NCBI GenBank assembly: GCA_017503375.1 | Contig: JAFVTF010000071.1 | Location: forward strand, 3,036 to 67,035 | Direction: 5' to 3' | Length of the DNA: 64,000 bases | From: Lentisphaeria bacterium | GTDB lineage: Bacteria > Verrucomicrobiota > Lentisphaeria > Victivallales > UBA1829 | In this document: one piece after another, positions 1-64,000 of the stretch | Layout of the letters: each line of letters starts with the position of its first letter | Position numbering within the stretch: position 1 is the stretch's first letter | Position numbers and translations under genes: made by a program | Notes under the pieces: generated by a model | The model's database searches: none | The model's input: only the letters and a program-made list of their open reading frames with translations | Told to the model about the DNA's origin: nothing

Positions 1-229
1 AAAGTCTGTGTGCGATCCCGAAATAGATCGCCGGTGTTTCCAGACATTTTACACCGTCTTTTTCAATGATTTTGTATGTCTTTGCATCCGGAGTTTTTTT
101 CTTGACATCCATCCATCCGGCGAGCGGTTTTGCGGACCCGAACTGACTCTGGAAGAGAACTTTTTCAGCAGCGTTTACAGTGAAACCGATACCGATTGTC
201 AGCAATACAGTAATTAAAGACCTTTTCAT
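1..229 (-). CDS. secreted hypothetical protein, N-terminal part only (gene runs off the left edge)
   Basis: ATG at 229-227 on the minus strand gives MKRSLITVLLTIGIGFTVNAAEKVLFQSQFGSAKPLAGW..., a signal-peptide-like N-terminus. The frame stays open to position 1. It lies 18 nt downstream of the DUF1559 gene on the same strand. It is absent from the ORF track because it is truncated, and the plus-strand ORF 8..217 is its shadow. Confidence 0.5.
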   Translation of the reverse strand, partial: MKRSLITVLLTIGIGFTVNAAEKVLFQSQFGSAKPLAGWMDVKKKTPDAKTYKIIEKDGVKCLETPAIYFGIAHRL

Positions 230-247
230 GATAGGAGATTCCTGTAA

Positions 248-967
248 TTAATATTTGATATTGTCGAAAGCCTTGGGCATGTTCCCCATTGTTTCATAGG
301 CATACATATTCGGCATTTTAGATTCTGCATGACCATCCAGGAAAGCAAGGTTTGCTCTGTTTTGAGTGTGGATTCGCAGGTTGATCGCTTTACTTCCGCC
401 TGTCTGAACGCAGCGCATGATAAAGGCTCCGGGATTATCTTTTGCACGCATACGGGTTTTTACCCCGTAGGATTTCCATGTCATACCGCCGATATAGCTG
501 TAGGTCATGCATCCTTCCCAATAAAGATGTTTCAATGTGCTATGATTATATCTTGGTTTGGTTGTCAAACAGTAGAGGGGGCCTTTGTCGATATATCCTC
601 CGGCAAGATTCAAACCGAAGTTTTTATAATTTCCATTGGTGGCATGGAACTGATCTTTGTAAACATTATCTCCGCTGCTGTAAGTTTTTTCAGGGACAAA
701 CGGATCTTCTGTTTCTTTCGTGGAGTTCCCCGGAGTGATATAATCATCATTATCCCCTGCGTAAAGATGACAAGCCTGAGCATTCTGCTTCAAGTTGTTG
801 ATACAGCTTGCGGATCTTCCTTTTTCACGAGCCTGATTCAGAGCCGGGAGTAACATTCCGGCGAGAATTGCGATGATTGCAATCACAACCAGAAGTTCAA
901 TCAGCGTGAAGCACGCGTGCTTCATCCCTGTACACAGGGATAAAATGTCTTTACTTGCTTTTTTCAT
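248..967 (-). CDS. DUF1559-family GspG-like pseudopilin-type protein (prepilin-type N-terminal domain)
   Basis: The N-terminus ...[38 protein letters not shown] is a class III signal/pilin-like helix with Glu at +5. The C-terminal [10 protein letters not shown] motif is typical of PVC DUF1559 (H-X9-DG-type) proteins. ATG start. Confidence 0.85.
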
Positions 968-985
968 TTTTTGTTCCTTTTGTTA

Positions 986-1789
986 TTAGTTTATATCTTC
1001 ATTACCATGTTCAAACATCCATTTGCGAAAATATTCCGGAGCTTCCAATCCGGTATCGGCGATCGTATTGGAACAGACGATCACACCTTTGATTTTACCG
1101 TCCAGAAGGAAACGGTAATATAAATCCAGCTGGAATTTCATTTCATCGGAAGTGAGCGGTTTGCAATCTCCGTAACTGTAAAGATAACATCCGGCGTAAT
1201 GTTCTTTTCCGGGAGTCATGCTGATGATCCGGTTCAGATTGTTTTCTGCTTGAGCCAACTGTTCATTGTTCCAGGACCAGAAGGTGATTCCGTCGACAGC
1301 ATCCAGCCACGGAGTGTAATCAATGTCAAAAAGTCCTGCATAATAAACCAGCCACAACGATAATCTGCGGGGCGCATTGTGGAGCCGTTCAGCGATTCTG
1401 TGAAGTTCATCCGGCGTCAGACGGGCATCTTTTGTTGCCGGGCGGAACAGATCATCCAGAACACCGCCGACGATGTTCTGATATTTTTCTGCCTGCCGCA
1501 GAACTTCAGCCAGATCATCTCCGTTTTTGTCATTGCGTTTCGATGAAGCATCTCCCAGAACGGACCATATTACTTTTTTGAAATTTTTGAGTTTTTCAGA
1601 TTCTTCGTCAAAGGGAGGTTCAGGAATTCCATTGAATACAACACGGCAGCAGTTCGGAATCCCGAGATATTCCGCTCCTTCCCATGGTCCCATTCTGTTT
1701 TCTCCGGGAATTTTATATGCCGCTGCATCTCCGGTATGATGGCATCCTGCATGGTGTCCCCATATCCAGAAATGATCTTTTAGCTTCAT
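986..1789 (-). CDS. conserved hypothetical protein of an uncharacterised family (distant paralog at 45962..46984)
   Basis: 267-aa ORF with an ATG start, co-directional with and tightly packed between GH127 and the DUF1559 gene. It shares collinear motifs with the 45962..46984 product: HFWIWG/NLWVWG, GAEYLGIPN/GADYFGAKN, QNIVGGVLDD/PNIVGAMCDD, DGITFWSWN/DVINLWFWN, KIKGVIVCSN/GIVEGVVILGD. Confidence 0.7.
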   Translation of the reverse strand: MKLKDHFWIWGHHAGCHHTGDAAAYKIPGENRMGPWEGAEYLGIPNCCRVVFNGIPEPPFDEESEKLKNFKKVIWSVLGDASSKRNDKNGDDLAEVLRQAEKYQNIVGGVLDDLFRPATKDARLTPDELHRIAERLHNAPRRLSLWLVYYAGLFDIDYTPWLDAVDGITFWSWNNEQLAQAENNLNRIISMTPGKEHYAGCYLYSYGDCKPLTSDEMKFQLDLYYRFLLDGKIKGVIVCSNTIADTGLEAPEYFRKWMFEHGNEDIN

Positions 1790-1885
1790 GTGAAAACTCC
1801 TGTAAGTGTTAATTTAACATACCATAATATAATATGTCGCAGCTGCAATGTCAAATCCTTTTCAGAAAAAGTCCGGAAACAGAGA

Positions 1886-3733
1886 TTATTTTCTCCGTAT
1901 CCAGACAGCCATATTCGTTGCCCCGCGGTTTTGCCATAAAGCGTATGGAACAGCGTAAAATTCTGTTTCCGTATATTCCGGCGGATTCGTGTGGTAAAGT
2001 TCTTCTCCGGCAAATGTTTCTCTGACCGCTTTCCCTTTGATAACGGGCGTTCCTTCCGGCAGGTCGCAATGATTTTGAATGACTTCCAGCGGCTCTTTCG
2101 TATCCAGAATCAATTCCCGGACAGGTCCTGTCTGGTCTATTTCCTCCAATGCATAAACCACCGGCCCCCGCATGATTGCGATTCTTCCAGTATTTGTCGT
2201 GACGCGCGGATTTGCATAAATCCATTCCGCAGGCATATCCAGATTTAATTCCAAAACATCTCCGGCGTTCCACTGTCTGACAATATGAAGATTCGTGATT
2301 GCTTCTCCATTGAGTTTGGCGTTCCATTTTCTGCACCAGCCCGGAATCCGGCATTTCAGAGAAAATTCACTTTCAGAAACGATCTTTATAATGATTTTTC
2401 CATCGTAAGGATAATTTCCTTCAATATCAATTTTGACATTTTTACTATTGAGATTCAGTGTTGCATGATTGGATACCGGGATATTCAATGTGATTTCATT
2501 TTCTTCATCATTGACGGAATAAATGAATTTTCCCAGCTGAGGCAGGAATCTTGAAAAACTGGTCGGACAGCAGGAGCAGTTGAACCAGGGCTGCCGTTCT
2601 TTGGAAACGACCGACGGTTTCAGGTTCTCATCCACTTCAAGATAATTGGTATAGAAGAATTTGTTTCCATCCAGACTGATTCCCGAAAGAATTCCATTAT
2701 AAATGCAGCGTTCCACTGTATCAAGATATTTTGTGTTGCCTGTAATATTGAACATACGGATTGCAAAAAGAGCAAAGCCCATTGCCGCACAGCTCTCTGC
2801 ATACATGAGTCCTCCATTGGAAAGATCATAATCCACAGAGAATTTTTCCTGAAAGAAGTAAGAACCGATTCCGCCGGTCAGATACATCTGCTTTGAAACG
2901 ATATGATCGTGAAGCCGTTCGCAGACTGCAAGAAGCGATTCATCCTGATCGATTTCCGCAAGATCCGCCATGCCGCAGCAAAGATAGATCTGTCTGACCG
3001 CATGCCCGGTCCCGGCTGTCTGTTCTCTGACTGGCACATCTGCCTGCGCATATTTCCGTGGAGCAGGATCTTTTTCCACTTCTTCATAATAGTTCGGTTC
3101 CGTTCCCCGGTCATTGATAAAATATTGAAGGAGTTTCCGGTACTCTTCTTTTTTGGTCAGACGGTAAAGTTTTGCCAGAGCAAGTTCGATCTCTTCGTGT
3201 CCGGGCCAGCCGCGGCGTTTGCCTTCCTCAAAACCGAAAACGGAGCAGAGATAATCCGCATAACGGCAGAGACAATCCAGCAGTTTTGTTTTCCCAAGCG
3301 CCTGATACCCTGCAACGGCAGCTTCGATCAGGTGTCCGGCGCAATATAATTCATGGGCATAGGAAAGATGTTTGAACCGTTCTTCCGGCTTGACAACAGT
3401 GAAATAAACATTGAGATACCCGTCCGGCTGCTGAGCAGAACAGATGAGATCAACCCATTCATCGTATATTTTTTCCAATGCCGGATCCGGATTGAGGGCG
3501 AGAGCGTAAGCCATTCCTTCCAGAACTTTTGCCACATCAGAATCCCAGAAAATATGCGGGCGGTTCGGCATCCCTTCTTTCCAGTTAAGAGCAAATGCCT
3601 GGATCCGTCCGGTGTCGATGGTTTGTTTGATACACTGTGGGATGGTTGCGGCGTAACAATTTTTCTGGCGCGGTGCCATGACGGAGTCTTTCAGCAAGAC
3701 TGATTTCAGTTCCGGTGCAGTAAATTTTTTCAT
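1886..3733 (-). CDS. glycoside hydrolase family 127 (beta-L-arabinofuranosidase-like, DUF1680)
   Basis: 615 aa. The family-typical motifs are present: HELYCAGHLIEAAVA, MYAESCAAMG and the Cys cluster WFNCSCCPTSFSRF (the GH127 Cys/Zn site). A GGAGGGAG RBS sits upstream of the ATG. Confidence 0.85.
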   Translation of the reverse strand: MKKFTAPELKSVLLKDSVMAPRQKNCYAATIPQCIKQTIDTGRIQAFALNWKEGMPNRPHIFWDSDVAKVLEGMAYALALNPDPALEKIYDEWVDLICSAQQPDGYLNVYFTVVKPEERFKHLSYAHELYCAGHLIEAAVAGYQALGKTKLLDCLCRYADYLCSVFGFEEGKRRGWPGHEEIELALAKLYRLTKKEEYRKLLQYFINDRGTEPNYYEEVEKDPAPRKYAQADVPVREQTAGTGHAVRQIYLCCGMADLAEIDQDESLLAVCERLHDHIVSKQMYLTGGIGSYFFQEKFSVDYDLSNGGLMYAESCAAMGFALFAIRMFNITGNTKYLDTVERCIYNGILSGISLDGNKFFYTNYLEVDENLKPSVVSKERQPWFNCSCCPTSFSRFLPQLGKFIYSVNDEENEITLNIPVSNHATLNLNSKNVKIDIEGNYPYDGKIIIKIVSESEFSLKCRIPGWCRKWNAKLNGEAITNLHIVRQWNAGDVLELNLDMPAEWIYANPRVTTNTGRIAIMRGPVVYALEEIDQTGPVRELILDTKEPLEVIQNHCDLPEGTPVIKGKAVRETFAGEELYHTNPPEYTETEFYAVPYALWQNRGATNMAVWIRRK

Positions 3734-3838
3734 AAGGATCTCCCTCCTGTTTTGTTCTTTTTTAATATATTTTACAGAAAGCTGACTTGCAAATGATTTT
3801 CAAGGGGACTATATTACAGAAAAAGGAGATAAACTCGT

Positions 3839-4606
3839 ATGTTGTATGAAATTTATAACGGTGGAAGATTCATTTCCAGAGGGAAAGGGGAACACCCGAC
3901 CCGGATCATTGATACGGATGAGCTGATTTTTGTTCTTCAGGGAACCCTTGATATGTTTGAGTGCGAACAGCAGTTCAATGTCCGGAAAGGGGAATGGCTG
4001 ATCCTTCACCGTGGAAAACGGCATGGGGGCAAGGCGTTATACCCGAAAAATCTCTCCTTTTTCTGGCTTCATTTCCGGGATCTTGACGGCTGGCTTGAGA
4101 GACTCCCGCAACAAGGACAAGTGGAAAATCCCTCTGTCATTTCCGGTTACATCCAGAATTTTCTCAATGAACAGACCCGTTTGGAACCTGACAAAAATAT
4201 TTTGGATCTTCTTTTTCAGCTGATTTTTGCCGAATTGCGGCGGAAAACTGTTCCGGAACCGGACCGGACTCCTCTTGCTATCGCTGCAAAAAATTATGTT
4301 GATCTTCATTTTATGGAACCTGTCAATTTGTGTTCTGCTGCGGAAGAACTCAAGTGCAATACAGAATATCTCGGCAGATTGTTTCATCGGTGTTACGGAG
4401 AATCTTTTGTGGCTTATCTGAACCGGAAACGGATCGAACGGGCAGCAGGATATCTTGCTGATGGAGCATATTCTGTGAAAGAGATCATAGAGCTTTGCGG
4501 GTTTCGGGATCCAGCCTATTTCCGGCGGAAGTTCCGTTCCTGTTACAATCAATCTCCGGGGGAATACAGAGATAACCACAGCGGCGGACACCGTAATACT
4601 CTTTAA
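3839..4606 (+). CDS. AraC-family transcriptional regulator (cupin sensor + HTH)
   Basis: The N-terminal region is cupin-like (LIFVLQGTLDMFE...WLILHRGKRHGG). The C-terminal AraC HTH reads SVKEIIELCGFRDPAYFRRKFRSCYNQSPGEYR. It is divergent from GH127 and upstream of the 4852 operon, with an AAAGGAG RBS. Confidence 0.85.
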   Translation: MLYEIYNGGRFISRGKGEHPTRIIDTDELIFVLQGTLDMFECEQQFNVRKGEWLILHRGKRHGGKALYPKNLSFFWLHFRDLDGWLERLPQQGQVENPSVISGYIQNFLNEQTRLEPDKNILDLLFQLIFAELRRKTVPEPDRTPLAIAAKNYVDLHFMEPVNLCSAAEELKCNTEYLGRLFHRCYGESFVAYLNRKRIERAAGYLADGAYSVKEIIELCGFRDPAYFRRKFRSCYNQSPGEYRDNHSGGHRNTL

Positions 4607-4851
4607 GGTGCAGGATAATAGAAAGTTTTATCACAAAAAGTGTGTTTTAACATAAAAAAGCTGAAAAAATAGCAGATAATTCTATTTTTATCATAATTAG
4701 TTCTAGAAAATATGTTGATTATGGGTTATAGTATGACATGAAAGAGAATAAATTTTTACATTAAGAGGTAATTTCAAAAGTCCGGCAAGAATTTTCAGAC
4801 ATTTTTGAAGCCTTTTGAAAATGCCTCTAAGAAAAATAGAAAGGAAGACCA

Positions 4852-7800
4852 ATGGTCAAGAGTTGTCTGTCTTTTGCGGCTCTCGCCGCTGTTGTTGGTT
4901 TATTCGCAAACCAGAAATTGTCGGATAAAACGATCCTGCGCATGGCTCCTATGCCGAAAGCTCCCGTTATTGATGGCAAAATCAGCACGGATGAATGGCG
5001 TTATGCATCAACAACCTACGGCGGAATATCACCTGTCAGCGGATTGATGACCCGCCGTCAGAATGATTTCCGGTTCGGATATGATGCAAACAACATTTAT
5101 CTTTCCATAACAAGTGAAATGCCGCTGGCTCCGCAGCCGTTGACTTCCGATGACCGGGTGGAATTCCGTTTTCAGGCTCCCGGAAAAACAACCCCGGTTA
5201 TCATCAATTTTGACAGTAAAGGAAAAGGAAAGATTCCTGCCGGAGTGAAAATTGCAAACAGATTCGGTATATCTCTGATGAACTCTGAACAGGGACCGTG
5301 TTGGACAACTGAAGTCGCAATTCCGCTTTCTGTTTTTGGTGTTTCAGCTGTCGAAGATGGAAAAGAATGGAAATTCCAGATGATGCGCCACTGGTCCAGT
5401 CAGAAGGAAACCGGATATTTCCACAATCCGAAATATGGAGATGGTATGGCGACATTCATCCCGGACAAAAAATCTGTGACTGTCAGTTTCGATGGATTCG
5501 GACATCATATGTATCCGGCAACGGGGAATTACAACTGGACCTACCGTGTGGAAAGCCAGCTGAATACCAACGTTCATGTTCATTCCAACTGTTTCCGTTC
5601 CGGTTTGGACGGCGCTCCCACGCTTGATATCAACAATCCGGATCTGTTCGGAAAAGAAAAGAGAATCCGGATCGGTTACAGCGTGCTGGCGGAAAAAGGC
5701 ATCAGCAAATATTTCGAGTTGTATATGATGGCCCAGTTCCCCGGAAAACCCCGTTGTCTTTACTCTCAAATCGTTGCAAATGACAGAAAAACTGTTTATT
5801 ATCAGCGTTTGATGTTCTGGGATACTTCCATTGCTCAGCGAGCCGCAACCTATAAAGATTCCGTCGGTTATCCTTACTTGAGCAGCGCATTTTATCCTTC
5901 TTACGGAAACAAACTGCGAGTGGCCGCCACATTCAATAAGAAACTGCCCATCGGTTATGCGGAAATCAACGTGCGTGATTCCAAAGGAAAAGTTCTTCAC
6001 ACATTCAAAAAATCCGCTTTCGGAAATCCTCTGAATGATTTTGAAGATCAGACGGTTCTGAAAAATCTTCCCCTGGGTGATTACACTGTAACAATGGATA
6101 CCATTGCATTGGACGGCAGAAAATTCAGCCATCAGAGAACGTTCTCCATCCGGAAATTTGCATGGCAGGGATTGAACCTCGGAAAAGACCGGGTGATCAT
6201 TCCTCCGTTCAAACCCTTGAAACACTCTTCATGGAAAAAAGAAGTCCATGCACTTATGACAGGTTATAAAATCGGAGAAGGTATCTGGAGCAAAGTGTAT
6301 GCGGAAGGTGAAAATATTCTGGCGGCTCCCATTCAGCTTTTCCTTGATGGTAAACCGGTAAAAGCCGGAAAAATCAAACTGATTTCCGAAGAAAAAGACC
6401 GCGTGGTTTATGAAATGACCTCTCAGACCGGTAAAGTGAATTTCCGGATCACGCAGGATTATGATTATGACGGATTCTGCAAACTGACCGTGAAAGTCAT
6501 TCCTCAGGGAACTGTCAAGGTGAAATCCTTTGATCTCCGCGTGCCTGTCAAAGATGAATATGTCAAATATTACATGACCCTTGATGCAAACAGGAAACGC
6601 GCTTTGGGAAAACCGGACTGGACCGTTCAGAAAGGGCAGGGCGAGCTGAGCCTTGCTTCCGGACTCCGGTACAAAGGAAGAATCCAGAACTATTTCTGGT
6701 TCGGCGATGGTCGGAAAGGGATCAGCTGGATCATTGATACCCAGAAAGGATTCACACTGGATAAAAACACCTATCCGTACAAATTTATCCGTGAAGGTAA
6801 GACCGTCACTTATATTCAGCAGATGGTGAACGTTCCGACGGAATGGGATAAACCCTGGGAATTTGAAATGGGCTTTTCTCCCACACCTGTCAAACCTCAG
6901 GCAATGGGATACCGCAGCATCTCCCAGAATATGTATGATTATCCGACCGCAAAAGGTTCCGTTGCCGCCGGTATCATGAATATTACCCAGTGGCCCCTTT
7001 CTTATTACTATCCCATCAACATGTTCCCCAATGGCGATGATACCTATTGGAAAACAATACTTGCTTCCCGCGGGAAACAAGTTACCGAAGCTCAGCGGAA
7101 AAAATGGGCGGCTGATTATTATGCAAGACATAAGGACTGGCTGCTGAAAAATGCTCCGCTGATGGATCATTCCCGCTTCAAACGGCATTTGCTTGACCGC
7201 CGGGCATACAGTGATGATTATTTCCTGATTTATCATAACCCCGCATATTATTCAAAACGCTGGGCAGAAGCGGAAATGTACAAGGCAGAATGGCTCCCGT
7301 GGGATTATCCTGTGGATGATGCTCATAACGAATATATCGCATGCCAGACACCGGAATATATTGATAAACTCATGTGGGAAATGCAGACACAGATCAAGTA
7401 TGGTTTCGACGGTATGAACTTTGACTGTTTCCCGCTGGGCGGCGGATTCAATACAGTTTCCATGAAGGCATTCCGTGAAAAACCGGGACATGTGCCCATT
7501 ATCAACAATGCCAATATGCTTCAGATTGCTTCACCGGGAATCCGTTCTGCAAAGAATCTTTTCGGTTGGCGCGAACTGATGAAACGGACTGCTCATCTGC
7601 TCTATGTCAATAACCGACTGGTGTTCGGTGTGCCCTGGGTGGAAGTTCATTCTACAAATGCAACTGTCCCCTCGGTCGCAGCATTCTGTTCCACGGTGAT
7701 CACCACCGAATGTGCTTCCAAGGGCGGACATTACTTTGACCGTTTCCCGGACAGTTACACGCTCAGTGATTTGGTCGGAGCTGCCTCCGGTGTGATTCCC

Positions 7801-8253
7801 AGACCGATTTTCTCCACTCACTCAACCACAGTTTCTGTTCCGGAACAGATCAAGACTTTGATTTCCTTCTCCTTCGCATACGCTTTGATGAACCATGTTG
7901 ACCAGGGAATTGCACGCGGTTACAAAGAATATCAGACCATGCGTGATGAAGTATTCTCTTTCGGTTACGGACGTCCGGAAAACAAGACCATTGCGTTCTA
8001 TGACAGGGAAAAGCAGCCTGTTACATGCAATGCAGAAAATATCCGTACAACACAGGTGATCCGTCCTGATGGAAAGGCTCTTCTGATGGTTGGAAATCTT
8101 GGCGGTAAGGTCAAAGCAAAGTTTGATCTCTCCGGATTGAATTACAAGAAATTCAAAATCACGGATGTTTTCACCGGAAAAGTTCTTTCGACACCGGAGA
8201 TCGAAGTCGATACCCGTGGTTATGCTTTGCTGAAAATTGAAAAAATTAACTGA
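4852..8253 (+). CDS. large secreted protein, paralog 1 of 3: N-terminal CBM9/DOMON-like module plus uncharacterised C-terminal region
   Basis: 1133 aa with a signal-peptide-like start MVKSCLSFAALAAVVGLFA. The CBM9-like pattern is PVIDGKISTDEWRYAS...FRFGYDANNIYLSI...DDRVEFRF...CWTTEVAIPLSVFG. It is collinear with the next two ORFs over its full length. Confidence 0.85.
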   Translation: MVKSCLSFAALAAVVGLFANQKLSDKTILRMAPMPKAPVIDGKISTDEWRYASTTYGGISPVSGLMTRRQNDFRFGYDANNIYLSITSEMPLAPQPLTSDDRVEFRFQAPGKTTPVIINFDSKGKGKIPAGVKIANRFGISLMNSEQGPCWTTEVAIPLSVFGVSAVEDGKEWKFQMMRHWSSQKETGYFHNPKYGDGMATFIPDKKSVTVSFDGFGHHMYPATGNYNWTYRVESQLNTNVHVHSNCFRSGLDGAPTLDINNPDLFGKEKRIRIGYSVLAEKGISKYFELYMMAQFPGKPRCLYSQIVANDRKTVYYQRLMFWDTSIAQRAATYKDSVGYPYLSSAFYPSYGNKLRVAATFNKKLPIGYAEINVRDSKGKVLHTFKKSAFGNPLNDFEDQTVLKNLPLGDYTVTMDTIALDGRKFSHQRTFSIRKFAWQGLNLGKDRVIIPPFKPLKHSSWKKEVHALMTGYKIGEGIWSKVYAEGENILAAPIQLFLDGKPVKAGKIKLISEEKDRVVYEMTSQTGKVNFRITQDYDYDGFCKLTVKVIPQGTVKVKSFDLRVPVKDEYVKYYMTLDANRKRALGKPDWTVQKGQGELSLASGLRYKGRIQNYFWFGDGRKGISWIIDTQKGFTLDKNTYPYKFIREGKTVTYIQQMVNVPTEWDKPWEFEMGFSPTPVKPQAMGYRSISQNMYDYPTAKGSVAAGIMNITQWPLSYYYPINMFPNGDDTYWKTILASRGKQVTEAQRKKWAADYYARHKDWLLKNAPLMDHSRFKRHLLDRRAYSDDYFLIYHNPAYYSKRWAEAEMYKAEWLPWDYPVDDAHNEYIACQTPEYIDKLMWEMQTQIKYGFDGMNFDCFPLGGGFNTVSMKAFREKPGHVPIINNANMLQIASPGIRSAKNLFGWRELMKRTAHLLYVNNRLVFGVPWVEVHSTNATVPSVAAFCSTVITTECASKGGHYFDRFPDSYTLSDLVGAASGVIPRPIFSTHSTTVSVPEQIKTLISFSFAYALMNHVDQGIARGYKEYQTMRDEVFSFGYGRPENKTIAFYDREKQPVTCNAENIRTTQVIRPDGKALLMVGNLGGKVKAKFDLSGLNYKKFKITDVFTGKVLSTPEIEVDTRGYALLKIEKIN

Positions 8254-8276
8254 TAATATATAAAGGAAAACAGAAA

Positions 8277-11200
8277 ATGCAGAAAACTCTTTTTGCTCTG
8301 TTGGCAGCAACGGCTGTCGGTGCATTCGGAAATACGATTTCCAATGAAACACTGCTGCGCTTTGCGCCCATGCCGAAGGCTCCTGCCATTGATGGAAAAA
8401 TCGGCTATGATGAATGGAAGTATGCTTCCACTACGTTCGGCGGGATTTCTCCGAAAACAAAGTTGATGACCCGCCGTCAGAATGATTTCCGGTTCGGATA
8501 TGACCAGAAGTATGTTTACTTCTCCATTACAAGCGAAATTCCTCTTCCGCCGCAGTCTCTTTCCGGCGATGATAAAGTGGAATTTCAGCTTCTGCCTCCC
8601 GGAAAAACAAAACCTGTTGTGATTGCCTTTGATATCAACCGGAAAGGAACCATTCCTGCCGGAACCATCATTGCTGACAGTATTGGTTACGCAACCATGA
8701 ATGCAGAACAGGGAAAATGCTGGATCGTTGAAGTTGCAATTCCTTATTCCGTTCTCGGTGTATCCGGATTCAAAGATGGCGAAAAATGGGGATTCCAGAT
8801 GATCCGCCACTGGTCCAGCCAGAAAGAAACCGGATATTTCCACCTTCCCAAAAAAGCCGGAGAAATGGCAACGTTCATTCCCGATACCAAAGCTCCGATC
8901 ATCAGTTTTGACGGCTTCGGTCTCCTGATGTATCAGGCAACCGGAAACTATAACTGGACTTACCGCATTGAAAATACGCAAAAGCAGAAAATCGGTGTTC
9001 ATTCCAACAGTTACCGTTCCGGTGTCAATGCTGCGGCAACTCTGGATATCAACAATCCGGATCTTTTCGGAAAAGAAGAAAAAGTTGCGATCGGTTACAG
9101 TCAGACGATCGAACCCGGAAAGACTGGTTTGTTCCAGCTGCACATGATGGCTCAGTTCCCTGGAAAACCCCGCTTGCTTTATTCTCTTCTGAAAGGATAT
9201 AACAATGTTGTCTATTATAAACGCACCATGTTCTGGGATGTCCTTCTTTCCCACAGAGCAGCTGTTTATAAAGATGAAAAAGGACTGCCTTATCTCAATG
9301 CCGGTTATTATCCTTCTTACGGAGAAAAACTCCGTGTGGCAGCTTCTTTCAATAAGAAATTGCCCATTGCTAATGTAACGATCACTGTCAGAAATTCCAA
9401 AGGAAAAGTGCTGCATACCTTTGCCAGATCCGGTTTCGGTCGTCCGTTGGAAGATTTTGAAGATCAGACAGTTCTCAAAAATCTTCCTCTGGATGATTAT
9501 ACTGTGACTATGGAATCCATGGATATGAACGGGAAGAAATATGTTCATGTGAGAACTTTCTCCATTGCCAAGTTCCCGTGGCAGGGATTGAATCTCGGGA
9601 AAGAACGGATCATTATTCCGCCGTTTAAACCTTTGAAAGTGGATAAGAAAAAGCAGGAAGTCCACGCATTGCTGACCGGTTATAAAATCGGCAGCGGTAT
9701 CTGGGATGCAATTTATGCCGATGGAGAAAATATTCTTGCGGCTCCCATTCAGTTTGTGCTTGATGGAAAGCCTGTTCCTGCAGGAAAAACCAAACTGATC
9801 TCTGCAGAAAAGGACCGCGTTGTTTATGAAACAACCGTCAAAAACGGAAAAGTCAAATTTATCCTGAATCAAGATTATGATTACGATGGATTCTGTAAAT
9901 TGACAACCAAAGTTGTTCCTGAAGGACCTGTCAAAATTTCTTCTTTCCAGTTGTTGATTCCCATGAAGGCCGAATATGCAAAATACTATTCTGCCCTTGG
10001 CTTCGGAAACAGGACTCGCGGACAGGGAAAACCAGATACGACCATTCCCGCAGGGCAAGGGGAACTCAAGTTGAATATCAATCAGCGGAAGGGTTTTATC
10101 CTGAATTATTTCTGGTTCGGGACTGCTTACAAAGGTTTCAGCTGGATCATTGACACCCAGAAAGGGTTCGCTCTTGACAAGAAAAAATACCCGCACCGTA
10201 TGGAACGGAAGGGAAATACAGTTCTCTTTATGCAGGACATTGTGAATATGCCGACCATTTGGGATAAACCGTGGGAATTCACGTTCGGCTTCTCACCCAC
10301 ACCTGTGAAACCCATCAATAAGAACTATCGCAGTCTTTCCACCTGGATGTATGACTATAAGCCTGCCAAAGGTTCTGACAAAGCCAATATGTCGATCCAG
10401 CAGCTGCCTCTTGGAGAGTATTATGATATTCAGGCGACACCTCCCGGGGGAGAAAGTTACTATCTGGACATTGTCAGAAACCGCGGCAGATTTGTTCCCC
10501 CGGCAGAACGCAAAAAAATGGCAGATGAGTACATTGCCAAACACAAAGACTGGATTCTGAAGTATGCACCGTTGGCAGATTTTGCTCTGCTTCGGAAAAT
10601 GTTTGAAGATCAGCGCGTTTGGGGGGATCATTACTTCCTTGTTTACAATGACCCTGCACATTATTCCTATCGCTGGAAAGAAGCTGAAATGTATAAGGCT
10701 GAGTGGCTTCCGTGGGATTATCCGGTAGATGATGCTCTGAACGAATATATCGCATGCAAAACACCGCAGTATATTGACAAAATGCTTTATGATATGCGGC
10801 GGTACGCCCGCTGGGGAATCGAAGGCATGAACTTTGACTGCTTCCCGCTGGGCGGCGGAAGAAATACCGTTTCCCGTGGAGCTTTCCGTGAAGAACCCGG
10901 TCCTGTGCCTTTGATTTACAATCACAATATGCTTCAGATCGTTCCTTACGGAATCGTCCCCTGCCGGGATCTTTTCGGCTGGCGTGAACTTACCAAGAGA
11001 ACTGCACACATGCTTTACACCGAAGGACGGCTTGTTCACGGGGTGCCCTGGGTGGAACTCCACTCCACAGATTCCGCAGTTCCGGCTGTTACCGCATTTT
11101 GTTCTACTGTGATTACAACCGAATGTGCATCTCATGGCGATCACTATTTTGATCGCTTCCCGGAAAGTTATGTGTTGAGCGATCTCGCCGGACTTCAGGC

Positions 11201-11663
11201 AGGAGTTATGCCCCGTCCCATCGTTTCAACCCGTTCTTCCAAACTGCCCCGTGCGGAGCAGGTCAAATCTCTGATCTCATGGTCCTTTGCCAACGGATTG
11301 ATGACACATTGTGACCAGGGCGTGCTGAGAGGACAGAAAGATTTCCAGGTCATGCGTGATGAAATCTTCAGTTTCGGTTTCGGCAGACCTCAGAACAAGA
11401 CCATTGCGTTCTATGACAAGGAAAAACAGCCCATCACCTGCAATGCCGCAAAAGTCCGCACAACTCAGGTGATCCGTCCGGATGGAAAAGCTCTTCTGAT
11501 GATCGGTAATACCGGAGATAAAGTCAAAGCCAAATTTGATCTTTCCGGTTTGAAGTATGGAAAATATAAAGTGACGGATGTCTTTACCGGAAAGGTTCTG
11601 ACAAGTACAGAAATTGAACTGCCCCGTCATGGTTATGCTCTTTGGAAGATCGAAAAGAACTGA
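8277..11663 (+). CDS. large secreted protein, paralog 2 of 3 (CBM9-like N-terminus plus uncharacterised region)
   Basis: 1128 aa, starting 23 nt after paralog 1. Signal-like start MQKTLFALLAATAVGAFG. It aligns end to end with paralogs 1 and 3, for example the shared YKAEWLPWDYPVDDA.NEYIA and GMNFDCFPLGGG. Confidence 0.85.
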   Translation: MQKTLFALLAATAVGAFGNTISNETLLRFAPMPKAPAIDGKIGYDEWKYASTTFGGISPKTKLMTRRQNDFRFGYDQKYVYFSITSEIPLPPQSLSGDDKVEFQLLPPGKTKPVVIAFDINRKGTIPAGTIIADSIGYATMNAEQGKCWIVEVAIPYSVLGVSGFKDGEKWGFQMIRHWSSQKETGYFHLPKKAGEMATFIPDTKAPIISFDGFGLLMYQATGNYNWTYRIENTQKQKIGVHSNSYRSGVNAAATLDINNPDLFGKEEKVAIGYSQTIEPGKTGLFQLHMMAQFPGKPRLLYSLLKGYNNVVYYKRTMFWDVLLSHRAAVYKDEKGLPYLNAGYYPSYGEKLRVAASFNKKLPIANVTITVRNSKGKVLHTFARSGFGRPLEDFEDQTVLKNLPLDDYTVTMESMDMNGKKYVHVRTFSIAKFPWQGLNLGKERIIIPPFKPLKVDKKKQEVHALLTGYKIGSGIWDAIYADGENILAAPIQFVLDGKPVPAGKTKLISAEKDRVVYETTVKNGKVKFILNQDYDYDGFCKLTTKVVPEGPVKISSFQLLIPMKAEYAKYYSALGFGNRTRGQGKPDTTIPAGQGELKLNINQRKGFILNYFWFGTAYKGFSWIIDTQKGFALDKKKYPHRMERKGNTVLFMQDIVNMPTIWDKPWEFTFGFSPTPVKPINKNYRSLSTWMYDYKPAKGSDKANMSIQQLPLGEYYDIQATPPGGESYYLDIVRNRGRFVPPAERKKMADEYIAKHKDWILKYAPLADFALLRKMFEDQRVWGDHYFLVYNDPAHYSYRWKEAEMYKAEWLPWDYPVDDALNEYIACKTPQYIDKMLYDMRRYARWGIEGMNFDCFPLGGGRNTVSRGAFREEPGPVPLIYNHNMLQIVPYGIVPCRDLFGWRELTKRTAHMLYTEGRLVHGVPWVELHSTDSAVPAVTAFCSTVITTECASHGDHYFDRFPESYVLSDLAGLQAGVMPRPIVSTRSSKLPRAEQVKSLISWSFANGLMTHCDQGVLRGQKDFQVMRDEIFSFGFGRPQNKTIAFYDKEKQPITCNAAKVRTTQVIRPDGKALLMIGNTGDKVKAKFDLSGLKYGKYKVTDVFTGKVLTSTEIELPRHGYALWKIEKN
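11352..11593 (+). repeat. near-identical 242-nt tract shared with 14928..15169 (inside paralogs 2 and 3)
   Basis: Aligning by hand gives 7 mismatches in 242 nt. A similarly protein-conserved segment (9361..9640 vs 12934..13213) gives 32 mismatches in 280 nt. Confidence 0.7.
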
Positions 11664-11737
11664 GGTTTTGTTTTATATACCGGAGTTTTTGACCGTTTAC
11701 TGAAAAAATGTAAAAAACTCCGGAAACAGAATTTATC

Positions 11738-11782
11738 ATATCTGTAAAAAAAATATATAATATTGCATTTTTTTACAGATAT
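11738..11782. repeat. perfect 15-bp AT-rich inverted repeat in the paralog 2/3 intergenic region
   Basis: The arm ATATCTGTAAAAAAA (11738..11752) pairs with TTTTTTTACAGATAT (11768..11782). The 15-nt loop contains TATATAAT. The repeat lies about 70 nt upstream of the 11850 start. Confidence 0.6.
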
Positions 11783-11849
11783 GGTTCTTGTTTTTCTCAG
11801 TATAATGGAGTATAATAACCGGGAATATTATTTTGAGGAGATTTCTCGA

Positions 11850-14800
11850 ATGAAAAAATGTATTTTTGCCGCATTTGCGGCAGTCATGAGCAGTGTCGTT
11901 GGAAACACACTTTCCGATGAGACATTGCTTCGTTTTGCACCGATGCCGAAAATCCCTGTAATTGATGGGAAAATTGGTTATGACGAATGGAAATATGCTT
12001 CCACTACGTTCGGCGGGATCTCTCCGAAAACAAAATTGATGACATTCCGTCAAAATGATTTCCGGTTCGGTTATGATGCAAAAAATGTTTATTTCTCCAT
12101 TACAAGTGAAATCCCTCTTGCGCCGCAGTCTCTTGATAAAGATGATTGTGTGGAGTTTCAGCTTTTGCCTCCGGGAAAAACAAAACCTTTTGTGATCCAA
12201 TATGATATTACCGGAAAAGGCCAAGTTCCTGCCGGGGCAAAATTGAAAAACTCTATCGGTTATGCAATCATGAATGCAGAGCAGGGGAAATGCTGGATTA
12301 CTGAAATTGCAATTCCTTATTCTGCTTTGGGCGTGACCGGATTCAAAGACGGGGAAAAATGGGGACTTCAGATGATCCGTCACTGGTCCAGTCAGAAGGA
12401 AACCGGATACTTCCATCTTCCGAAAAAAGCCGGGGAAATGGCAACCTTCATTCCTGACTCCCAGGCTCCGATTATCAGTTTTGACGGATTTGGACAGCTG
12501 ATGTATCAGAATGCCGGAAACTATATTTGGACCTACCGTGTTGAGAACACTCAGAAACACAAATTCGGAGTGATCTCAAAAAGTTACCGTGCAGGTGTGA
12601 GCGGTGCTGCAACCCTGGATATCAATAATCCGGACCTGCTTGGAACTTCTGTGAAAGCCGCAATCGGCGGAAATGCCATGGTCGAACCCGGGAAAACGCA
12701 TTTGTTCCAGCTGCACATGGTGGCCCAGTTTGCCGGAAAGCCCCGTCTGCTTTATTCTCATTTGAAAGGATACAACAATATTGATTATTATAAACGAGTC
12801 ATGTTCTGGGACACTTCCATTTCTCAGAGAGCTGCTGTTTATAAAGATGAGATCGGTTTGCCTTATCTCAACGCCGGTTATTATCCGAACTATGGAGAAT
12901 TGCTCCGTGTTTCTGCTTCATTCAACAAAAAACTGCCCATTGCAAATGTCACGATCACCGTGAGAAATTCCAAGGGGAAAGTCCTGCATACCTTTGCCCG
13001 TGCCGGTTTCGGACGTCCTGTGGAAGATTTTGAAGATCAGACTGTTCTGAAAAATCTCCCGGTTGATGATTATACCGTGACCATGGAATCCATGGATATG
13101 AAAGGGAAGAAATATTCTCATGTGAGAACGTTCTCCATTGCAAAGTTCCCGTGGCAGGGATTGAATCTCGGAAAGGAACGGATCATTATTCCGCCGTTCA
13201 AACCCTTGAAGCTGGATCAGAAAAAACAGGAAATCCATGCTCTCATGACCGGTTATAAGCTCGGCGGGAAGGGAATCTGGGATGCAGTTTATGCCGATGG
13301 CGAAAATATTCTTGCAGCTCCCATTCAGTTTGTTCTTGACGGAAAGCTGATTCCCGCCGGAAAACTGAAATTGATTGAATCTGCCAAAGACCGTATCATT
13401 TATGAATCTTCCGTTTCCTCCGGAAAAGTCAAATTCATTCTGAATCAGGAATATGATTATGACGGTTTCTGTAAACTGAATGTAAAAGTTATTCCTCAGG
13501 GACCTGTCAAAGTGAAATCATTTGAATTGCGTGTCCCCATGAAAGATGAATACGCAAAATATTATGCAACGATTCGCGGAAACCGTCCCCGCGCACAGGG
13601 AAAACCGGATACAACCATCCCGGCAGGGCAGGGCGTGCTTGATATCAAAGGTGCTTTGCAGGAAAAAGGACGGGTCATGAATTATTTCTGGTTCGGAACC
13701 ACTTACAAAGGTTTCAGCTGGATCATCGACACACAGAAAGGTTTCTCCATCGAAAAGACAAAATATCCTCACCGGATGGAACGCAAAGGAAAAACTGTCA
13801 CTTTCATTCAGGATATTGTGAATAAACAGACAATTTGGGATAAACCCTGGGAATTTACCTTCGGATTCTCTCCCACACCGGTGAAGCCCATAAACAAAAA
13901 TTACCGAACTCTTACCACATGGATGTATGATTATCCCAAAGCAAAAGGGTCTGATAAATGCAACATGCAAGTGGAACAGCTCCCGCTCGGAGATTATTAT
14001 GATGTTCAGGCAGTTCCCGATGGCGATGATTATTATTACAGACAGATCATTGCCAGCCGCGGAAAAGTTATTTCCGAAGCAGAACGGAATAAAATGGCGG
14101 ATGAGTACATCGCAAAGCATAAAGATTGGATTCTGAGAAATGCACCGCTGGCAGATTTCAGCCTGATCCGCAAGCTGTTCACCACCAAGCGTGCATGGGG
14201 CGATGATTATTTTCTGATGTATAACGATCCCGCATATTATTCCTACCGCTGGAAAGAAGCGGAAATGTACAAAGCAGAATGGCTTCCTTTTGATTATCCT
14301 GTGGATGATGCACTGAATGAATATGTTGCAAACAAAACACCGGAATATATTGATAAGATGCTTTATGAAATGCGCCGTTATGTCCGCTGGGGACTCGATG
14401 GCATGAACTTTGATTGTTTCCCGCTTGGCGGCGGAAGAAATATGATTTCCATGGGCGCATTCCGTGAAAAACCGGGCAGAGTACCTTTGATGTACAATCA
14501 CAATATGCTTCAGTTTGTGCCGGAAGGAATTATTTATGCCAGAAACTTCTTCGGCTGGCGCGAACTCACCAAACGCACAGCTCACATGCTTTACACCGAA
14601 GGGAAACTTATTCATGGAGTCCCATGGGTGGAACTTCACGCAACCGATGCCGCTGTTCCTGCAGTTGCCGCTTTCTGTTCTACTGTGATTACAATGGAAT
14701 GCGGTTCCATGGGCGGAAACTATTATGATCGCTTCCCCGACAGTTATGTGCTGAGTGATCTTGCCGGAACACAGGCTGGAGTTGTGCCCCGGACGATCGT

Positions 14801-15239
14801 TTCAACCCATTCTTCCAAACTTTCCCGCGCAGAACAGGTCAGATCTTTGATCAGCTGGTCCTTTGCCAACGGGATGCTGAATCATACAGATCAGGGCGTA
14901 TTGAAAAATCAGAAAGATTACCGCATTATGCGTGATGAAATCTTCAGTTTCGGTTTCGGCAGACCTCAGAACAAGACCATTGCGTTCTATGACAGGGAAA
15001 AACAGCCCATCACCTGCAATACCCCAAAAGTCCGCACAACTCAGGTGATTCGTCCGGATGGAAAAGCTCTTCTGATGATCGGTAATACCGGAGATAAAGT
15101 CAAAGCCAAATTTGATCTTTCCGGTTTGAAGTATGGCAAATATAAAGTGACGGATCTGTTTACCGGAAAAGAAATCGTAAAACCGGAAATTGAACTGCCC
15201 CGTCATGGCTATGCCCTTTGGAAAATAGAAAAACTTTAA
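11850..15239 (+). CDS. large secreted protein, paralog 3 of 3 (CBM9-like N-terminus plus uncharacterised region)
   Basis: I chose ATG 11850 (MKKCIFAAFAAVMSSVVG, with a GAGGAG RBS 9 nt upstream) over the track start 11763. That start would add 29 AT-rich non-homologous residues. The protein is very similar to paralog 2 throughout. Confidence 0.8.
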   Translation: MKKCIFAAFAAVMSSVVGNTLSDETLLRFAPMPKIPVIDGKIGYDEWKYASTTFGGISPKTKLMTFRQNDFRFGYDAKNVYFSITSEIPLAPQSLDKDDCVEFQLLPPGKTKPFVIQYDITGKGQVPAGAKLKNSIGYAIMNAEQGKCWITEIAIPYSALGVTGFKDGEKWGLQMIRHWSSQKETGYFHLPKKAGEMATFIPDSQAPIISFDGFGQLMYQNAGNYIWTYRVENTQKHKFGVISKSYRAGVSGAATLDINNPDLLGTSVKAAIGGNAMVEPGKTHLFQLHMVAQFAGKPRLLYSHLKGYNNIDYYKRVMFWDTSISQRAAVYKDEIGLPYLNAGYYPNYGELLRVSASFNKKLPIANVTITVRNSKGKVLHTFARAGFGRPVEDFEDQTVLKNLPVDDYTVTMESMDMKGKKYSHVRTFSIAKFPWQGLNLGKERIIIPPFKPLKLDQKKQEIHALMTGYKLGGKGIWDAVYADGENILAAPIQFVLDGKLIPAGKLKLIESAKDRIIYESSVSSGKVKFILNQEYDYDGFCKLNVKVIPQGPVKVKSFELRVPMKDEYAKYYATIRGNRPRAQGKPDTTIPAGQGVLDIKGALQEKGRVMNYFWFGTTYKGFSWIIDTQKGFSIEKTKYPHRMERKGKTVTFIQDIVNKQTIWDKPWEFTFGFSPTPVKPINKNYRTLTTWMYDYPKAKGSDKCNMQVEQLPLGDYYDVQAVPDGDDYYYRQIIASRGKVISEAERNKMADEYIAKHKDWILRNAPLADFSLIRKLFTTKRAWGDDYFLMYNDPAYYSYRWKEAEMYKAEWLPFDYPVDDALNEYVANKTPEYIDKMLYEMRRYVRWGLDGMNFDCFPLGGGRNMISMGAFREKPGRVPLMYNHNMLQFVPEGIIYARNFFGWRELTKRTAHMLYTEGKLIHGVPWVELHATDAAVPAVAAFCSTVITMECGSMGGNYYDRFPDSYVLSDLAGTQAGVVPRTIVSTHSSKLSRAEQVRSLISWSFANGMLNHTDQGVLKNQKDYRIMRDEIFSFGFGRPQNKTIAFYDREKQPITCNTPKVRTTQVIRPDGKALLMIGNTGDKVKAKFDLSGLKYGKYKVTDLFTGKEIVKPEIELPRHGYALWKIEKL
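14928..15169 (+). repeat. partner of the 11352..11593 near-identical tract
   Basis: See 11352..11593. Confidence 0.7.
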
Positions 15240-15269
15240 CATAAAGAACAAATAGAAAGGAACCGAAAA

Positions 15270-16046
15270 ATGAAAAAATCATTTTTGATCGCCGCAGCTG
15301 TTTTCGCCGCAAGTTTTGCCGGAGCCGCAGAATATCTTTTTGATTCACAGGCCGATTGTGAACTTCAATCCAGGAAAAAATTGGAATTCAAGAACGGCGC
15401 TCACGTCTTGAAAGGTGCTTGTCACTTCTGGACAACCAAGATGTTCAAACATGATCCTGCAAAGAAATATACCATTTCAGCAGAAATTATGACGGATTGC
15501 AAGGAAAAAGTTTCCGGATTGACATTTGGGCTTGTTTATTTCGATGACAAAGGAAGATTCATCCAAACCCGTGAATATCTGGTAGATCCCAAAGGATTCA
15601 CAGAACTTGCCAAGAAGATGGAACCCACTGACACCACAATTGTGATCAAGACCCCGGCAGGATTCAAGAAACACTCCGGCTGGCCCTATGTGCTTGCATT
15701 TGAAGCGAAAGATGATCTTTCCGATCTTCCGAATCCCAAGGTTACGACTAAAATCAAGAAAATGGATATTACGCCGGAGACCATTACTTTGACTCTTGAA
15801 AAACCGACTTTTGCTTCTTATCCTGCAGGAACTAAAGTCAGACTCCATTATTCACTTCAGTTCTATCATCCGGTAAATATCAATAGGTTCTATGAACATC
15901 CGACTGCCCAGTGGAGAAAGATCGGTGGAACCATCAAGATTCCCCGCGGTGTGAAAAATTTCAAACCTGCAGTGATCTATTATGACTGGAAAAAGAATAC
16001 CACCCGGTATGTCTATCTCCGCAACTTCAAGCTCATTGAGGAATAA
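15270..16046 (+). CDS. secreted hypothetical protein, possibly a CBM-like jelly-roll
   Basis: Signal peptide MKKSFLIAAAVFAASFAGAAE. The beta-rich sequence (HVLKGACHFWTTKMFKHDPAKKYTISAEIM...FGLVYFDDKGRFI) is reminiscent of CBM4/9-type modules. It starts 30 nt after paralog 3, with an AAAGGAA RBS. Confidence 0.65.
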   Translation: MKKSFLIAAAVFAASFAGAAEYLFDSQADCELQSRKKLEFKNGAHVLKGACHFWTTKMFKHDPAKKYTISAEIMTDCKEKVSGLTFGLVYFDDKGRFIQTREYLVDPKGFTELAKKMEPTDTTIVIKTPAGFKKHSGWPYVLAFEAKDDLSDLPNPKVTTKIKKMDITPETITLTLEKPTFASYPAGTKVRLHYSLQFYHPVNINRFYEHPTAQWRKIGGTIKIPRGVKNFKPAVIYYDWKKNTTRYVYLRNFKLIEE

Positions 16047-16053
16047 CTGAAAA

Positions 16054-17190
16054 ATGAAAAAGATCCAAACTGCTGTTTATTATTTCCCGAACTATCATGT
16101 GGATCCCCGGAATGAGGCCATTCATGGTACCGGGTGGACAGAATGGGAACTCATGAAGCTGGCACGCCCCCGTTTTGAGGGACATGATCAGCCGAAAGTT
16201 CCCGCCTGGGGATATGAAGATGAAGCAGACCCGCAGGTCATGGCAAAAAAAATCGATGTCGCCGTGGAACATGGTGTGGATGCTTTTGTTTTTGACTGGT
16301 ATTGGTATGAAGGTCCTTATCTGGAACGCTGCCTGAAGGAAGGATTCCTCGGCGCGCCCAATAATGACAAAATGAAATTTGCTCTCATGTGGGCAAATCA
16401 TGACTGGAAGAATTTTCATCCGGGCGGACGGGATACGAAAAATTATCCCATCAACTTCCCCTGGAGTGTCCGGAGAGAAACTGTCGGTTTTGTTTGGGAT
16501 TATATCATTGAAAACTTTATGACCAAACCCAATTACTGGCGTGTCGGTGGACTTCCTTATTTCTCCATTTACGCAGTCAACCGTTTTATCGGCCAGATGG
16601 GCGGCGTGGAGGCAACCGCAGAAGTTCTGGCAGATTTCCGTGCAAAAGCAGTCAAAGCCGGATTGCCCGGTATTCATATCGGCGGAATCTGGTTCGATGT
16701 GCTTGACAGTCATCCGGTTTACTCCGAGTGTCCTCAGGCAGACTGGGCAAACAAACTCGGCTTCTCAAGCTACACCAGCTACAATAACTGCTGTACAACC
16801 GATGAATGGTTCCGGGATTTTCCGAACATTGATTACGACAAAGCCGCAGAAGAGTATTATCAGATCGCCCGGAAGGCAATGACGACTCTTCCTGCACCGT
16901 ATCATCCGGTTGTGACTGCAGGTTGGGATTCCACCCCGCGCTGTATTCAGTCTGAAGTCTATGATAAGAAACCGGGTTATCCCTATCTCGATGTGATGCA
17001 GCCGACTCCCGAAAAATTCGGAAATGCTGTTGCTGAAACAGTGAAGATTTTGAAGCAGTATGCAGCCGATGATCCCATTTTCTTCATTAACGCATGGAAT
17101 GAATGGACCGAAGGCAGTTATCTTGAACCGGATACCCGGTTCGGAATGGCTGTTCTGGAAGCTTTGAAGAAAGAACTTTCCTTACAATAA
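16054..17190 (+). CDS. WbsX-family protein (Glyco_tran_WbsX / GH99-like fold)
   Basis: The N-terminus VYYFPNYHVDPRNEAIHGTGWTEWELMKLARPRFEGHDQPKVPAWGYEDEADPQVMAKKIDVAVEHGVDAFVFDWYWY is the characteristic WbsX-family signature. There is no signal peptide. Confidence 0.75.
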   Translation: MKKIQTAVYYFPNYHVDPRNEAIHGTGWTEWELMKLARPRFEGHDQPKVPAWGYEDEADPQVMAKKIDVAVEHGVDAFVFDWYWYEGPYLERCLKEGFLGAPNNDKMKFALMWANHDWKNFHPGGRDTKNYPINFPWSVRRETVGFVWDYIIENFMTKPNYWRVGGLPYFSIYAVNRFIGQMGGVEATAEVLADFRAKAVKAGLPGIHIGGIWFDVLDSHPVYSECPQADWANKLGFSSYTSYNNCCTTDEWFRDFPNIDYDKAAEEYYQIARKAMTTLPAPYHPVVTAGWDSTPRCIQSEVYDKKPGYPYLDVMQPTPEKFGNAVAETVKILKQYAADDPIFFINAWNEWTEGSYLEPDTRFGMAVLEALKKELSLQ

Positions 17191-17214
17191 AATTTACAGA
17201 AAAGAGGTTTTATT

Positions 17215-17997
17215 ATGAAAAGTATGAGTGTAAGACAAGACTGTTTTACCTTGATCGAGCTTCTGGTTGTGATTGCGATCATTGCAATTCTTGCCGGAAT
17301 GCTGCTGCCTGCATTGAACAATGCCAGAGAAGCGGGAAGAAAATCATCCTGTATGAACAATCTGAAATCAATCGGAACGGCTCAGGCAATGTATTCCGCA
17401 GATCATAATGATTGGATTCTTCCCTGCAGAATGCCGAACTATGAAGATTCTCAGGACCAGTGGTTTATGGTTCTTTCCGGTGTCGACAGTTCCGGTGTGA
17501 AAAGCAAAAGATATGCCGGATGGGGAACCGCTTTTTATGGACTGAAGCAGCGTAAAGGAACTTATTATTGTTCTTCAGCCAATCCTCAGAAGTCTTATGG
17601 TTGTACGACATATGGAATCAACCGTTTTTTGCTTGGTGATGATGGCACAAATTTCTTTGCCAGAAAAACTTCTTGCGTGACATCCGCAACTTCAACCGTT
17701 TTTGCAACAGACACCGCTCATACCGGAACATACCGTATGCATGATGCCGGTTCTTTTGCATTCCGGCATGGAGCAGGGGACCCCGGAGATGGTGTCCGTG
17801 GACTTGGGTCCGGTTACAGCTTAAAAAGCGGCGGTTCTGGTTATACCCCTGCAGGAAATACAAATGTTCTTTACTTTGATGGTCATGTCTCCCCTCTTAC
17901 TCTAAAACAGGTAACGATTCTTGATGGTGGAGTCAGCACCCATAAAGTTTTAAAGACTGGGTATAATATGGATCAGAAAAGTCAGCCTTGGAACTGA
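17215..17997 (+). CDS. DUF1559-family GspG-like pseudopilin-type protein
   Basis: N-terminus [52 protein letters not shown], with a C-terminal [10 protein letters not shown] motif. It is the last gene of the 4852..17997 plus-strand run. Confidence 0.85.
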
Positions 17998-18016
17998 TAA
18001 AGTCCGATTATCAGAG

Positions 18017-18057
18017 AAAACTCCGGCAGATTCATCTTCCGGAGTTTTTCTTTTTTC
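18017..18057 (+). terminator. rho-independent terminator
   Basis: Stem AAAACTCCGG (18017..18026) / CCGGAGTTTT (18039..18048), followed by a T-rich run, about 20 nt after the stop at 17997. Confidence 0.7.
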
Positions 18058-18060
18058 TGC

Positions 18061-18089
18061 TTGACAAATTATTTGATTTATGCTAAATT
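18061..18089 (+). promoter_or_regulatory. sigma70-like promoter (TTGACA-17-TAAATT with an upstream TGc)
   Basis: TTGACA at 18061..18066, a 17-nt spacer ending in TGC, and TAAATT at 18084..18089. This supports ATG 18131 as the gene start rather than the track start 18080. Confidence 0.45.
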
Positions 18090-18130
18090 GTTTGAGAGAA
18101 AATAGAACTTTCAAAAAAGGATTTTTTTAT

Positions 18131-19735
18131 ATGAGAGATTCCCGTGTAACTGATTATATTTCCCCAGTCAGGATCATTGCAACAGAAAAATGTTCCGGCG
18201 GTGATGTGCTTTTGAAAGAATGTCCGGGCCAGGCAACGACTGCCCCCCGTCCGGAGTGTGTATTGGAACCCGGCGGCTGGATCGTTCTGGATTTCGGCAA
18301 TGAATATTACGGAGGGATCGAATTGACCGTCGGCGGATATGATGCCGGAGAACGCAAACTGCTGCTGACGTTCGGGGAATCTGTTGCAGAAACCTTTTCT
18401 CATCCGGATCATTCTCATGCAATACAGGAAACGAAATTACGTTTGACTCCGTGGTCTGTTCTGTCATTTGGTAAACTCGGATTCCGCTTTGTGAAACTGG
18501 AAAATCCGGAAACATTTTCCATTGGAATTCAGGGAATCCGCTGTTGTTATGTTCACCGGGAATTTCCTGTTCAGGGATCATTCAAGTGCTCCGATCAGAG
18601 ATTGAACGATATCTGGGATGCCTCTGTCCGAACGTTAAGTTTGTGTATGCAGGGCTTTATGTGGGATGGCGCAAAGCGGGATCAGCTGGTTTGGATGGGG
18701 GATCTTTATCCGGAAATTTTTGCCTGTGCAACGATTTTCGGAAAACAGGATGTTGTGGAAAAAAGTCTTGATTTTCTTCGTGATGAAACTCCATTGCCCC
18801 GGATGATGAATGGTTGCGGAACTTATTCTTTCTGGTGGATCCTTGCACAGCGTTACTGGTATCGCCGCTTCGGTTCTCTGAAATATCTGAAAGAACAGCA
18901 GAATTACTTGAAAGATTTGTTGACTCATCTTTCCGGAATGGTCTCTGAAAGCGGAGAATTGGATTTTACCGGAGGTTATCTCCTTTTGGATTGGGCAACC
19001 GGAATCAGTCTTGAATCCGGTCCTTCTATCAGGAACGGTTCTCATGCTGTATTGCGGCTGGCGATGCTTGCTGGTGCGGAACTTTGTCATATTCTGGGGG
19101 AAGATGAAACCGCAGCTCTTTGTGAAAAAACGTCAGAAAATCTTTTGAAAAAAGAACTTCCCCTGAGTGATTGCAGTGCCGCCGCCAATGCGTTTCAGGT
19201 TCTTGCCGGATACCGGGATGCGAAAACCGTTTATGACAGCTGTTTTGCAGGAAAACTGCCTCACGGATTATCAACATTCCTCGGCTGTTTTATTCTGGAT
19301 GCCTGTGTAAAAGCCGGACACCGGAAAGAGGCTTTGGATTATATGCGTGAATATTGGGGCGGAATGCTTTCAACCGGTTCTACAACCTTTTGGGAGCATT
19401 TTGATATAGACTGGCTGAAAGATGCCGGAAGAATTGATGAAATCGTTCCGGCAGGAAAACACGATATTCACGGGGAATATGGAGAAGGTTGTTTTACAAG
19501 TTACCGGAACAGTTTCTGTCACGGCTGGGGTTCCATGCCTGCGGAGTGGCTGATCCGTCAGATTTGCGGAGTTGATTTTGTTGATTCCCGGACGGTCCGT
19601 TTTACACCGGATTTATGCGGTCTTGATTGGGTCGAAGCTCATATTCCGACAGAATTCGGGATGATTGATATTTCCATTGCTCCGGGAAAAAGTGAATTGA
19701 ATCTTCCGGATGAAATTCAACTCAAAGAGGAATAA
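18131..19735 (+). CDS. GH78-like alpha-L-rhamnosidase-type six-hairpin glycosidase
   Basis: MWDGAKRDQLVWMGDLYPE matches the DGAKRDR.VW.GD motif of rhamnosidase (alpha/alpha)6 domains. The C-terminal TFWEHFD...SFCHGWGSMPAEWL also fits. The start is set at MRDSRV (18131), downstream of the predicted promoter. Confidence 0.65.
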   Translation: MRDSRVTDYISPVRIIATEKCSGGDVLLKECPGQATTAPRPECVLEPGGWIVLDFGNEYYGGIELTVGGYDAGERKLLLTFGESVAETFSHPDHSHAIQETKLRLTPWSVLSFGKLGFRFVKLENPETFSIGIQGIRCCYVHREFPVQGSFKCSDQRLNDIWDASVRTLSLCMQGFMWDGAKRDQLVWMGDLYPEIFACATIFGKQDVVEKSLDFLRDETPLPRMMNGCGTYSFWWILAQRYWYRRFGSLKYLKEQQNYLKDLLTHLSGMVSESGELDFTGGYLLLDWATGISLESGPSIRNGSHAVLRLAMLAGAELCHILGEDETAALCEKTSENLLKKELPLSDCSAAANAFQVLAGYRDAKTVYDSCFAGKLPHGLSTFLGCFILDACVKAGHRKEALDYMREYWGGMLSTGSTTFWEHFDIDWLKDAGRIDEIVPAGKHDIHGEYGEGCFTSYRNSFCHGWGSMPAEWLIRQICGVDFVDSRTVRFTPDLCGLDWVEAHIPTEFGMIDISIAPGKSELNLPDEIQLKEE

Positions 19736-20607
19736 TGATGAAACAATATCTTTCCAGCAGAATGTTTTCAGAACCGGATTTTCCGATTGCGGTATCCCGG
19801 CTTCTTCAGCGGTCACAGATGACGCCGCATACCCACGATTTTATAGAATTCGTTCTGGTCGCGGAAGGACATACGATTCATCAGGTCGGTTCAGAAGCCG
19901 AACAGCTTTCCTACGGCTTGATTCAGGGGGATTGTTTTACGATTCTGCCGGGAGAGGTTCATGCTTATTCTGAAAGTAAAAATCTTGTTTTATACAACGT
20001 TGCTTTCAAGGAAGAACTTCTGCAGAGTGAACTTGCTGAATTGAGATCACTTCCTTTATGGAACCGTCTGTTTGAATCAAAAAAATCTCCGTTGAGTAAG
20101 CGTTTGCATTTGCTGCCGCACGAACGGATCCGGGCAGAAAGCTTTTTGCGGAAGATGATGCTTGAGTTTTCCTACCGGAGACCCGGTTATAAATTCCGTG
20201 TAAAACTGGCTTTATTGGAAACATTATGTGCTGTTGATGAAGCAAATATTGTGGAATGGCAGCCGTATGATGTGGAACCGTACAGCGGTTTGCTGAAGAC
20301 TCTGGATTATCTGGAAAAAGTGGAATCCGAACCATTTGAGCTTTCAGAACTTGCCAGAATGGCAGGAATGAGTGTTTCTTCCTATACAAAAAAATTCCGG
20401 GAAATGATCGGGGATTCCCCCTGTGAATATTTTCTGGGAATCAAACTGGAAAAAATCCGGAGTGAATTGCTCCGGAGTGATATATCCGTTTCGGAACTCG
20501 CGTTTAAATATGGCTTTTGTGATACGTCGTATATGATAAAATTATTCCGGCGCAGACATGGTTTGACCCCGTCACGCTACCGGAATATTGTTTTGTCCAA
20601 AGGTTGA
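19735..20607 (+). CDS. AraC-family transcriptional regulator
   Basis: Cupin part HTHDFIEFVLVAEGHTIHQV...GDCFTILPGEVHAY, then HTH part VSELAFKYGFCDTSYMIKLFRRRHGLTPSRYR. Its ATG overlaps the GH78-like stop by 1 nt. Confidence 0.85.
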   Translation: MMKQYLSSRMFSEPDFPIAVSRLLQRSQMTPHTHDFIEFVLVAEGHTIHQVGSEAEQLSYGLIQGDCFTILPGEVHAYSESKNLVLYNVAFKEELLQSELAELRSLPLWNRLFESKKSPLSKRLHLLPHERIRAESFLRKMMLEFSYRRPGYKFRVKLALLETLCAVDEANIVEWQPYDVEPYSGLLKTLDYLEKVESEPFELSELARMAGMSVSSYTKKFREMIGDSPCEYFLGIKLEKIRSELLRSDISVSELAFKYGFCDTSYMIKLFRRRHGLTPSRYRNIVLSKG

Positions 20608-20617
20608 CCGGTATCGT

Positions 20618-22189
20618 TTATTTCAATACCTTTTTCAAATCATTCCACGCCAGTTTCGGTTTGCGGTATTCATCGACCAAACCTTTGTTGTTATAACCGC
20701 GCGGACGCATCATGATCCGTCCGTTGTCATCAACCTGTGAGTTGCAGAACTGCCAGAAAAGAACGCCACTGTAACGGGAATCTTTCCGGATGAGTTCCAG
20801 TGTTGTCAGAATCAGCTGACTCTGATATTCTTCGGACCAGCGTCTGCCGCTGTGATCTCCGGGGAGGGCGGCTGCTCCGATTTCGCTGATGATCATTGGC
20901 ATTTCTGCCAGTTCCGGAGTGTTCCTGACAAACTCCGCAATCCTGTCAAGTTCCGCTTCGACGATGTTCGGGTCAAAGAAAGTGAATGTTCCATTGTACC
21001 ATCCGGGATATGTATTGAATGCGGCAATATCCACGATATCCAGACATTTGTCACGGTCAGACATCATCGTTGCAAAAGTGATAAGACGGGAAGTGTCTTC
21101 CTCTTTGATCGTTTCCGTCAGTTCTCTGACACATCTGCGGGCGGATTCATCATCGGTGATCGCTTCATTGAGGAATCCCCAGAAGACAATGGACGGATGA
21201 TTGATGCTGTTGCGGATCATCCGCTTCAGACCTGATTTCTGTCTACGGATAAACTCTTCGTTATTGAGTGAATCCAGGGGATTTTCCCAGCCGAGCGTTT
21301 CATCCCAGACGAGCAATCCCAATTCATCTGCCAGATCCAGCATGAGTTCAGATTGCGGATAATGAGAACCTCTGATAAAGTTCATTCCTTCCGCTTTGAT
21401 CATCTGCAAATCTGTTTTCAGCTGTTCATAGGGTATTGCCGCTCCGGTCAGCGGATAAACATCGTGACGGTTTACTCCGACAATAAAAAGTTCTTTTCCA
21501 TTGAGATAGAGTTTTCTGTTTTTTGATTCGATGGACCGCAGACCGAAACGGGTTTTATAAACCTCATCTCCGCAAGAGATTGTCACAGAATAAAGATTCG
21601 GTTCTTCCGGAGACCAGAGTTCCGGTTCCGGAATAACAAACTCAAAATCACCGGAGCCCGGAAATTCAATGGTTTGACCGTTGGAAATCTGCATTGAAAC
21701 CGATTTTTCCGGTCCATCGAGTTCAATATGAAGCTGAACTTTTCCGGCAAACGGATCAACGGGAATAACCTTGACATAAGAAAAGCTGGTTTCCGGGAGT
21801 TCCCGCAGGGTGACATCTCTGTAAATTCCACCGAATCCGTAAAAATCATAAAATCTGCGGAATTCAGATTCCGGAGTTTCTTCAATGGTGTTATCACAAA
21901 TAATTTTCAGTTCATGATTTCCTTTTTCTCCGGCATCGAAACGCAGCGTGAGCGGTGTGTATGCTGTCAACTCTTCTCCGATTTTCTTTCCATCCCAGAA
22001 AATTTCTGCCCGGAGTCCGATACCTTCCAGATGCAGTTCCACATATCCGCCGCAGACAACTTCCCGCCAATAGGCAGCCTTTCCCCTTTGACTGAAAAAT
22101 TCTCCGGCAGCATCAAAACATCCCGGAACGGGCATCTTTATTGTTTTTCCGTTTTCAAATGAAAAATTCCAAAGACCATTCAAAAGCAT
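20618..22189 (-). CDS. GH2 glycosidase, beta-glucuronidase-like
   Basis: GH2 motifs are present: NRHDVYP, IRGSHYPQSELMLDLADELGLLVWDE, the acid/base motif FWGFLNEA and the nucleophile motif MIISEIGA. The C-terminal GYNNKGLVDEYRKPK resembles the GUS N-x-K glucuronate-binding motif (E. coli GGNKKGIFTRDRKPK). Confidence 0.7.
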   Translation of the reverse strand: MLLNGLWNFSFENGKTIKMPVPGCFDAAGEFFSQRGKAAYWREVVCGGYVELHLEGIGLRAEIFWDGKKIGEELTAYTPLTLRFDAGEKGNHELKIICDNTIEETPESEFRRFYDFYGFGGIYRDVTLRELPETSFSYVKVIPVDPFAGKVQLHIELDGPEKSVSMQISNGQTIEFPGSGDFEFVIPEPELWSPEEPNLYSVTISCGDEVYKTRFGLRSIESKNRKLYLNGKELFIVGVNRHDVYPLTGAAIPYEQLKTDLQMIKAEGMNFIRGSHYPQSELMLDLADELGLLVWDETLGWENPLDSLNNEEFIRRQKSGLKRMIRNSINHPSIVFWGFLNEAITDDESARRCVRELTETIKEEDTSRLITFATMMSDRDKCLDIVDIAAFNTYPGWYNGTFTFFDPNIVEAELDRIAEFVRNTPELAEMPMIISEIGAAALPGDHSGRRWSEEYQSQLILTTLELIRKDSRYSGVLFWQFCNSQVDDNGRIMMRPRGYNNKGLVDEYRKPKLAWNDLKKVLK

Positions 22190-22369
22190 GGCGACGATCC
22201 TTTCTGTATAATTGTGTACGGAGTACTATAATTCAACACAATAAAAAATTCCAGAAATATTTCGTAAAAAAAAACAGAATTTTTTGCTTTTTTTATCGTG
22301 GAAAAATTTGAAAAAATATGAAAATATGTTAGAGTATCCGGAAAACATAAATGAAGGGAGAGATTATTT

Positions 22370-23008
22370 ATGACACTGAAAGATTGTGGAAAAACATTAC
22401 TGAATGCAATTTTGTCCGGTATGTTTATCGGGATTGGAGGAACGATTTATCTGGCTTGCCCCAGTTCCATTGTCGGCGCGTTCCTGTTCACCATCGGATT
22501 GATGATGATTGTCTGTTACGGGTTTAATCTTTACACAGGGGCGATCGGTTATCTGGTTCAGCATGGAAGTGATTTCGGGGCATATCTTTTGAAATTGCTT
22601 CTGATCTGGCTTGGAAACTTTGCCGGATGCTGGCTGGTTGGCAATGCGATCCGTTTGACACGGACATTTGCAAAAGTTGGAGTAAAGATTCAGACTGTTT
22701 GCGGGGATAAAATGAATGATTCCGTTCTGAGTCTGTTCATCCTTTCCATATTCTGCGGACTTCTGATGTATATGGCTGTTGAGACGTACCGCCGGGAAGA
22801 TTTGCCGCCGATTTTCCGGTTCGGTGGTCTTTTTCTCTGTATTTCCGTATTTATCATGAGCGGTTTTGAGCACTGTATCGCCAATATGTACTATTTTTCA
22901 CTGGGAAATATGTGGTCTTGGAATGTTCTCGGATTGGTTTTGGTAATGACTCTCGGGAATTCTGTCGGAGGCTGGATTGTTCCTCTGGCGGATAAAGTCC
23001 GGAAATGA
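22370..23008 (+). CDS. formate/nitrite transporter (FNT) family channel, short form
   Basis: LSGMFIGIGGTIYLA and the hallmark SGFEHCIANMYYF are present, in a multi-TM hydrophobic profile. GGGAGAG RBS. At 212 aa it is shorter than typical FocA/NirC. Confidence 0.7.
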   Translation: MTLKDCGKTLLNAILSGMFIGIGGTIYLACPSSIVGAFLFTIGLMMIVCYGFNLYTGAIGYLVQHGSDFGAYLLKLLLIWLGNFAGCWLVGNAIRLTRTFAKVGVKIQTVCGDKMNDSVLSLFILSIFCGLLMYMAVETYRREDLPPIFRFGGLFLCISVFIMSGFEHCIANMYYFSLGNMWSWNVLGLVLVMTLGNSVGGWIVPLADKVRK

Positions 23009-23151
23009 ATCTGAGAAAAAACGGAAAAAAGAGCTGTGATTTGTAAAAAGAGCTTGAAAAACTCTTTGAACGGTGTATATTTCGGGTGATATGTTATAAG
23101 AACAGGGAATTTGAGTTCCCGCTGAGCATATAATGGGGAAAGGATAATTAT

Positions 23152-24384
23152 ATGAGCGAAAGAGTTGTTATTACCGGATGTGGCCTTGTGACACCGTTGG
23201 GAAATGGGCTTGCTGCAAATATTGCATCTTTGAAAGCCGGAAAAAGCGGTATTGCACCTATGCCGGAATGGGCAGAAGTCGGATTGGATACAACGATTGC
23301 AGGACGTTCTGATCATGACGTGGAATGTCCGGTTTTTACCCAGAAAAATAAGCGGTTCATGTCTCCGAACTCTATTTTTGCAGTGGCGGCAGCTTATGAA
23401 GCGCTCACAGAAGCCGGATTTACAATGGAATCTTTTGCTGCCCGTACGCCTGCGTTAATCAATGGCTGTGCCGGCAGTTCTTATCTTACCGTTTACGGAA
23501 ACAGCCGTACATTTGAAGAAACAAAAAGAATCCGCAGAGTGACCCCGTTTGCAGTTCCCCGTGTGATGCCGTCTTCTGCTGTTGCAAACATTTCTCTTCT
23601 GTTTGGAATCAAGGGTGAAAGTTATGATATCAGTGCCGCTTGTACAAGCAGTGCTCTGACAATTATTGCCGGTGCCCGTTTGATTCTTACCGGAGAATAT
23701 GATTGTGTGATGGTCGGCGGTTCCGAAGAAGTCAGCTGGCAGCAGGCACTCGGATTCAGTGCAATGCGCGCGCTCTCCCACTCTTACAATGATGCTCCGG
23801 AAACAGCCAGCCGTCCGTTCGATAAGAGCCGTGATGGATTTGTTCTGGGCGAAGGTGCCGGAATGTTGATTATGGAATCCGAATCCTCCGCAAAGAAACG
23901 CGGCGCAAAGATTCTGGCATATCTTTCCGGTTTTGCAACCAACAGTAACGCCGCTGATATGGTTGTTCCCGATGCGGAATCCAGCGCAGATGTTATGCGC
24001 CGGGCTGTAAAAAATGCCGGTTTGACACCTGCAGATATTGATTATATCAACACTCATGGAACAGCAACCCCCGTTGGAGATCCGGTGGAAATGGAAGCAA
24101 TCCGCAAGGTTTTTGAAGATTCCAGGGTTGCAATCAACAGTACAAAGAGTATGACCGGACACATGATCGGTGCTGCCGGTGCTGTGGAAGCAATCTTCTC
24201 AATTCTGATGATGCAGAATTCATTCCTTTGTCCGACAGCCAACCTGAAGGAGCCGGAAGAAGCGTTTGCCTGGGCAGACCTCGTCAGAGAAACCCGTGAA
24301 GGTGTCAATATCCGTCACTCCCTGAGCAACAGCTTCGGGTTCGGCGGTTCCAATGCCTGTCTGGTATTCTCCAAACCGGAGTAA
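23152..24384 (+). CDS. fabF: beta-ketoacyl-ACP synthase II
   Basis: The sequence shows ERVVITGCGLVTPLGNG, the active-site Cys in ISAACTSS, the His motifs NTHGTATPVGD and SMTGHMIGAAGAVEA, and a C-terminal NSFGFGGSNACLVF. Confidence 0.85.
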   Translation: MSERVVITGCGLVTPLGNGLAANIASLKAGKSGIAPMPEWAEVGLDTTIAGRSDHDVECPVFTQKNKRFMSPNSIFAVAAAYEALTEAGFTMESFAARTPALINGCAGSSYLTVYGNSRTFEETKRIRRVTPFAVPRVMPSSAVANISLLFGIKGESYDISAACTSSALTIIAGARLILTGEYDCVMVGGSEEVSWQQALGFSAMRALSHSYNDAPETASRPFDKSRDGFVLGEGAGMLIMESESSAKKRGAKILAYLSGFATNSNAADMVVPDAESSADVMRRAVKNAGLTPADIDYINTHGTATPVGDPVEMEAIRKVFEDSRVAINSTKSMTGHMIGAAGAVEAIFSILMMQNSFLCPTANLKEPEEAFAWADLVRETREGVNIRHSLSNSFGFGGSNACLVFSKPE

Positions 24385-24390
24385 TTATTC

Positions 24391-25278
24391 ATGGAAGATA
24401 AATCATTCCGTCCCAAGCTCCCGCCCTGGATCCGGGTCCGTGTTTCCTGCGGAGCTGTTTCTGAAAAAGTGGACAGCCTTGTCAAAGGATTGGCATTGAA
24501 CACCGTCTGTCAGGGCGCACAATGTCCAAACCAGGGAGAATGCTGGGGCAGGGGAACTGCTGCTTTCATGATTTTAGGAAGCCGTTGTACACGGAATTGC
24601 AAGTTTTGTGCTGTTGGTGAAGTGAAACAGCCGCTGCCCCCCGATCCGGAGGAACCGGAACGTTTGGCTCAGGCCGCCGCTCAGATGAATCTGAAATACG
24701 TTGTTGTAACATGTGTGACCCGGGACGATCTTCCGGATGGCGGTTCATCGGCATTTGCAGCGACAACCGCCGCTTTGAAACGGGCTGTTCCCGGAATTAA
24801 AGTAGAAGTTTTGACATCCGATTTTCAGGGTGTTGAGAAAGATATTGCCACAGCAATGCAGGGCGTGGATGTTTTCAACCACAATCTTGAAACTGTGGAA
24901 CGTATGACACCCCTTGTCAGAAGTAAAGCACAGTACCGCCGTTCTCTGGAAGTTCTTTCCACAGCAGCCCGCCTTTCCGGCGGAACAGTTCCTGTAAAAT
25001 CCGGAATTATGGTCGGATTGGGGGAAACTGATGCTGAGGTGGAACAGACAATTCTTGATTTGCGTGAGGCAGGAGTTTCCCTTTTGACCATCGGACAATA
25101 TCTGCCTCCGTCCAAAGATCACTGGAAACTGGATCGGTTTGTAACACCGGAGCAGTTTGCCGCTTGGGGAAAATTTGCGAAAGAGGCTGGATTTACCCAT
25201 GTAGCCTCCGGTCCGCTGGTCCGCAGCAGTTATCATGCGGATCTTCTTGCCGCAGGGAAAGAAGATGCTCTATCCTGA
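24391..25278 (+). CDS. lipA: lipoyl synthase
   Basis: It has the N-terminal cluster CQGAQCPNQGEC, the radical-SAM motif CTRNCKFC and the C-terminal GPLVRSSYHA. It starts 6 nt after fabF. Confidence 0.9.
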   Translation: MEDKSFRPKLPPWIRVRVSCGAVSEKVDSLVKGLALNTVCQGAQCPNQGECWGRGTAAFMILGSRCTRNCKFCAVGEVKQPLPPDPEEPERLAQAAAQMNLKYVVVTCVTRDDLPDGGSSAFAATTAALKRAVPGIKVEVLTSDFQGVEKDIATAMQGVDVFNHNLETVERMTPLVRSKAQYRRSLEVLSTAARLSGGTVPVKSGIMVGLGETDAEVEQTILDLREAGVSLLTIGQYLPPSKDHWKLDRFVTPEQFAAWGKFAKEAGFTHVASGPLVRSSYHADLLAAGKEDALS

Positions 25279-26263
25279 GGACGCTCTGCTTCTGGCGCCG
25301 CTCGCCGGTTATACAGATCAGGCAATGCGCCGGGCATCTGCACGTCACGGTTGCCGCTATTCTTTTGCGGAAATGATTGATGCAGGATCCCTTGTTTACG
25401 GAAATGAAAAAACATTCCGTCTCGCTGAGCGTGCTGCCGATGAAAAATTTCTGGGTATCCAGCTCGTAGGTTCCGAACCGGAACTGTTGAAAAAAGCTGT
25501 TGAGATCGTCAACAGCAAAGATTATGATGTATTGGATTTCAACTTGGGATGTCCGGCACCGAAAGTCGAAAAAAAATGTGAGGGCGCAGCATTTGCATTG
25601 CATCGTCCGGAAGAAGCTGTGCGGATGACCGAACTTCTGGTGAAACATTCCCGTATTCCTGTAACAGTAAAGACTCGCATTTTATCAAGAGAAAACCCGG
25701 AACAGACGATCTCTTTCTTGAAGCGTCTGGAAGCAACCGGTATTTCCGCATTGACACTTCACGGGCGGATTGCGAAAGAGTTCTATTCCGGAGAGCCTGC
25801 CCGTGAGATTATATCTGCAGTCCGCGAGGCTTTGCAGATTCCTTTGATTGCCAATGGCGGTATAATGTGCAAAGCGGATTACAGGATTATGAGAAAAGAA
25901 TCCGGCTGTTCCCGTGTGATGCTGGCCCGTGGAGCCATGGGAAACCCCTGGCTGTTTGAAGAGCTGACCAATCCGGAATTCCGGCCTCCGACTGTGGAGG
26001 AGCTTGCAGAAGAAATCCGGCTTCATGTGGAAGATATGCTTGATTGGTACGGCGATGAAGTCGGTTTCAGAGCTTGCCGGAAAGTAGTATTGGAATATTT
26101 GCGGGGCAGGGGATATCCCGGTTCTCTGCGTGCAACTGCATCTTTTTTGAGCAGCCGTGAAGGATTGGCCGAATTGCTGAAGGAGGTCCGGAAGGGGCCT
26201 GCGGAAGGTTTTTGGACTTTTTTGAAAAATAATCCGGAATCAGCACGGCAACTTTCACAATAA
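25265..26263 (+). CDS. tRNA-dihydrouridine synthase
   Basis: LLLAPLAGYTDQAMRR, FNLGCPAPKV and TVKTRI are Dus-family motifs. I prefer ATG 25265 over 25235. It overlaps the lipA 3' end by 14 nt. Confidence 0.8.
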   Translation: MLYPEDALLLAPLAGYTDQAMRRASARHGCRYSFAEMIDAGSLVYGNEKTFRLAERAADEKFLGIQLVGSEPELLKKAVEIVNSKDYDVLDFNLGCPAPKVEKKCEGAAFALHRPEEAVRMTELLVKHSRIPVTVKTRILSRENPEQTISFLKRLEATGISALTLHGRIAKEFYSGEPAREIISAVREALQIPLIANGGIMCKADYRIMRKESGCSRVMLARGAMGNPWLFEELTNPEFRPPTVEELAEEIRLHVEDMLDWYGDEVGFRACRKVVLEYLRGRGYPGSLRATASFLSSREGLAELLKEVRKGPAEGFWTFLKNNPESARQLSQ

Positions 26264-26271
26264 AATACGGA

Positions 26272-26859
26272 ATGTATCGTTTTATGAGCATGGAACAGAA
26301 GATATCAGAGCAGGTGGCGGACGGAGAATTGATCCGCGCATATCTCTCCGGGGATGCGGAATCATTCGAGATTCTCTACAGCAGATACCGGAAGCCTCTC
26401 TATGCCTTCTTGAACCGGCTCCTTGAGAATTCTATTGTTGCGGATGATCTTTTTCAGCAGACCTGGCTGAAGGCAATCCGGAATTTTCCGGCGTATGAAA
26501 ACAAGCAGAAATTTTTTGCTTGGCTTTCAACGATTGCCCACAATCTTGTGATGGATTATTTCCGGTCGCAGAAACGTGCTGCGGAACAGCCTTTGGATGA
26601 AGGCGTTTTAAATGACCGCTGCACAGATGGCAGTGAGGCATGGTCTCAAATGAACGATGAAGAATTTGAGACGGCTTTTGAAAATGCTGTCAATGAATTA
26701 CCAAGTGAGCAGAAGGAAGTTGTAATCCTGCGGAGGGATGGACTTTCTTTCAAAGAGATCGCTGAGATTCAGAAATGTCCCCTGAATACAGCTCTCGGAA
26801 GAATGAATTATGCATTGAAATCATTACGAAACAGCCTGCGGGCGTGGAGGGATTCATGA
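26272..26859 (+). CDS. ECF-type RNA polymerase sigma-70 factor
   Basis: Region 2 reads FEILYSRYRKPLYAFLNRLL...DDLFQQTWLKAIRN. Region 4 reads LSFKEIAEIQKCPLNTALGRMNYALKSLR. Confidence 0.85.
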   Translation: MYRFMSMEQKISEQVADGELIRAYLSGDAESFEILYSRYRKPLYAFLNRLLENSIVADDLFQQTWLKAIRNFPAYENKQKFFAWLSTIAHNLVMDYFRSQKRAAEQPLDEGVLNDRCTDGSEAWSQMNDEEFETAFENAVNELPSEQKEVVILRRDGLSFKEIAEIQKCPLNTALGRMNYALKSLRNSLRAWRDS

Positions 26860-27338
26860 ATATATGTGAACAAACAAAAATCAAGATGTTGGAAGGTGTC
26901 TCTCTTTCTGTTGAGGAACAGAGTCATCTTGAATCCTGTGCGGATTGCCGGATGAGTGCTGAACTGCTCAAACGGATGGAACAGCTCCCGGTAATGGAAG
27001 AGGATGTTCCTGCATATCTTGATAAAACTGTTCTTCAGGCTGCATCAGCAGCACTCCCGAAACGTCGTTGGAAACCCGTCATTTGGAAAGTTGCAGTTCC
27101 AATGGCCGCAGCTTTTGCGTTCGCTGCAGGTTTGCTCTTTTATCAGCCGTCTGAAAAACAGGATGTTCAGGTTGTTTTCAGTAAGGTTCCTGTTGTAAAA
27201 ACGAGGCATGTTTATGAGCTGAATGATGAAAACTTTGATGAAAAAGTTCTGGCATTGGCAATTGATGTCGGCAGCGGAATGGATTCTTTGACAGAATCCG
27301 TTGAATCAGTGAATGATGAATTGGATTTTATAATATAA
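26856..27338 (+). CDS. anti-sigma factor (zf-HC2 type, single-pass membrane)
   Basis: ATGA start/stop overlap with the sigma gene. It has the H-x3-C-x2-C motif HLESCADC and a TM segment WKVAVPMAAAFAFAAGLLFY. The track start 26775 is rejected because it lies inside the sigma gene. Confidence 0.7.
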   Translation: MNICEQTKIKMLEGVSLSVEEQSHLESCADCRMSAELLKRMEQLPVMEEDVPAYLDKTVLQAASAALPKRRWKPVIWKVAVPMAAAFAFAAGLLFYQPSEKQDVQVVFSKVPVVKTRHVYELNDENFDEKVLALAIDVGSGMDSLTESVESVNDELDFII

Positions 27339-27350
27339 GGGGATAACTGA

Positions 27351-27953
27351 ATGAAAATTTTTCTGACAATTTTGTTTGCAGCAGCGATACTTTGCTCTCA
27401 TGCCCAGAGACTTGTGCATAAAAGAGGTCCGGGAATGAGAAATCATCCGCAGATGCATCCGTTGATTTCTGTTTTGGAATCAGATATGTTTACTCCGGCA
27501 GAACGGACCCGCTTGAAAGATCTGGCTGAAAAAGACAGGAAAGCGTTTGCTCTGGAAATGCGGAAACATTTTATGAAGCATAGAAAGGCTGAAGCTGAAA
27601 AGATTCTGACTCTTCGTAAACAGGTGATAGAAGCAAAAGATCCGGCAGTCAGGAAAAAAGCTGAAGACGAGCTGAAAGTTCTTCTCCGGAAGAAAGCTGA
27701 TCAGCGTTTGGCTTTTCATAAAAAAATTCTTGATGAAACAGTTCGCAATATTCAGCATATGCAGCGGCGTTGTGATATGCTCCGGAAGGAATATGACAAC
27801 AGAAAGAATAATAAGGAACAGCTTGTAGAAAAAGAGCTGGAAAAAATTCTCTCAGCTGAACCTCCCGCTTATTTGAAACGGAATGCCGCCTGGGATCCGT
27901 CAAAACCGCTTCCCCCGCCTCCGATGATGAGGATGGATAAAAAAAATAAGTGA
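27351..27953 (+). CDS. secreted Lys/Glu-rich helical protein (possibly Spy/CpxP-like), third gene of the ECF operon
   Basis: Signal peptide MKIFLTILFAAAILCSHAQ, then a long charged helical sequence and a Pro-rich C-terminus. The functional call is weak. Confidence 0.55.
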   Translation: MKIFLTILFAAAILCSHAQRLVHKRGPGMRNHPQMHPLISVLESDMFTPAERTRLKDLAEKDRKAFALEMRKHFMKHRKAEAEKILTLRKQVIEAKDPAVRKKAEDELKVLLRKKADQRLAFHKKILDETVRNIQHMQRRCDMLRKEYDNRKNNKEQLVEKELEKILSAEPPAYLKRNAAWDPSKPLPPPPMMRMDKKNK

Positions 27954-27973
27954 CATTTTTCAAAAAAATCTGA

Positions 27974-28001
27974 AAAGCCCGGAAAAACTGGGCTTTTTTT
28001 T
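27974..28001 (+). terminator. rho-independent terminator
   Basis: Stem AAAGCCC (27974..27980) / GGGCTTT (27990..27996), followed by a T-run. Confidence 0.65.
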
Positions 28002-28103
28002 CTTTTTTACACCTGATATTTTTTTCTTATGCTCTTGAAAGTTGCACAATATAGGTGTAAATTACCGGATAAAGAAAAACAACCCATTAAGGAGAATTCA
28101 GAA

Positions 28104-29033
28104 ATGAAGAAAGTTTTGATTCCGACAAAGCTTGATAAAGTTGTCAAGCAGATCCTCGAAGAAAAAGGTTTTACTGTTGTTCAGGACAAGGATACCCCCC
28201 TTGCTGATCTTGCAAAAGCAAATGCTGATGCTTGTGCGGTGATCGTCCGCAGTGAAAAAGTTCCCGCAGAAATCATTGATCTCCTTCCTTCCTTGAAGCT
28301 CGTGGTCCGCGCCGGTGCCGGTTTCGATAATATTGATACAAAGTATGCCCGTACAAAAAATATCGATGTGATGAACACTCCCGGAGCAAACTCCAACGCT
28401 GTTGCTGAAGAAGTTGTTGCAATGATTCTTACAGCTTATCGCAAACTCGTTCCAGCTGACATTTCCACCCGCGCTGGAAAATGGGAAAAATCCAAATTCA
28501 TGGGCCGTGAGCTGACCGGTAAGACACTCGGTATTCTCGGTCTCGGTCACATTGGCCGTCTTCTCGCGAAACGCGTTTCCGGTTTTGAAGTCAAAGTTCT
28601 TGCTTTCGACCCCTTCGTTACCGCTGAAGCAGCAGAAAAAATGGGTGTAACCCTTTGTTCCGTTGAAGAAATTTTCAGTCAGGCAGATATCATTTCTCTT
28701 CACATTCCGGAAAATGATTCCACCCGCGGCATGGTCAATGAAAAACTTCTTGCTCTTATCAAGAACGGCGCAATGATCGTTAACTGTGCACGTGCAGGTA
28801 TTGTGGATGAAGATGCTCTCCGCAAAGCAAAAGCTGAAAAAGAACTGATCTATTGCAATGACGTTTACAAGAAAGATGCCGAAGGTGAAAAATCCATTGC
28901 AGATGTGGCAGATGTCATGGCTCCCCATCTTGGCGCAAACACCTATGAAGCAAACTTTGTTGCAGCCCGCCGCGCAGCAGAACAGACCGTTGATTACTTT
29001 GAACAGGGAAATACTTCCTGCGTCGTTAACTGA
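28104..29033 (+). CDS. serA: D-3-phosphoglycerate dehydrogenase, catalytic (substrate + NAD) portion, ending at an in-frame TGA
   Basis: AAGGAG RBS before ATG 28104. It has the NAD motif GILGLGHIGRLLAKR, plus NCARAGIVDE and the catalytic-His region APHLGANT. It stops at TGA 29031..29033, where long-form PGDHs continue. Confidence 0.8.
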   Translation: MKKVLIPTKLDKVVKQILEEKGFTVVQDKDTPLADLAKANADACAVIVRSEKVPAEIIDLLPSLKLVVRAGAGFDNIDTKYARTKNIDVMNTPGANSNAVAEEVVAMILTAYRKLVPADISTRAGKWEKSKFMGRELTGKTLGILGLGHIGRLLAKRVSGFEVKVLAFDPFVTAEAAEKMGVTLCSVEEIFSQADIISLHIPENDSTRGMVNEKLLALIKNGAMIVNCARAGIVDEDALRKAKAEKELIYCNDVYKKDAEGEKSIADVADVMAPHLGANTYEANFVAARRAAEQTVDYFEQGNTSCVVN

Positions 29034-29045
29034 GCCGAGGATGTA

Positions 29046-29675
29046 ATGGGATCGCATCAGGAATATCAGCAGCTGGCAGAAATTCTTGCAAATCTTGCAG
29101 GGTGTGCTCTGGGGAAAAACAGAAGTTTCAATAAAATAGAAGTCAGTTTCTATGGTGAACTCCATGATTCTGCAGAAGCCCTGTTTCTTTCTGTCTGCGC
29201 CGGTATATTCACAGATGCAGATCCCTTTCAGAACGGCAGAAAAGCTCAGGAATATCTTGACAGCAAAGGTATTGTATTTGAAAATCGTGAAGTGGACGAA
29301 TCCAAGAAGTATGGAGAGTCCATCACACTGGATCTGCTGGATGGCGAAAATTGTCTTGTTTCGGTTCGCGGAACTTTTACAGAAAACAAGATGATGATAT
29401 CCCGGATCAATGATTTTGATAATCTTTACCTTATTCCTCATGGCAGCAATATCTTTTTTGAATATGAAGATAAACCCGGTGTGATTGCAAAGTTATCCGG
29501 GATTCTCAGCATATCCGGAATCAATATTGCAGATATAAGAGCACCGCAGGTCAAGACTGGAGCATTCCCCCGTTCTCTGGCAGCAATTAAAACGGATACG
29601 GAAGTTTCTGATGAACTTTTGAATAAGATGGCGGATTTTGTCAATGCAATCTCAGCATTCAAATTCAATTGTTAA
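29046..29675 (+). CDS. ASB-like + ACT regulatory portion of long-form phosphoglycerate dehydrogenase, as a separate ORF
   Basis: It is in the same frame as 28104..29033 and starts 12 nt after that ORF's TGA, with GAGGA 4 nt upstream of the ATG. The sequence is collinear with the B. subtilis-type SerA C-terminal half. The ACT signature is FFEYEDKPGVIAKLSGILSISGINIADIRAPQ. Confidence 0.7.
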   Translation: MGSHQEYQQLAEILANLAGCALGKNRSFNKIEVSFYGELHDSAEALFLSVCAGIFTDADPFQNGRKAQEYLDSKGIVFENREVDESKKYGESITLDLLDGENCLVSVRGTFTENKMMISRINDFDNLYLIPHGSNIFFEYEDKPGVIAKLSGILSISGINIADIRAPQVKTGAFPRSLAAIKTDTEVSDELLNKMADFVNAISAFKFNC

Positions 29676-30168
29676 TGAATCCGAACAGCGAAGCACCGGG
29701 AATTTCAATCCGGTGCTTCTTTCTTTCGGTGGAAATATTGCCGGAACACTGGAACGTTTTGAACGTGCATTACAGCTTCTAAGCCAGCGCGGATTCCGGA
29801 TTCTGAGCGTATCAGAACCATTGATAAATCCGGCAATCGGCTGTGAGCCGGGGGCTGCAGATTTCACAAATCTGTGTGTGCTTGGGGAGTGGCAGGGAAC
29901 ACCGCTTGAATTATTGGATTTGACACAATCTATTGAAGTGGAAGAAGGCCGTCCGGCGGATCACCCCCATTGGGTATCCCGGACTTTGGATATTGATATT
30001 ATTCTGATGGGGTATGTGAAAATTGATCTGCCCCGTCTGAAAGTACCGCATCCTCTGGCATCTGTCCGTGATTTCGTGATGAAGCCTGCCCGAGAAATCC
30101 TGCCGGAAGATTTGATAAAATTCCTTGAAAATCAGGCGGAAATTTATAAAAAAGAAGACAAGTTTTGA
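29638..30168 (+). CDS. folK: 2-amino-4-hydroxy-6-hydroxymethyldihydropteridine diphosphokinase (HPPK)
   Basis: LLSFGGNIAGTLERFERALQLL, RTLDIDIILMG and LKVPHPLASVRDFVMKP are HPPK motifs. The start is uncertain: ATG 29638 overlaps the upstream ORF by 38 nt, whereas GTG 29713 would give the usual short N-terminus. Confidence 0.8.
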   Translation: MSMQSQHSNSIVNESEQRSTGNFNPVLLSFGGNIAGTLERFERALQLLSQRGFRILSVSEPLINPAIGCEPGAADFTNLCVLGEWQGTPLELLDLTQSIEVEEGRPADHPHWVSRTLDIDIILMGYVKIDLPRLKVPHPLASVRDFVMKPAREILPEDLIKFLENQAEIYKKEDKF

Positions 30169-30218
30169 AAAATATCGGGATAATCGTTGATAATCTTGAA
30201 AAAAAGTAAATTTCAGAC

Positions 30219-30246
30219 TTGCAAAAATATGTTACCGTGATATATT
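30219..30246 (+). promoter_or_regulatory. candidate sigma70-like promoter for rpsD (TTGCAA-16-TATATT)
   Basis: TTGCAA at 30219..30224 and TATATT at 30241..30246, preceded by TGA. This would leave a ~100-nt leader. Confidence 0.35.
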
Positions 30247-30353
30247 ACCAAGATATTCTGCAATTCGGCAGAAGAGTTGTCTGAGAGGTCCCTGTCTTTG
30301 CTTGACACCTCCGGACAAAGAAACAGAACCTTTTCAAGAAGAAAGGAATCGGG

Positions 30354-30956
30354 ATGAAACAAGTTCAGGCTAAACACAAAATGTGCCGTCGGCTCGGATA
30401 TTGTATCTGGGGTGCGGCTAAGTGCCCGAGCGCAAAGAGACCCTATGCTGCAGGTCAGCAGGGAAGTAACGCCAAGAAGAAAAAACTTTCCACCTATGGC
30501 GTCATGATGCAGGAAAAACAGAAGCTGAAAGCACACTACTGTCTTACAGAAAAACAGCTTCGCAACATCTTCCTTGAAGCAAAACGCCGTCCGGGACAGA
30601 CAAACGAAGTTCTCATGCAGCTCATCGAGCTCCGTCTCGTTTCCGCTGTTTACCATGCTGGATTTGCTCCCACAATCTTCGCAGCAAAACAGTATGTTGC
30701 TCACCGTCATATCCTCGTTGATGGAAAAATCGTCGACCGTCCTTCCTATCAGCTGAAGCCCGGTCAGGTTCTTTCCGTGAACGTTGAAAAGTCCGCTAAG
30801 ATTGCTGAAGCTATCAAGGCAATTGATTATGTGGTTCCCGCCTACTTTGAATCCAACAAGGATGACATGAAGGTCACAATTCTCCGTGAACCCATGATCG
30901 ACGAAATTCCCGCCAAAGTCGAAACCATGCGCGTGGTCGAATACTACGCACGGTAA
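30354..30956 (+). CDS. rpsD: 30S ribosomal protein S4
   Basis: The sequence shows KMCRRLGYCIWGAAKCPS, YGVMMQEKQKLKAHYCLTEKQLRNIF and the S4 domain LELRLVSAVYHAGFAPTIFAAKQYVAHRHILVDGKIVDRPSYQLKPGQV. Confidence 0.92.
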   Translation: MKQVQAKHKMCRRLGYCIWGAAKCPSAKRPYAAGQQGSNAKKKKLSTYGVMMQEKQKLKAHYCLTEKQLRNIFLEAKRRPGQTNEVLMQLIELRLVSAVYHAGFAPTIFAAKQYVAHRHILVDGKIVDRPSYQLKPGQVLSVNVEKSAKIAEAIKAIDYVVPAYFESNKDDMKVTILREPMIDEIPAKVETMRVVEYYAR

Positions 30957-31036
30957 TTTTCCGCTTTGGAACAGAAAGGATCCCGGCACAGTTTTGTATC
31001 GGGGTCTTTTCCGGAATCATCCGGATCCGTTTCGCT

Positions 31037-31594
31037 ATGAACGATGCAGAACCGAAGAAGTCGAAAAGAACCAAAATAAAGCGTTCTCCTCTGGAGATGG
31101 CGGCAATGATGTTATCTGTCAGGCCGCTGAGCCGTGCAGAACTCAAAAAAAAGCTGCATGACAAAGAATTGTCCTGGGAGGTCGCTGAAAATACAGTTCT
31201 TGAATGTGAACGTCTTGGGTTCGTGAATGATCCGGATACCGCAGAGTCTTATGTAAGATCTATGCGGAACCGTGGAGACGGCACCAGAAAAATCCGAATG
31301 AAACTGCGGGTTCGCGGATTCAAAAAGGATGATGTGGAAAATGCCTTTCTGCGGGAAGAAGAAGCATCGGAAAGAAGCGAAACAGATGTCGCCCTAAGCG
31401 TGTTAAACCGCAGAAGGCTGACATTGGAACGTGAGGATAATATACTGAAACGGAAGAACAAGGCGTTGCGGATTTTGGCATCAAGAGGTTTTACTCCGGA
31501 TGCATCATTCAAAGCTTTGGATCTTTTTTTCGGAAGAGCAGATAATCTGGTCTTGGAAGATGAGGAGTTCCCGCAAGGGCAGCAGGATTGCTGA
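31037..31594 (+). CDS. recX: recombination regulator RecX
   Basis: LSVRPLSRAELKKKLHDKELSWEVAENTVLECERLGFVNDPDTAESYVRSMRNRGDGTRKIRMKLRVRGF shows the typical RecX repeat pattern. Confidence 0.75.
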   Translation: MNDAEPKKSKRTKIKRSPLEMAAMMLSVRPLSRAELKKKLHDKELSWEVAENTVLECERLGFVNDPDTAESYVRSMRNRGDGTRKIRMKLRVRGFKKDDVENAFLREEEASERSETDVALSVLNRRRLTLEREDNILKRKNKALRILASRGFTPDASFKALDLFFGRADNLVLEDEEFPQGQQDC

Positions 31595-31620
31595 AAAATC
31601 CTGATTTTTCAAAAAGTTGT

Positions 31621-31648
31621 TTGCAATTTGAAAAATGCCGTGTATATT
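31621..31648 (+). promoter_or_regulatory. candidate sigma70-like promoter for rpmE (TTGCAA-16-TATATT)
   Basis: TTGCAA at 31621..31626 and TATATT at 31643..31648, preceded by TG. It has the same architecture as the rpsD candidate. Confidence 0.4.
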
Positions 31649-31725
31649 ATTTTAACGTGGAAACAAACGGGATGGGGAAACCCTTCTCACACAATAAACT
31701 ACAACTTAAGTAAGGTTTCAGAATC

Positions 31726-31938
31726 ATGAAAGAAGATATTCATCCTAATTTCGGTCCTGCCAAAGTGATTTGCGCTTGCGGCAAAGTTTGGGATATTTAT
31801 TCCACCAGAAAAGAACAGCGCGTTGGTATCTGTGCAGATTGCCACCCGTTCTTCACCGGTAAAAAGAAATTTGTTGACGTCGCTGGCCGTGTTGACAAAT
31901 TCAACAAACGTTACGGAAACGTCAAGTTCTCCAAGTAA
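31726..31938 (+). CDS. rpmE: 50S ribosomal protein L31 (Zn-binding C+ form)
   Basis: The sequence is [64 protein letters not shown], with the CxC...CxxC Cys pairs. Confidence 0.92.
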
Positions 31939-31951
31939 TTTTGTTTTTTTT

Positions 31952-32015
31952 CTGTCGTTTCAACCTCGAGTGCGTCCCCCCCATGCATTGGAGTTGAAAC
32001 GACAGTTTTTTTTTT
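31952..32015 (+). terminator. rho-independent terminator
   Basis: 13-bp stem CTGTCGTTTCAAC (31952..31964) / GTTGAAACGACAG (31993..32005), with partial pairing inside the loop, then T10. Confidence 0.8.
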
Positions 32016-32040
32016 ATTACCTCTCTCTGTAGGATTTTTT

Positions 32041-33150
32041 ATGACGCCCTCTGATATCGCACCTCATATTGATTTGATGAAAGTCCGTTTTTCCGAATTG
32101 GAAAAAGAGTTGGCGTCGCCTGATATTTATGCAAAACCAGCAGAATGTAAACGCCTGACTTCAGAACGGAGAAGAATTGCCAACATATTGGAATTGTATT
32201 CTGCTTGGTCTGCTGCACTCAACGATATTGTTTCTAATACAGAATTTCTTGAAACAGAAACAGATCCTGAATTCCGTTCTCTGATTGAAAACGATCTCTC
32301 TGATTGCCAGAAAAAATCTGAAGAGCTGGAAAATCAATTGATGAGTTCTCTTGTTCCTCCCATGCCGCAGGATGATCGCAATACGATCGTTGAAATTCGT
32401 CCAGCCGCTGGCGGTGATGAAGCCGCTTTGTTTGCTGGGGAATTGTTCCGGGCTTATCTGAAGTTTGCGGAACAGAAAGGATGGAAACATGAAGTGCTTG
32501 ATTCTACCGAAACAGATTTGGGCGGAATCAAGGAAGCTGTTTTTTCTCTTTCCGGTGATGATGTTTATTCTTACATGAAGTTTGAAAGCGGGGTTCACCG
32601 GGTGCAGCGTGTTCCCACAACAGAATCCGGCGGAAGAATTCATACTTCTACGATTACAGTATCAGTCTTGCCGGAAGCGGAAGAAGTTGACAGCATTGAT
32701 TTCCGTCAGGAAGACTTGGAAGTTTCCACCTTCCGGGCATCCGGGGCAGGAGGACAGCATGTGAACCGGACAGATTCAGCTGTACGTATTGTTCACAAGC
32801 CGACCGGGATTACAGTGGCCAGTCAGCAGGAGCGTTCACAGCTCCGTAACAAAGAAATCTGTTTGCGTATTTTGAAAGCGAAACTTCTTGAGATGCGTAT
32901 GCGTGAAGAAGCGGAAAAACATGCTTCTGATAAACGGGCTCAGGTTGGAACCGGAGATCGGAGTGAACGGATTCGTACTTACAATTTTCCCCAGAGCCGT
33001 GTAACCGATCACCGGTACGGGATTTCAGCGTTTGATCTGCCCGGGCTTATGGAGGGCGATCTTGGACAAATCCTTGATCCGATCCGGGAGTCTTTGAATC
33101 AGGAAGCCGTACAGAATCTTCTCTCTGGTCTGAGTTCATCCGGACAATAA
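32041..33150 (+). CDS. prfA: peptide chain release factor 1
   Basis: It has the GGQ motif RASGAGGQHVN and the RF1-type tripeptide region RVQRVPTTESGGRIHTST (P-x-T). Confidence 0.9.
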   Translation: MTPSDIAPHIDLMKVRFSELEKELASPDIYAKPAECKRLTSERRRIANILELYSAWSAALNDIVSNTEFLETETDPEFRSLIENDLSDCQKKSEELENQLMSSLVPPMPQDDRNTIVEIRPAAGGDEAALFAGELFRAYLKFAEQKGWKHEVLDSTETDLGGIKEAVFSLSGDDVYSYMKFESGVHRVQRVPTTESGGRIHTSTITVSVLPEAEEVDSIDFRQEDLEVSTFRASGAGGQHVNRTDSAVRIVHKPTGITVASQQERSQLRNKEICLRILKAKLLEMRMREEAEKHASDKRAQVGTGDRSERIRTYNFPQSRVTDHRYGISAFDLPGLMEGDLGQILDPIRESLNQEAVQNLLSGLSSSGQ

Positions 33151-33190
33151 AAAAACTCTTCTCCACACATGCTGCAGGAAAAGAGTTTTT
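33151..33190. terminator. bidirectional terminator between convergent prfA and the SGNH gene
   Basis: AAAAACTCTTCTCC...GGAAAAGAGTTTTT: a 10-bp stem with one mismatch, flanked by an A-run and a T-run. Confidence 0.6.
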
Positions 33191-33207
33191 CGTTATGACA
33201 GCGTTTC

Positions 33208-33840
33208 TTATTTGATCAAATCTGCTGCTGCTTTCATCCATTCTTTCTGAATGAGTCGATGTCCTGCAGGGGCCGGATGAATGCCATCGGACATCCAATA
33301 TTCCTGGGGAGCATCTTTCAATGCCGCGTCGAAAATGCTTTGCAGAGGAATAAAGATCTGTTTGTAATCTTCTGCAATTTTTCTGACGACTTCCTGACGT
33401 TTTTTGACATCAACGATCCATTCATCATTAACATTTCCCATTGGGAATACGAAAGGTTCCATCAGAATGAACTTTGTATCCGCCTTTGTTTCCAGAGTCC
33501 AATCCATGATCATACGGTAAATCATATCATAGCGGGGAACTTCCACGCCATTCTGACTGCAGATTTCGTGTCCGGTATCGTTGACCCCAATCAGAATACT
33601 GATGATATCCGGACGGAAATTGAGCGCATCGATTCTCCATCTGGCATAAAGATCAACGATTCTGTTTCCGCTGATTCCGCGGTTGATAACTTCCCATTTA
33701 CCGGGCTGATCACCCATGAGCTGTGTTGCGATCATTCCTGCATAGCCGGGACCCCAGAGGTCTTTCGGATAACCTGCGCCGCCGGAAGTGATTCTTCCGC
33801 AATCTGTGATGGAATCTCCCTGAAATAACAATGTTTTCAT
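33208..33840 (-). CDS. SGNH/GDSL-family hydrolase (tandem copy 1)
   Basis: Block I is LLFQGDSITDCGR, followed by GISGNR, and the C-terminal catalytic block is DGIHPAPAGHRL. Confidence 0.85.
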   Translation of the reverse strand: MKTLLFQGDSITDCGRITSGGAGYPKDLWGPGYAGMIATQLMGDQPGKWEVINRGISGNRIVDLYARWRIDALNFRPDIISILIGVNDTGHEICSQNGVEVPRYDMIYRMIMDWTLETKADTKFILMEPFVFPMGNVNDEWIVDVKKRQEVVRKIAEDYKQIFIPLQSIFDAALKDAPQEYWMSDGIHPAPAGHRLIQKEWMKAAADLIK

Positions 33841-33852
33841 GAAAAAACCTCT

Positions 33853-34473
33853 TTATTTAATCAGATCTGCGGCGGCTTCAAGCCATGCTTTCTGGATCAG
33901 ACGGTGTCCGGCTGGGGTGGGGTGAACGCCATCGCGGAGCCAGTATTCCTGCGGAGCCCGTTTCAGAGCATCATTGAACACACTTTGCAGGGGGACAAAG
34001 ACTGTTTTATAATCCTCGGCAATTTTTCTGACGACAGCTCGGCGTGCATCCATTTCAGGGAGCCAGGATTCTTCCACGGCACCGAAGGGGAGAACAAAAG
34101 GTTCCAGCAGAACGATTTTGACATCCGGCAAAGCTTCGAGAGTCCAATCCATGAGCATACGATAGAACTTATCGTAGCGGGGAACTTCCACGCCGTTTTG
34201 ACGGCATTCGTGCCATGTGTCGTTAACACCGATGAGGATACTGAGGATATCGGGCTTGAAGTTGAGAGTATCTATTTTCCAGCGTGCGTAAAGATCAACG
34301 ACTCTGTGTCCGCTGATTCCGCGGTTGATGATGTTCCATTCTTTTTCCGGCTGATCGCCAAGAAGCTGAGCAGCAATAAAACTGGGATAACCGAGTCCCA
34401 TGTTATTGCCGTCTCCTATTGCAGTCCTTCCGCAATCAGTGATAGAGTCTCCTTGAAATACCAATGTCTTCAT
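33853..34473 (-). CDS. SGNH/GDSL-family hydrolase (tandem copy 2)
   Basis: LVFQGDSITDCGR, GISGHR and DGVHPTPAGHRL are present, and the protein is collinear with copy 1. The start is set at ATG 34473 (AGGAG RBS) rather than the track start 34539. Confidence 0.8.
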   Translation of the reverse strand: MKTLVFQGDSITDCGRTAIGDGNNMGLGYPSFIAAQLLGDQPEKEWNIINRGISGHRVVDLYARWKIDTLNFKPDILSILIGVNDTWHECRQNGVEVPRYDKFYRMLMDWTLEALPDVKIVLLEPFVLPFGAVEESWLPEMDARRAVVRKIAEDYKTVFVPLQSVFNDALKRAPQEYWLRDGVHPTPAGHRLIQKAWLEAAADLIK

Positions 34474-34623
34474 AAAATTTTTCTCCTGATTTTTAGAGTG
34501 ATATTCCATTAATTTACCCTCACTGAGCAATATATTCAAGGCGTTTTTCTTCCGAAAAAGTGAAAAATAAAAAAAAAGTGAACGTTTTATCGTATTTTTT
34601 TGCTATTTTCTTGCTTGCGGAGG

Positions 34624-34652
34624 TTGCTTTTTTCAAAATAGGGATATATTAT
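34624..34652 (+). promoter_or_regulatory. candidate promoter for the pseudopilin operon (TTGCTT-17-TATTAT)
   Basis: TTGCTT at 34624..34629 and TATTAT at 34647..34652, about 40 nt upstream of ATG 34692. Confidence 0.3.
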
Positions 34653-34691
34653 ACAACAAATGAACCAGACAAAAAACAAGGAGGATGATGT

Positions 34692-35369
34692 ATGAGAAAA
34701 AAAAGACATCTTTCCAAATTCAACTTGATTGAAATCGTGCTTGCCATAGGAGTGGTTGCTTTAGGTATGACAGCGGTCCTTGCTCTGCTGCCTCCCGCGC
34801 TGAATGCAAATATTGATTCCCAGGGCGATGCAAATGCCGCTGAAATTGCATCCAATGTGATTACCTATATAGATAAAATTGCTCAAGAGAGTGCAAAAGA
34901 TACTTCTGAATTCAAAAAAGTAGAAGGCGATACCCGGACGGCTGCTGAGATTGCCGCTGCGGATGAAACAGCGTGGAAAACAACTTTAGAGAATCATTTT
35001 GAGACAACTGCTCCTGCAGAAGATTCTGTAAAAGTTTCCGGGGAAAGTTTTGGAAACAAAATGGCTGCTCCGTTTTCTCAATTTAATATTGAATCCGGAA
35101 CTCCAACAAAACCCGGCTGGATGACTTATGTAAAAACGGAAGCTGACGGAACGGAAACAGCTGTCGCTAATGTTTATGTCTGGATGAAAAATATTACAGC
35201 CGGTGCAGCAGATCATGAAAAAATCAACGGCATCGGTTCCGTAACTGTTGTCCGCAGCTGTTACCGTTTCTATATCAAAGTCTGCTGGCCCGCTGATGCA
35301 CCCGCCGATGCAGAGAACCGTCAGGAGCGTACTTATGTCCATGAAGTCCTCCGTCCTGTAAAGAATTGA
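34692..35369 (+). CDS. GspI-like minor pseudopilin (enlarged)
   Basis: The N-terminus MRKKRHLSK-FNLIEIVLAIGVVALGMTAVLALLPPAL is a pilin-type helix with Glu+5. AAGGAGG RBS. First gene of a tightly coupled seven-gene operon. Confidence 0.7.
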   Translation: MRKKRHLSKFNLIEIVLAIGVVALGMTAVLALLPPALNANIDSQGDANAAEIASNVITYIDKIAQESAKDTSEFKKVEGDTRTAAEIAAADETAWKTTLENHFETTAPAEDSVKVSGESFGNKMAAPFSQFNIESGTPTKPGWMTYVKTEADGTETAVANVYVWMKNITAGAADHEKINGIGSVTVVRSCYRFYIKVCWPADAPADAENRQERTYVHEVLRPVKN

Positions 35370-35387
35370 TAACGCAGGAGAAAGTTT

Positions 35388-36191
35388 ATGACAAAAACAA
35401 TGAAAAAACGGATTCTGAAATTTACAATCGTTGAAATTCTTGTTGCGATGTCTGTTTTCGCAATTTTGATGCTGATTATCATGCAGATATTCGGTTCTCT
35501 TCAAAGCGTTTGGACAACCACATCGAACCGGACCCGGACAGCACAGAATGCCAATGTTATCATGAATATGCTGGTCGCAGATTTCCAGTCGGCTTATTAC
35601 AGTTTGGATGCAAAAGCCGAAAGTTCCTGGTGTTATTATCAGGGAGGAGCGGAATTGAGTGCATCCCAACCTCTCTGGTTCATAACAAGCCGTCAGAAAT
35701 CAATCCAGTCTGCAAACAGTGCTCAGGTGTTGACGGGCTACTGGATTGAAGAGGTAAAAAAAGATGATGTGGATTTGTTGGTATTGAAAAATCTGACAAT
35801 CTCCAATATGGATTATAAGATGATAGATGGAAGTGCTTTGAAAACATCTGAACTTTTCAACTATAAGTCTGTGAGCGAACCGGATGCAAAATTGAAAAAT
35901 GTTGACAGCTCGCTTAAGAAAATTGCTGTGGCGGTTGATGACAACATTGTTTCTTTCACGATTACACCGTATGTTAAAAGTGTAAATTCAACAAGTGGAG
36001 CAGTAAATTTCACCCAGCAGAGCGGACTTTGTAAAAAATTACCGTCTTATGTGGAAATTAAATTGCAGATACTTGATGATGATCCCTCTGTCAGAGAGGC
36101 TTATAAAGATGCCACTACTGATGAACGGAAGAAAATGATCCGGACATATACCCGCATTATCGAGATCAATCGCGGTCAATACTATGAATAA
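35388..36191 (+). CDS. GspJ-like minor pseudopilin
   Basis: MTKTMKKRILK-FTIVEILVAMSVFAILMLIIMQIFGSLQSVWTTTSNRTRTAQNANVIMNMLVADFQSAYY follows the GspJ N-terminal pattern. CAGGAG RBS. Confidence 0.7.
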   Translation: MTKTMKKRILKFTIVEILVAMSVFAILMLIIMQIFGSLQSVWTTTSNRTRTAQNANVIMNMLVADFQSAYYSLDAKAESSWCYYQGGAELSASQPLWFITSRQKSIQSANSAQVLTGYWIEEVKKDDVDLLVLKNLTISNMDYKMIDGSALKTSELFNYKSVSEPDAKLKNVDSSLKKIAVAVDDNIVSFTITPYVKSVNSTSGAVNFTQQSGLCKKLPSYVEIKLQILDDDPSVREAYKDATTDERKKMIRTYTRIIEINRGQYYE

Positions 36192-36205
36192 TCAGGAGGT
36201 GCAGT

Positions 36206-39200
36206 ATGAGAAAGATTAAATTCCTGAAAAACACAAAGAAATCCCAGCGCGGAGTTGCGTTGATATTTGCCCTGAGCATTCTCGGTTTGATGGTTGTCCT
36301 CGGGCTGACATTTGCTTCTCTTTCATTTTCAGAGCAGGCTGTTTCCCGCGGAAGTTCTGAACAGGAAGCCGCAAAGATCATGGCAAAGTCTGCCGTGAAC
36401 CGGATTATTGCTCTTTTGGAGAATAATACGGCAATTACGGAATCCGATAAAATTGTTTCCGGCGGCGATCCGAATAACTCCAATCACTACGATTTTCTGT
36501 GGAAAATGATTGCCTATCACGGGGATGTTCCCGGGGCTGGGGATATGCAGAAAAAGCTGGAAGACCGGATTAAAAACGGAACAGATTCTCCGTATTGGCA
36601 GTATATCATTGCTCCGAACAAAGATGGAGAGGATGAGATCGTGGGAAGATTTGCTTATGCCGCTTATCAGCCGGTCGGTCTGCTGGATCCTTATGTATCT
36701 GCTAAAAAAGCAACGGAAGGTTCCTCTCCAATCACCCGATTTGGGATGACACCAGATGAAATTGATTTGAAAGCTCTTGTTGGTGTAACAGTTCCCGGCG
36801 GTTCCGGGAATTTATCTGCCGATGATATTAATACACTTGGCTCAAAGAACGCTGACTCCGGCGTTTCTTCAGATATCGGCACTCCTGCGGCTCTTTTTGA
36901 GAGATTTTCTGCAACCACCATGACAGCCTTAAATTCAAACCTTCAATATCTTCCGTTAAGAAATAAATTGACGGCCTCCTGGTTCAGTATTCCGAGAACG
37001 CCTGCTTTGCCGGAACGGTACTACTACAAACTTCCGGCTGAGACAAATGAAAAAGAATATCATCGTTTTCCATTGAACCTTACACCTGTCGATTGGGGAA
37101 AAATTGGCATGGATCAGTTTACTTTGCAAAAGATGGATGATTCTGCTAATCCATCAGCGACTCTTTATGATGAATCTGCAGCCGCAAATGAAAAGGCTTC
37201 TCTCGGTATCCCGTGGTTCAATAAGGCCGATGATGATACCCGTCAAATTGCTGCAAACTTCCTGAGTTATTTCTCTCCGATTCCGGAGAATCTGACAGAA
37301 AAGAAATACTGGAGCGCAGATAATGAATCTGCGACATACACCGCAAACATGCGTACCCCGTACATCAATGACCTTTTGATGCATGTAAAACTGAATATGC
37401 TGGTTACTGACAAAATTGATGGTGATGTAGATAATCCTCAATACAAAAAGATTTTTACGGTTGAGATCAAACCGGAAATAGATGTTTATATCGAACTGGC
37501 AGATCTCTACGGAAAATCTCTGGACAGTATCTCATCTCTGACATTCAAGATGAAAGCCTTGAAAGACTTAAAAGCGAAACAAACGGCAAATGCTGTCATC
37601 TCTTTCAATGGCGGAGATATGCTTGCTGAAAATGCAATGCTGAAAGATATAAACTTTACAGTTACGAGTCCATCCGGTAATAAGTTCAATGCGGCAAATG
37701 GCGATATTTCCAATGTTTTCCCGGTGTTCCAAAAGACTGTAACAGCAACAAAGCCTTTTACAGCAACGATCACTGTACAGATGACACGTCCGGAGCTTGA
37801 AGGCGGCGGCTACGGTGATGCAACTTGTGATCCTGTTGAATTCAATGAGCCGCTGCAGACTTTCGTTATGGAAAAGCTCTCTCTGCTCATGTCTGCTAAA
37901 TTCAACGGCCGCTCTGCAGAACTCCCCATAGATTTGGCGAATATTTCGCTTGAAAAGACTGTTCCGGTTCTGGGTGCGGAGATCCCTCCGTCAAATCAGG
38001 TTTCTGATAAATGGGCTCCCTTCAAGCTGAATATCAATAACAAGGGAGAATATGAAGATGCCTCCCAGAAAGAACAGGAACGCAGTGTAATGTTCCGTTA
38101 CCGTGCAATAGATTCCGCAGCGAACCTGAAGCAGGAACACTGGGTGGAGTCCACCCCCGAATTTTTCAAGGATTCCGTTGATATTACGACGATTGATTCC
38201 TATCCCGGGTTGAACAATTTTTCAGAATTGAAAGCAGAAGGTCTGCTGACTCTTACAAAAAATGATGCACTTGATTATCATACATTGACCGCCAAAGTCA
38301 ATGGAACTGACAAGACATTCTTTGTAGATAAAGAAAAAGAACCTGCGGATAAAAATGCCGTGGAGGGGTATGGTGCGGTTCTTTCCACATCTTACATCCG
38401 TGGGCAGGTTTCCAATACAACGGAAGTTCAGTCTCCCTGGGAAATCGGCTTTATCCATCGCGGCATGCCGTACCAGACATTGAACATCAAACGGTTCAAT
38501 AAAAATTCTGCGGAAATCGGAAAATATGAAGATGGCGATGCGAATATTTTCGATTATATCAAAATCCTTCAGAAAGAAGATGATGGAACGGTTGCCGAAG
38601 AAAACAAAATTCATGCAAGAGGTCTTGTCAATCTTCAGAAGATTTCCCATCAGAATGAAAATTCTGAAAATGGTGGAAATCTTCCGGCAGCATACGCATT
38701 TTTCTCCAATATTGATCTTGGCTGGAAAATGGATAAGAATAACAATAAATTTGAACCGAAGACTGGGATAACATGGGAAAATACGCTGGCGCAGGCAAAA
38801 AATATTGTCAAAGAAATTGTAAAAGTCGTTGACAAGCCGAATTTTGCATTGAAGTCCAGAGCGGCAATTCTTGATCCTGTTTTGAATTTGCAAAAAGTTC
38901 TGGCAGTCGGGGATGATGATGCGGCAAAAGAAGAATTGATCGGCCGTTTTATCATGCTGACAACAGCAGATCCGGCAAAGGTGAATCTGTTCTCTGATTT
39001 CCTTGTTGTGACAGCGATTGCACAGCGGATTCAAATCGGTTCATCCATGTTCCCGGATAAGGAATGGCTGAATGACGGAACATTTGATTCCTTCCCGAAT
39101 AATCCGCCGTCGAATCTTCCGAACAATCTGACTGACAGAATTCAGCAGAATGCATGGATCGAAGCCGGTTACGGATATCGGAATTACAATGAATTCTGGC

Positions 39201-39388
39201 GGTTCAAGAAGAATGATTTTGTGAGTGCTGTAATGAAGCCGGATAAAAATGATTTAACTGCAGCGAATCGCAAAAAGAAGTTTTATCCAGGCTATGACAG
39301 AATTCTTTCCACTCAGAAAGTAATCGCATGGCTCCGGAAGAATGCAAATGGAAAATGGTATATTGAAAGGTTGGATTATGTTGATTAA
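36206..39388 (+). CDS. giant GspK/PilX-like minor pseudopilin (1060 aa)
   Basis: The N-terminus KKSQRG-VALIFALSILGLMVVLGLTFASLSFSEQAVSRGSSEQEAAKIMAKSAVNRIIALL matches the GspK/PilX_N pattern QRGvAL..vL and lacks Glu+5, as GspK does. It is followed by about 1000 aa with no recognisable motif. AGGAGG RBS. Confidence 0.7.
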   Translation: MRKIKFLKNTKKSQRGVALIFALSILGLMVVLGLTFASLSFSEQAVSRGSSEQEAAKIMAKSAVNRIIALLENNTAITESDKIVSGGDPNNSNHYDFLWKMIAYHGDVPGAGDMQKKLEDRIKNGTDSPYWQYIIAPNKDGEDEIVGRFAYAAYQPVGLLDPYVSAKKATEGSSPITRFGMTPDEIDLKALVGVTVPGGSGNLSADDINTLGSKNADSGVSSDIGTPAALFERFSATTMTALNSNLQYLPLRNKLTASWFSIPRTPALPERYYYKLPAETNEKEYHRFPLNLTPVDWGKIGMDQFTLQKMDDSANPSATLYDESAAANEKASLGIPWFNKADDDTRQIAANFLSYFSPIPENLTEKKYWSADNESATYTANMRTPYINDLLMHVKLNMLVTDKIDGDVDNPQYKKIFTVEIKPEIDVYIELADLYGKSLDSISSLTFKMKALKDLKAKQTANAVISFNGGDMLAENAMLKDINFTVTSPSGNKFNAANGDISNVFPVFQKTVTATKPFTATITVQMTRPELEGGGYGDATCDPVEFNEPLQTFVMEKLSLLMSAKFNGRSAELPIDLANISLEKTVPVLGAEIPPSNQVSDKWAPFKLNINNKGEYEDASQKEQERSVMFRYRAIDSAANLKQEHWVESTPEFFKDSVDITTIDSYPGLNNFSELKAEGLLTLTKNDALDYHTLTAKVNGTDKTFFVDKEKEPADKNAVEGYGAVLSTSYIRGQVSNTTEVQSPWEIGFIHRGMPYQTLNIKRFNKNSAEIGKYEDGDANIFDYIKILQKEDDGTVAEENKIHARGLVNLQKISHQNENSENGGNLPAAYAFFSNIDLGWKMDKNNNKFEPKTGITWENTLAQAKNIVKEIVKVVDKPNFALKSRAAILDPVLNLQKVLAVGDDDAAKEELIGRFIMLTTADPAKVNLFSDFLVVTAIAQRIQIGSSMFPDKEWLNDGTFDSFPNNPPSNLPNNLTDRIQQNAWIEAGYGYRNYNEFWRFKKNDFVSAVMKPDKNDLTAANRKKKFYPGYDRILSTQKVIAWLRKNANGKWYIERLDYVD

Positions 39389-40133
39389 GAAATTCACAGT
39401 TGTTTTTCTGACCGTGATTGCGGCGGGGCTTTCTGCTCAGTCTCTGAAACCGATGACTCAGGAAGAATTCAGGTACTATGAGTATCAGGTGTCTTCCGGA
39501 AAAATTGAACAGTACAGGAATCCTACCATGAATGAACAGGCTTGGAAGGATTTGATGAATGATATTATTGCTCAAATCATAGAAGTTCATGTTCCGCAGA
39601 ATATCCGTGATTGGAAACAGAAAGGCTCTGCCAAGGTTCCCAGCCGGAATAAAATCCGGCTTCTCGCACATCGTCTGCGGACATTGATTGAGAATCCCGA
39701 ACTGGTAGAAGTTTCCAGACAGCAGCTGAATTGGTTCAAAAATATTGGAAATGGATTCATCGAACTGGAAAATATCCAGACAAAAATGGTTCGTGCTGTC
39801 ATGGGTGGAAACGAAAAAGCATACAAAGAGCTGCTTTATCAGTACATGATGACTTCAAAAAAACTTAAAAAGCTGATGGATGACCGGGAAAAATGGCAGT
39901 TGTCCCGGAAAGAACTTGATTTCGTCCGCAAAAAAAATCTTGCTGTCCGCAGGAAAAAAGCAGAGGAACTCAAACGGCGGTATGAATTGACCAGAAAACT
40001 GTTGAAAGAAGGAAAACTGACTTGGACCATAAAGCCGAAGAATTCTGATAAATCCAATCAGAAAAATGATAAGAAAGCCGGACAGAAAGAAAATAAGAAG
40101 CAGATGAACAATAGAAGAGGAGCAGGACGATGA
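39378..40133 (+). CDS. secreted helical, Lys-rich hypothetical protein inside the pseudopilin operon
   Basis: The start is set at MLIKKFTVVFLTVIAAGLSAQS (signal peptide), overlapping the previous stop by 11 nt. The C-terminus is highly basic (KKAGQKENKKQMNNRRGAGR). Confidence 0.6.
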   Translation: MLIKKFTVVFLTVIAAGLSAQSLKPMTQEEFRYYEYQVSSGKIEQYRNPTMNEQAWKDLMNDIIAQIIEVHVPQNIRDWKQKGSAKVPSRNKIRLLAHRLRTLIENPELVEVSRQQLNWFKNIGNGFIELENIQTKMVRAVMGGNEKAYKELLYQYMMTSKKLKKLMDDREKWQLSRKELDFVRKKNLAVRRKKAEELKRRYELTRKLLKEGKLTWTIKPKNSDKSNQKNDKKAGQKENKKQMNNRRGAGR

Positions 40134-40963
40134 AAAGAGTTTCATGTTATTCACTGGTCGAACTTCTGACCGTTATTGTGATTGCCTCCATATTAATGGC
40201 TATAGCAGTCCCTGCAGTTTCCAGTATGATCCGGGGCAGTGCAACAACTCAGGCCGGACGGGAATTGATGAGCCGTATCCGTATTGCCAAAGGGTATGCT
40301 GTTTCCCGGCAGACTCCTGTTGCAATCGTGTTTTATACAACTGAAAAACCTTCCGGGGAAACTCTTTCTTCCAATTATGCATGTTCTGCATACCGGATCT
40401 GTTCTGTGAAATATGTTGAACCCAACAGCAAGAACAATATGTGGCAGGGATGGGTCTTCCAGGATTGGGTCAGTGAATGGTATTTCCTTCCGCGTGGAAT
40501 CGCAGTTGGTTTACCTGAAACAATGACAGCTGCTTTGCCTGCTGAATTGAGCAATGTTCTTCCGGGTACCGCTGAATCAGCAGATTCTTTGATCCGTATT
40601 GTAAAGGACAGCTCTTCTGAAGAAGATTTTTTCAAGGTGAGTACAGAAAAAGGGAGCGGAGTCTCTCCTGTTTACAACTGTGATCTTTCTGATATTTACC
40701 CGGAAAACAATAATCCTGTTGTTACATTCCGGAATGCGATCGTATTTAATGCTAACGGCATGATGGAAAAACCGAAGAATCTGACAAAGAAAGAGAATGA
40801 TGACGGAGCCCTTTATCCGGAAAAAGCGGTTATCATCCCCCTCAGAACTGCACTGATAGAGGATAACACTGTAACAGTGGAGGGCGCAGCTAACGAGTAT
40901 ATTCCTGTCAGAGTTGATCCTTCCGGAAAAACATATTTCTATGATGGTTATGTCAGTTATTAA
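40130..40963 (+). CDS. GspH/FimT-like minor pseudopilin (enlarged)
   Basis: ATGA overlap with the upstream gene. MKRVSC-YSLVELLTVIVIASILMAIAVPAVSSMIRGSATTQAGRELMSRIRIAKGYAVSRQTPVAIVF follows the GspH pattern. Confidence 0.7.
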   Translation: MKRVSCYSLVELLTVIVIASILMAIAVPAVSSMIRGSATTQAGRELMSRIRIAKGYAVSRQTPVAIVFYTTEKPSGETLSSNYACSAYRICSVKYVEPNSKNNMWQGWVFQDWVSEWYFLPRGIAVGLPETMTAALPAELSNVLPGTAESADSLIRIVKDSSSEEDFFKVSTEKGSGVSPVYNCDLSDIYPENNNPVVTFRNAIVFNANGMMEKPKNLTKKENDDGALYPEKAVIIPLRTALIEDNTVTVEGAANEYIPVRVDPSGKTYFYDGYVSY

Positions 40964-40980
40964 GGGTGGTGTTCTTTTTT

Positions 40981-41244
40981 ATGAAGCTTGAAAGATTGAT
41001 ATTGGGGCTGCTTCTGCTTCCCCTGGTTATTGCGATTTTTGTTATCTTATTTCCGCTGATTCTGATCTTCGGGATCATTGCGCTTTTCTTGCGCGGAAAT
41101 ACGGTTCGTACATTTGTCAAAACGAAAACACTCCGCAGTCAGACGTCAGAACCAAATCGGGAAGATGACGTGATTGATGTTGAAGTGATACGTTCCGAAG
41201 ATATCGGAGAAAAGAATGATATATCCGGACGGTCGCTCCGCTAA
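40981..41244 (+). CDS. small membrane protein
   Basis: MKLERLILGLLLLPLVIAIFVILFPLILIFGIIALFL gives two predicted TM helices. The track start, GTG 40966, is an alternative. Confidence 0.5.
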   Translation: MKLERLILGLLLLPLVIAIFVILFPLILIFGIIALFLRGNTVRTFVKTKTLRSQTSEPNREDDVIDVEVIRSEDIGEKNDISGRSLR

Positions 41245-42262
41245 ATGGTATCATAATCAGAGAACCATTAAAATTCTTTTATTCTCGACAGTTCTTGTCA
41301 TTGCAGGATTTCTCTTTTGGTTTTTCAATAAGCCGGCTGTTCTGGAGGATTTATCCGGAGGGAAATATCCGGAAACATTCCGTACAGTTTATCGTCCTTT
41401 GCAGAAGGAACTCCTTTTACTGCATGCAGAAGGTTTTTTTGAGCCTTCTGCAGCTCAAAGTGCTGTACCTGCCGTGTTTTTGGAATGGTATATGGCTCCC
41501 GAAACGCGATTGATCATTCATGAAAAAGATTTTTCTCCTGATATGTACCATTTACAGATCCGGAAGAGTCTGCAAACCGGAATGCGGGAAAAATGTATTT
41601 TCTTTTCCGAACCTTTGGAGAATCCGGTTCCCGGTGATTTATTCCGGACACTGACAGGTTGTTTCAATAAATATCTGGCACGGAAAAATTATAAAAAATG
41701 TGTTGATTTACTTGAGGATATGTTCTGTTTTTCCTCGCTTATATTGAATTCAAATGTTGCAGAAAGCTATTTTCTGTCAGAAAGTGTTAAGTATGGCAAA
41801 TTGTATGAACAGACTTTTGAAAAAAATCAGAAAGCTGCGTCGTTCTGGCGGAAAGTAAAATGGAAACTGGCTGGAAAATATCTTTTTTCCATGCATGGAA
41901 TCTATCGTCTGGAATGTCAGAAAATTATGGCTGACTACGAAAAAATCCGTATCAGCGGAATTCACATCTTTGATGAGAAGCCTGAAGGCAGTTCTCAATT
42001 TTTGGATGGCGTTGCAACATTTTCTGTTACCAGAATGATAGACGGCATTTCAACTTCGATCACTGATTATTTTTATGATGTTGATCGGGATCAAACCATG
42101 ACTCTTTCCATGTTGAGACGATTGCTCAACGACGGGATTTCTCCGGCGATGCTGGAACGTCCGAACCGGAAGATGAGCATCCGTTGTTTCCGCCGGATCA
42201 CAGATGATGCGGAAATTCTGTCATCTGCAATCCTTTATCTTGCCAATTCTTCGGATAAGTAA
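41216..42262 (+). CDS. membrane-anchored hypothetical protein, last gene of the pseudopilin operon
   Basis: 348 aa with one N-terminal TM segment (IKILLFSTVLVIAGFLFWFF) and no recognisable motifs. It overlaps the upstream ORF. Confidence 0.6.
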   Translation: MIYPDGRSAKWYHNQRTIKILLFSTVLVIAGFLFWFFNKPAVLEDLSGGKYPETFRTVYRPLQKELLLLHAEGFFEPSAAQSAVPAVFLEWYMAPETRLIIHEKDFSPDMYHLQIRKSLQTGMREKCIFFSEPLENPVPGDLFRTLTGCFNKYLARKNYKKCVDLLEDMFCFSSLILNSNVAESYFLSESVKYGKLYEQTFEKNQKAASFWRKVKWKLAGKYLFSMHGIYRLECQKIMADYEKIRISGIHIFDEKPEGSSQFLDGVATFSVTRMIDGISTSITDYFYDVDRDQTMTLSMLRRLLNDGISPAMLERPNRKMSIRCFRRITDDAEILSSAILYLANSSDK

Positions 42263-42265
42263 CTT

Positions 42266-42907
42266 TTATTTTCCGAGATCTGCATTCAAAACGGGAGCAT
42301 CTGCCGGACGGGACGAAATGATATCTCTGATGATATCTTCTTTTTCTGCAGTAGCATGACCATCTACATAAAGGATAACGCCGCGTCCGTTGTGACGGCC
42401 TGTGAATCTTGTGTCGTCATTTGCAGAACTGGCTGTATGGACGTAGTATGCCCGCTTATTTTCAAACATATATCCCTTGGATGATGGAGCTTTGATCTTT
42501 GTTACTTTTGCTTTGATCGTACCATCATCTTTGCCATGGATTCCCAACAGGTAAATACCAAAAGAGAAATACTGTTTTCCGGGATTCCAGTCATTGGGAT
42601 CTGTCAGAGATGGACACTTATAATATTTAACAAATTCTGTTTCCGGAACGAATCCACTGTATCTTGCATAGTAAAGAGTTGAGGGAGTTCCTCCGACGCG
42701 GTGGGCAAGAATAAAGTCATCATTGTTCTGAAAATACATTGTCAAATAGAGTCCGACCTGTTTTTTATTGGAAATACAATTAGCCTGGCGTCCGGATTCT
42801 CTTGCGTTATTCAACGCAGGAAGCAGCATCCCTGCAAGGATTGCAATGATTGCAATCACAACCAAAAGTTCGATCAATGTAAAACTTCTCTTGAAAAAGA
42901 TTTTCAT
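42266..42907 (-). CDS. DUF1559-family GspG-like pseudopilin-type protein
   Basis: [44 protein letters not shown]. The C-terminal [16 protein letters not shown] fits H-X9-DG exactly. It is convergent with the pseudopilin operon, with 3 nt between the stops. Confidence 0.85.
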
Positions 42908-42962
42908 GCTGTCCGATTCCTGTGTTATTTTAATCTGTTTAATCTGTTACTACTGTTATATA

Positions 42963-42991
42963 TTATAACACAAAAAGTGAATTTTGTCAAG
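42963..42991 (-). promoter_or_regulatory. consensus sigma70 promoter TTGACA-17-TATAAT for the DUF1559 gene
   Basis: The minus strand reads TTGACAaaattcactttttgtgtTATAAT (plus-strand TGTCAA at 42986..42991, ATTATA at 42963..42968). It lies about 55 nt upstream of ATG 42907. Confidence 0.55.
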
Positions 42992-43067
42992 TAGTTACAG
43001 CAAAAAAAATATTATTTTGTACCTTGTAAAACTAATCTGACAAACTTGCATTTACTTTTTCAAATAA

Positions 43068-43115
43068 CCAAAAATTATCAGTCCCGCTTGAAAAAGATAT
43101 TCTCAGACGGGACTG
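43068..43115 (-). terminator. terminator downstream of the P-type ATPase
   Basis: Stem CAGTCCCG (43079..43086) / CGGGACTG (43108..43115). On the minus strand it is followed by ATAATTTTTGG. Confidence 0.5.
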
Positions 43116-43141
43116 CTTTTGTTCAGATGGTGTTTTTCAGC

Positions 43142-45742
43142 TCAGCGTCTGGAAAAAATAAAGTTTCTGATTGTTTCCAGCGGGATCACAAGGAATGCCA
43201 GCAGAACACAGATTCCCCAGGATTGAGCAGAGAGCGGTGTGACAGAAAGTACTTTTCCGCCGAATGTCACAAAGAGGAACTGCAGGCAGATGATGCCCAG
43301 CATGACAAAGATAAAGTTCGGATTTTTGCTCAAACCTTTCACCGGGTTGAAATGAGTGCTGCGTGCATTGAAGCCGTTGAAGGTGATCGCCATCATAAAG
43401 GTTGCAAAAACAGCAGACCGCAGATAGGTGATATCTGTTGTTCCGAACAGTTTCCGGATGGGATCCCAGAAGAGAATCGCAAGACAGATGAATGTGATAT
43501 ATGCCGCATTGAAGATAATTTCAAAGAACATGTCTCCGTTCACGATACTTTCAGAACGGGGAATGGGTTTGTCTTTCATGTAATCCTTCAATGCAGGTTC
43601 GCTGCCGAATGCAATCGCTGCGAGAGTATCCATGGCAAGGTTGACCAGCAAAAGCTGAACAACTGTCAGAACCACATTGTCTTTCACTCCGATCATAGGT
43701 CCGAGGAAGCAGGTGAGAACAGCTGCAACGTTGACCGTCAGCTGGAAGATCAGGAATTTACGGATGCTCTGGAACATGGTACGTCCGTAGAGAATCGCCT
43801 TTTCAATGGAGAGAAAGTTGTCGTCGAGAATTGTGATATCTCCGGCAGCTTTGGCAACTTCTGTCCCGCTGCCCATTGCGAATCCGACGTCAGCTTTTTT
43901 CAGGGCAGGGGAGTCATTGACACCGTCTCCAGTCATACCGACGACCAGGTTCAATTCCTGTGCGATACGGACCAATCGGCTCTTATCTGTGGGAAGAGAA
44001 CGTGCAACAACTCGCAAGTTCGGGAGAATCTGCTTCAGTTCATCATCGCTCTTTTCCGCCATTTCAGCAGAGGTGAGTGCAACATCCTGCGGTGAGGTGA
44101 GCAATCCGGATTCTTTTGCAATGGCAACTGCGGTTTCTTTTCTGTCACCGGTGACTATGACAACCTGAATTCCTGCATTCTGAACCTCCCGGATTGCTTC
44201 AACAGCTTCTTTCCGGACATTGTCGCGGATGCTGAGAAGGCAGACAAGGGTCAGGTTTTCATCATGGTTATCGCCGATTGCCTTTGCAACAGCCAGAAGA
44301 CGCATGGAACGTCCTGCTTGAGTATCAATATATGCTGTCAGAAAATTCTTTTCAACAAGTTCTTTTTCCGCACCGTTTTCATCAATGTAACGGGCACATT
44401 TTTCCAGAATCTTTTCCGGCGCACCTTTGATATAGGTGATATTTGCACCGTCACGGCTGACTGTTACGCTGGAATATTTTTTGCTGGAATCAAAGGGGTC
44501 AAAAGAGCGGACTTCTGATTTGTTCATGCTTTTATCAAGTTTTGAATCAACCAGAAATGACATGAGCGCACGGTCTGTGCTGTTTCCGCCGATGATATTT
44601 CCATTGCTGACAGAGGCACTGTTGTTGACTCCGATTCCTGTAATGACATCCAAAGCCAGGGAGGACGGCATTTCTTTCAGTGACTGGAACGGACGGACAT
44701 TTCCTGTAACCAGTTCCACAACAGAAAGTCTGCCTTCTGTAATCGTTCCTGTTTTATCTGTAAAGAGCAGAGAAAGACTTCCGGCTGTTTCCAAACCGTT
44801 GATTTTGCGGACAAGCACATTGTCTTTTGCCATCTTCAAACTTTGCAGAGAAAGCAGGATGGATGTCAGCATGGGCAATCCTTCGGGAACGGCACAAACG
44901 ATAATCGTGACAGCCACCGTAACAGCATTCATCAGCAGGCTGATCCATTCGAGGACCCCACTGGGTGAATCGCCGGTGACAATTGTCCGGATGATAATTC
45001 CGGCAACAATGGCAATTGCTCCGATATATCCGAACGTGGAAATCTGTTTGGCAAGTTTCGCAAGTTTTACCTGAAGCGGGGTTGCACGGGTGGCTTCCTG
45101 AACTTCCAGAGCCAATTCTCCGAACAGTGTTCTATCCCCGACAACTTTCACTTCCATATATGCTTCTCCGCCGCAGACAACTGTACCGCGATAGACATAA
45201 TGTTTGTTCAGAAGATCTTTAACATTATATTCTGTTCCGGGTTCGCAAACCTTCTTTGTCGCTTCTTCGGTTTCTCCGTTCAGAACAGCCTGATCGACTT
45301 TGACTTCATTCCAGATGATTTCACCATCGGCACAAATCTTATCGCCTGCCTGAAGGAAAACGATGTCTCCGACAACAACATCATTGACATGCAATTCAAT
45401 AAGTTCACCATTCCGGAAGACTTTTGCCATTTCTTTGGCTTCTTCTTCCGCTTTCAGGGCTGAGGCTTTCCGTTCCTGGCTGCTTTCACTGATGGAAGAA
45501 ACCCCGTTGGCAATCACAATGGCAATCAGAATACCGACAGGTTCAAACCATTCGGCTTTCCCGAGGAAACACATCACGACCTGCACAATCAAGGCCACGA
45601 TCAGGATCATAATCATCGGATCGGTAAAACCATGCAGAATTTTCTTCCACAGCGGATCCGGCGGGATTTGGGTCAACACATTGGAACCATGTTCCTTGCG
45701 GCTTTTTTCTACAGCTTCTGTACTGAGACCTTGGGGTGTCAT
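43142..45742 (-). CDS. P-type ATPase, type II (calcium-translocating type)
   Basis: It has the phosphorylation site DKTGTITEG, the TM4 motif VPEGLP, the hinge MTGDGVNDSPALKKADVGFAMG, and the N-terminal cation-ATPase-N-like GLSTEAVEKSRKEHGSNVL. Confidence 0.85.
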   Translation of the reverse strand: MTPQGLSTEAVEKSRKEHGSNVLTQIPPDPLWKKILHGFTDPMIMILIVALIVQVVMCFLGKAEWFEPVGILIAIVIANGVSSISESSQERKASALKAEEEAKEMAKVFRNGELIELHVNDVVVGDIVFLQAGDKICADGEIIWNEVKVDQAVLNGETEEATKKVCEPGTEYNVKDLLNKHYVYRGTVVCGGEAYMEVKVVGDRTLFGELALEVQEATRATPLQVKLAKLAKQISTFGYIGAIAIVAGIIIRTIVTGDSPSGVLEWISLLMNAVTVAVTIIVCAVPEGLPMLTSILLSLQSLKMAKDNVLVRKINGLETAGSLSLLFTDKTGTITEGRLSVVELVTGNVRPFQSLKEMPSSLALDVITGIGVNNSASVSNGNIIGGNSTDRALMSFLVDSKLDKSMNKSEVRSFDPFDSSKKYSSVTVSRDGANITYIKGAPEKILEKCARYIDENGAEKELVEKNFLTAYIDTQAGRSMRLLAVAKAIGDNHDENLTLVCLLSIRDNVRKEAVEAIREVQNAGIQVVIVTGDRKETAVAIAKESGLLTSPQDVALTSAEMAEKSDDELKQILPNLRVVARSLPTDKSRLVRIAQELNLVVGMTGDGVNDSPALKKADVGFAMGSGTEVAKAAGDITILDDNFLSIEKAILYGRTMFQSIRKFLIFQLTVNVAAVLTCFLGPMIGVKDNVVLTVVQLLLVNLAMDTLAAIAFGSEPALKDYMKDKPIPRSESIVNGDMFFEIIFNAAYITFICLAILFWDPIRKLFGTTDITYLRSAVFATFMMAITFNGFNARSTHFNPVKGLSKNPNFIFVMLGIICLQFLFVTFGGKVLSVTPLSAQSWGICVLLAFLVIPLETIRNFIFSRR

Positions 45743-45881
45743 AAATTACCTTTCTTTGAGTTATAGCATTTTATTAAAATCATCATCCCTGAAATATACT
45801 TCAACTTTATGAAAATGCAATGTACTGTAAAAAAACTTTTATTGATATTTTCTTTTTTTTCAAAAATCTATTTTTGCTGTT

Positions 45882-45910
45882 TGACAATTCTTCGTTTCAG
45901 TGCTAATTTT
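45882..45910 (+). promoter_or_regulatory. sigma70-like promoter (TTGACA-17-TAATTT with an upstream TGc)
   Basis: TTGACA at 45882..45887 and TAATTT at 45905..45910. It lies downstream of the track start 45809, which supports ATG 45962 as the gene start. Confidence 0.45.
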
Positions 45911-45961
45911 GTTAGAACGGAATTTTTTTCATCAAACAACAATCTGATAGAGGTTTTTCTT

Positions 45962-46984
45962 ATGAAACTCACCCGTGAACAACGAATGAAACTGCATATT
46001 GCTCTTGAACATCTTCTGATCAAGGTCAGAGAAATGAAAAAAGCACATCCGGAAATCAAGGAGGGTACAACAGAAGCTCCCCGTCCGGAAGGTTATGTGG
46101 AAGATGATCCCCTGAGATACCCCGGAAATACAGAGTGGGTCAATCTCATCAATCCGGAAAATGAAGAATTTGACAAGGTTATTCTGGAGATATTGGCAAC
46201 GGCTCCGAAACCGGATCCTGCAAAAATGGCAAAACTGACTGATGAAAATTTGTGGGTCTGGGGCGGTCCGACGCCTTCCTGGTGCGGATCCATGGCAGAT
46301 GATACACTCGTGCGCGGTGCCGATTATTTCGGCGCAAAAAATGTCGTTTATGTTTACGGTCCGACAAATGAACACATGATGCAGATGCACAGCAAGTATA
46401 ATAAGATGCTTTGTCAGATCAACAGCAATTGCCGGACAGCCGGTGCTCAAGGCAATCTCACAGATGAGGAAAATGCTGAATATCTGAGCAAACTCTCTCT
46501 GCAATATCCCAATATCGTCGGTGCAATGTGCGATGATGTATCTGTCAAATTCCTCAATATCGCTCTTCCGGAAGGGTTTGCAGAACGTTATCATGCACTG
46601 AAAAAATACAACAGCAAGTTGAAAATGTACGGAACCATTTATGTCGGGGAACCGGAAACAAAAGACTTGTCTCTGATCGAACCGTATCTGGATGTGATCA
46701 ACCTCTGGTTCTGGAACAAAGATTCCATTCTTTTCTATGATGAACACATTGAAGCTTGTCAGAAAGCATTCCCCGGAAAGCCTATCCTTCAGGGAATCTT
46801 CATGCATGAATACGGCAGAACCAATGCCGGAAATCTGATTGAACTGCTGAAATATCAGCTTGATAAGGCGCGTGAATATATGGCAAAGGGAATTGTGGAA
46901 GGTGTCGTGATCCTCGGTGACCGTGAAATCAAAAAATGGCCGGCAGTTGCAGAAGCACTCCGGGAATATCTTCAGAATCAATAA
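45962..46984 (+). CDS. conserved hypothetical protein, same uncharacterised family as 986..1789, with an extra N-terminal helical segment
   Basis: The start is set at MKLTREQRMKLHIALEHL. See the shared motifs listed for 986..1789. Confidence 0.7.
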   Translation: MKLTREQRMKLHIALEHLLIKVREMKKAHPEIKEGTTEAPRPEGYVEDDPLRYPGNTEWVNLINPENEEFDKVILEILATAPKPDPAKMAKLTDENLWVWGGPTPSWCGSMADDTLVRGADYFGAKNVVYVYGPTNEHMMQMHSKYNKMLCQINSNCRTAGAQGNLTDEENAEYLSKLSLQYPNIVGAMCDDVSVKFLNIALPEGFAERYHALKKYNSKLKMYGTIYVGEPETKDLSLIEPYLDVINLWFWNKDSILFYDEHIEACQKAFPGKPILQGIFMHEYGRTNAGNLIELLKYQLDKAREYMAKGIVEGVVILGDREIKKWPAVAEALREYLQNQ

Positions 46985-47019
46985 CGGTTCCGCAATCGGT
47001 TTGAAGTTGGAGGCAAGGT

Positions 47020-47508
47020 ATGATTTATTCCTGTCCAGTTTGTAAAACGAAACTTATTCTTCAGCCGGAACATTCCGGACAGGAAGTCCAGTGTCCGGAA
47101 TGTGAAAACACGTTCATCCCGGAAAAAGTGCCGCCTGTGGAAGTCTATTGTCCGGAATCTGCACCTGTCAGCTTTTTCAGAATTTTTCAGATCGTGATCT
47201 ATTCCGTTCTTTCTGTTCTGATCATCGGAATCGTCTGTCTGGTATTGTTCTTATCGGCAAAAAGCATGTTCCCGGAATATTTCAAAATGCAGGAACCCGG
47301 GATGAAATATTCTGAATTACAGAAAGCCCGGCAGACAGCTTTGGAGGAAGAAGATCGGAAACAGCGAAATGCTGTAAATTACGAACGGAGAATCCAGCTG
47401 CAGCGATTTGCTGAAAATGAGGAAGAACGTTCGATCAGAGAGAAAAATCAGGAAGCTGAAAAGGCTTTTCTGAGGGAATTTGACCGTATGCAGAAGGAGA
47501 AAAAATAG
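47020..47508 (+). CDS. zinc-ribbon membrane protein with a charged C-terminal helix
   Basis: It has the motif CPVCKTKL...CPECENTF (CxxC-x17-CxxC), a TM segment FRIFQIVIYSVLSVLIIGIVCLVLFL, and then a Glu/Lys/Arg-rich tail. Confidence 0.6.
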   Translation: MIYSCPVCKTKLILQPEHSGQEVQCPECENTFIPEKVPPVEVYCPESAPVSFFRIFQIVIYSVLSVLIIGIVCLVLFLSAKSMFPEYFKMQEPGMKYSELQKARQTALEEEDRKQRNAVNYERRIQLQRFAENEEERSIREKNQEAEKAFLREFDRMQKEKK

Positions 47509-49220
47509 TGATAAGAAAAATTTTTTTCGCAGCCATTTTTATTATCGGAAGTTTGACAGTTGATGTGTATGGAGACAATATGAAAAAAATAAAAAACACC
47601 ATTGAAAAACAACAATTCAGCGGAGTTGTTCTTCCTGCAGAATGGAAGTTGTTCCGTTCGGACTTTTTCACCAGTCAGGATGCCGCCGCAGCACGTTTTG
47701 AGGATGATTTCCTGATTCCGTTTCAGGGAAAGGATAAAATCAAGCCGGTTATCCTGAAACCTGCCAGGATTCTTGATCTGACACTCGGAAAAAAACATGC
47801 CAGAGAAAACCGTGCAATCCTTGCCGGGGTGATTTATTCCGAAAAACCGCAGACGATTTATGTCGGTTTCGGGGCAGACTGGTGGATTGACGGTTTCTGC
47901 AACGGTGCTTACATCGGCGGAACTGATGTCGGCGGAAATGACAACTGGCCGCCATCAGCACAGGACCGTGTTTTCCCGCTGAATTTGAGAGCCGGCCGGA
48001 ATGATCTGACATTTTTTGTTACTCCGGGAAGCGGTTCCTGGGGTGTTGCTGTTGAGTTCTTTGCAAAATGCGATGATCCCGATATTCCGCCGCGCCGTTT
48101 GCCGGAACCGGGAATCGCATTCCAGCCTTATATTACAAATCTTGCTGAGGATTCTGTAACGATCACATATCTTCTCAATGGAAGACAGCCCCTTCAGCTG
48201 GAGTACCGTCAGGCAGGAACAAAAGAATGGAGCACAATGAGCAAACTGAGAGGCGGACAGATCATTGATGAAAAACCGATCTTGCAATTCAAATTGACCG
48301 GATTGAAACCGGATACGACTTATGAATACAGAGCATTGCGGAGAGTTCCTCCTTATTATTTTGGGGGATCCCGTGAAAAAATCCATACCTTCAGAACATG
48401 GTCCGGAAAGAGCCAGAGCTATACATTCTTCCTCATGGGCGATACTCAGGATACCAGCAAAAAGAAAAATCTTGCCCGGATGAGAATCGTACAGAAAGCG
48501 TTTCCCGAAGTGAAAAAATGCAGTTTTTTTGTTCATGTGGGAGATTTTCATGGAGTGATCAATCACTTCCGCAACGATGTATTTGACAGTGTCCTGAAAA
48601 CGATTCCCAGCGAAATGTATATCGTTGCTGCCAGAGGAAATCATGAATTTGAAGGAGCGGAAGCTCAGCAGTGGGTCGATCATTTCAGCTACAGCACCGG
48701 AAAGAGTTACGGTATGTTCCGTGCCGGAGAAGTCTGCTATATTGTGCTTGATACCGGACATCATCTGGGAAAATATTCCAGAAATTCCCACAATGTACAT
48801 ATGGGATTGAATTACCTTGATACCCTTTTGGAAGAGCAGACCGCATGGCTGAAAGAAGCTGTAAAAAGTCCGGAATTTCAAACAGCCAAGTTCCGGATCG
48901 CCATCGCTCACGTAGCACCGCATGGTCAGTCCGACAGTTTCAAGCACATGGTTCCCCGGACTCAGAAAATGGTTCAGGATGTATTCAAAAATTCCAAATA
49001 TCCTCTTGATCTCTGGCTTGCGGGACATACTCATGTTTACAAGCGGATACCGGCTCATCCGGAATGGAACTTCCCAGTGATCGTTGTCGGCGGCGGTGGC
49101 CCCAATGCCGAAAAACGCCCCGGTCTGGCATTGTTGTTCGATGTTCAGCCCGGAAAGATCACGATGAAAGCTTTGAATGCAGATGGTTCCGTTTGCGATA
49201 CCTTTGAGCTGAAAAAGTAA
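47508..49220 (+). CDS. calcineurin-like metallophosphoesterase (purple-acid-phosphatase-like) with an N-terminal accessory domain
   Basis: The metallophosphoesterase blocks FFLMGDTQD, VHVGDF, ARGNHE, IAIAHVAP and LAGHTHVY are present. The N-terminus is signal-like (IRKIFFAAIFIIGSL). The GTG start overlaps the upstream TAG by 1 nt. Confidence 0.75.
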   Translation: MIRKIFFAAIFIIGSLTVDVYGDNMKKIKNTIEKQQFSGVVLPAEWKLFRSDFFTSQDAAAARFEDDFLIPFQGKDKIKPVILKPARILDLTLGKKHARENRAILAGVIYSEKPQTIYVGFGADWWIDGFCNGAYIGGTDVGGNDNWPPSAQDRVFPLNLRAGRNDLTFFVTPGSGSWGVAVEFFAKCDDPDIPPRRLPEPGIAFQPYITNLAEDSVTITYLLNGRQPLQLEYRQAGTKEWSTMSKLRGGQIIDEKPILQFKLTGLKPDTTYEYRALRRVPPYYFGGSREKIHTFRTWSGKSQSYTFFLMGDTQDTSKKKNLARMRIVQKAFPEVKKCSFFVHVGDFHGVINHFRNDVFDSVLKTIPSEMYIVAARGNHEFEGAEAQQWVDHFSYSTGKSYGMFRAGEVCYIVLDTGHHLGKYSRNSHNVHMGLNYLDTLLEEQTAWLKEAVKSPEFQTAKFRIAIAHVAPHGQSDSFKHMVPRTQKMVQDVFKNSKYPLDLWLAGHTHVYKRIPAHPEWNFPVIVVGGGGPNAEKRPGLALLFDVQPGKITMKALNADGSVCDTFELKK

Positions 49221-49268
49221 ACCGTATCTTTCAGAAGGGACTGTGAAAAAGCAGTCCCGTGGAATAAC

Positions 49269-49309
49269 AGACTTTGAATGGATATATGTTTCTGTTCAAA
49301 GTCTTTTTT
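49269..49309 (+). terminator. rho-independent terminator
   Basis: Stem AGACTTTGAA (49269..49278) / TTCAAAGTCT (49295..49304), followed by TTTTT. Confidence 0.6.
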
Positions 49310-49348
49310 ATCGGAAAATTTTGTATTCAGGGTAAAAATCCCCGAACA

Positions 49349-49936
49349 TTATTTCAAAATGATTTTTCCGTTTCCAGCTTCCTGAAGGATTTTTTCCAGA
49401 AGAGGAAATTGTTCCTCCGGCAATGTTCCGGTGATTGTGATGTCATCGGAAAAATCCTCTCCGGTACGCTCAAATCCAAGCGGAGCCATTCTGTTCAGAA
49501 CTGTATTGTAAAGCGGATATGGAATTGTGATGCTGACATTCCGCATCGGTATCAGTTCTTTGGTTTCAGCGAGTTCAATTACAGCTTTTGCGGCATCGCT
49601 GTACGCATGAACCAAACCTCCCGTGCCGAGTTTTGTTCCACCGAAATAACGGGCAATTGTGATAAGGGTATTTGTCAAACCGCTGCCTTTCAGTACCGCC
49701 AGAACCGGACGTCCTGCGGTTCCGGAAGGTTCTCCATCATCAGAACAGCCGCAGATATTCTGCTGGGGGCCAAGTGTAAAGGCATAGACGATATGACCTC
49801 CATTATCGTAAGTTTCCTTTTTATGTTTCCACAAAGCCTTTGCTTCTTCGGGGGTATGAACGGTATGAAGTTCAGCAACAAACCGGGAATTTTTGACTTT
49901 TGTTTCCGCTTTCGGTTCATTTTTCAGGATAAGCAT
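49349..49936 (-). CDS. YigZ / IMPACT-family protein
   Basis: The sequence shows KNSRFVAELHTVHTPEEAKALW, GGHIVYAF, SDDGEPSGTAGRPVL and IARYFGGTKLGTGGLVHAY. Confidence 0.8.
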   Translation of the reverse strand: MLILKNEPKAETKVKNSRFVAELHTVHTPEEAKALWKHKKETYDNGGHIVYAFTLGPQQNICGCSDDGEPSGTAGRPVLAVLKGSGLTNTLITIARYFGGTKLGTGGLVHAYSDAAKAVIELAETKELIPMRNVSITIPYPLYNTVLNRMAPLGFERTGEDFSDDITITGTLPEEQFPLLEKILQEAGNGKIILK

Positions 49937-49947
49937 GGCAACACCTC

Positions 49948-50781
49948 TTATGTCCGGAAATTACCGGGTGTTTTTCCATAGTGCTGCCGGAATATTTTTA
50001 TAAAATAACTGCTGTCTTTGAATCCGCATCGGTATGCGATTTCTGCAATCTGCAATGCAGTGTGATGCAGCAGAGAAACTGCATTTTCCAGCCGGATTGT
50101 GGTCAGATATGTGGAAAAACTCACCCCGAATTCCCGTTGGAACAATCTGCTCAGATAAGAGGGACTGATTCCCAGTTTCACGGACGTTTGTTCCAGCGTG
50201 ATTTCCGAAGCATAATTTTGCGTGATAAAAAATTTCGCCTGCTGAATCAGTTTGGAATGTCCCAGATTTGTATTTATCTGTTCTTTTGCCTTCGCCGCAT
50301 GAACGATCGAACAGTAAAACAGCAGCAGAAGTGCATGCAGCTGAACCTGTGCATTCGGAGTACTGATCAGCTTTTTTGACCATAGTTCATAAAGAAAATC
50401 CAGCCGTCTGCGAACTTCTGAGCGTGTTGCAAAATCCAGCCGGTGAAGTTCCACATTGTTGACGGTATTGAAAAAGAGATCAGCCTCCTGCCAGGTGAAA
50501 GAGATCATCATGATCCGCAATCCGCGCAGCGGTTCAAACACATCTCTGTGAAGAACGTGACGCGGAATGAGCAGAAAATCCCCCGCTACAGCCGGATACG
50601 CCAATCCTTCTCCGATTTCCAACGTGCATTTTCCATCAAGAACATACAAAAGTTCATTATTCGCGGATATATGTTTTTCCCGCCAGACATTTTCGTAGTC
50701 TATGACACGAAATGAACTCAGTTCCGGTTGTATGGTCCAGAATTTTTCTTTTTTTTCTCCGTTCACTGATCGCCTTTCCAT
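49948..50781 (-). CDS. AraC-family transcriptional regulator
   Basis: The cupin part is LLYVLDGKCTLEIGE...GDFLLIPRHVLHRD. The HTH part is IAEIAYRCGFKDSSYFIKIFRQHYGKTPGNFR. I prefer ATG 50781 (MERRSV...), because the 32 residues added by the track start 50877 are AT-rich and look non-coding. Confidence 0.75.
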   Translation of the reverse strand: MERRSVNGEKKEKFWTIQPELSSFRVIDYENVWREKHISANNELLYVLDGKCTLEIGEGLAYPAVAGDFLLIPRHVLHRDVFEPLRGLRIMMISFTWQEADLFFNTVNNVELHRLDFATRSEVRRRLDFLYELWSKKLISTPNAQVQLHALLLLFYCSIVHAAKAKEQINTNLGHSKLIQQAKFFITQNYASEITLEQTSVKLGISPSYLSRLFQREFGVSFSTYLTTIRLENAVSLLHHTALQIAEIAYRCGFKDSSYFIKIFRQHYGKTPGNFRT

Positions 50782-51003
50782 GATTGAGTATTCTTCTGGT
50801 AATGTAATCTCATTATGAATTTTTGCAAATGGATTTTTTATAAAACGTTTTTTCTGAAAAAAAACAGTAAAGGTCATAAAAGTTATATAATTGTCAAAAA
50901 AATGTTATTGTTTGAATGTTGATTTTCATAAAACAGCAGATATATTAAACGCAGAGAATGAATTAACCCTTTCATAAAAACCAAAAAGAAAAGGAATTTC
51001 AAA

Positions 51004-52314
51004 ATGTCCGAACAACTCGCAATTTATGGTGGAACCCCGTCCGTTGATGTCAGCAAAGTCGCTCCCTGGCCGCCTGTCAACGAAATTGATGAAAAACTTG
51101 TTCTTGAAACTCTTCGCGGAAGAGTTCAGACCCGTGGTGAACAGAACCTTGCATTTGAAAAAGAATTCCGTGAATGGAATGGGAATGATTTTGCCCTTTT
51201 CACAAACTCCGGAACAGCAGCTCTGCACATGTGTCTCGTCGGCTGCGGAATCGGGGCAGGGGACCATGTTCTGGTGACAGCATACAGCTGGAGTTCCAGT
51301 GCAACCTGTATTCTTCACCATGATGCTATTCCGATTTTTGTTGATATTGATCCCGAAACCTTCCTGATGGATCCGGATAAGATCGAAGCAGCAATCACCC
51401 CGCGTACCAAAGCGATCATCGTTGTTCAGCTCCATGGTCTCTGCAACGATATGGACAAGATCAATGCGATTGCAAAGAAACACAATCTGAAAGTCATCGA
51501 AGATGCATGTCAGGCACACGGTGCAATGTACAAAGGCAAAAAAGCCGGTACTCTCGGTGACTGTGCAGCATTCAGTTTCAATCAGAACAAGTGCTTGAGC
51601 TGCGGCGAAGGCGGTATGTTTGTAACCAACAGCCAGGAAATTTTTGATCAGGCTGCAAAACTCTGGAGTTTCGGAGAAACTGCACGTCCGGAACAGCGCC
51701 GTGACTATCACGCTTATGCACTCGGCTGGATGTACCGCAACAATGAAATCACTGCAGCTTACGGACGCGCTCAGCTTTCCAAATATGATTTCTATTTCAA
51801 CACACTTCGCAACAATGGCGAATATCTGCTGAAGAATCTTGCCGGAACCCCGAATCTGATGCTTCCCTATGAACCGGAATGGGCAACTCATAACTGGTAT
51901 AACTTCAACCTCCGTGTTGATTTCGCCAAGATGGGCGTGACGGATCCTGCTGAACAGGTCAAATTCCGTGATGCAGTTGCGGCGGCTCTTTGCGATGAAG
52001 GTATCGTTGCAAGTGTCTGGCAGCGGTTCATTCTTCCTGAAATGACAGTGTTCGCTGCCAAGAATGCTTACGGTATGGGTTATCCCTGGAGCATTCCCGG
52101 CGCAGATGAAGGTGTTGATTACAGTCTTGAAAAATTCCCGAATGCTCTGGAATACAGCCGGAAACATATTTCCATCGTTCACACTCTGCGCGCTCCCAAC
52201 GGGCTTGACATTGCTGAACAGGTTCGTCAGGGTATCGCAAAAGTCTTCAACAACCTTGACAAGATTGATCCTGAAAAGATTCAGGCAATTGTGGAAGCCC
52301 GGAGAAAAAAATAA
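51004..52314 (+). CDS. DegT/DnrJ/EryC1/StrS-family PLP-dependent aminotransferase
   Basis: FEKEFREWNGNDFALFTNSGTAALHM, IIVVQLHGLCNDMDKI, and the PLP-lysine region AFSFNQNKCLSCGEGGM are present. Confidence 0.8.
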   Translation: MSEQLAIYGGTPSVDVSKVAPWPPVNEIDEKLVLETLRGRVQTRGEQNLAFEKEFREWNGNDFALFTNSGTAALHMCLVGCGIGAGDHVLVTAYSWSSSATCILHHDAIPIFVDIDPETFLMDPDKIEAAITPRTKAIIVVQLHGLCNDMDKINAIAKKHNLKVIEDACQAHGAMYKGKKAGTLGDCAAFSFNQNKCLSCGEGGMFVTNSQEIFDQAAKLWSFGETARPEQRRDYHAYALGWMYRNNEITAAYGRAQLSKYDFYFNTLRNNGEYLLKNLAGTPNLMLPYEPEWATHNWYNFNLRVDFAKMGVTDPAEQVKFRDAVAAALCDEGIVASVWQRFILPEMTVFAAKNAYGMGYPWSIPGADEGVDYSLEKFPNALEYSRKHISIVHTLRAPNGLDIAEQVRQGIAKVFNNLDKIDPEKIQAIVEARRKK

Positions 52315-53975
52315 TGAAAAAATCAGTTGCATTGTTTTTAACAATTGCAGCAGCTTGTTTTTTAAGTGCGTGTAAATCATTTGATGCCTGTGACAAGCAG
52401 GCATCAGATGCCGGACTTAAAATAGGCTGGGGCAAGCGTTCGATTGCTCAAAAGGGGCCTGTTCCCATTACTGGTCAGTTCCATTTAAGGGTTTCCCAAG
52501 GGGAGTTCACTCCGGTGATTGCAAGTGCTCTTGCGATATCCAATGAAAAAGATTCTGTGATCTTTGTAACTTTGGATGTTGTTTCTTTTTCTGCTGTTGC
52601 TCTGAAAGAAATTCAGGAAACCCTGAAAAAAGAAGCTCCGGAGATTCCTGTGGAAAAAATCATTATCAATTCCACTCATACTCATGCTGGACCTTCTGCT
52701 GCCGGTCATTTCAAAGGATTCCCCATTGATGTCAAAGTCATTCCGTCTGAAGATGTACGGAAGTTTCAGGTTCGTCAGGTTTCTGATGCGATTAAAGACG
52801 CATGGAAAAACCGGGCTTCCGGTTCCATTTCCTATGGTTACGGTTTTGCAACCACCGGACACAGCCGCCGTGCTGTTTACCTGAAAGATGTCGGCAGAAT
52901 TTTCGGCGGAACTTCCGGAATGGCAATGAACGGTAAAGCTGTTATGTACGGCAGAACGAACTATGAATTGTTTGACGGTTATGAAGCCGGAACCGATGCG
53001 TTCATCAACTTGCTTTATACTTTTGATAAAAAAGGAAAACTGACAGGTGCAATCATTAATGTACCGTGTCCATCCCAGACAAACGAAAGTGTCTGGATGC
53101 TTCATGCAAGTTTCTGGCATAATGTCCGTGAAAAACTTACAGCCAAGTATGGGAATATCGGTGTAATCGGTCAATCCGCAGCAGCCGGGGATCTTTCTCC
53201 GCGTCAGCTTCACTATAACAAAGCGGAACTCCGCCGTTACAAGCTGAAGTATAAGGATAAGATCGAAGCGTATTGCAAAAATCCGATGAAGAATCCTTTT
53301 GCCCGGAACTGGACGAAAGAAGAAGTCCGCGCCCAGGCAGAATCTGATGCCGTGGAACTGATGCGGGCGGAAGATATTGCAAACCGTATCGTGGCTGCCT
53401 TTGATGAAGTGCTGAGCTGGGCAGGTCAGGAAAAGTTCAGTAATCCTGAATTGAAACACGAAATCAAGACAGTCAAGCTTTCCCGCAGATTGTTCCCGAA
53501 AGTTCTTGTTGATGAAGAAAAACAGAAACATGCCGAAGTCATGAAACTGAAATTCAAGACTGACGGAAATGAATGGGAACGTCTTGTCCACAACAGCCGT
53601 CTCAACAGCCGCAGAAGAAGAATCGGCGGAATTCTCACCCGCTACGAAAATCAGGCAAAGAATCCGACTCTTACTACAGATATCCATGTGGTCAGACTTG
53701 GAAATATTGCGTTTGCGACCAACCGTTTTGAACTGTTCCTGGATTATCAGCACCGGATTCAGGCGCGCAGTCCTTTTGAACAGACTTTTATCGTTCAGCT
53801 CGTGACCGATGTCAATGGTGTCGGAAGTTATCTCGCCACTGAAAAAGGTGTTGCCAATAAAGGTTACAGTGCCACACCTTACTGCAACCAGGTTTCTCCC
53901 AAAGGCGGACAGGAACTTGTAGAAGAAACTTTGAAGGCTCTTGATGGTATAAAACCTCAAAAAATAAAGGAGTAA
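52314..53975 (+). CDS. neutral/alkaline-ceramidase-N-terminal-domain-like hydrolase, lipoprotein form (tandem copy 1)
   Basis: The lipoprotein-like signal MKKSVALFLTIAAAC/FLSAC offers two possible lipoboxes. LKIGWGKRSI...PITGQF...VIFVTLDVVSF...IINSTHTHAGP matches the ceramidase N-domain pattern. Its ATG overlaps the DegT stop by 1 nt. Confidence 0.65.
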   Translation: MKKSVALFLTIAAACFLSACKSFDACDKQASDAGLKIGWGKRSIAQKGPVPITGQFHLRVSQGEFTPVIASALAISNEKDSVIFVTLDVVSFSAVALKEIQETLKKEAPEIPVEKIIINSTHTHAGPSAAGHFKGFPIDVKVIPSEDVRKFQVRQVSDAIKDAWKNRASGSISYGYGFATTGHSRRAVYLKDVGRIFGGTSGMAMNGKAVMYGRTNYELFDGYEAGTDAFINLLYTFDKKGKLTGAIINVPCPSQTNESVWMLHASFWHNVREKLTAKYGNIGVIGQSAAAGDLSPRQLHYNKAELRRYKLKYKDKIEAYCKNPMKNPFARNWTKEEVRAQAESDAVELMRAEDIANRIVAAFDEVLSWAGQEKFSNPELKHEIKTVKLSRRLFPKVLVDEEKQKHAEVMKLKFKTDGNEWERLVHNSRLNSRRRRIGGILTRYENQAKNPTLTTDIHVVRLGNIAFATNRFELFLDYQHRIQARSPFEQTFIVQLVTDVNGVGSYLATEKGVANKGYSATPYCNQVSPKGGQELVEETLKALDGIKPQKIKE

Positions 53976-53978
53976 AAA

Positions 53979-55532
53979 ATGGCAAATCAATTGAAAATCG
54001 GATGGGGAAAACGTTCCATCGCACCGGATGCAGCCACGCCCATTCCCGGACAGTTCAATATGCGGGTATCTCTGGGCAGTTTCACGCCGGTGCTTGCAAA
54101 CGCTCTTGTGCTGGAAAATGGCGATGATGCAGTGATCTTTGTTTCCTGCGATGCTGTTTCAATTTCTGTTGAAATTCTCAAGAAAGCGCAGGCTTTTCTG
54201 GCAGAAGATATTCCCGGATTCCCCGTGGACAAGATCATTCTGAACTCCACTCATACCCATGCCGGACCGGGTGACAGAGATATGTCTCCGTATCCCCACA
54301 GCATAGATGTTCTCGGTCCGGAAGATGTAAAAAATTTCATCGGACGTCAGATTGCTGATGCGGTCAAAGAGGCATGGGAAAAACGTGCCCCCGGTGCAAT
54401 TTCCTACGGCTACGGATTTGCCGTTACCGGACACAGCCGCCGGGTAATTTACAGCGATGACTACGGTCTGCGCGGAAATGGAAAGCCCGGTCTTGCCATC
54501 AATGGTCATGGCGTAATGTACGGCAATACCAATGATGACAAGTTTGAAAGCTATGAAGCCGGAACCGATGCTTTCATCAACCTGCTTTATACCTTCGATG
54601 CCAACGGAAAACTTTCCGGAGCGATCGTCAACGTGCCGTGTCCCTCCCAAACAAACGAACATGCGTGGGTGTTCCATGCAAGTTTCTGGCACAATGTCCG
54701 GGAAAAACTTACTGCCAAGTATGGTGATATCGGAGTTGTCGGACAGGCTGCGGCTGCAGGGGACCTCTCTCCCCGTCAGCTTCATTACAGAGAAGCTGAA
54801 GCCCGCCGTTACCGTTTGAAGTATAAAGATAAGATCGATGCTTATATGAAGAACCCGATGTCTTTGCCCGGTGCTGAAAACTGGACCCCGGAACAGCGTC
54901 GTGTACAGAGTGAATATGAAGCGATTGAACAAATGCGTGCTGAAGATATTTCCAGCCGTATTGTTGCAGCATTCGATGAAGTGCTGAGTTGGGCTGATCA
55001 GGAAAAATTCTCTGCACCCGTTCTCAAGCATGAAGTCCGCACTGCTGAACTTTCACGCCGCATGTTCCCGAAAGAAATGATGGAAGAGGAAAAACGGAAT
55101 CTCGAAACCTTCATGGCTGAAGAGTATCTTACAGAGGGCGATAAGTGGGATGTCCTTTATAACAACTCTATTCTTCACAGTAAACGGTTCCGCTGCGGCG
55201 GTGTTGTTTCCCGTTATGAAATCCAGGAAAAACAGCCGACGATCACTTCTGATATCCATGTCGTCCGGATCGGAGATATTGCGTTCGCAACCAACCGGTT
55301 TGAACTTTACATGGATTATCAGCACAGGATTCAGGCACGCAGTCCCTTTGAACAGACCTTTATCGTTCAGCTTGTGACCGGACCCAATGGTATCGGCAGT
55401 TATCTGGCAACGGAACGCGGGGAAAAGAATAAAGGGTACAGCGCATCTCCGTACTGCAATCAGGTTTCCCCGAAAGGCGGGCAGGAACTGGTGGAAGAAA
55501 CGTTGAAAATCCTTAACGAGGTAAAAGAATAA
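53979..55532 (+). CDS. neutral/alkaline-ceramidase-N-terminal-domain-like hydrolase, no signal peptide (tandem copy 2)
   Basis: It starts MANQLKIGWGKRSIAPDAATPIPGQF with no hydrophobic leader. ILNSTHTHAGP is present. It is collinear with copy 1 (FINLLYTFD, NVPCPSQTNE, HASFWHNVREKLTAKYG). Confidence 0.65.
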   Translation: MANQLKIGWGKRSIAPDAATPIPGQFNMRVSLGSFTPVLANALVLENGDDAVIFVSCDAVSISVEILKKAQAFLAEDIPGFPVDKIILNSTHTHAGPGDRDMSPYPHSIDVLGPEDVKNFIGRQIADAVKEAWEKRAPGAISYGYGFAVTGHSRRVIYSDDYGLRGNGKPGLAINGHGVMYGNTNDDKFESYEAGTDAFINLLYTFDANGKLSGAIVNVPCPSQTNEHAWVFHASFWHNVREKLTAKYGDIGVVGQAAAAGDLSPRQLHYREAEARRYRLKYKDKIDAYMKNPMSLPGAENWTPEQRRVQSEYEAIEQMRAEDISSRIVAAFDEVLSWADQEKFSAPVLKHEVRTAELSRRMFPKEMMEEEKRNLETFMAEEYLTEGDKWDVLYNNSILHSKRFRCGGVVSRYEIQEKQPTITSDIHVVRIGDIAFATNRFELYMDYQHRIQARSPFEQTFIVQLVTGPNGIGSYLATERGEKNKGYSASPYCNQVSPKGGQELVEETLKILNEVKE

Positions 55533-56320
55533 TGAAATTTTCCATGATGACTTATACTATGATGCGTCAGCCGGGATATACTCCCGCTGATTGTGTCAGA
55601 GTTGCAGCTGAATTGAAAATGGATGGAATCGACTGGGTTACGACCTATGGCGAAGACCCCGAACTTTTGAAGAAAATGAGTGATGATGCCGGTTTGGTTG
55701 TCGCTGCTCATACGTTCTTTGTTCCCGGCAATAATCTTGCGGAAAAAATCAGCAATGCAGAAAAATCTCTTGATGATGCCTGTGTTTTAGGCGCACCTCT
55801 GGTAATGATTCCGCCCTGTCCGTTCGCAGATGTCCCGGAACCGGAAGAAAACCGCAAACGCTGGATTGAGATCCTGGTCGAAGTCGCTCCGCTTGCAGAA
55901 AAACGGAATCTGATTCTGACCGTGGAAAACTTCCCCGGAGCAGCAAGCTGTTTCGTGACCGCCGATGATTTCTACGAAGCAAAAAAAATCATTCCGTCTC
56001 TCAAATTGACCTTTGACAACGGGAATGCCGCAAGCGGTGAAGATCAGATCGAAAGTTTGAAACGCTGTTTCAAAGATATCGTTCACGTTCACTTCAAAGA
56101 TTGGGATATTTCCACTGAAGCAAAAGAAGGATGGCGGCAAATGCGCGACGGCCGTTATTACACTCCTGCTTTGATCGGTGAAGGGGATATCGACAGCAAA
56201 GCAACTCTTTCTGCCCTGGAAGAACTGGGATATCAAGGTTTCATCAATATTGAGTATGAAAACAACAAATATCCTGCAGATGAAGGAATTCGCAGAGTCC
56301 TGGAATATTTGAGAGGATAA
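55532..56320 (+). CDS. sugar phosphate isomerase/epimerase (xylose-isomerase-like TIM barrel)
   Basis: The family-typical pattern is LILTVENFPG, IVHVHFKDW, GEGDID and GYQGFINIEYE. Its ATG overlaps the upstream stop by 1 nt. Confidence 0.75.
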   Translation: MKFSMMTYTMMRQPGYTPADCVRVAAELKMDGIDWVTTYGEDPELLKKMSDDAGLVVAAHTFFVPGNNLAEKISNAEKSLDDACVLGAPLVMIPPCPFADVPEPEENRKRWIEILVEVAPLAEKRNLILTVENFPGAASCFVTADDFYEAKKIIPSLKLTFDNGNAASGEDQIESLKRCFKDIVHVHFKDWDISTEAKEGWRQMRDGRYYTPALIGEGDIDSKATLSALEELGYQGFINIEYENNKYPADEGIRRVLEYLRG

Positions 56321-56347
56321 TTTCCGGATTTCAAAAATCTGCCTCAA

Positions 56348-56384
56348 GGGACTGTTATCAGCACAGTCCCTTTTTTGTTTTTTT
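56348..56384 (+). terminator. rho-independent terminator of the 51004..56320 operon
   Basis: Stem GGGACTGT (56348..56355) / ACAGTCCC (56363..56370), followed by TTTTTTGTTTTTTT. Confidence 0.75.
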
Positions 56385-56388
56385 ATAC

Positions 56389-56429
56389 AAAAAAAAACTG
56401 CTGCAAATTTTTCGTTGCAGCAGTTTTTT
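56389..56429. terminator. bidirectional terminator serving rho on the minus strand
   Basis: A9, then stem CTGCTGCAA (56398..56406) / TTGCAGCAG (56415..56423), then T6. On the minus strand the hairpin lies 18 nt after the rho stop and is followed by U9. Confidence 0.7.
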
Positions 56430-56441
56430 GTATCAGAATTC

Positions 56442-58580
56442 TTACTGTTGAAGTGTCAGAAGAAATTCGATGTTTGTCTTGATCTTCTTGAGTTTTCCAA
56501 CAATGAGTTCCATTGCTTCCACCGGAGGCACTCCGTTCATGGCTTTCCGGAGAGTCCAAATCCGCTGTAATTCGTCCGGATGCAGCAGCAATTCTTCTTT
56601 TCTGGTACCGGAACTTTCAATATCAATTGCAGGATAAACACGCTTGTCAACGAGACGTCTGTCAAGATGCAGTTCCATGTTTCCGGTACCTTTGAATTCT
56701 TCAAAGATAACTTCATCCATACGGCTTCCGGTATCGATCAGAGCTGTTGCAAGAATGGTCAGACTTCCATGCCCCTCAATATTTCTTGCGGCACCGAAGA
56801 AACGTTTCGGTTTATGGAGTGCATTGGAATCCACACCGCCGGAGAGAATTTTCCCGCTGTGGGGAGCCAGTGTGTTATAGGCTCTTGCCAGACGGGTGAT
56901 GGAGTCCAGAAGAATCACAACATCTTTTCCGTATTCCACCATGCGTTTTGCTTTTTCGATGACCATTTCAGCAACCTGAACGTGGCGTTCGGGCGGTTCG
57001 TCAAAAGTTGAACTGACAACTTCGGCATCGACGACCCGTTTCATATCGGTAACTTCTTCGGGGCGTTCGTCAATAAGAAGAACGATCAAATGAACTTCCG
57101 GATTATTCTTGCGGATGGCATTTGCCATCTTCTGCATGAGAACCGTTTTCCCGGTTCTGGGAGGAGCAACGATCAAACCGCGTTGTCCTTTTCCGATGGG
57201 AGTGACCAAATCTACGACACGCATGGAAATTTCATCGGGAGCGTGTTCCATCATGAGCCGTTCAGTGGGGAAATACGGTGTCAAGCTGGCAAACGGAATG
57301 ATATTGCGTTTCTTTTCCGGCGGTTCGTTGTTGATCGTATCAATTTTCATGATGGCAAAGAACCGTTCTTTTTCTCTGGGAGGACGGATCTGACCGCGGA
57401 CAAAGTCGCCTGTTTTCAGAGAGAATTTACGGATTTGAGCCTGATGGACATAAATATCTTCAGAGGACGGCATATAGCTGTAAGCTGCGGAACGGAGAAA
57501 TCCGTAGCCATCGGGAAGAATTTCCAGAAAACCGCTGCCGTAAACGGCTCCGCTGCGTTCGGTTGTTACCCGCAGGATTTCAAAGACAAGACGGGATTTT
57601 TCCAATGCGCCCAGTCCTTCGATTCCCAGATTGCGCGCCATATCACTCAATTCCATCATGGATTTTTCCTGGAGTTCAGTGATATCAATATCCGGAGCTT
57701 TTTCAAAGACCTGCGGCTGTTCGGGATCGACCGGCACCGTTCCATCAGCGGGAACCATCTGCGGAGGCATTTGCGGCTGCATCTGACGGGGCTGCATGTT
57801 GTTGTAATGCTGCATCATCCGGTCAGGATTCTGGTTCATCTGACGGTAACGGTTATTGTTTCCTCCATTATTGAAACGCCCGTTATTGTTATTATTGCGG
57901 TTATTATTCCGGTTGTTGTTATTGTTCCGGTTATTCTGGAAGTGACCGTTCCGGTTGTTCTGATTCTGCCGCTGCGGGGGTCTTTCGGAATATTCTCTGA
58001 AAAGGATGGCCGCAGAATCATCAATCATTTGAGGTTTCTGCTGCTGAGCTGCCGGCGCCGCCGGGGCAGGGGAATCATCAAAATCATTTTCGGCATCATC
58101 GGAGTGGTAGACGGAGATTTGTTCCTGCTGCTGTTGCTTTTCCGCTTCGTAGCGCAGAATTTCCTGTTGTTCCTGAGCTTCTTTCAGCATGATCTGCTGT
58201 TCTCTCTGTTCGAGAATTTCAGCCCGTTCTTCGCTGTTGAGATTGGCTGAGAGTTCGGGAAGTCTGTCGGGAATTGTCTGGCGTCTGTGTGCCGGAGCCG
58301 TTGCCGGGACGGAATCTTCAACAGAAACGACCAGCTGATCCGGGCGGATATCTTCCGGGATTGATATATCATTGATATCTTCAGCGGGAGCGGTTCTCTT
58401 ACGTCTCTGAGGGACTGTTTTTTCTTCTTCAGCGGGAAGAGCCTGCACATCAGCTGCTGGTGTTCTGCGTGGTCTGCCGCGTTTAGGTTTTTCGGGGGCG
58501 GCTGGCATCGCTGTTTCAGCAGGCGCAGCGTTTTCTTCGGGGATGATGTTCTGGTTGAGTTCGTTTTCTTCGTTAGCCAT
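56442..58580 (-). CDS. rho: transcription termination factor Rho with a ~300-aa N-terminal extension
   Basis: The canonical Rho core runs from [23 protein letters not shown]. It includes [14 protein letters not shown] (the CSD-like RNA-binding domain), Walker [13 protein letters not shown] and the C-terminal [18 protein letters not shown]. The start is set at MANEENE (ATG 58580, GGAGAG RBS) rather than the track start 58598. Confidence 0.9.
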
Positions 58581-58665
58581 TCGTCTCTCCATTTTCATTT
58601 AGAAAAGGGGGGTGATACTGTTCCGTTGTGTCATAAAGAAAATAATGGAATTTTCTGAAAGGATG

Positions 58666-59259
58666 TCAACTGAACAGGAATACCTTGTTGTTTATATATT
58701 TACATTGTTGTTCCAATTTTTCCATGGATTCATCGTTGATGATACCGTAATCTGCGAGTTCCAGTTTTTTATCAGCAGAAAATTGAGCGGTACATCTCCG
58801 GGCAGATTCTTCCGGGGACCATCCCCGTTCAGAAAGGCGTCTCATCTGAATTTCAGGTGGACTCCATACTGCGATTGTTCCGGTTAATCCGATGTTCCAT
58901 TTCCGTTCAAAGAGCAAGGGGATTTCAAAGACTGCCACAGAATTTTCCGGCAGTTGTCTGAAAAATAAGTCAGCCTGTTCTGTCATGGCCGGATACAATT
59001 GACCTTCCAGCCAGCTCAATTCTGACGGATCAGAAAAAACGATTTCAGCGATTTTCTGTTTATCTGTAGTTCCATCAGATTTCAGAGCAGAATTTCCCCA
59101 ACGTTCCCGGAGCTTCTCATGAAAGACACCTCCGGGTGTGTTGTGTATGGATGCACATAACGAATCTGCATCCAGCGTATAGCGTCCCAAATCGGAAAAA
59201 AGTTTCAGAACTGTTGATTTTCCGCATCCGGGAGCACCTGTCAATCCATAAACTCTCAT
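58666..59259 (-). CDS. coaE: dephospho-CoA kinase
   Basis: MRVYGLTGAPGCGKST (P-loop) and IPLLFE are present. ATG 59259 is preferred. The track start 59277 is a TTG that would add 6 residues. Confidence 0.8.
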   Translation of the reverse strand: MRVYGLTGAPGCGKSTVLKLFSDLGRYTLDADSLCASIHNTPGGVFHEKLRERWGNSALKSDGTTDKQKIAEIVFSDPSELSWLEGQLYPAMTEQADLFFRQLPENSVAVFEIPLLFERKWNIGLTGTIAVWSPPEIQMRRLSERGWSPEESARRCTAQFSADKKLELADYGIINDESMEKLEQQCKYINNKVFLFS

Positions 59260-59463
59260 GGTCGGCAGCTCCATCAATTTTAATGAAAATCTGTTTGCCC
59301 GTCAGGACTTTCAGCAAGTGAATTGCAAAGGTAGATAAGTAAAAACCGAAAAAAAACGGAAAAATATCTAAAAAAAACTGCAAACTGACAGGACAGTTTC
59401 GTTAAACGATGCTATATTATACACGCATTTTGAAAAAAGTCAAATCGTAAGGAGTATTTTTTT

Positions 59464-60018
59464 ATGAGAATTTGCAAAGAAACATTGCTGGGTGAGGGAA
59501 AATTCCTTGCTCTGCATGAATTGGAATATGAAGACCGTCATGGTGTGAAACGGAAATGGGAACGCGCTTCCCGCAGAAGAAATTGCGGAGCAGTTGTCAT
59601 TATCGCAACACTCATCCCTTCCGGAAAACTCGTAATGATCCGGCAATACCGTCCGCCTGCAGGAAGGACAGTATTGGAATTTCCGGCAGGCTTGATGGAA
59701 AATAACGAAGCTCCGGAATTGACAGCTTTACGGGAACTCCGGGAAGAAACCGGATACATCGGAACCGTGGATTCTGTTTCCGCTATGGGTTATTCTTCTC
59801 CCGGTATGATCGGAGAAACCGCTTATCTTGTCAAAATGAGTATTCCCGAAGAAAATCAGACGGATTTGCAAACAGACTTTGATGAGGCGGAAGATATAGA
59901 AACCATTCTGATCGAACCGGAACAGTTGAACGATTTTATCCGGCAGGAAGAAGCCGCTGGAAATGGAATCGACCTCAAAGTTGTTGCTTATGCGGCGGCT
60001 CTTCCCCGGGGAGTGTGA
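59464..60018 (+). CDS. NUDIX hydrolase (ADP-ribose pyrophosphatase-like)
   Basis: The Nudix box is present: FPAGLMENNEAPELTALRELREETGY (G-x5-E-x7-REUxEExGU). TAAGGAG RBS. Confidence 0.8.
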   Translation: MRICKETLLGEGKFLALHELEYEDRHGVKRKWERASRRRNCGAVVIIATLIPSGKLVMIRQYRPPAGRTVLEFPAGLMENNEAPELTALRELREETGYIGTVDSVSAMGYSSPGMIGETAYLVKMSIPEENQTDLQTDFDEAEDIETILIEPEQLNDFIRQEEAAGNGIDLKVVAYAAALPRGV

Positions 60019-60021
60019 TTT

Positions 60022-61206
60022 ATGGCAAATCTGGCAGTCCGTTTGAACCCGAAAGCTGCGTTGGCTGTCCGGAAGGGACACCCGTGGGTTTTCTCTGATT
60101 CTATTGTAAAAATCTCCAGAGAAGGAACCCGCGGCGATGTTGCAATCGCTTTTGATCAAAGCGGAAAAAACTGGCTCGGGGCAGGGCTCTATGATCCGGA
60201 ATCTCCGGTGCGGGTCAGAATCCTTACTATCAGACGCAATGATCCGCCTGTGGGAAAAGAGCTGTTCCGAACCTTGTTGAAACGGGCTTTGGAACGCCGT
60301 TTGGAGCATATTCCCGCTGAAACAAATGCCTGGAGAATTATTAACGGGGAATCCGATTCCTTTTCCGGTTTGGTGGCCGATAAATATGCTGATCATGCCG
60401 TCTTGAAAATTTATTCTGCAGCATGGATTCCATATACAACTGTCCTCCGGGAACTTTTGACAGAAGAAGTTCCCGGTGTTACGGCAACCGTTTTGCGTTT
60501 TTCCAGAGAACTGGCAAAATATAAGGAATGTGTTGAAGAGGGAAATTCCGAACCTGTGGAATTCCTTGAAAACGGAATCCGTTTTCAGGCAGATTTGCTG
60601 CGCGGACAAAAGACCGGATTCTTTCTGGATCAGCGTGATAACCGGTATGAAGTGCGGACTCTTTCCAAAGGGAAAAAAGTCCTGAATGTGTTTTCGTTTT
60701 CCGGCGGATTTTCTCTTTCAGCGGCGAAAGGCGGTGCCTCCAAAGTCGTCAGTGTAGATGCCGATGGTCATGCTCTGGATGCGTGCGATCTTCATTTCAG
60801 AATCAACAGGGAGTCCGGGAATATTCCGGATTGTGTTCACTTTGAATTGAAAGGGGATGCTTTTGATATTATGCGAGGGCTCATCGAAAAGAAAGAAAAA
60901 TTCGATATCGTGATCGTGGACCCTCCTTCCTTTGCAAAGTCAAAAGCGGAAGTGCCGACAGCATTGAATACATACAGCCGTCTGGCTTCTTTGGCAGTGA
61001 AACTCTGTGTTCCCGGAGGAATGTTGATCTTTGCATCCTGTTCCAGCCGGGTCTATGCTGATGAATTGTTTGAACGGGTAAAGAGTGTAGCTTCAGCCGC
61101 AGGGCGTCCGCTCCGGGAATGGAAACGGACAGCCCATGCGTTTGATCATCCTGCACTGTTTGCAGAATCCTCTTATCTGAAGTGTATGTATGCGGAAGTC
61201 CGCTGA
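60022..61206 (+). CDS. class I SAM-dependent rRNA methyltransferase (RlmI/RlmK-like, PUA + MTase)
   Basis: The sequence shows the N-terminal KGHPWVFSDSI, GQKTGFFLDQRDNR, the SAM-binding VLNVFSFSGGFSL and IVIVDPPSFAKS. Confidence 0.8.
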   Translation: MANLAVRLNPKAALAVRKGHPWVFSDSIVKISREGTRGDVAIAFDQSGKNWLGAGLYDPESPVRVRILTIRRNDPPVGKELFRTLLKRALERRLEHIPAETNAWRIINGESDSFSGLVADKYADHAVLKIYSAAWIPYTTVLRELLTEEVPGVTATVLRFSRELAKYKECVEEGNSEPVEFLENGIRFQADLLRGQKTGFFLDQRDNRYEVRTLSKGKKVLNVFSFSGGFSLSAAKGGASKVVSVDADGHALDACDLHFRINRESGNIPDCVHFELKGDAFDIMRGLIEKKEKFDIVIVDPPSFAKSKAEVPTALNTYSRLASLAVKLCVPGGMLIFASCSSRVYADELFERVKSVASAAGRPLREWKRTAHAFDHPALFAESSYLKCMYAEVR

Positions 61207-61207
61207 A

Positions 61208-63109
61208 TCATTTTTCCAATTCAGCAAGCCATTCTTCAGCGGAAGCATCCGAGGGCATCTTCCAATCAGTTCGCGGTGAAAGGGCAATGGAACCGACTTT
61301 CGGACCATCCTGACAGCAGCTGCGTTTGAACTGCTGACTGAAGAATCTGCGGAAGAATAAACCGAGGAACTTCCGGATATTTTCTTCCGGGTAATCTGCC
61401 CCGAACGCCTTACCGGCAAGGAACAGCAGTTTATCCGGAGACGTATGATACTTTATAAAGTGGTACAGGAAGAAATCGTGCATTTCGTATGGTCCGATGA
61501 TATCTTCCGTTTTCTGCTTGATCTCTCCGCCGGATGATGCCGGGAGCAATTCCGGACTGACCGGGGTTTCCATAATGTCCTGCAGAATATTCCGGATATT
61601 TTCCGGCATATTTCTGCTTGCTCTGGAAATAATCGGACGGATCAATGTTTTCGGCACATCGCAATTGACGGAGTACATGGCAATATGGTCACCATTGAAT
61701 GTACACCATCCCATAGCCGCTTCGGAAAGGTCGCCTGTTCCGATACAGAGCCCACCCACGCCATTGGCAATATCATGCAGGATCTGGGTGCGTTCCCGTG
61801 CCTGTGTGTTTTCATAAACCACATTCCGGTTTTCCGGATCATGTCCGATATCTTCAAAGTGCTGCAAACATGCTTTGCTGATATTGATTTCCCGCAATTC
61901 AGTTCCCAAACCCTTGCAAAGCCCGACCGCATTATCGTATGTTCTGTCTGTTGTACCGAATCCGGGCATTGTGACAGCTATGATATCAGAAGCCGGAAAA
62001 TTCAATTTTTTCATGACGTTATTGCAAACCAGCAGAGCCAGCGTGGAATCAAGACCGCCGGAAATTCCGAGAACCAGTTTTTTTGCTCCGGTGTGTTCCA
62101 TCCGTTTGGCAAGCCCGGCTGTCTGAATTTCAAAAATCTCATCACAGCGTTCTGCTCTTTCCGTTTCATCTGCGGGAATAAACGGCGTTCTTTCGACGGG
62201 GGACAGCTCCCCATCGGATTCCGGAAGAAGGTTCAGCTCGACTTTCCGGAAATGTTCCTGTGCAAACATTTCTGAATGGGCGAGATACTGTCTGTCGGAA
62301 AGCCGTGCGGTATCAATCTGCTCCATATCAACATCGAAGAAATAGAGCATATCATCCCGTTCAAAACGCGGGGAGTTCAGGAGTTCTTTTCCCAGCGAAA
62401 ATGCAGCACAATGTCCGCTGCAAACTCCATCGGTTGTGGATTCTGAAACTCCGGCTGAAGCATAAATTCTGCCTGTAAAACTCTGACGGGACTGCACGGC
62501 AAGTCTCTGCAACCGTTTCCGTGCCTGATCTGCAAATTCAATGTCGGCTGCCGGGTTGAGAATCAGATTTGCACCGGAAAGGGCAAGAGCTGCACCCGGC
62601 GCGATCAGACATTCTGCATCATCTCCGATTTCCAGCCCGATCCTGACACCGTTTTCCGATTCAAAGAGAAGTTCTGTTCCGAACGGAACGGTCATTCCGG
62701 CATAGAAAATATCGCGGCCTTCCACTCCGTTTCCTGCTGCAAAAACAGCATTGGCGGAACGGCAGCTTTTCGGGACGATTCCGCAGATCATTCCGTTCTG
62801 TACAAGAATACTGCAATCATAAATTCTGTTTTTTTCTTCCACCGGTGCTCCGAGAACGAACAATGTGGAAAACTCCGCAGTTTTTTCTGCAAATTCTGCA
62901 ACTGCTTTTTCTGCCTGTTTCAGCAGAATTCTATCCCGGAAAAGATCTCCGCATGAAGCGGACGTCAATGATAATTCGGGAAATAAAACAACTGCGCTTC
63001 CCTGTTTTGCGGCAGCTTCTGCATGAGTCAGAAGTTTGTTCAAATTCCAGGAAACATTCCCGACTTTTCCGGCGGGAACGCATGCGGCACATCTGATAAA
63101 ACCGTACAT
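61208..63109 (-). CDS. nadE: glutamine-dependent NAD+ synthetase (CN-hydrolase domain + synthetase domain)
   Basis: The N-terminal nitrilase-like part has VVLFPELSLTS. The synthetase P-loop is LVLGISGGLDSTL. The 633-aa length fits the long form. Confidence 0.85.
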   Translation of the reverse strand: MYGFIRCAACVPAGKVGNVSWNLNKLLTHAEAAAKQGSAVVLFPELSLTSASCGDLFRDRILLKQAEKAVAEFAEKTAEFSTLFVLGAPVEEKNRIYDCSILVQNGMICGIVPKSCRSANAVFAAGNGVEGRDIFYAGMTVPFGTELLFESENGVRIGLEIGDDAECLIAPGAALALSGANLILNPAADIEFADQARKRLQRLAVQSRQSFTGRIYASAGVSESTTDGVCSGHCAAFSLGKELLNSPRFERDDMLYFFDVDMEQIDTARLSDRQYLAHSEMFAQEHFRKVELNLLPESDGELSPVERTPFIPADETERAERCDEIFEIQTAGLAKRMEHTGAKKLVLGISGGLDSTLALLVCNNVMKKLNFPASDIIAVTMPGFGTTDRTYDNAVGLCKGLGTELREINISKACLQHFEDIGHDPENRNVVYENTQARERTQILHDIANGVGGLCIGTGDLSEAAMGWCTFNGDHIAMYSVNCDVPKTLIRPIISRASRNMPENIRNILQDIMETPVSPELLPASSGGEIKQKTEDIIGPYEMHDFFLYHFIKYHTSPDKLLFLAGKAFGADYPEENIRKFLGLFFRRFFSQQFKRSCCQDGPKVGSIALSPRTDWKMPSDASAEEWLAELEK

Positions 63110-63134
63110 AAATCAAAAGTCCTGTGATAAAAAA

Positions 63135-63833
63135 TTATTCGTGTACACTGGAAGCGGAAACCACGCGGGAATGACATTCCCGGATATACTCCATCGCTTC
63201 TTCCGGAGTATCAACGACAACAAAAAGGTCCAAATCCTCTTCAGAGATCATTCCTTCTGCGAGCAATGTGTTTTTGAACCAATCCAGGAGAGGTCCCCAG
63301 AATTTTTTATCAACCAGCACAAGTGGAACCGGATTGATCTTGTTTGTCTGGATCAGGGTCAGCGTTTCACTCATTTCATCCAGTGTTCCGAATCCGCCGG
63401 GATAAATGACGACCGCAGAGGAATATTTCAGAAAACACAATTTCCGGATGAAAAAGTACCGGAAATCCAGAGATGCTTTCTGGTAAGGATTCGGCTGCTG
63501 TTCCATGGGAAGTTTAATATTCAAACCGACGGAATTTCCACCGTTTTCAAAAGCACCTTTATTTCCGGCTTCCATGATACCGGGGCCGCCTCCTGTCAGA
63601 ACGCCATAACCAAAATCTGTAAGCAGCTTTGCCAGTTTTTCCGCTGATTGATAATCCGCATTTTCCGGCTTCGTTCTGGCTGAACCGAATATGGAAACCA
63701 GAGGTCCCTGTTTTGACATATCTTCAATTGCTTCAACCAGTTCCGCCATGATGCGGAATACTCTCCAGGGTTCATCCTGCAGAAAATCCTGATTTGAACA
63801 GACAGGTACGGTAATCTTTTCTGTTTCACTCAT
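63135..63833 (-). CDS. LOG-family / TIGR00730 Rossmann-fold nucleotide-binding protein
   Basis: VSIFGSAR, LTGGGPGIMEAGNKGA and YPGGFGTLDEMSE are the LOG signature motifs. Confidence 0.85.
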   Translation of the reverse strand: MSETEKITVPVCSNQDFLQDEPWRVFRIMAELVEAIEDMSKQGPLVSIFGSARTKPENADYQSAEKLAKLLTDFGYGVLTGGGPGIMEAGNKGAFENGGNSVGLNIKLPMEQQPNPYQKASLDFRYFFIRKLCFLKYSSAVVIYPGGFGTLDEMSETLTLIQTNKINPVPLVLVDKKFWGPLLDWFKNTLLAEGMISEEDLDLFVVVDTPEEAMEYIRECHSRVVSASSVHE

Positions 63834-64000
63834 TTTATATCTCCGGGGGTTATTTTCATCAGTTTCATAACTTCTTCATCAGAACATCCATGATTGTTTC
63901 CGCTGTACTTCAAATGGATTTTTTTTACAGCAGAGGAACGGGCCAGGGCAGGAGGATAAGAGGCTTTTACATAATTCTTGACTTCCGCATCCATTTCAGC
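63830..64000 (-). CDS. C-terminal 56 residues of an unidentified protein (gene runs off the right edge)
   Basis: The minus-strand frame is open from 64000 to the TGA at 63832..63830, which forms an ATGA overlap with the LOG gene start. The translation is ...AEMDAEVKNYVKASYPPALARSSAVKKIHLKYSGNNHGCSDEEVMKLMKITPGDIK. I recognise no family. Confidence 0.45.
   Translation of the reverse strand, partial: AEMDAEVKNYVKASYPPALARSSAVKKIHLKYSGNNHGCSDEEVMKLMKITPGDIK

Follow-up and report, generated by a model that had tools for sequence, protein, structure and literature searches.

The neutral ceramidases, which are represented by CerN (PaCD) of Pseudomonas aeruginosa (2ZWS/2ZXC) and human ASAH2 (4WGK), are secreted enzymes, and in PaCD (2ZWS) we take the zinc ligands to be His97, His204, Glu411, and Tyr448 and the catalytic residues to be His99 and Tyr460, and also Arg160. 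CerN is controlled by SphR, an AraC-type sphingosine sensor. Ordinary amino-sugar catabolism by NagA/NagB, which needs neither a transaminase nor a ceramidase-like amidase, acts on phosphorylated sugars using a deacetylase of the amidohydrolase superfamily and a single deaminase-isomerase. Among the "sugar aminotransferase-like" enzymes of the AmCP pathway, Fic25 aminates a protein-tethered acyclic 5,7-dihydroxy-6-oxo acid, while the activity of Ser5 (8Y96) has been shown only on N2-acetyl-lysine and -ornithine (PMC11726168).

In the present study, we analyzed a locus within a window, i.e., the whole stretch of 64,000 nucleotides, of a Lentisphaeria bacterium, in which relatives of these enzymes are encoded side by side (Table 1). 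The preliminary description had regarded this gene combination as undescribed, and no pathway containing it was found in the literature searched.

Table 1. Features of the locus (positions in the window).
Feature	Position	Strand	Remarks
AraC-family regulator	49948-50877	-	ORF list; divergent from operon
Divergent intergenic/promoter region	50878..51003		A+T-rich (sequence read)
DegT/DnrJ/EryC1/StrS-family PLP aminotransferase, 436 aa	51004-52314	+	cytoplasmic; Pfam
Ceramidase-fold metallohydrolase paralog 1, 553 aa	52314-53975	+	lipoprotein, signal MKKSVALFLTIAAACFLSA followed by C20
Ceramidase-fold metallohydrolase paralog 2, 517 aa	53979-55532	+	without leader; cytoplasmic
Xylose-isomerase-like TIM barrel (AP_endonuc_2), 262 aa	55532-56320	+	cytoplasmic; Pfam
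Operon-closing intrinsic terminator	56346..56385	+	10-bp stem, 7-nt loop, T-run

Organization of the operon and its regulator

The ORF list places all five genes exactly where the preliminary description had located them, and the tight junctions that it reported were seen in the sequence throughout: TAATG overlaps of 1 nt occur at 52314 and 55532, a gap of 3 nt (AAA, 53976-53978) separates the paralogs, and an AAGGAG Shine-Dalgarno sequence lies within the 3' end of paralog 1. The terminator proposed to close the operon was also found, as AAGGGACTGT-loop-ACAGTCCCTT with five G-C pairs in its stem (56346-56372), followed by TTTTTTGTTTTTTT. The rho gene has its own terminator (56429-56392), convergent with that of the operon.

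The AraC gene is divergent from the operon, as previously described. Its product has an N-terminal cupin/AraC_binding domain (25.5 bits, threshold 21.1) and two C-terminal HTH motifs (HTH_18, 89.5 bits; HTH_AraC, 77.3 bits), which is the architecture of the AraC/XylS family. Orthologues that are 43-70% identical adjoin the module in six loci (L004, L007, L018, L019, L020, and L032), and a comparison with six orthologues indicates that the true start is probably Met33, with its ATG at 50781, so that the divergent intergenic region would extend to 50782 and span approximately 222 nt instead of 126 nt. The gene spacing and the orthologous regulators that accompany the module in other species support the notion that the genes are closely packed into one operon with an AraC-type regulator of its own. 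A weak sigma-70-like match at 50919-50946 (+) was no better than those in shuffled sequence, and no operator was identified in the divergent region (50878..51003). Since matches in the promoter scan were no more numerous than in shuffled sequence, co-transcription of the four genes is predicted from their spacing and from the gene order conserved in other genomes.

Fold, active site, and localization of the paralogs

The two paralogs are identical at 336 of 513 positions (65%). Their scores for Ceramidase_alk (PF04734), 29.4 and 28.0 bits, are below the gathering threshold of 32.1 and span only model positions ~37-150 of 509, and no NCBIfam model was matched. The AF2 model of paralog 2 (pLDDT 88.9, pTM 0.91) had 2ZWS, 2ZXC, and 4WGK as its only significant PDB matches in Foldseek (E 5e-23 to 2e-20, TM ~0.6), and hhalign against five canonical ceramidases gave 98.3% over 377 columns. 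Of the neutral/alkaline ceramidase N-domain pattern previously noted, the catalytic fold is upheld by these structural and profile matches, but the designation of a bona fide ceramidase is not, because the Pfam scores are sub-threshold and the C-terminal Ig-like domain (PF17048) had no match in either paralog. The C-terminus lies ~25 residues beyond the last core motif, and paralog 2 has 517 aa versus ~625-675 aa in canonical ceramidases. An insert of ~150 aa, helical and highly charged (residues 268-415; Arg/Lys/Glu-rich and not hydrophobic), replaces the lipid-pocket segment of ceramidases.

Paralog 1 carries the motifs NSTHTHAGP, GHSRR, NVPCPSQT, NRFEL, GSYLAT, and KGYSAT. All four canonical zinc ligands are invariant in alignment A2. 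The equivalents of His97, His99, Glu411, Tyr448, and Tyr460 are H92, H94, E442, Y475, and Y487, with that of Tyr448 lying past the point where the hhalign alignment stops and assigned by eye. Neither these five residues nor R154, E193, and Q224 vary among 121 family members (82 loci) or among 128 representatives with 33-60% identity. The ligand His204 is replaced across the family by a family-specific [A/P]-C-P-S-Q motif; its position, aligned through intermediate paralogs, is Pro222 of N-V-P-C-P-S-Q, and short paralogs that keep A-C-H-P-T align their His with Pro222. At the neighboring Cys221, ~15% of distant members have Ser, Ala, or Thr. R154/R155 (GHSRR) probably match the Arg of N-R-S (Arg160), although they fall within an insertion in the hhalign alignment. 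The preliminary description had named the loss of metal-binding or catalytic residues in both paralogs as evidence against its reading, and this was half borne out: three ligands and both catalytic residues are invariant, but His204 is lost in both. Since His204 is replaced and Cys221 is variable in distant members, the metal site, and hence the amidase chemistry suggested for the paralogs, is not assured.

Paralog 1 begins with MKKSVALFLTIAAACFLSAC, in which a hydrophobic core precedes the lipobox LSAC at residues 17-20, in agreement with the lipoprotein signal previously noted; a pattern test only, which looks for a positively charged n-region, a hydrophobic core, and [LVI][ASTVI][GAS]C, recovered MKK, a 12-aa hydropathy of 2.57, and LSAC at 17-20. 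The second copy had been described as leaderless, and a hydrophobic N-terminus is indeed absent from paralog 2, as it is from the DegT protein and the TIM barrel; paralog 2 has no room for an upstream extension, as the paralog 1 stop codon stands 3 nt ahead of its ATG. An exported copy is most often combined with a leaderless one, as in the mixed modules that make up 7 of the 12 non-redundant multi-copy modules (four are all leaderless and one is all exported).

Family distribution and partner enzymes

The family comprises 322 clusters (50% identity, E<=1e-30), is centered on Lentisphaeria/Victivallales, reaches three or more copies in a locus, and is outside all curated models without a characterized member. 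Conservation of the gene cluster, which had been proposed as a check, was observed in ~35 of the 82 loci examined, where the DegT gene, one to three amidase copies, and the TIM barrel are adjacent; the carriers include Victivallis vadensis and a Firmicutes MAG, and an orthologous AraC gene is usually present. Since many family members stand without DegT or the TIM barrel, the role of the family is broader than the module. Other family members have as neighbors additional AP_endonuc_2 barrels, GFO/IDH/MocA oxidoreductases, Amidohydro_2, PHP, GH3, a fucosidase, fucose/arabinose-isomerase-like genes, MFS transporters, and SGSH-type sulfatases. One module (L063) contains an SGSH_C-type sulfatase and two more short, more canonical ceramidase-like paralogs that keep the His. 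Among ~180 neighbors, carbohydrate genes recur and no lipid gene was found other than one thiolase, the sole fatty-acid-type match; the glycolipid-like substrate considered in the preliminary description is without support.

The aminotransferase scored 289 bits for DegT_DnrJ_EryC1 (threshold 19.8) and retains the Schiff-base Lys196 (FSFNQNK), matched in the alignment by the Lys of both 8GYH and 8Y96, so that it is a transaminase and not a (His-type) dehydratase. It falls below the cut-offs of all NCBIfam equivalogs, including PseC, LegC, ArnB, and WecE (best, PseC, 190 bits versus 423.5), and its C-terminal extension carries a GYPW motif. The closest solved relatives are 8GYH (E 6e-77, ~45% identity, 365 aa) and 8Y96/Ser5 (E 5e-58), which by similarity appear to group with the aminotransferases acting on the protein-tethered oxo acid described above; we infer that 8GYH is Fic25 or Vzb9 from the genomic context, not from the PDB entry. 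Since relatives of the Fic25/Ser5 type use non-nucleotide substrates, the DegT subfamily is not confined to NDP-sugars.

The TIM barrel matched AP_endonuc_2 with 107.5 bits (threshold 31.1) over residues 23-261 of 262, and its NCBIfam matches (IolE, L-ribulose-5-P 3-epimerase, hydroxypyruvate isomerase, and IolO) are weak and below the cut-offs. The top solved relative is 8Z1I "Art22" (E 7e-30), followed by MJ1311, IolI, and IolE, and enolate chemistry beside a sugar or cyclitol carbonyl is common to all of these nearest relatives. Art22 is probably encoded by the sugar isomerase/epimerase-like gene of the aurantinin cluster, a 279-aa gene that is numbered art23 in the supplement; the product of the cluster has a 3'-keto sugar (PMC8302727).

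Proposed route and comparison with known systems

We propose that the locus is a substrate-inducible catabolic operon of a gut Lentisphaeria (Victivallaceae-like) bacterium and that it serves to break down a glycan-derived compound, namely an amino sugar, amino-polyol, or aminocyclitol with an N-substituent, with a probability of approximately 0.45. The two metal-dependent ceramidase-fold amidohydrolases would remove the N-acyl group to leave a free amine, with the lipoprotein outside the cytoplasmic membrane acting on the extracellular (polymeric or oligomeric) form of the substrate and the leaderless paralog acting on its imported form in the cytoplasm. Judging from the chemistry of their families, the DegT enzyme may then pass the amine to a 2-oxo acid, yielding a keto sugar or hydroxy-ketone, and the TIM barrel may form a metal-stabilized enolate next to the new carbonyl, with isomerization, epimerization, or dehydration giving an intermediate of central metabolism. 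The substrate or an intermediate would be sensed by the cupin-containing AraC regulator. Deacylation, transamination, and isomerization of an N-acyl amino sugar would fit the carbohydrate-type neighbors. No transporter, kinase, or glycosidase is encoded within the operon, and the entry and exit of the pathway are left undefined by its genes, which counts against this reading, as do the mostly biosynthetic roles of DegT enzymes and the ability of ordinary amino-sugar catabolism to dispense with both a transaminase and such an amidase.

A more specific formulation, which we regard as tentative and somewhat doubtful, is that the short [A/P]-C-P-S-Q ceramidase-fold proteins are new N-deacylases with a remodeled metal site in an undescribed, non-phosphorylative deacylate-transaminate-isomerize route, by which gut and rumen Lentisphaeria obtain N-acylated amino sugars from the glycans of hosts or microbes, the first step taking place both outside and inside the cell. 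If the proposed route is correct, it would contribute a novel family of amidases and an alternative, based on a transaminase, to the classical amino-sugar logic of NagA/NagB, and would provide a function for many DegT and xylose-isomerase-like gene pairs in the Planctomycetes-Verrucomicrobia-Chlamydiae (PVC) superphylum. Lentisphaeria/Victivallales, which degrade glycans, are common in animal guts and anaerobic digesters but poorly understood, and V. vadensis, as a cultured carrier, makes the hypothesis testable. The loss of a canonical zinc ligand from an otherwise conserved site also bears on the evolution of the ceramidase fold.

The replacement of His204 by a conserved Cys-Pro-Ser-Gln motif throughout the family, the family-specific and invariant Gln224, and the many invariant Arg residues may instead point to paralogs that cleave a non-carboxamide (e.g., a sulfamate, carbamate, ester, or glycosylamine) or that are binding or scaffold proteins, with DegT and the TIM barrel still processing a keto or amino sugar; the sulfatase and His-keeping paralogs of L063 also suggest several N-unmasking activities side by side. 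We consider this unlikely, if a serious candidate, because >240 sequences show no variation at three metal ligands or at either catalytic residue (H94 and Y487), which makes retained metallo-hydrolase chemistry the simplest explanation, and a binding or scaffold role would not preserve them. It is improbable that the paralogs are genuine ceramidases with the abundant sphingolipids of gut Bacteroidota or of the host as their substrates, with DegT converting the sphingoid base (a 2-amino-1,3-diol) to a 1,3-dihydroxy-2-ketone for isomerization by the TIM barrel. Neutral ceramidases are the only fold relatives in Foldseek, and this very 2-amino-1,3-diol/1,3-dihydroxy-2-ketone motif is what the closest solved relatives of DegT produce or process (PMC11726168). 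A membrane-lipid substrate suits the lipoprotein location of paralog 1, but fits a leaderless cytoplasmic copy poorly, and the sub-threshold Pfam scores (~110 of 509 model positions matched), the missing C-terminal domain and zinc ligand, the charged insert in place of the lipid-pocket segment, and the single thiolase among neighbors in which carbohydrate genes recur all argue against it. The control of CerN by SphR counts in its favor, whereas the cultured relatives are saccharolytic anaerobes, which counts against it.

Neutral ceramidases are able to join a fatty acid to an amine without CoA, and on this basis the module may be biosynthetic, with DegT aminating a keto sugar and the ceramidase-fold enzymes running in reverse, so that their product, an N-acyl amino sugar, would go into a surface glycolipid or a lipoprotein modification. 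The membrane-surface location of one paralog would agree with this. DegT enzymes typically serve biosynthesis, and the solved enzymes nearest to the one encoded here work toward amination (PMC11726168). The operon and its surroundings, however, encode no glycosyltransferase, nucleotidyl-transferase, acyl carrier, or flippase, and the divergent cupin-AraC regulator, the variable copy number (1-3), both hallmarks of catabolic loci, and the degradative enzymes among the neighbors render a biosynthetic role highly improbable.

Compared with the described systems, the paralogs share with the neutral ceramidases the fold of the catalytic domain, the H-x-H motif (zinc ligand and catalytic His), the Glu and Tyr ligands, the second Tyr, and, in paralog 1, export from the cytoplasm. 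They differ in their low identity (~16%), the absence of PF17048 and His204, the ~150-aa charged insert, and the existence of a leaderless cytoplasmic paralog, and the genomic context of the family is carbohydrate-related rather than one of sphingomyelinase or phospholipase C. The SphR-CerN regulon likewise joins an AraC-type regulator to a ceramidase-fold hydrolase, but its genes are not adjacent, its ceramidase is canonical, and it has no DegT or TIM barrel. The DegT enzyme shares its fold, the catalytic Lys, and the C-terminal extension (GYPW/GYPF) with the AmCP enzymes (Fic25, Vzb9, Ser5 8Y96, and, by inference, 8GYH), the substrates of which are not nucleotide sugars; these enzymes are biosynthetic, and the substrate shown for Fic25 is an amino acid attached to a carrier protein of the LysW type, the Streptomyces clusters concerned also encoding a transketolase and LysX/Y/Z, machinery that is absent here (PMC11726168). 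The TIM barrel has the AP_endonuc_2 fold of Art22 (8Z1I), IolE, IolI, and FrlC-type epimerases, matching inosose dehydratase/isomerase and keto-sugar epimerases more weakly than Art22, and it is under every curated equivalog threshold. The proposed route would follow a logic like that of NagA/NagB (and AgaA/AgaS), in which the N-acyl group and then the amine are removed with a ketose/aldose isomer at the end; the operon differs in that its enzymes are unrelated to those of these pathways, it has no linked kinase or PTS, and its deamination step would be a transamination.

Operon organization and protein families

Regarding the organization of the cluster, our reading of the open reading frames returned all five coordinates exactly as in the preliminary description, with the AraC gene divergent from the operon. 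The gene junctions are tight (see the table), and the strong terminator said to close the operon was borne out by a hairpin and T-run; the rho gene downstream ends in a hairpin of its own that is convergent with the first, and the back-to-back pair spans positions 56346-56429 of the window. Since a generic promoter scan performed no better than on shuffled sequence, we infer co-transcription from the spacing and from a gene order that is kept in other genomes. A comparison with six orthologues suggests that the real start of the AraC protein is Met33 (50781).

Positions of features of the operon and of active-site counterparts in paralog 2
Feature	Position	Strand	Detail
DegT end / paralog 1 start	52314	+	TAATG overlap
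Paralog 1 / paralog 2 junction		+	three-base gap; AAGGAG ribosome-binding site within the end of paralog 1
Paralog 2 / TIM-barrel gene junction	55532	+	TAATG overlap
Operon terminator	56346-56385	+	10-bp G+C-rich hairpin, then T-run
His97 and His99 of ceramidase	H92 and H94 of paralog 2		motif NSTHTHAGP; hhalign
Glu411 of ceramidase	E442 of paralog 2		motif NRFEL; hhalign
Tyr448 of ceramidase	Y475 of paralog 2		motif GSYLAT; by eye, just past the end of the hhalign alignment
Tyr460 of ceramidase	Y487 of paralog 2		motif KGYSA; by eye, just past the end of the hhalign alignment

Several features of the surroundings are recorded here in their own right. A YigZ/IMPACT-family gene (49349-49936, -) lies directly downstream of the AraC gene and is syntenic in three related loci from other genomes (L004, L008 and L017), and upstream of the operon (47508-49220, +) a secreted-looking, calcineurin-like phosphoesterase of 570 aa with a purple-acid-phosphatase N-domain is encoded; a Metallophos gene also follows a ceramidase-fold gene in another locus (L054), possibly by coincidence. 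The rho gene (56442-58598, -) encodes a protein of 718 aa with an N-terminal extension of ~300 aa ahead of the Rho_N and RNA-binding domains, in which residues ~150-300 form a low-complexity, prion-like-looking insertion of 35% Asn+Gln (exemplified by one run of 28 residues). Horizontal transfer of the cluster was considered and rejected, its G+C content (0.44-0.49) being no different from that of the rest of the window.

Clean Pfam assignments were obtained for three of the five proteins, namely an AraC/XylS regulator with an AraC-type ligand-binding domain, a DegT/DnrJ/EryC1/StrS protein as the first enzyme (289 bits) and a xylose-isomerase-like TIM barrel as the last (107.5 bits); none of the three reached a curated NCBIfam equivalog cut-off. 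In the DegT protein the Schiff-base lysine is retained (Lys196), and the C-terminal extension (GYPW) recurs in the two solved relatives that match it best, 8GYH (E 6e-77) and 8Y96, the latter cited in a paper on the structures of the Serratia aminotransferases Ser4/Ser5 (PMC11726168). Homologues of 8GYH at 83-93% identity occur across many actinomycetes, and the one whose genomic context was examined (P0366, from Streptomyces roseoviridis) has LysW, LysX/Y/Z-like genes, a split transketolase and a sulfotransferase as its cluster partners, which is the amino-group-carrier-protein route to 2,6-diamino-5,7-dihydroxyheptanoate. In that route, amination of a carrier-bound 5,7-dihydroxy-6-oxo acid falls to "sugar aminotransferase-like" enzymes, Fic25 and Vzb9 among them (PMC11726168), and 8GYH is presumably one of these two. 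On that basis, the DegT branch is not bound to nucleotide sugars and handles a ketone between two hydroxylated carbons. The best solved relative of the TIM barrel is "Art22" (8Z1I, E 7e-30), with MJ1311, IolI and IolE far behind. In all likelihood Art22 comes from the aurantinin cluster, the product of which bears a 3'-keto sugar, and corresponds to its sugar isomerase/epimerase-like gene, numbered art23 in the cluster table (PMC8302727).

Fold, active site and localization of the two paralogs

The two central proteins are 65% identical to each other, and their matches to Ceramidase_alk (29.4 and 28.0 bits) are below the gathering score of 32.1 and span only ~110 residues. A confident AlphaFold2 model of paralog 2 made with 38 homologues (pLDDT 88.9, pTM 0.91) had the P. 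aeruginosa and human neutral ceramidases as its only significant PDB matches (E 5e-23 to 2e-20, TM ~0.6). When profiles were compared, the match to five canonical ceramidases of full length, which were taken from plasmid records via tblastn and included P. aeruginosa CerN, had a probability of 98.3% over 377 columns. The C-terminal Ig-like domain of ceramidases is absent from the paralogs, and in both sequence and model residues 268-415 form a strongly charged helical insert, where the family is least conserved and around which most of the distant matches break into two stretches.

Ceramidase residues are numbered here as in the mature P. aeruginosa enzyme (offset from the precursor, 24 residues), the zinc ligands of which are reported to be His97, His204, Glu411 and Tyr448. 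In the alignment of canonical ceramidases, these four, His99 and Tyr460 are invariant. The counterparts of His97, His99, Glu411, Tyr448 and Tyr460 in paralog 2 are each retained by at least 120 of the 121 family members taken from 82 loci and in at least 128 of the 129 sequences of an alignment of paralog 2 with 128 cluster representatives at 33-60% identity; the same degree of conservation is seen for R154, E193 and Q224. Of the zinc ligands, the fourth, His204, has been lost, the ceramidase FPVH-STS reading NVPC-PSQT in the paralogs. Short, more canonical Victivallales paralogs have NFACHPT, with the His opposite Pro222 and the preceding Cys in common. Cys221 may have taken over as a metal ligand; it is kept in 118 of 121 close members versus only 109 of 129 distant ones and is not indispensable.

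The preliminary description had seen the N-domain pattern of neutral/alkaline ceramidases in both proteins and called for a check of the zinc and catalytic residues. Both proteins do have the ceramidase fold and most of its catalytic residues, with three of the four zinc ligands, H94 and Y487 retained; three defining ceramidase features are missing, namely a score above the Pfam threshold, His204, which is replaced, and the C-terminal domain.

The proposed pairing of a lipoprotein copy with a leaderless one was confirmed. Paralog 1 begins with the pattern of a classical lipoprotein signal, in which MKK is followed by a hydrophobic core and by LSAC at residues 17-20, while the N-terminus of paralog 2 is without a hydrophobic stretch and cannot be extended upstream; neither the DegT protein nor the TIM barrel has a hydrophobic N-terminus. 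Since multi-copy modules in non-redundant loci comprise seven with exported and leaderless copies, four all leaderless and one all exported, the arrangement on both sides of the membrane is common in close relatives and not obligatory; a single copy may be either exported or leaderless.

Distribution and genomic neighbourhood

An identical paralog 2 was found on metagenome contigs with the downstream order of this window (TIM barrel, rho, CoaE, NUDIX), on which the upstream paralog runs off the contig end; the organism behind these contigs is of the same kind. Among named relatives, the nearest are Lentisphaeria/Victivallaceae genomes from ruminant caecum, colon and rumen. A scan with one genome per species gave 351 loci, the best matches being mostly Lentisphaeria/Victivallales, including Victivallis vadensis and Oligosphaera ethanolica, with some Clostridia and Verrucomicrobia assemblies, and an exhaustive search gave 322 clusters (50% identity) at E<=1e-30 and 956 at E<=1e-10. 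The cluster is conserved across genomes: in ~35 of 82 loci, DegT lies side by side with one to three copies of the amidase and with the TIM barrel, often with an orthologous AraC gene upstream. Victivallis vadensis is among the carriers of the module (L059 and L070).

Variants of the module were also observed. In a Firmicutes MAG, UBA5473 (L055:323-13213), it is part of an eleven-gene cluster in the order TIM barrel, DegT, PHP, TIM barrel, GFO/IDH/MocA, two Amidohydro_2, two ceramidase-fold genes, DegT and TIM barrel; this embedding in a larger keto/amino-sugar cluster outside Lentisphaeria suggests horizontal spread. Other Victivallales modules (L063:11578-16503, L067 and L071:4622-5998) contain extra short ceramidase-like paralogs (419-458 aa), which score above the Pfam threshold and keep the His ligand (A-C-H-P-T or S-H-P-T); in evolutionary terms they stand between canonical ceramidases and the C-P-S-Q family. 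In L010:7677-9962, L013:7703-9985, L022 and L027, lipoprotein variants reach 760 aa through a C-terminal extension of ~210 aa that matched no Pfam family.

Neighbours were scanned over 181 genes from 54 non-redundant loci of other family members, homology-supported ORFs being given priority over long antisense ORFs in G+C-rich loci. AP_endonuc_2 barrels recur beside family members (8 of 92 in one set), as do GFO/IDH/MocA oxidoreductases, Amidohydro_2, PHP, MFS transporters, GH3, fucosidase, fucose/arabinose-isomerase-like proteins, M20 peptidases and SGSH-type sulfatases; a single thiolase was the only fatty-acid-type gene among the scanned neighbours. An SGSH_C-type sulfatase sits among the short paralogs of L063. 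Sulfatases account for only 2 of 89 neighbours, and we give them little weight as a clue to N-unmasking. Three tandem ORFs of the window (4852-15239, +; 1133, 1128 and 1158 aa) each have only a weak GH123_N match, and a similar giant adjoins a family member in L033 and is 5 kb away in L004; a link was rejected because such GH123-like giants are simply abundant, the tandem copies of this window being 35 kb from the operon. Given the GH127, GH2 and rhamnosidase-like genes in the window besides these giants, the organism is a glycan degrader.

Proposed pathway and relation to known systems

The function that we infer for the module, essentially as first proposed, is a three-step catabolic scheme under an AraC-type sensor, to which we assign a probability of roughly 0.45. 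The metal-dependent ceramidase-fold hydrolase would remove an N-substituent, most simply an acyl group, with the native glycan or oligomer as its extracellular substrate and the imported form as its intracellular one; the DegT enzyme would then pass the freed amine to a 2-oxo acid, and the resulting keto sugar would be isomerised, epimerised or dehydrated by the TIM barrel. Evidence for this scheme comes from the linkage kept across genomes, from neighbours of carbohydrate type and from the catalytic residues that are retained; the scheme is weakened by the missing fourth metal ligand and by the lack of a transporter or identifiable downstream enzyme.

An altered chemistry of the ceramidase-fold proteins, acting on a sulfamate, ester or other bond, is the rather unlikely alternative. 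Genuine sphingolipid salvage is chemically attractive in that the 2-amino-1,3-diol motif on which the relatives of DegT act is also that of a sphingoid base, but this reading fits poorly with the charged insert, the cytoplasmic copy and the gene neighbourhood and is considered improbable. A biosynthetic role of the module is considered very improbable. Deacylation, transamination and isomerisation of an N-substituted amino sugar is the reading that we tentatively retain.

In the literature searches no paper was found on the ceramidase-fold family or on the gene combination, and no curated model (Pfam, NCBIfam) covers the paralogs; the module is therefore regarded as uncharacterised. Taken together, it is real and conserved, and its central enzymes vary a known fold in a new way, so that it does not represent a new kind of system; the paralogs have this fold in common with the P. 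aeruginosa and human ceramidases, lack the Ig-like domain and carry the charged insert.

Follow-up and report, generated by a model that had tools for sequence, protein, structure and literature searches.

In a gut-type Lentisphaeria bacterium of the Victivallales type, the termination factor Rho has a 298-residue N-terminal arm. The layout of the arm is common to about 110 relatives, and analogy with other Rho proteins suggests an RNA-binding or droplet-forming appendage rather than a prion switch. The protein is the housekeeping termination factor in the Type 2a architecture, and no second rho gene lies in the window, the 64,000-nucleotide stretch of DNA that we analysed (GC content about 48%). 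The rho coding sequence (56442..58580, minus strand) specifies 712 residues from the ATG at 58580, within an open reading frame of 718 residues (56442..58598, minus strand, in the list of open reading frames). In 718-residue numbering, the product matched the TIGR00767 'rho' equivalog over residues 305–717 with 671.9 bits against a cutoff of 509, and Pfam detected Rho_N at 308–349, Rho_RNA_bind at 355–428 and ATP-synt_ab at 459–663. It also matched NF006886 with 663 bits.

We found the canonical Rho core (N-terminal helix bundle, OB-fold RNA-binding domain and RecA-type ATPase; 56445..57686, minus strand) to be free of insertions. Five residues separate Rho_N from Rho_RNA_bind (349 to 355, 718-residue numbering), and E. 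coli Rho 2–414 aligned unbroken with residues 299–708 of the 712-residue form (PDB match in phmmer, 1e-158), so that the extra residues lie wholly N-terminal to the core. A preliminary description of this DNA had given Rho an N-terminal extension of about 300 residues; it comprises 298 residues (57687..58580, minus strand) before a core that is complete by Pfam, TIGR00767 and the E. coli Rho alignment. An 'initial region' before the N-terminal domain characterizes Type 2a Rho (Moreira et al. 2024, PMC11347177), and the main text of that survey reports such regions in 18.7% of Rho sequences, reaching 352 residues, and an initial or 2d region in nearly half of PVC-group Rho sequences. It also counts 30 PVC genomes that have two rho genes. 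Lentisphaeria Rho has both features of the class, with 298 residues before the core and the 5-residue gap between Rho_N and Rho_RNA_bind. The preliminary description was correct in placing the Asn-rich tract N-terminal to the whole Rho core, but the main text of the survey had already published this layout as Type 2a (PMC11347177). Type 2a proteins such as those of Xanthomonas oryzae and X. campestris likewise have a region before Rho_N and no insertion between Rho_N and the RNA-binding domain. According to the same main text, their initial regions are predicted to be disordered and contain QN-rich, APA-like and Arg-containing segments, including a 95-residue QN-rich, PLAAC-positive segment in X. 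oryzae Rho (PMC11347177). The survey's main text names no Lentisphaeria and mentions no AT-hook, and it reports no alignable conservation between distant species, whereas Lentisphaeria Rho has alignable motifs (RGRP, PDx...) and a polarity between an acidic arm and a cationic tract. A literature search joining Rho, intrinsic disorder and Lentisphaer* found no paper.

The likely start codon of rho is the ATG at 58580 (MANEEN...). The MANEE start is kept in close relatives, from which the two upstream Met codons are absent, and a Shine–Dalgarno-like GGAGAG, read from the sequence, lies 4 nt before the ATG (58585..58590, minus strand); both agree with 58580 as the end coordinate previously assigned to the extension. 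Directly upstream lies coaE (dephospho-CoA kinase; 58666..59277, minus strand; Pfam CoaE 3e-37), and the coaE–rho order is conserved at relatives' loci L001 and L082–L085. A consensus scan gave a sigma-70-like promoter match, TTGACA-16-CATTAT, at 58642..58669 on the minus strand (10/12, a pattern match only), which overlaps the end of coaE. Scanning also identified an intrinsic-terminator-like hairpin with a T run (56392..56429, minus strand; 15-bp stem) 13 nt past the rho stop. No Rfam family was found at gathering score in the whole window.

We examined the extension across homologs. The best 120 were Lentisphaeria-type Rho proteins, mostly of 650–830 residues, and the layout of the extension was common to about 110 Rho proteins of Lentisphaeria/Victivallales. 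Among 110 homologs, the extension had a median length of 291 residues (interquartile range 283–316), and its Asn-richest 60-residue window contained, at the median, 24 Asn, 9 Arg, no Lys and 5 aromatic residues. This window was net positive in 98% of homologs and the rest of the arm net negative in 99%. The use of Arg instead of Lys, the charge polarity, the aromatic content and the length were all conserved across the 110 homologs. PVC relatives had initial regions of quite different composition; these outgroups came from a pattern scan of genome contigs and included two or three Victivallaceae/Lentisphaeria loci among the matches listed. The comparison shows that public annotations often truncate the extension of Lentisphaeria Rho. 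In six orthologous loci, with dS saturated, dN/dS was 0.18 for the extension and 0.017 for the core. On these substitution rates and the conserved start, the extension is translated, from a start upstream of the Asn-rich tract, and maintained by selection, in agreement with the extended reading frame proposed in the preliminary description.

Within the extension, the motif KPKRGRPRR is followed by a Q/E-rich helix and then by a 72-residue Asn/Gln/Arg tract. Charge is segregated along the arm, the long N-terminal part being acidic and the tract beside the core being cationic and rich in Asn, Gln, Arg and aromatic residues. By its composition the arm is a charge-segregated polyampholyte with one AT-hook-type basic motif near its tip. 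Over its full length the extension has a net charge of −14, an acidity that could oppose RNA binding. A PDB search with the extension alone returned no match (best E-value 0.29), and a profile of the part before the tract matched only Lentisphaeria-type Rho N-termini and generic AT-hook repeat proteins. The mRNA of the extension was considered for a rut-like role and set aside, since its C/G ratio of 1.27, compared with 1.03 in the core, is too modest a skew.

The extension is predicted to be mostly disordered, with FoldIndex below 0 throughout and AF2 pLDDT below 50 except in one helix. The AF2 model of the full protein, built with 64 close homologs, had a mean pLDDT of 54.5 and a pTM of 0.39, with the core poor as well; low AF2 confidence is weak evidence of disorder because the model is poor overall, and the main element of it on which we relied is the helix at residues 116–155 (58116..58235, minus strand; pLDDT 82–86). 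This prediction coincides with the Q/E-rich segment that had earlier been read as a helix. Its dN/dS of 0.064 was the lowest within the extension, compared with 0.21 for the Asn tract (six orthologous loci, dS saturated). The Q/E helix is confined to the subclade of the query (P0001–P0008) and was also found in P0009 and in the full-length P0009 reading frame at locus L085, whereas other clades have an acidic YxPxPEP block at the corresponding place. Two structural assignments of the helix were discarded: on inspection, I122, L123, I130, M131, L132, A135, I141, L142 and Y144 form no clean heptad of a coiled coil, and with a net charge of about −6 the segment is too acidic for a single-alpha-helix (E/K) domain.

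Several short motifs accompany the helix. The AT-hook-like basic motif occupies residues 30–40 (58461..58493, minus strand; net charge +5) and has the core RGRP (KPKRGRPRR), in which GRP is directly flanked by K/R and Pro; it fits the AT-hook sequence definition, as had been proposed. R34, G35, R36 and P37 were invariant in the alignment of relatives (A1), and a single [RK]GRP, at a median position of 35, was present in 83 of 110 homologs. The other 27 have a basic K/R patch in the same N-terminal region, for example PRAPRTPR or ERKTRAK. This string, KPKRGRPRR in the query and PKRRGRPPK in relatives, also makes up the repeat units of multi-hook proteins of the canonical (HMGA-type, PF02178) kind. 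In the profile search, multi-AT-hook proteins aligned with the hook portion alone, and one of them, P0129, scores 2.4e-8 against Pfam AT_hook. Lentisphaeria Rho differs from these proteins in that its motif is single, belongs to an RNA helicase and scores under the Pfam threshold, and in that about a quarter of homologs have the generic basic patch. Pfam AT_hook (PF02178) gave no match to the query peptide, and the relatives' PKRRGRPPKN scored 12.6 bits, below the cutoff of 17.4; a single 13-residue copy rarely reaches the gathering cutoff. A second basic patch, QRRKRT (residues 58–63; 58392..58409, minus strand), read from the sequence, is partly conserved in close relatives. Alignment A1 also revealed a conserved motif with the core PDxLVV (residues 74–92; 58305..58361, minus strand), in which D81 is invariant and P80, V84 and V85 are at least 90% conserved; PDxLVV-like motifs were present in at least 68 of 110 homologs. 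Just before the Asn tract, the close-relative alignment defined a conserved block at residues 187–201 (57978..58022, minus strand), within which AF2 predicted a short helix at 191–195.

The Asn/Gln/Arg low-complexity tract spans residues 203–274 (57759..57974, minus strand; net charge +9), close to the limits of 57753–57977 reported earlier. Its 72 residues include 28 Asn, 12 Gln, 10 Arg, no Lys, 1 Asp and 4 aromatics, and Arg recurs every 3–8 residues. The Asn core (residues 206–243; 57852–57965, minus strand) contains 24 Asn in 38 residues (63%), compared with 4.7% Asn in the other long reading frames of the window (binomial tail 7e-23), and the maximum per 60 residues was 28 Asn in the Rho tract and at most 11 in every other reading frame of at least 250 residues in the window. 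Stretches free of K, R, D and E reach at most 10 residues in the tract and 8 within its Asn core. The tail of the tract (residues 246–275; 57756..57845, minus strand), read from the sequence, is rich in Met, Gln and Pro and includes 8 Met. At the DNA level, the earlier picture of an imperfect AAT/AAC repeat is accurate as a description, but the tract is not a long slippery microsatellite: Asn codons in the Asn core are mixed (13 AAC, 11 AAT), no AAY run exceeds 5 codons, an identical codon recurs at most 3 times in a row, and TRF detected only a 12-nt unit repeated 2.2 times. Length polymorphism of the tract, which had been suggested as something to look for, does occur among relatives. In clusters of at least 90% identity, tract length varies, and the indels consist almost entirely of single Asn/Gln codons within homopolymer runs or 7–8-residue repeat units.

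Yuan and Hochschild reportedly described a prion-forming domain in Clostridium botulinum Rho in 2017, and the Lentisphaeria tract could be a comparable switch, in which self-propagating amyloid sequesters Rho and causes heritable genome-wide read-through; we regard this as rather unlikely. The tract is Q/N-rich, as its preliminary description as prion-like implied: Q and N number 40 in the 80-residue window from residue 203, above the Michelitsch–Weissman threshold of 30. With a Q+N fraction of 56%, the PLAAC HMM score of the tract would probably be positive. It sits in a region predicted to be disordered, and its Asn core, in which F and Y are embedded, resembles the core peptide of C. botulinum Rho, NNNNSNFNNNSNNNSSFNNSN, in Asn content and in the spacing of aromatics; that peptide is a fully uncharged 21-residue amyloid core of N, S and F with 67% Asn (Pallares 2016). 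Both are Asn-dominated low-complexity segments with interspersed aromatics (cores of about 63–67% N) in a disordered N-terminal part of Rho, and the tract is comparable with the C. botulinum peptide in Asn content rather than 'unusually Asn-pure', as had been claimed. PLAAC-positive QN segments are also reported in the initial regions of other Rho proteins (main text of PMC11347177). The prion-like label itself fared less well. PAPA, whose scale and algorithm we re-implemented with approximate scores, gave a maximum of 0.010 at residue 217 (FoldIndex negative), under the threshold of 0.05, compared with 0.10 for the Sup35 and Ure2 controls; in the same re-implementation homologs had a median of 0.007, although 6 of 121 reached at least 0.05. 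With 10 Arg in 72 residues and a net charge of +9, in-register stacking of the tract would align Arg residues, which counts against amyloid. Its longest uncharged run, 10 residues, falls short of the uncharged amyloid-core segment of about 21 residues (the pWALTZ length), whereas all 21 residues of the C. botulinum core are uncharged. That 98% of homologs keep the positive charge points to selection favouring a cationic tract, not amyloid propensity. The C. botulinum domain is an insertion within the N-terminal domain, whereas the Lentisphaeria tract precedes that domain and is conserved across the whole clade; Rho prion-like domains were evolutionarily sporadic in the study of Harrison (2019). 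Moreover, Bacteroides fragilis Rho has a QN motif and showed no aggregation under the conditions tested, according to the main text of PMC11347177.

The indels in Asn/Gln runs and repeat units among closely related strains are as slippage predicts, the dN/dS of the extension is about 10 times that of the core, and initial regions of PVC relatives differ strongly in composition. These observations would suit a passive low-complexity spacer, a tolerated slippage product or entropic bristle that perhaps affects solubility or hydrodynamics and has no specific role in nucleic-acid binding or assembly. This explanation is unlikely, given that dN/dS values of 0.18–0.21 are well under 1 (dS saturated), that length, charge polarity, Arg over Lys and aromatics are conserved in 110 homologs and that short motifs are invariant. 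The hook at the arm tip might instead act as a DNA tether, binding the minor groove of AT-rich duplex DNA and so holding Rho at the nucleoid or at AT-rich (foreign) stretches. Its fit to the AT-hook definition, its match to the repeats of genuine DNA-binding proteins with several AT-hooks and the invariance of RGRP in alignment A1 are compatible with such a tether, and AT-hook-like motifs are reported to be used by xenogeneic silencers of bacteria (PMC8476142). We nevertheless consider it distinctly improbable: there is one hook per subunit, scoring below the Pfam cutoff even in a relative, the generic K/R patch in 27 of 110 homologs argues for charge over minor-groove geometry, and the substrate of Rho is RNA, which some canonical and extended AT-hooks can bind (PMC4615771). 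A more elaborate proposal has the AT-hook at the tip of its flexible, acidic arm of about 300 residues serve as an anchor to duplex DNA or structured RNA, stationing Rho hexamers at AT-rich, possibly foreign, regions, with the cationic tract freed from the acidic arm only on nucleic-acid contact. This would be a long shot; if true, it would make Rho a DNA-tethered terminator coupling xenogeneic silencing to Rho-dependent termination. Finally, the main start could lie at an internal Met (Met131, the NCBI-annotated start in a relative, or the Met-rich segment 246–275), leaving the extension partly or wholly untranslated. Several public annotations of relatives are only 412–633 residues long and eight Met codons lie shortly upstream of the core, yet a start-site artefact or short isoform of this kind is very improbable. 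The MANEE start and the GGAGAG before it argue against it, as do a dN/dS of 0.23 and motif conservation at the amino-acid level upstream of the NCBI start. The frame was open in all relatives examined, including upstream of the shorter NCBI start in L085, and gene callers on ENA and Logan assemblies gave about 700 residues. None of the internal Met codons has a Shine–Dalgarno-like site at a suitable spacing; the sole internal GGAGGA, read from the sequence, is 21 nt from Met247, and the encoded NGGN is not conserved.

From composition and analogy, we lean slightly towards the reading that the arm is an RNA-binding or condensation appendage of a Type 2a Rho. The closest parallel is the intrinsically disordered region (IDR) of Bacteroides thetaiotaomicron Rho (BtRho; Krypotou et al. 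2023, 2026), which comprises a charged subdomain, a conserved block and a 68-residue N/Q prion-like subdomain (PLD) with a positive motif. This IDR drives coacervation that depends on RNA, and acidic motifs within it are autoinhibitory (PMC13269538). The Lentisphaeria arm shows the defining features of this type of IDR: its charged subdomain is long and disordered, it has short charged motifs that are conserved, and a conserved block is followed by an N/Q-rich, prion-like subdomain of about 70 residues with positive charge. Both regions lie on the RNA-binding face of Rho. They differ in that the BtRho IDR follows the helix bundle and precedes the OB fold (Type 2b), whereas the Lentisphaeria arm comes before the helix bundle, and in that the charged part of BtRho is K/E-rich, whereas that of Lentisphaeria is E/D/Q/P-rich with Arg and its tract uses Arg only. 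A profile search with the part before the tract detected no homology to the BtRho IDR. The BtRho type is also marked by an RNA-dependent condensation that increases termination activity; the Lentisphaeria arm may condense likewise. Disordered, Arg-containing domains near the primary RNA-binding site also occur in actinobacterial Rho (Mycobacterium tuberculosis and M. luteus), where they are known to shape Rut-site choice and where the Arg-rich insertion domains raise RNA affinity, as the main text of PMC11347177 reports. Most of these domains are insertions; they are rich in R/G/D instead of Asn and belong to high-GC genomes, unlike the present window.

If the Lentisphaeria arm acts as such an appendage, six copies would decorate the N-terminal crown of the hexamer, the site of the primary RNA-binding sites. 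The Arg-studded Asn tract and the hook may add non-specific multivalent RNA contacts, increasing RNA capture, and with RNA they could form condensates by complex coacervation. The acidic arm would compete with RNA intramolecularly, tuning both the contacts and condensation. We infer RNA binding, condensation and autoinhibition by the arm from the analogy with these Rho proteins. The PLD of BtRho alone is insufficient for RNA-driven condensation and acts as a negative modulator (PMC13269538), so the Asn tract may tune rather than drive condensation.

Additions to Rho are studied as bacterial means of retuning a universal terminator, and three routes are known: phase separation in Bacteroides, a prion in C. 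botulinum and Rut-site selection in mycobacteria. The extended Rho of Lentisphaeria reveals no new principle, since additions of this type are already catalogued. It does provide a natural series of about 110 sequences with alignable short motifs and a strictly conserved charge polarity, which could help to tell apart the sequence rules that govern RNA-driven condensation and those that govern amyloid formation.

The Rho protein of this Lentisphaeria bacterium is encoded on the minus strand by an ORF listed at 56442..58598 (718 aa). Pfam placed Rho_N at residues 308-349, Rho_RNA_bind at 355-428 and the ATPase domain at 459-663 (718-aa numbering), and the NCBIfam Rho equivalog scored 672 bits over residues 305-717 (cutoff 509). 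Translation most likely starts at ATG 58580 (MANEEN...), 4 nt after a Shine–Dalgarno-like GGAGAG (58590-58585, minus strand); close relatives lack any Met upstream of this position. A search of solved structures aligned residues 299-708 of the resulting 712-aa form without a break to residues 2-414 of E. coli Rho, so the extra residues lie wholly N-terminal to the core. Rho_N and the RNA-binding domain are five residues apart, close to the four in E. coli. Its identity as Rho and its architecture are thus established: the N-terminal extension claimed in the preliminary description is real and was accurately described, with all quoted peptides found where they had been placed and an unbroken core from residue 299. 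On the minus strand, a sigma-70-like promoter match (58669-58642) lies upstream of rho and a hairpin followed by a T run (56429-56392) lies after its stop codon. The order methyltransferase/NUDIX/coaE/rho, with coaE directly upstream of rho, is retained on five related contigs, unlike the downstream gene content, which varies among them. Downstream of rho, a 517-aa ORF (53979-55532, plus strand) resembles the N-terminal portion of neutral/alkaline ceramidase only weakly, at 28 bits, which is below the cutoff of 32. Rfam returned no family at gathering score across the whole 64-kb window (1-64000). The 90%-identity cluster of one homologous 715-aa Rho (P0050) includes 195-198-aa proteins annotated as dephospho-CoA kinase, probably through a fused coaE-rho gene call that links the neighbouring genes.

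The extension belongs to a clade-wide family. The best 120 homologs from 5.8 billion proteins were all Rho, mostly of 650-830 aa, and the few with a named source were labelled Lentisphaeria, Lentisphaerae or Victivallales; among the matches listed in species-representative genomes, the nearest relatives were Victivallaceae. We analysed 110 homologs with extensions of at least 200 aa (median 291 aa) and core identities of 80-98%. A single [RK]GRP motif was present in 83 of these, at a median position of 35, and in the other 27 a K/R patch takes its place within this N-terminal region; the R, G, R and P of this AT-hook-like basic motif (residues 30-40 of the query; hereafter the hook) are invariant in the alignment of extension homologs. 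Conservation second only to RGRP was found in a PDxLVV motif (58305-58361, minus strand), which has no predicted structure, contains an invariant D81, lies near position 86 across the family and occurs in at least 68/110 homologs. Only the query's subclade (P0001-P0008, together with P0009 and its full-length ORF) has a Q/E-rich helix; other clades have an acidic YxPxPEP block at this position. Across the family, an Asn/Arg/aromatic tract lies 40-70 residues before the core and the junction with the helix bundle is conserved. We regard the conserved grammar of these extensions as established. In other PVC lineages among the matches listed, the initial regions are RG-rich, P/A-rich or made of RD repeats.

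The whole extension has a FoldIndex below 0 in our re-implementation. AlphaFold2 gave pLDDT values below 50 outside a helix at residues 116-155 (82-86), which is weak evidence for disorder because the model was poor overall. The distribution of charge tells more. In the query, the tract (+9) and the hook (+5) are cationic and all other segments acidic, for an extension total of -14. The same polarity recurs in the 110 homologs: 98% have a net positive charge in the Asn-richest 60-aa window (medians 24 N, 9 R, 0 K and 5 aromatic residues), and 99% have a net negative charge in the arm that precedes this window. The mRNA of the extension (57687-58580, minus strand) is 32% A with a C/G ratio of 1.27, compared with 1.03 for the core (56445-57686, minus strand); this mild skew could be a by-product of Asn, Gln and Pro codon use, or it could be a weak rut-like feature with a bearing on rho autoregulation.

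The tract spans residues 203-274 (57759-57974, minus strand) and comprises 28 N, 12 Q, 10 R, 0 K and 1 D. Its core holds 24 Asn in 38 residues (binomial tail 7e-23 against a background of 4.7%, the mean of the window's other long ORFs), and no other window ORF of at least 250 aa exceeds 11 Asn per 60 residues. The 13 AAC and 11 AAT codons are intermixed, AAY runs reach at most five codons and the sole repeat detected by TRF is a 12-nt unit present 2.2 times. The DNA is an imperfect repeat, as had been proposed, and not a long slippery microsatellite. The suggestion that it could expand or contract also held up. Close species differ by in-frame tract indels of 1-10 residues, and within clusters at 90% identity or more, which correspond to strain or species level, nearly every indel adds or removes a single Asn or Gln codon of a homopolymer run or else one RDNNYQx unit of 7-8 residues; neither comparison gave any sign of an on/off phase switch. 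Variable columns fall mostly in the extension (23/265 versus 1/420 in the core in an example cluster). In the clusters of two homologs (P0017 and P0019), tandem 7-8-residue RDNNYQ(R) units at extension residues ~150-200 differ in copy number by strain, and their Y/Q/R/D/N grammar matches the convergent YQRD(N) repeats of Lachnospiraceae Rho IDRs (Schumbera et al. 2023).

The preliminary description likened the tract to the prion domain of Clostridium botulinum Rho. The tract is indeed Q/N-rich by the classical criterion (40 Q+N in 80 residues), and PLAAC would be expected to score it positively on composition alone. However, in our approximate re-implementation of PAPA, the query reached a maximum of only 0.010 against a threshold of 0.05 (Sup35 and Ure2, the positive controls, both scored 0.10), and the homologs had a median of 0.007, with 6/121 at or above threshold. 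Moreover, the experimentally amyloidogenic core peptide of C. botulinum Rho has no charged residue in 21, whereas the query tract has an Arg every 3-8 residues and no uncharged run longer than 10. Since a sub-threshold prediction had been named in advance as one of the grounds for refutation, the prion reading is weakened, and a switch of the C. botulinum type is improbable.

Initiation at an internal Met, making the extension a start-site artefact or allowing a short isoform, would fit the eight Met in 30 residues directly upstream of the core (57756-57845, minus strand), but we found no Shine–Dalgarno-like site at useful spacing from that stretch, and this is the least credible alternative. 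Public entries of the family are as short as 412-633 aa; one (P0009, 577 aa) is annotated from an internal Met, yet the upstream frame of its contig L085 (2560-3000, the counterpart of window 58200-58580) is open and encodes the MANEE start, the hook and the motifs. Because this contig encodes the same N-terminus, the short entries are start-site miscalls, and the extension is systematically truncated in annotations. In a codon alignment of the window gene and five orthologs, among which synonymous divergence was saturated (dS about 1-1.4), dN/dS was 0.18 for the whole extension, 0.064 for helix residues 111-160, 0.19 for the hook, 0.21 for the tract and 0.017 for the core. We regard translation of the extension and selection on it as established. 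A passive low-complexity spacer is unlikely, although it ranks first among the alternatives. A DNA tether acting through the hook is also unlikely and ranks below the prion switch. A profile of the pre-tract extension, searched against 1.84 billion representatives, matched over its full length solely the N-termini of this Lentisphaeria-type Rho; all remaining matches were multi-AT-hook-repeat proteins aligned at hook positions only.

Additions to Rho are well documented. Moreira et al. 2024 (PMC11347177) assign Rho proteins whose N-terminal domain is preceded by an 'initial region' to Type 2a, a published class into which the query extension falls. They report that 18.7% of Rho sequences have such a region, of up to 352 aa, and that an initial or 2d region is present in nearly half of PVC-group sequences. 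They also describe QN, APA and RxR motifs and, within the initial region of X. oryzae Rho, a 95-residue QN segment that is PLAAC-positive. In a Verrucomicrobiota MAG (L007, ~1700-3080), the Rho core is preceded by an open frame of ~439 aa, exceeding that maximum if its first Met is the true start; this arm is rich in Pro (25%) and Ala (16%), with long (RD)n and PDRG repeats at its end. Prion-like Rho domains occur in at least eight phyla with sporadic conservation (Harrison 2019). In Bacteroides thetaiotaomicron Rho, the IDR comprises a charged subdomain in which short motifs are conserved, a conserved block and an N/Q-rich domain of 68 aa that includes a positive motif, and shows RNA-driven coacervation and acidic autoinhibitory motifs (Krypotou et al. 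2026); its layout is functionally analogous to that of the query extension but not homologous, and the two lie on opposite sides of the helix bundle.

The literature searched makes no mention of Lentisphaeria Rho or of an AT-hook in Rho, nor of the near-invariant motif of AT-hook type, the PDxLVV motif or the clade-wide polarity between an acidic arm and a cationic Asn/Arg tract (98-99% of 110 homologs) in a Rho extension. Judging by its composition and these precedents, the arm may bind RNA, promote condensation and exert autoinhibition. The best-supported reading is that the query, which is probably essential, is an ordinary Rho with a disordered Type 2a appendage, specific to its lineage, that would serve in RNA binding or condensation.
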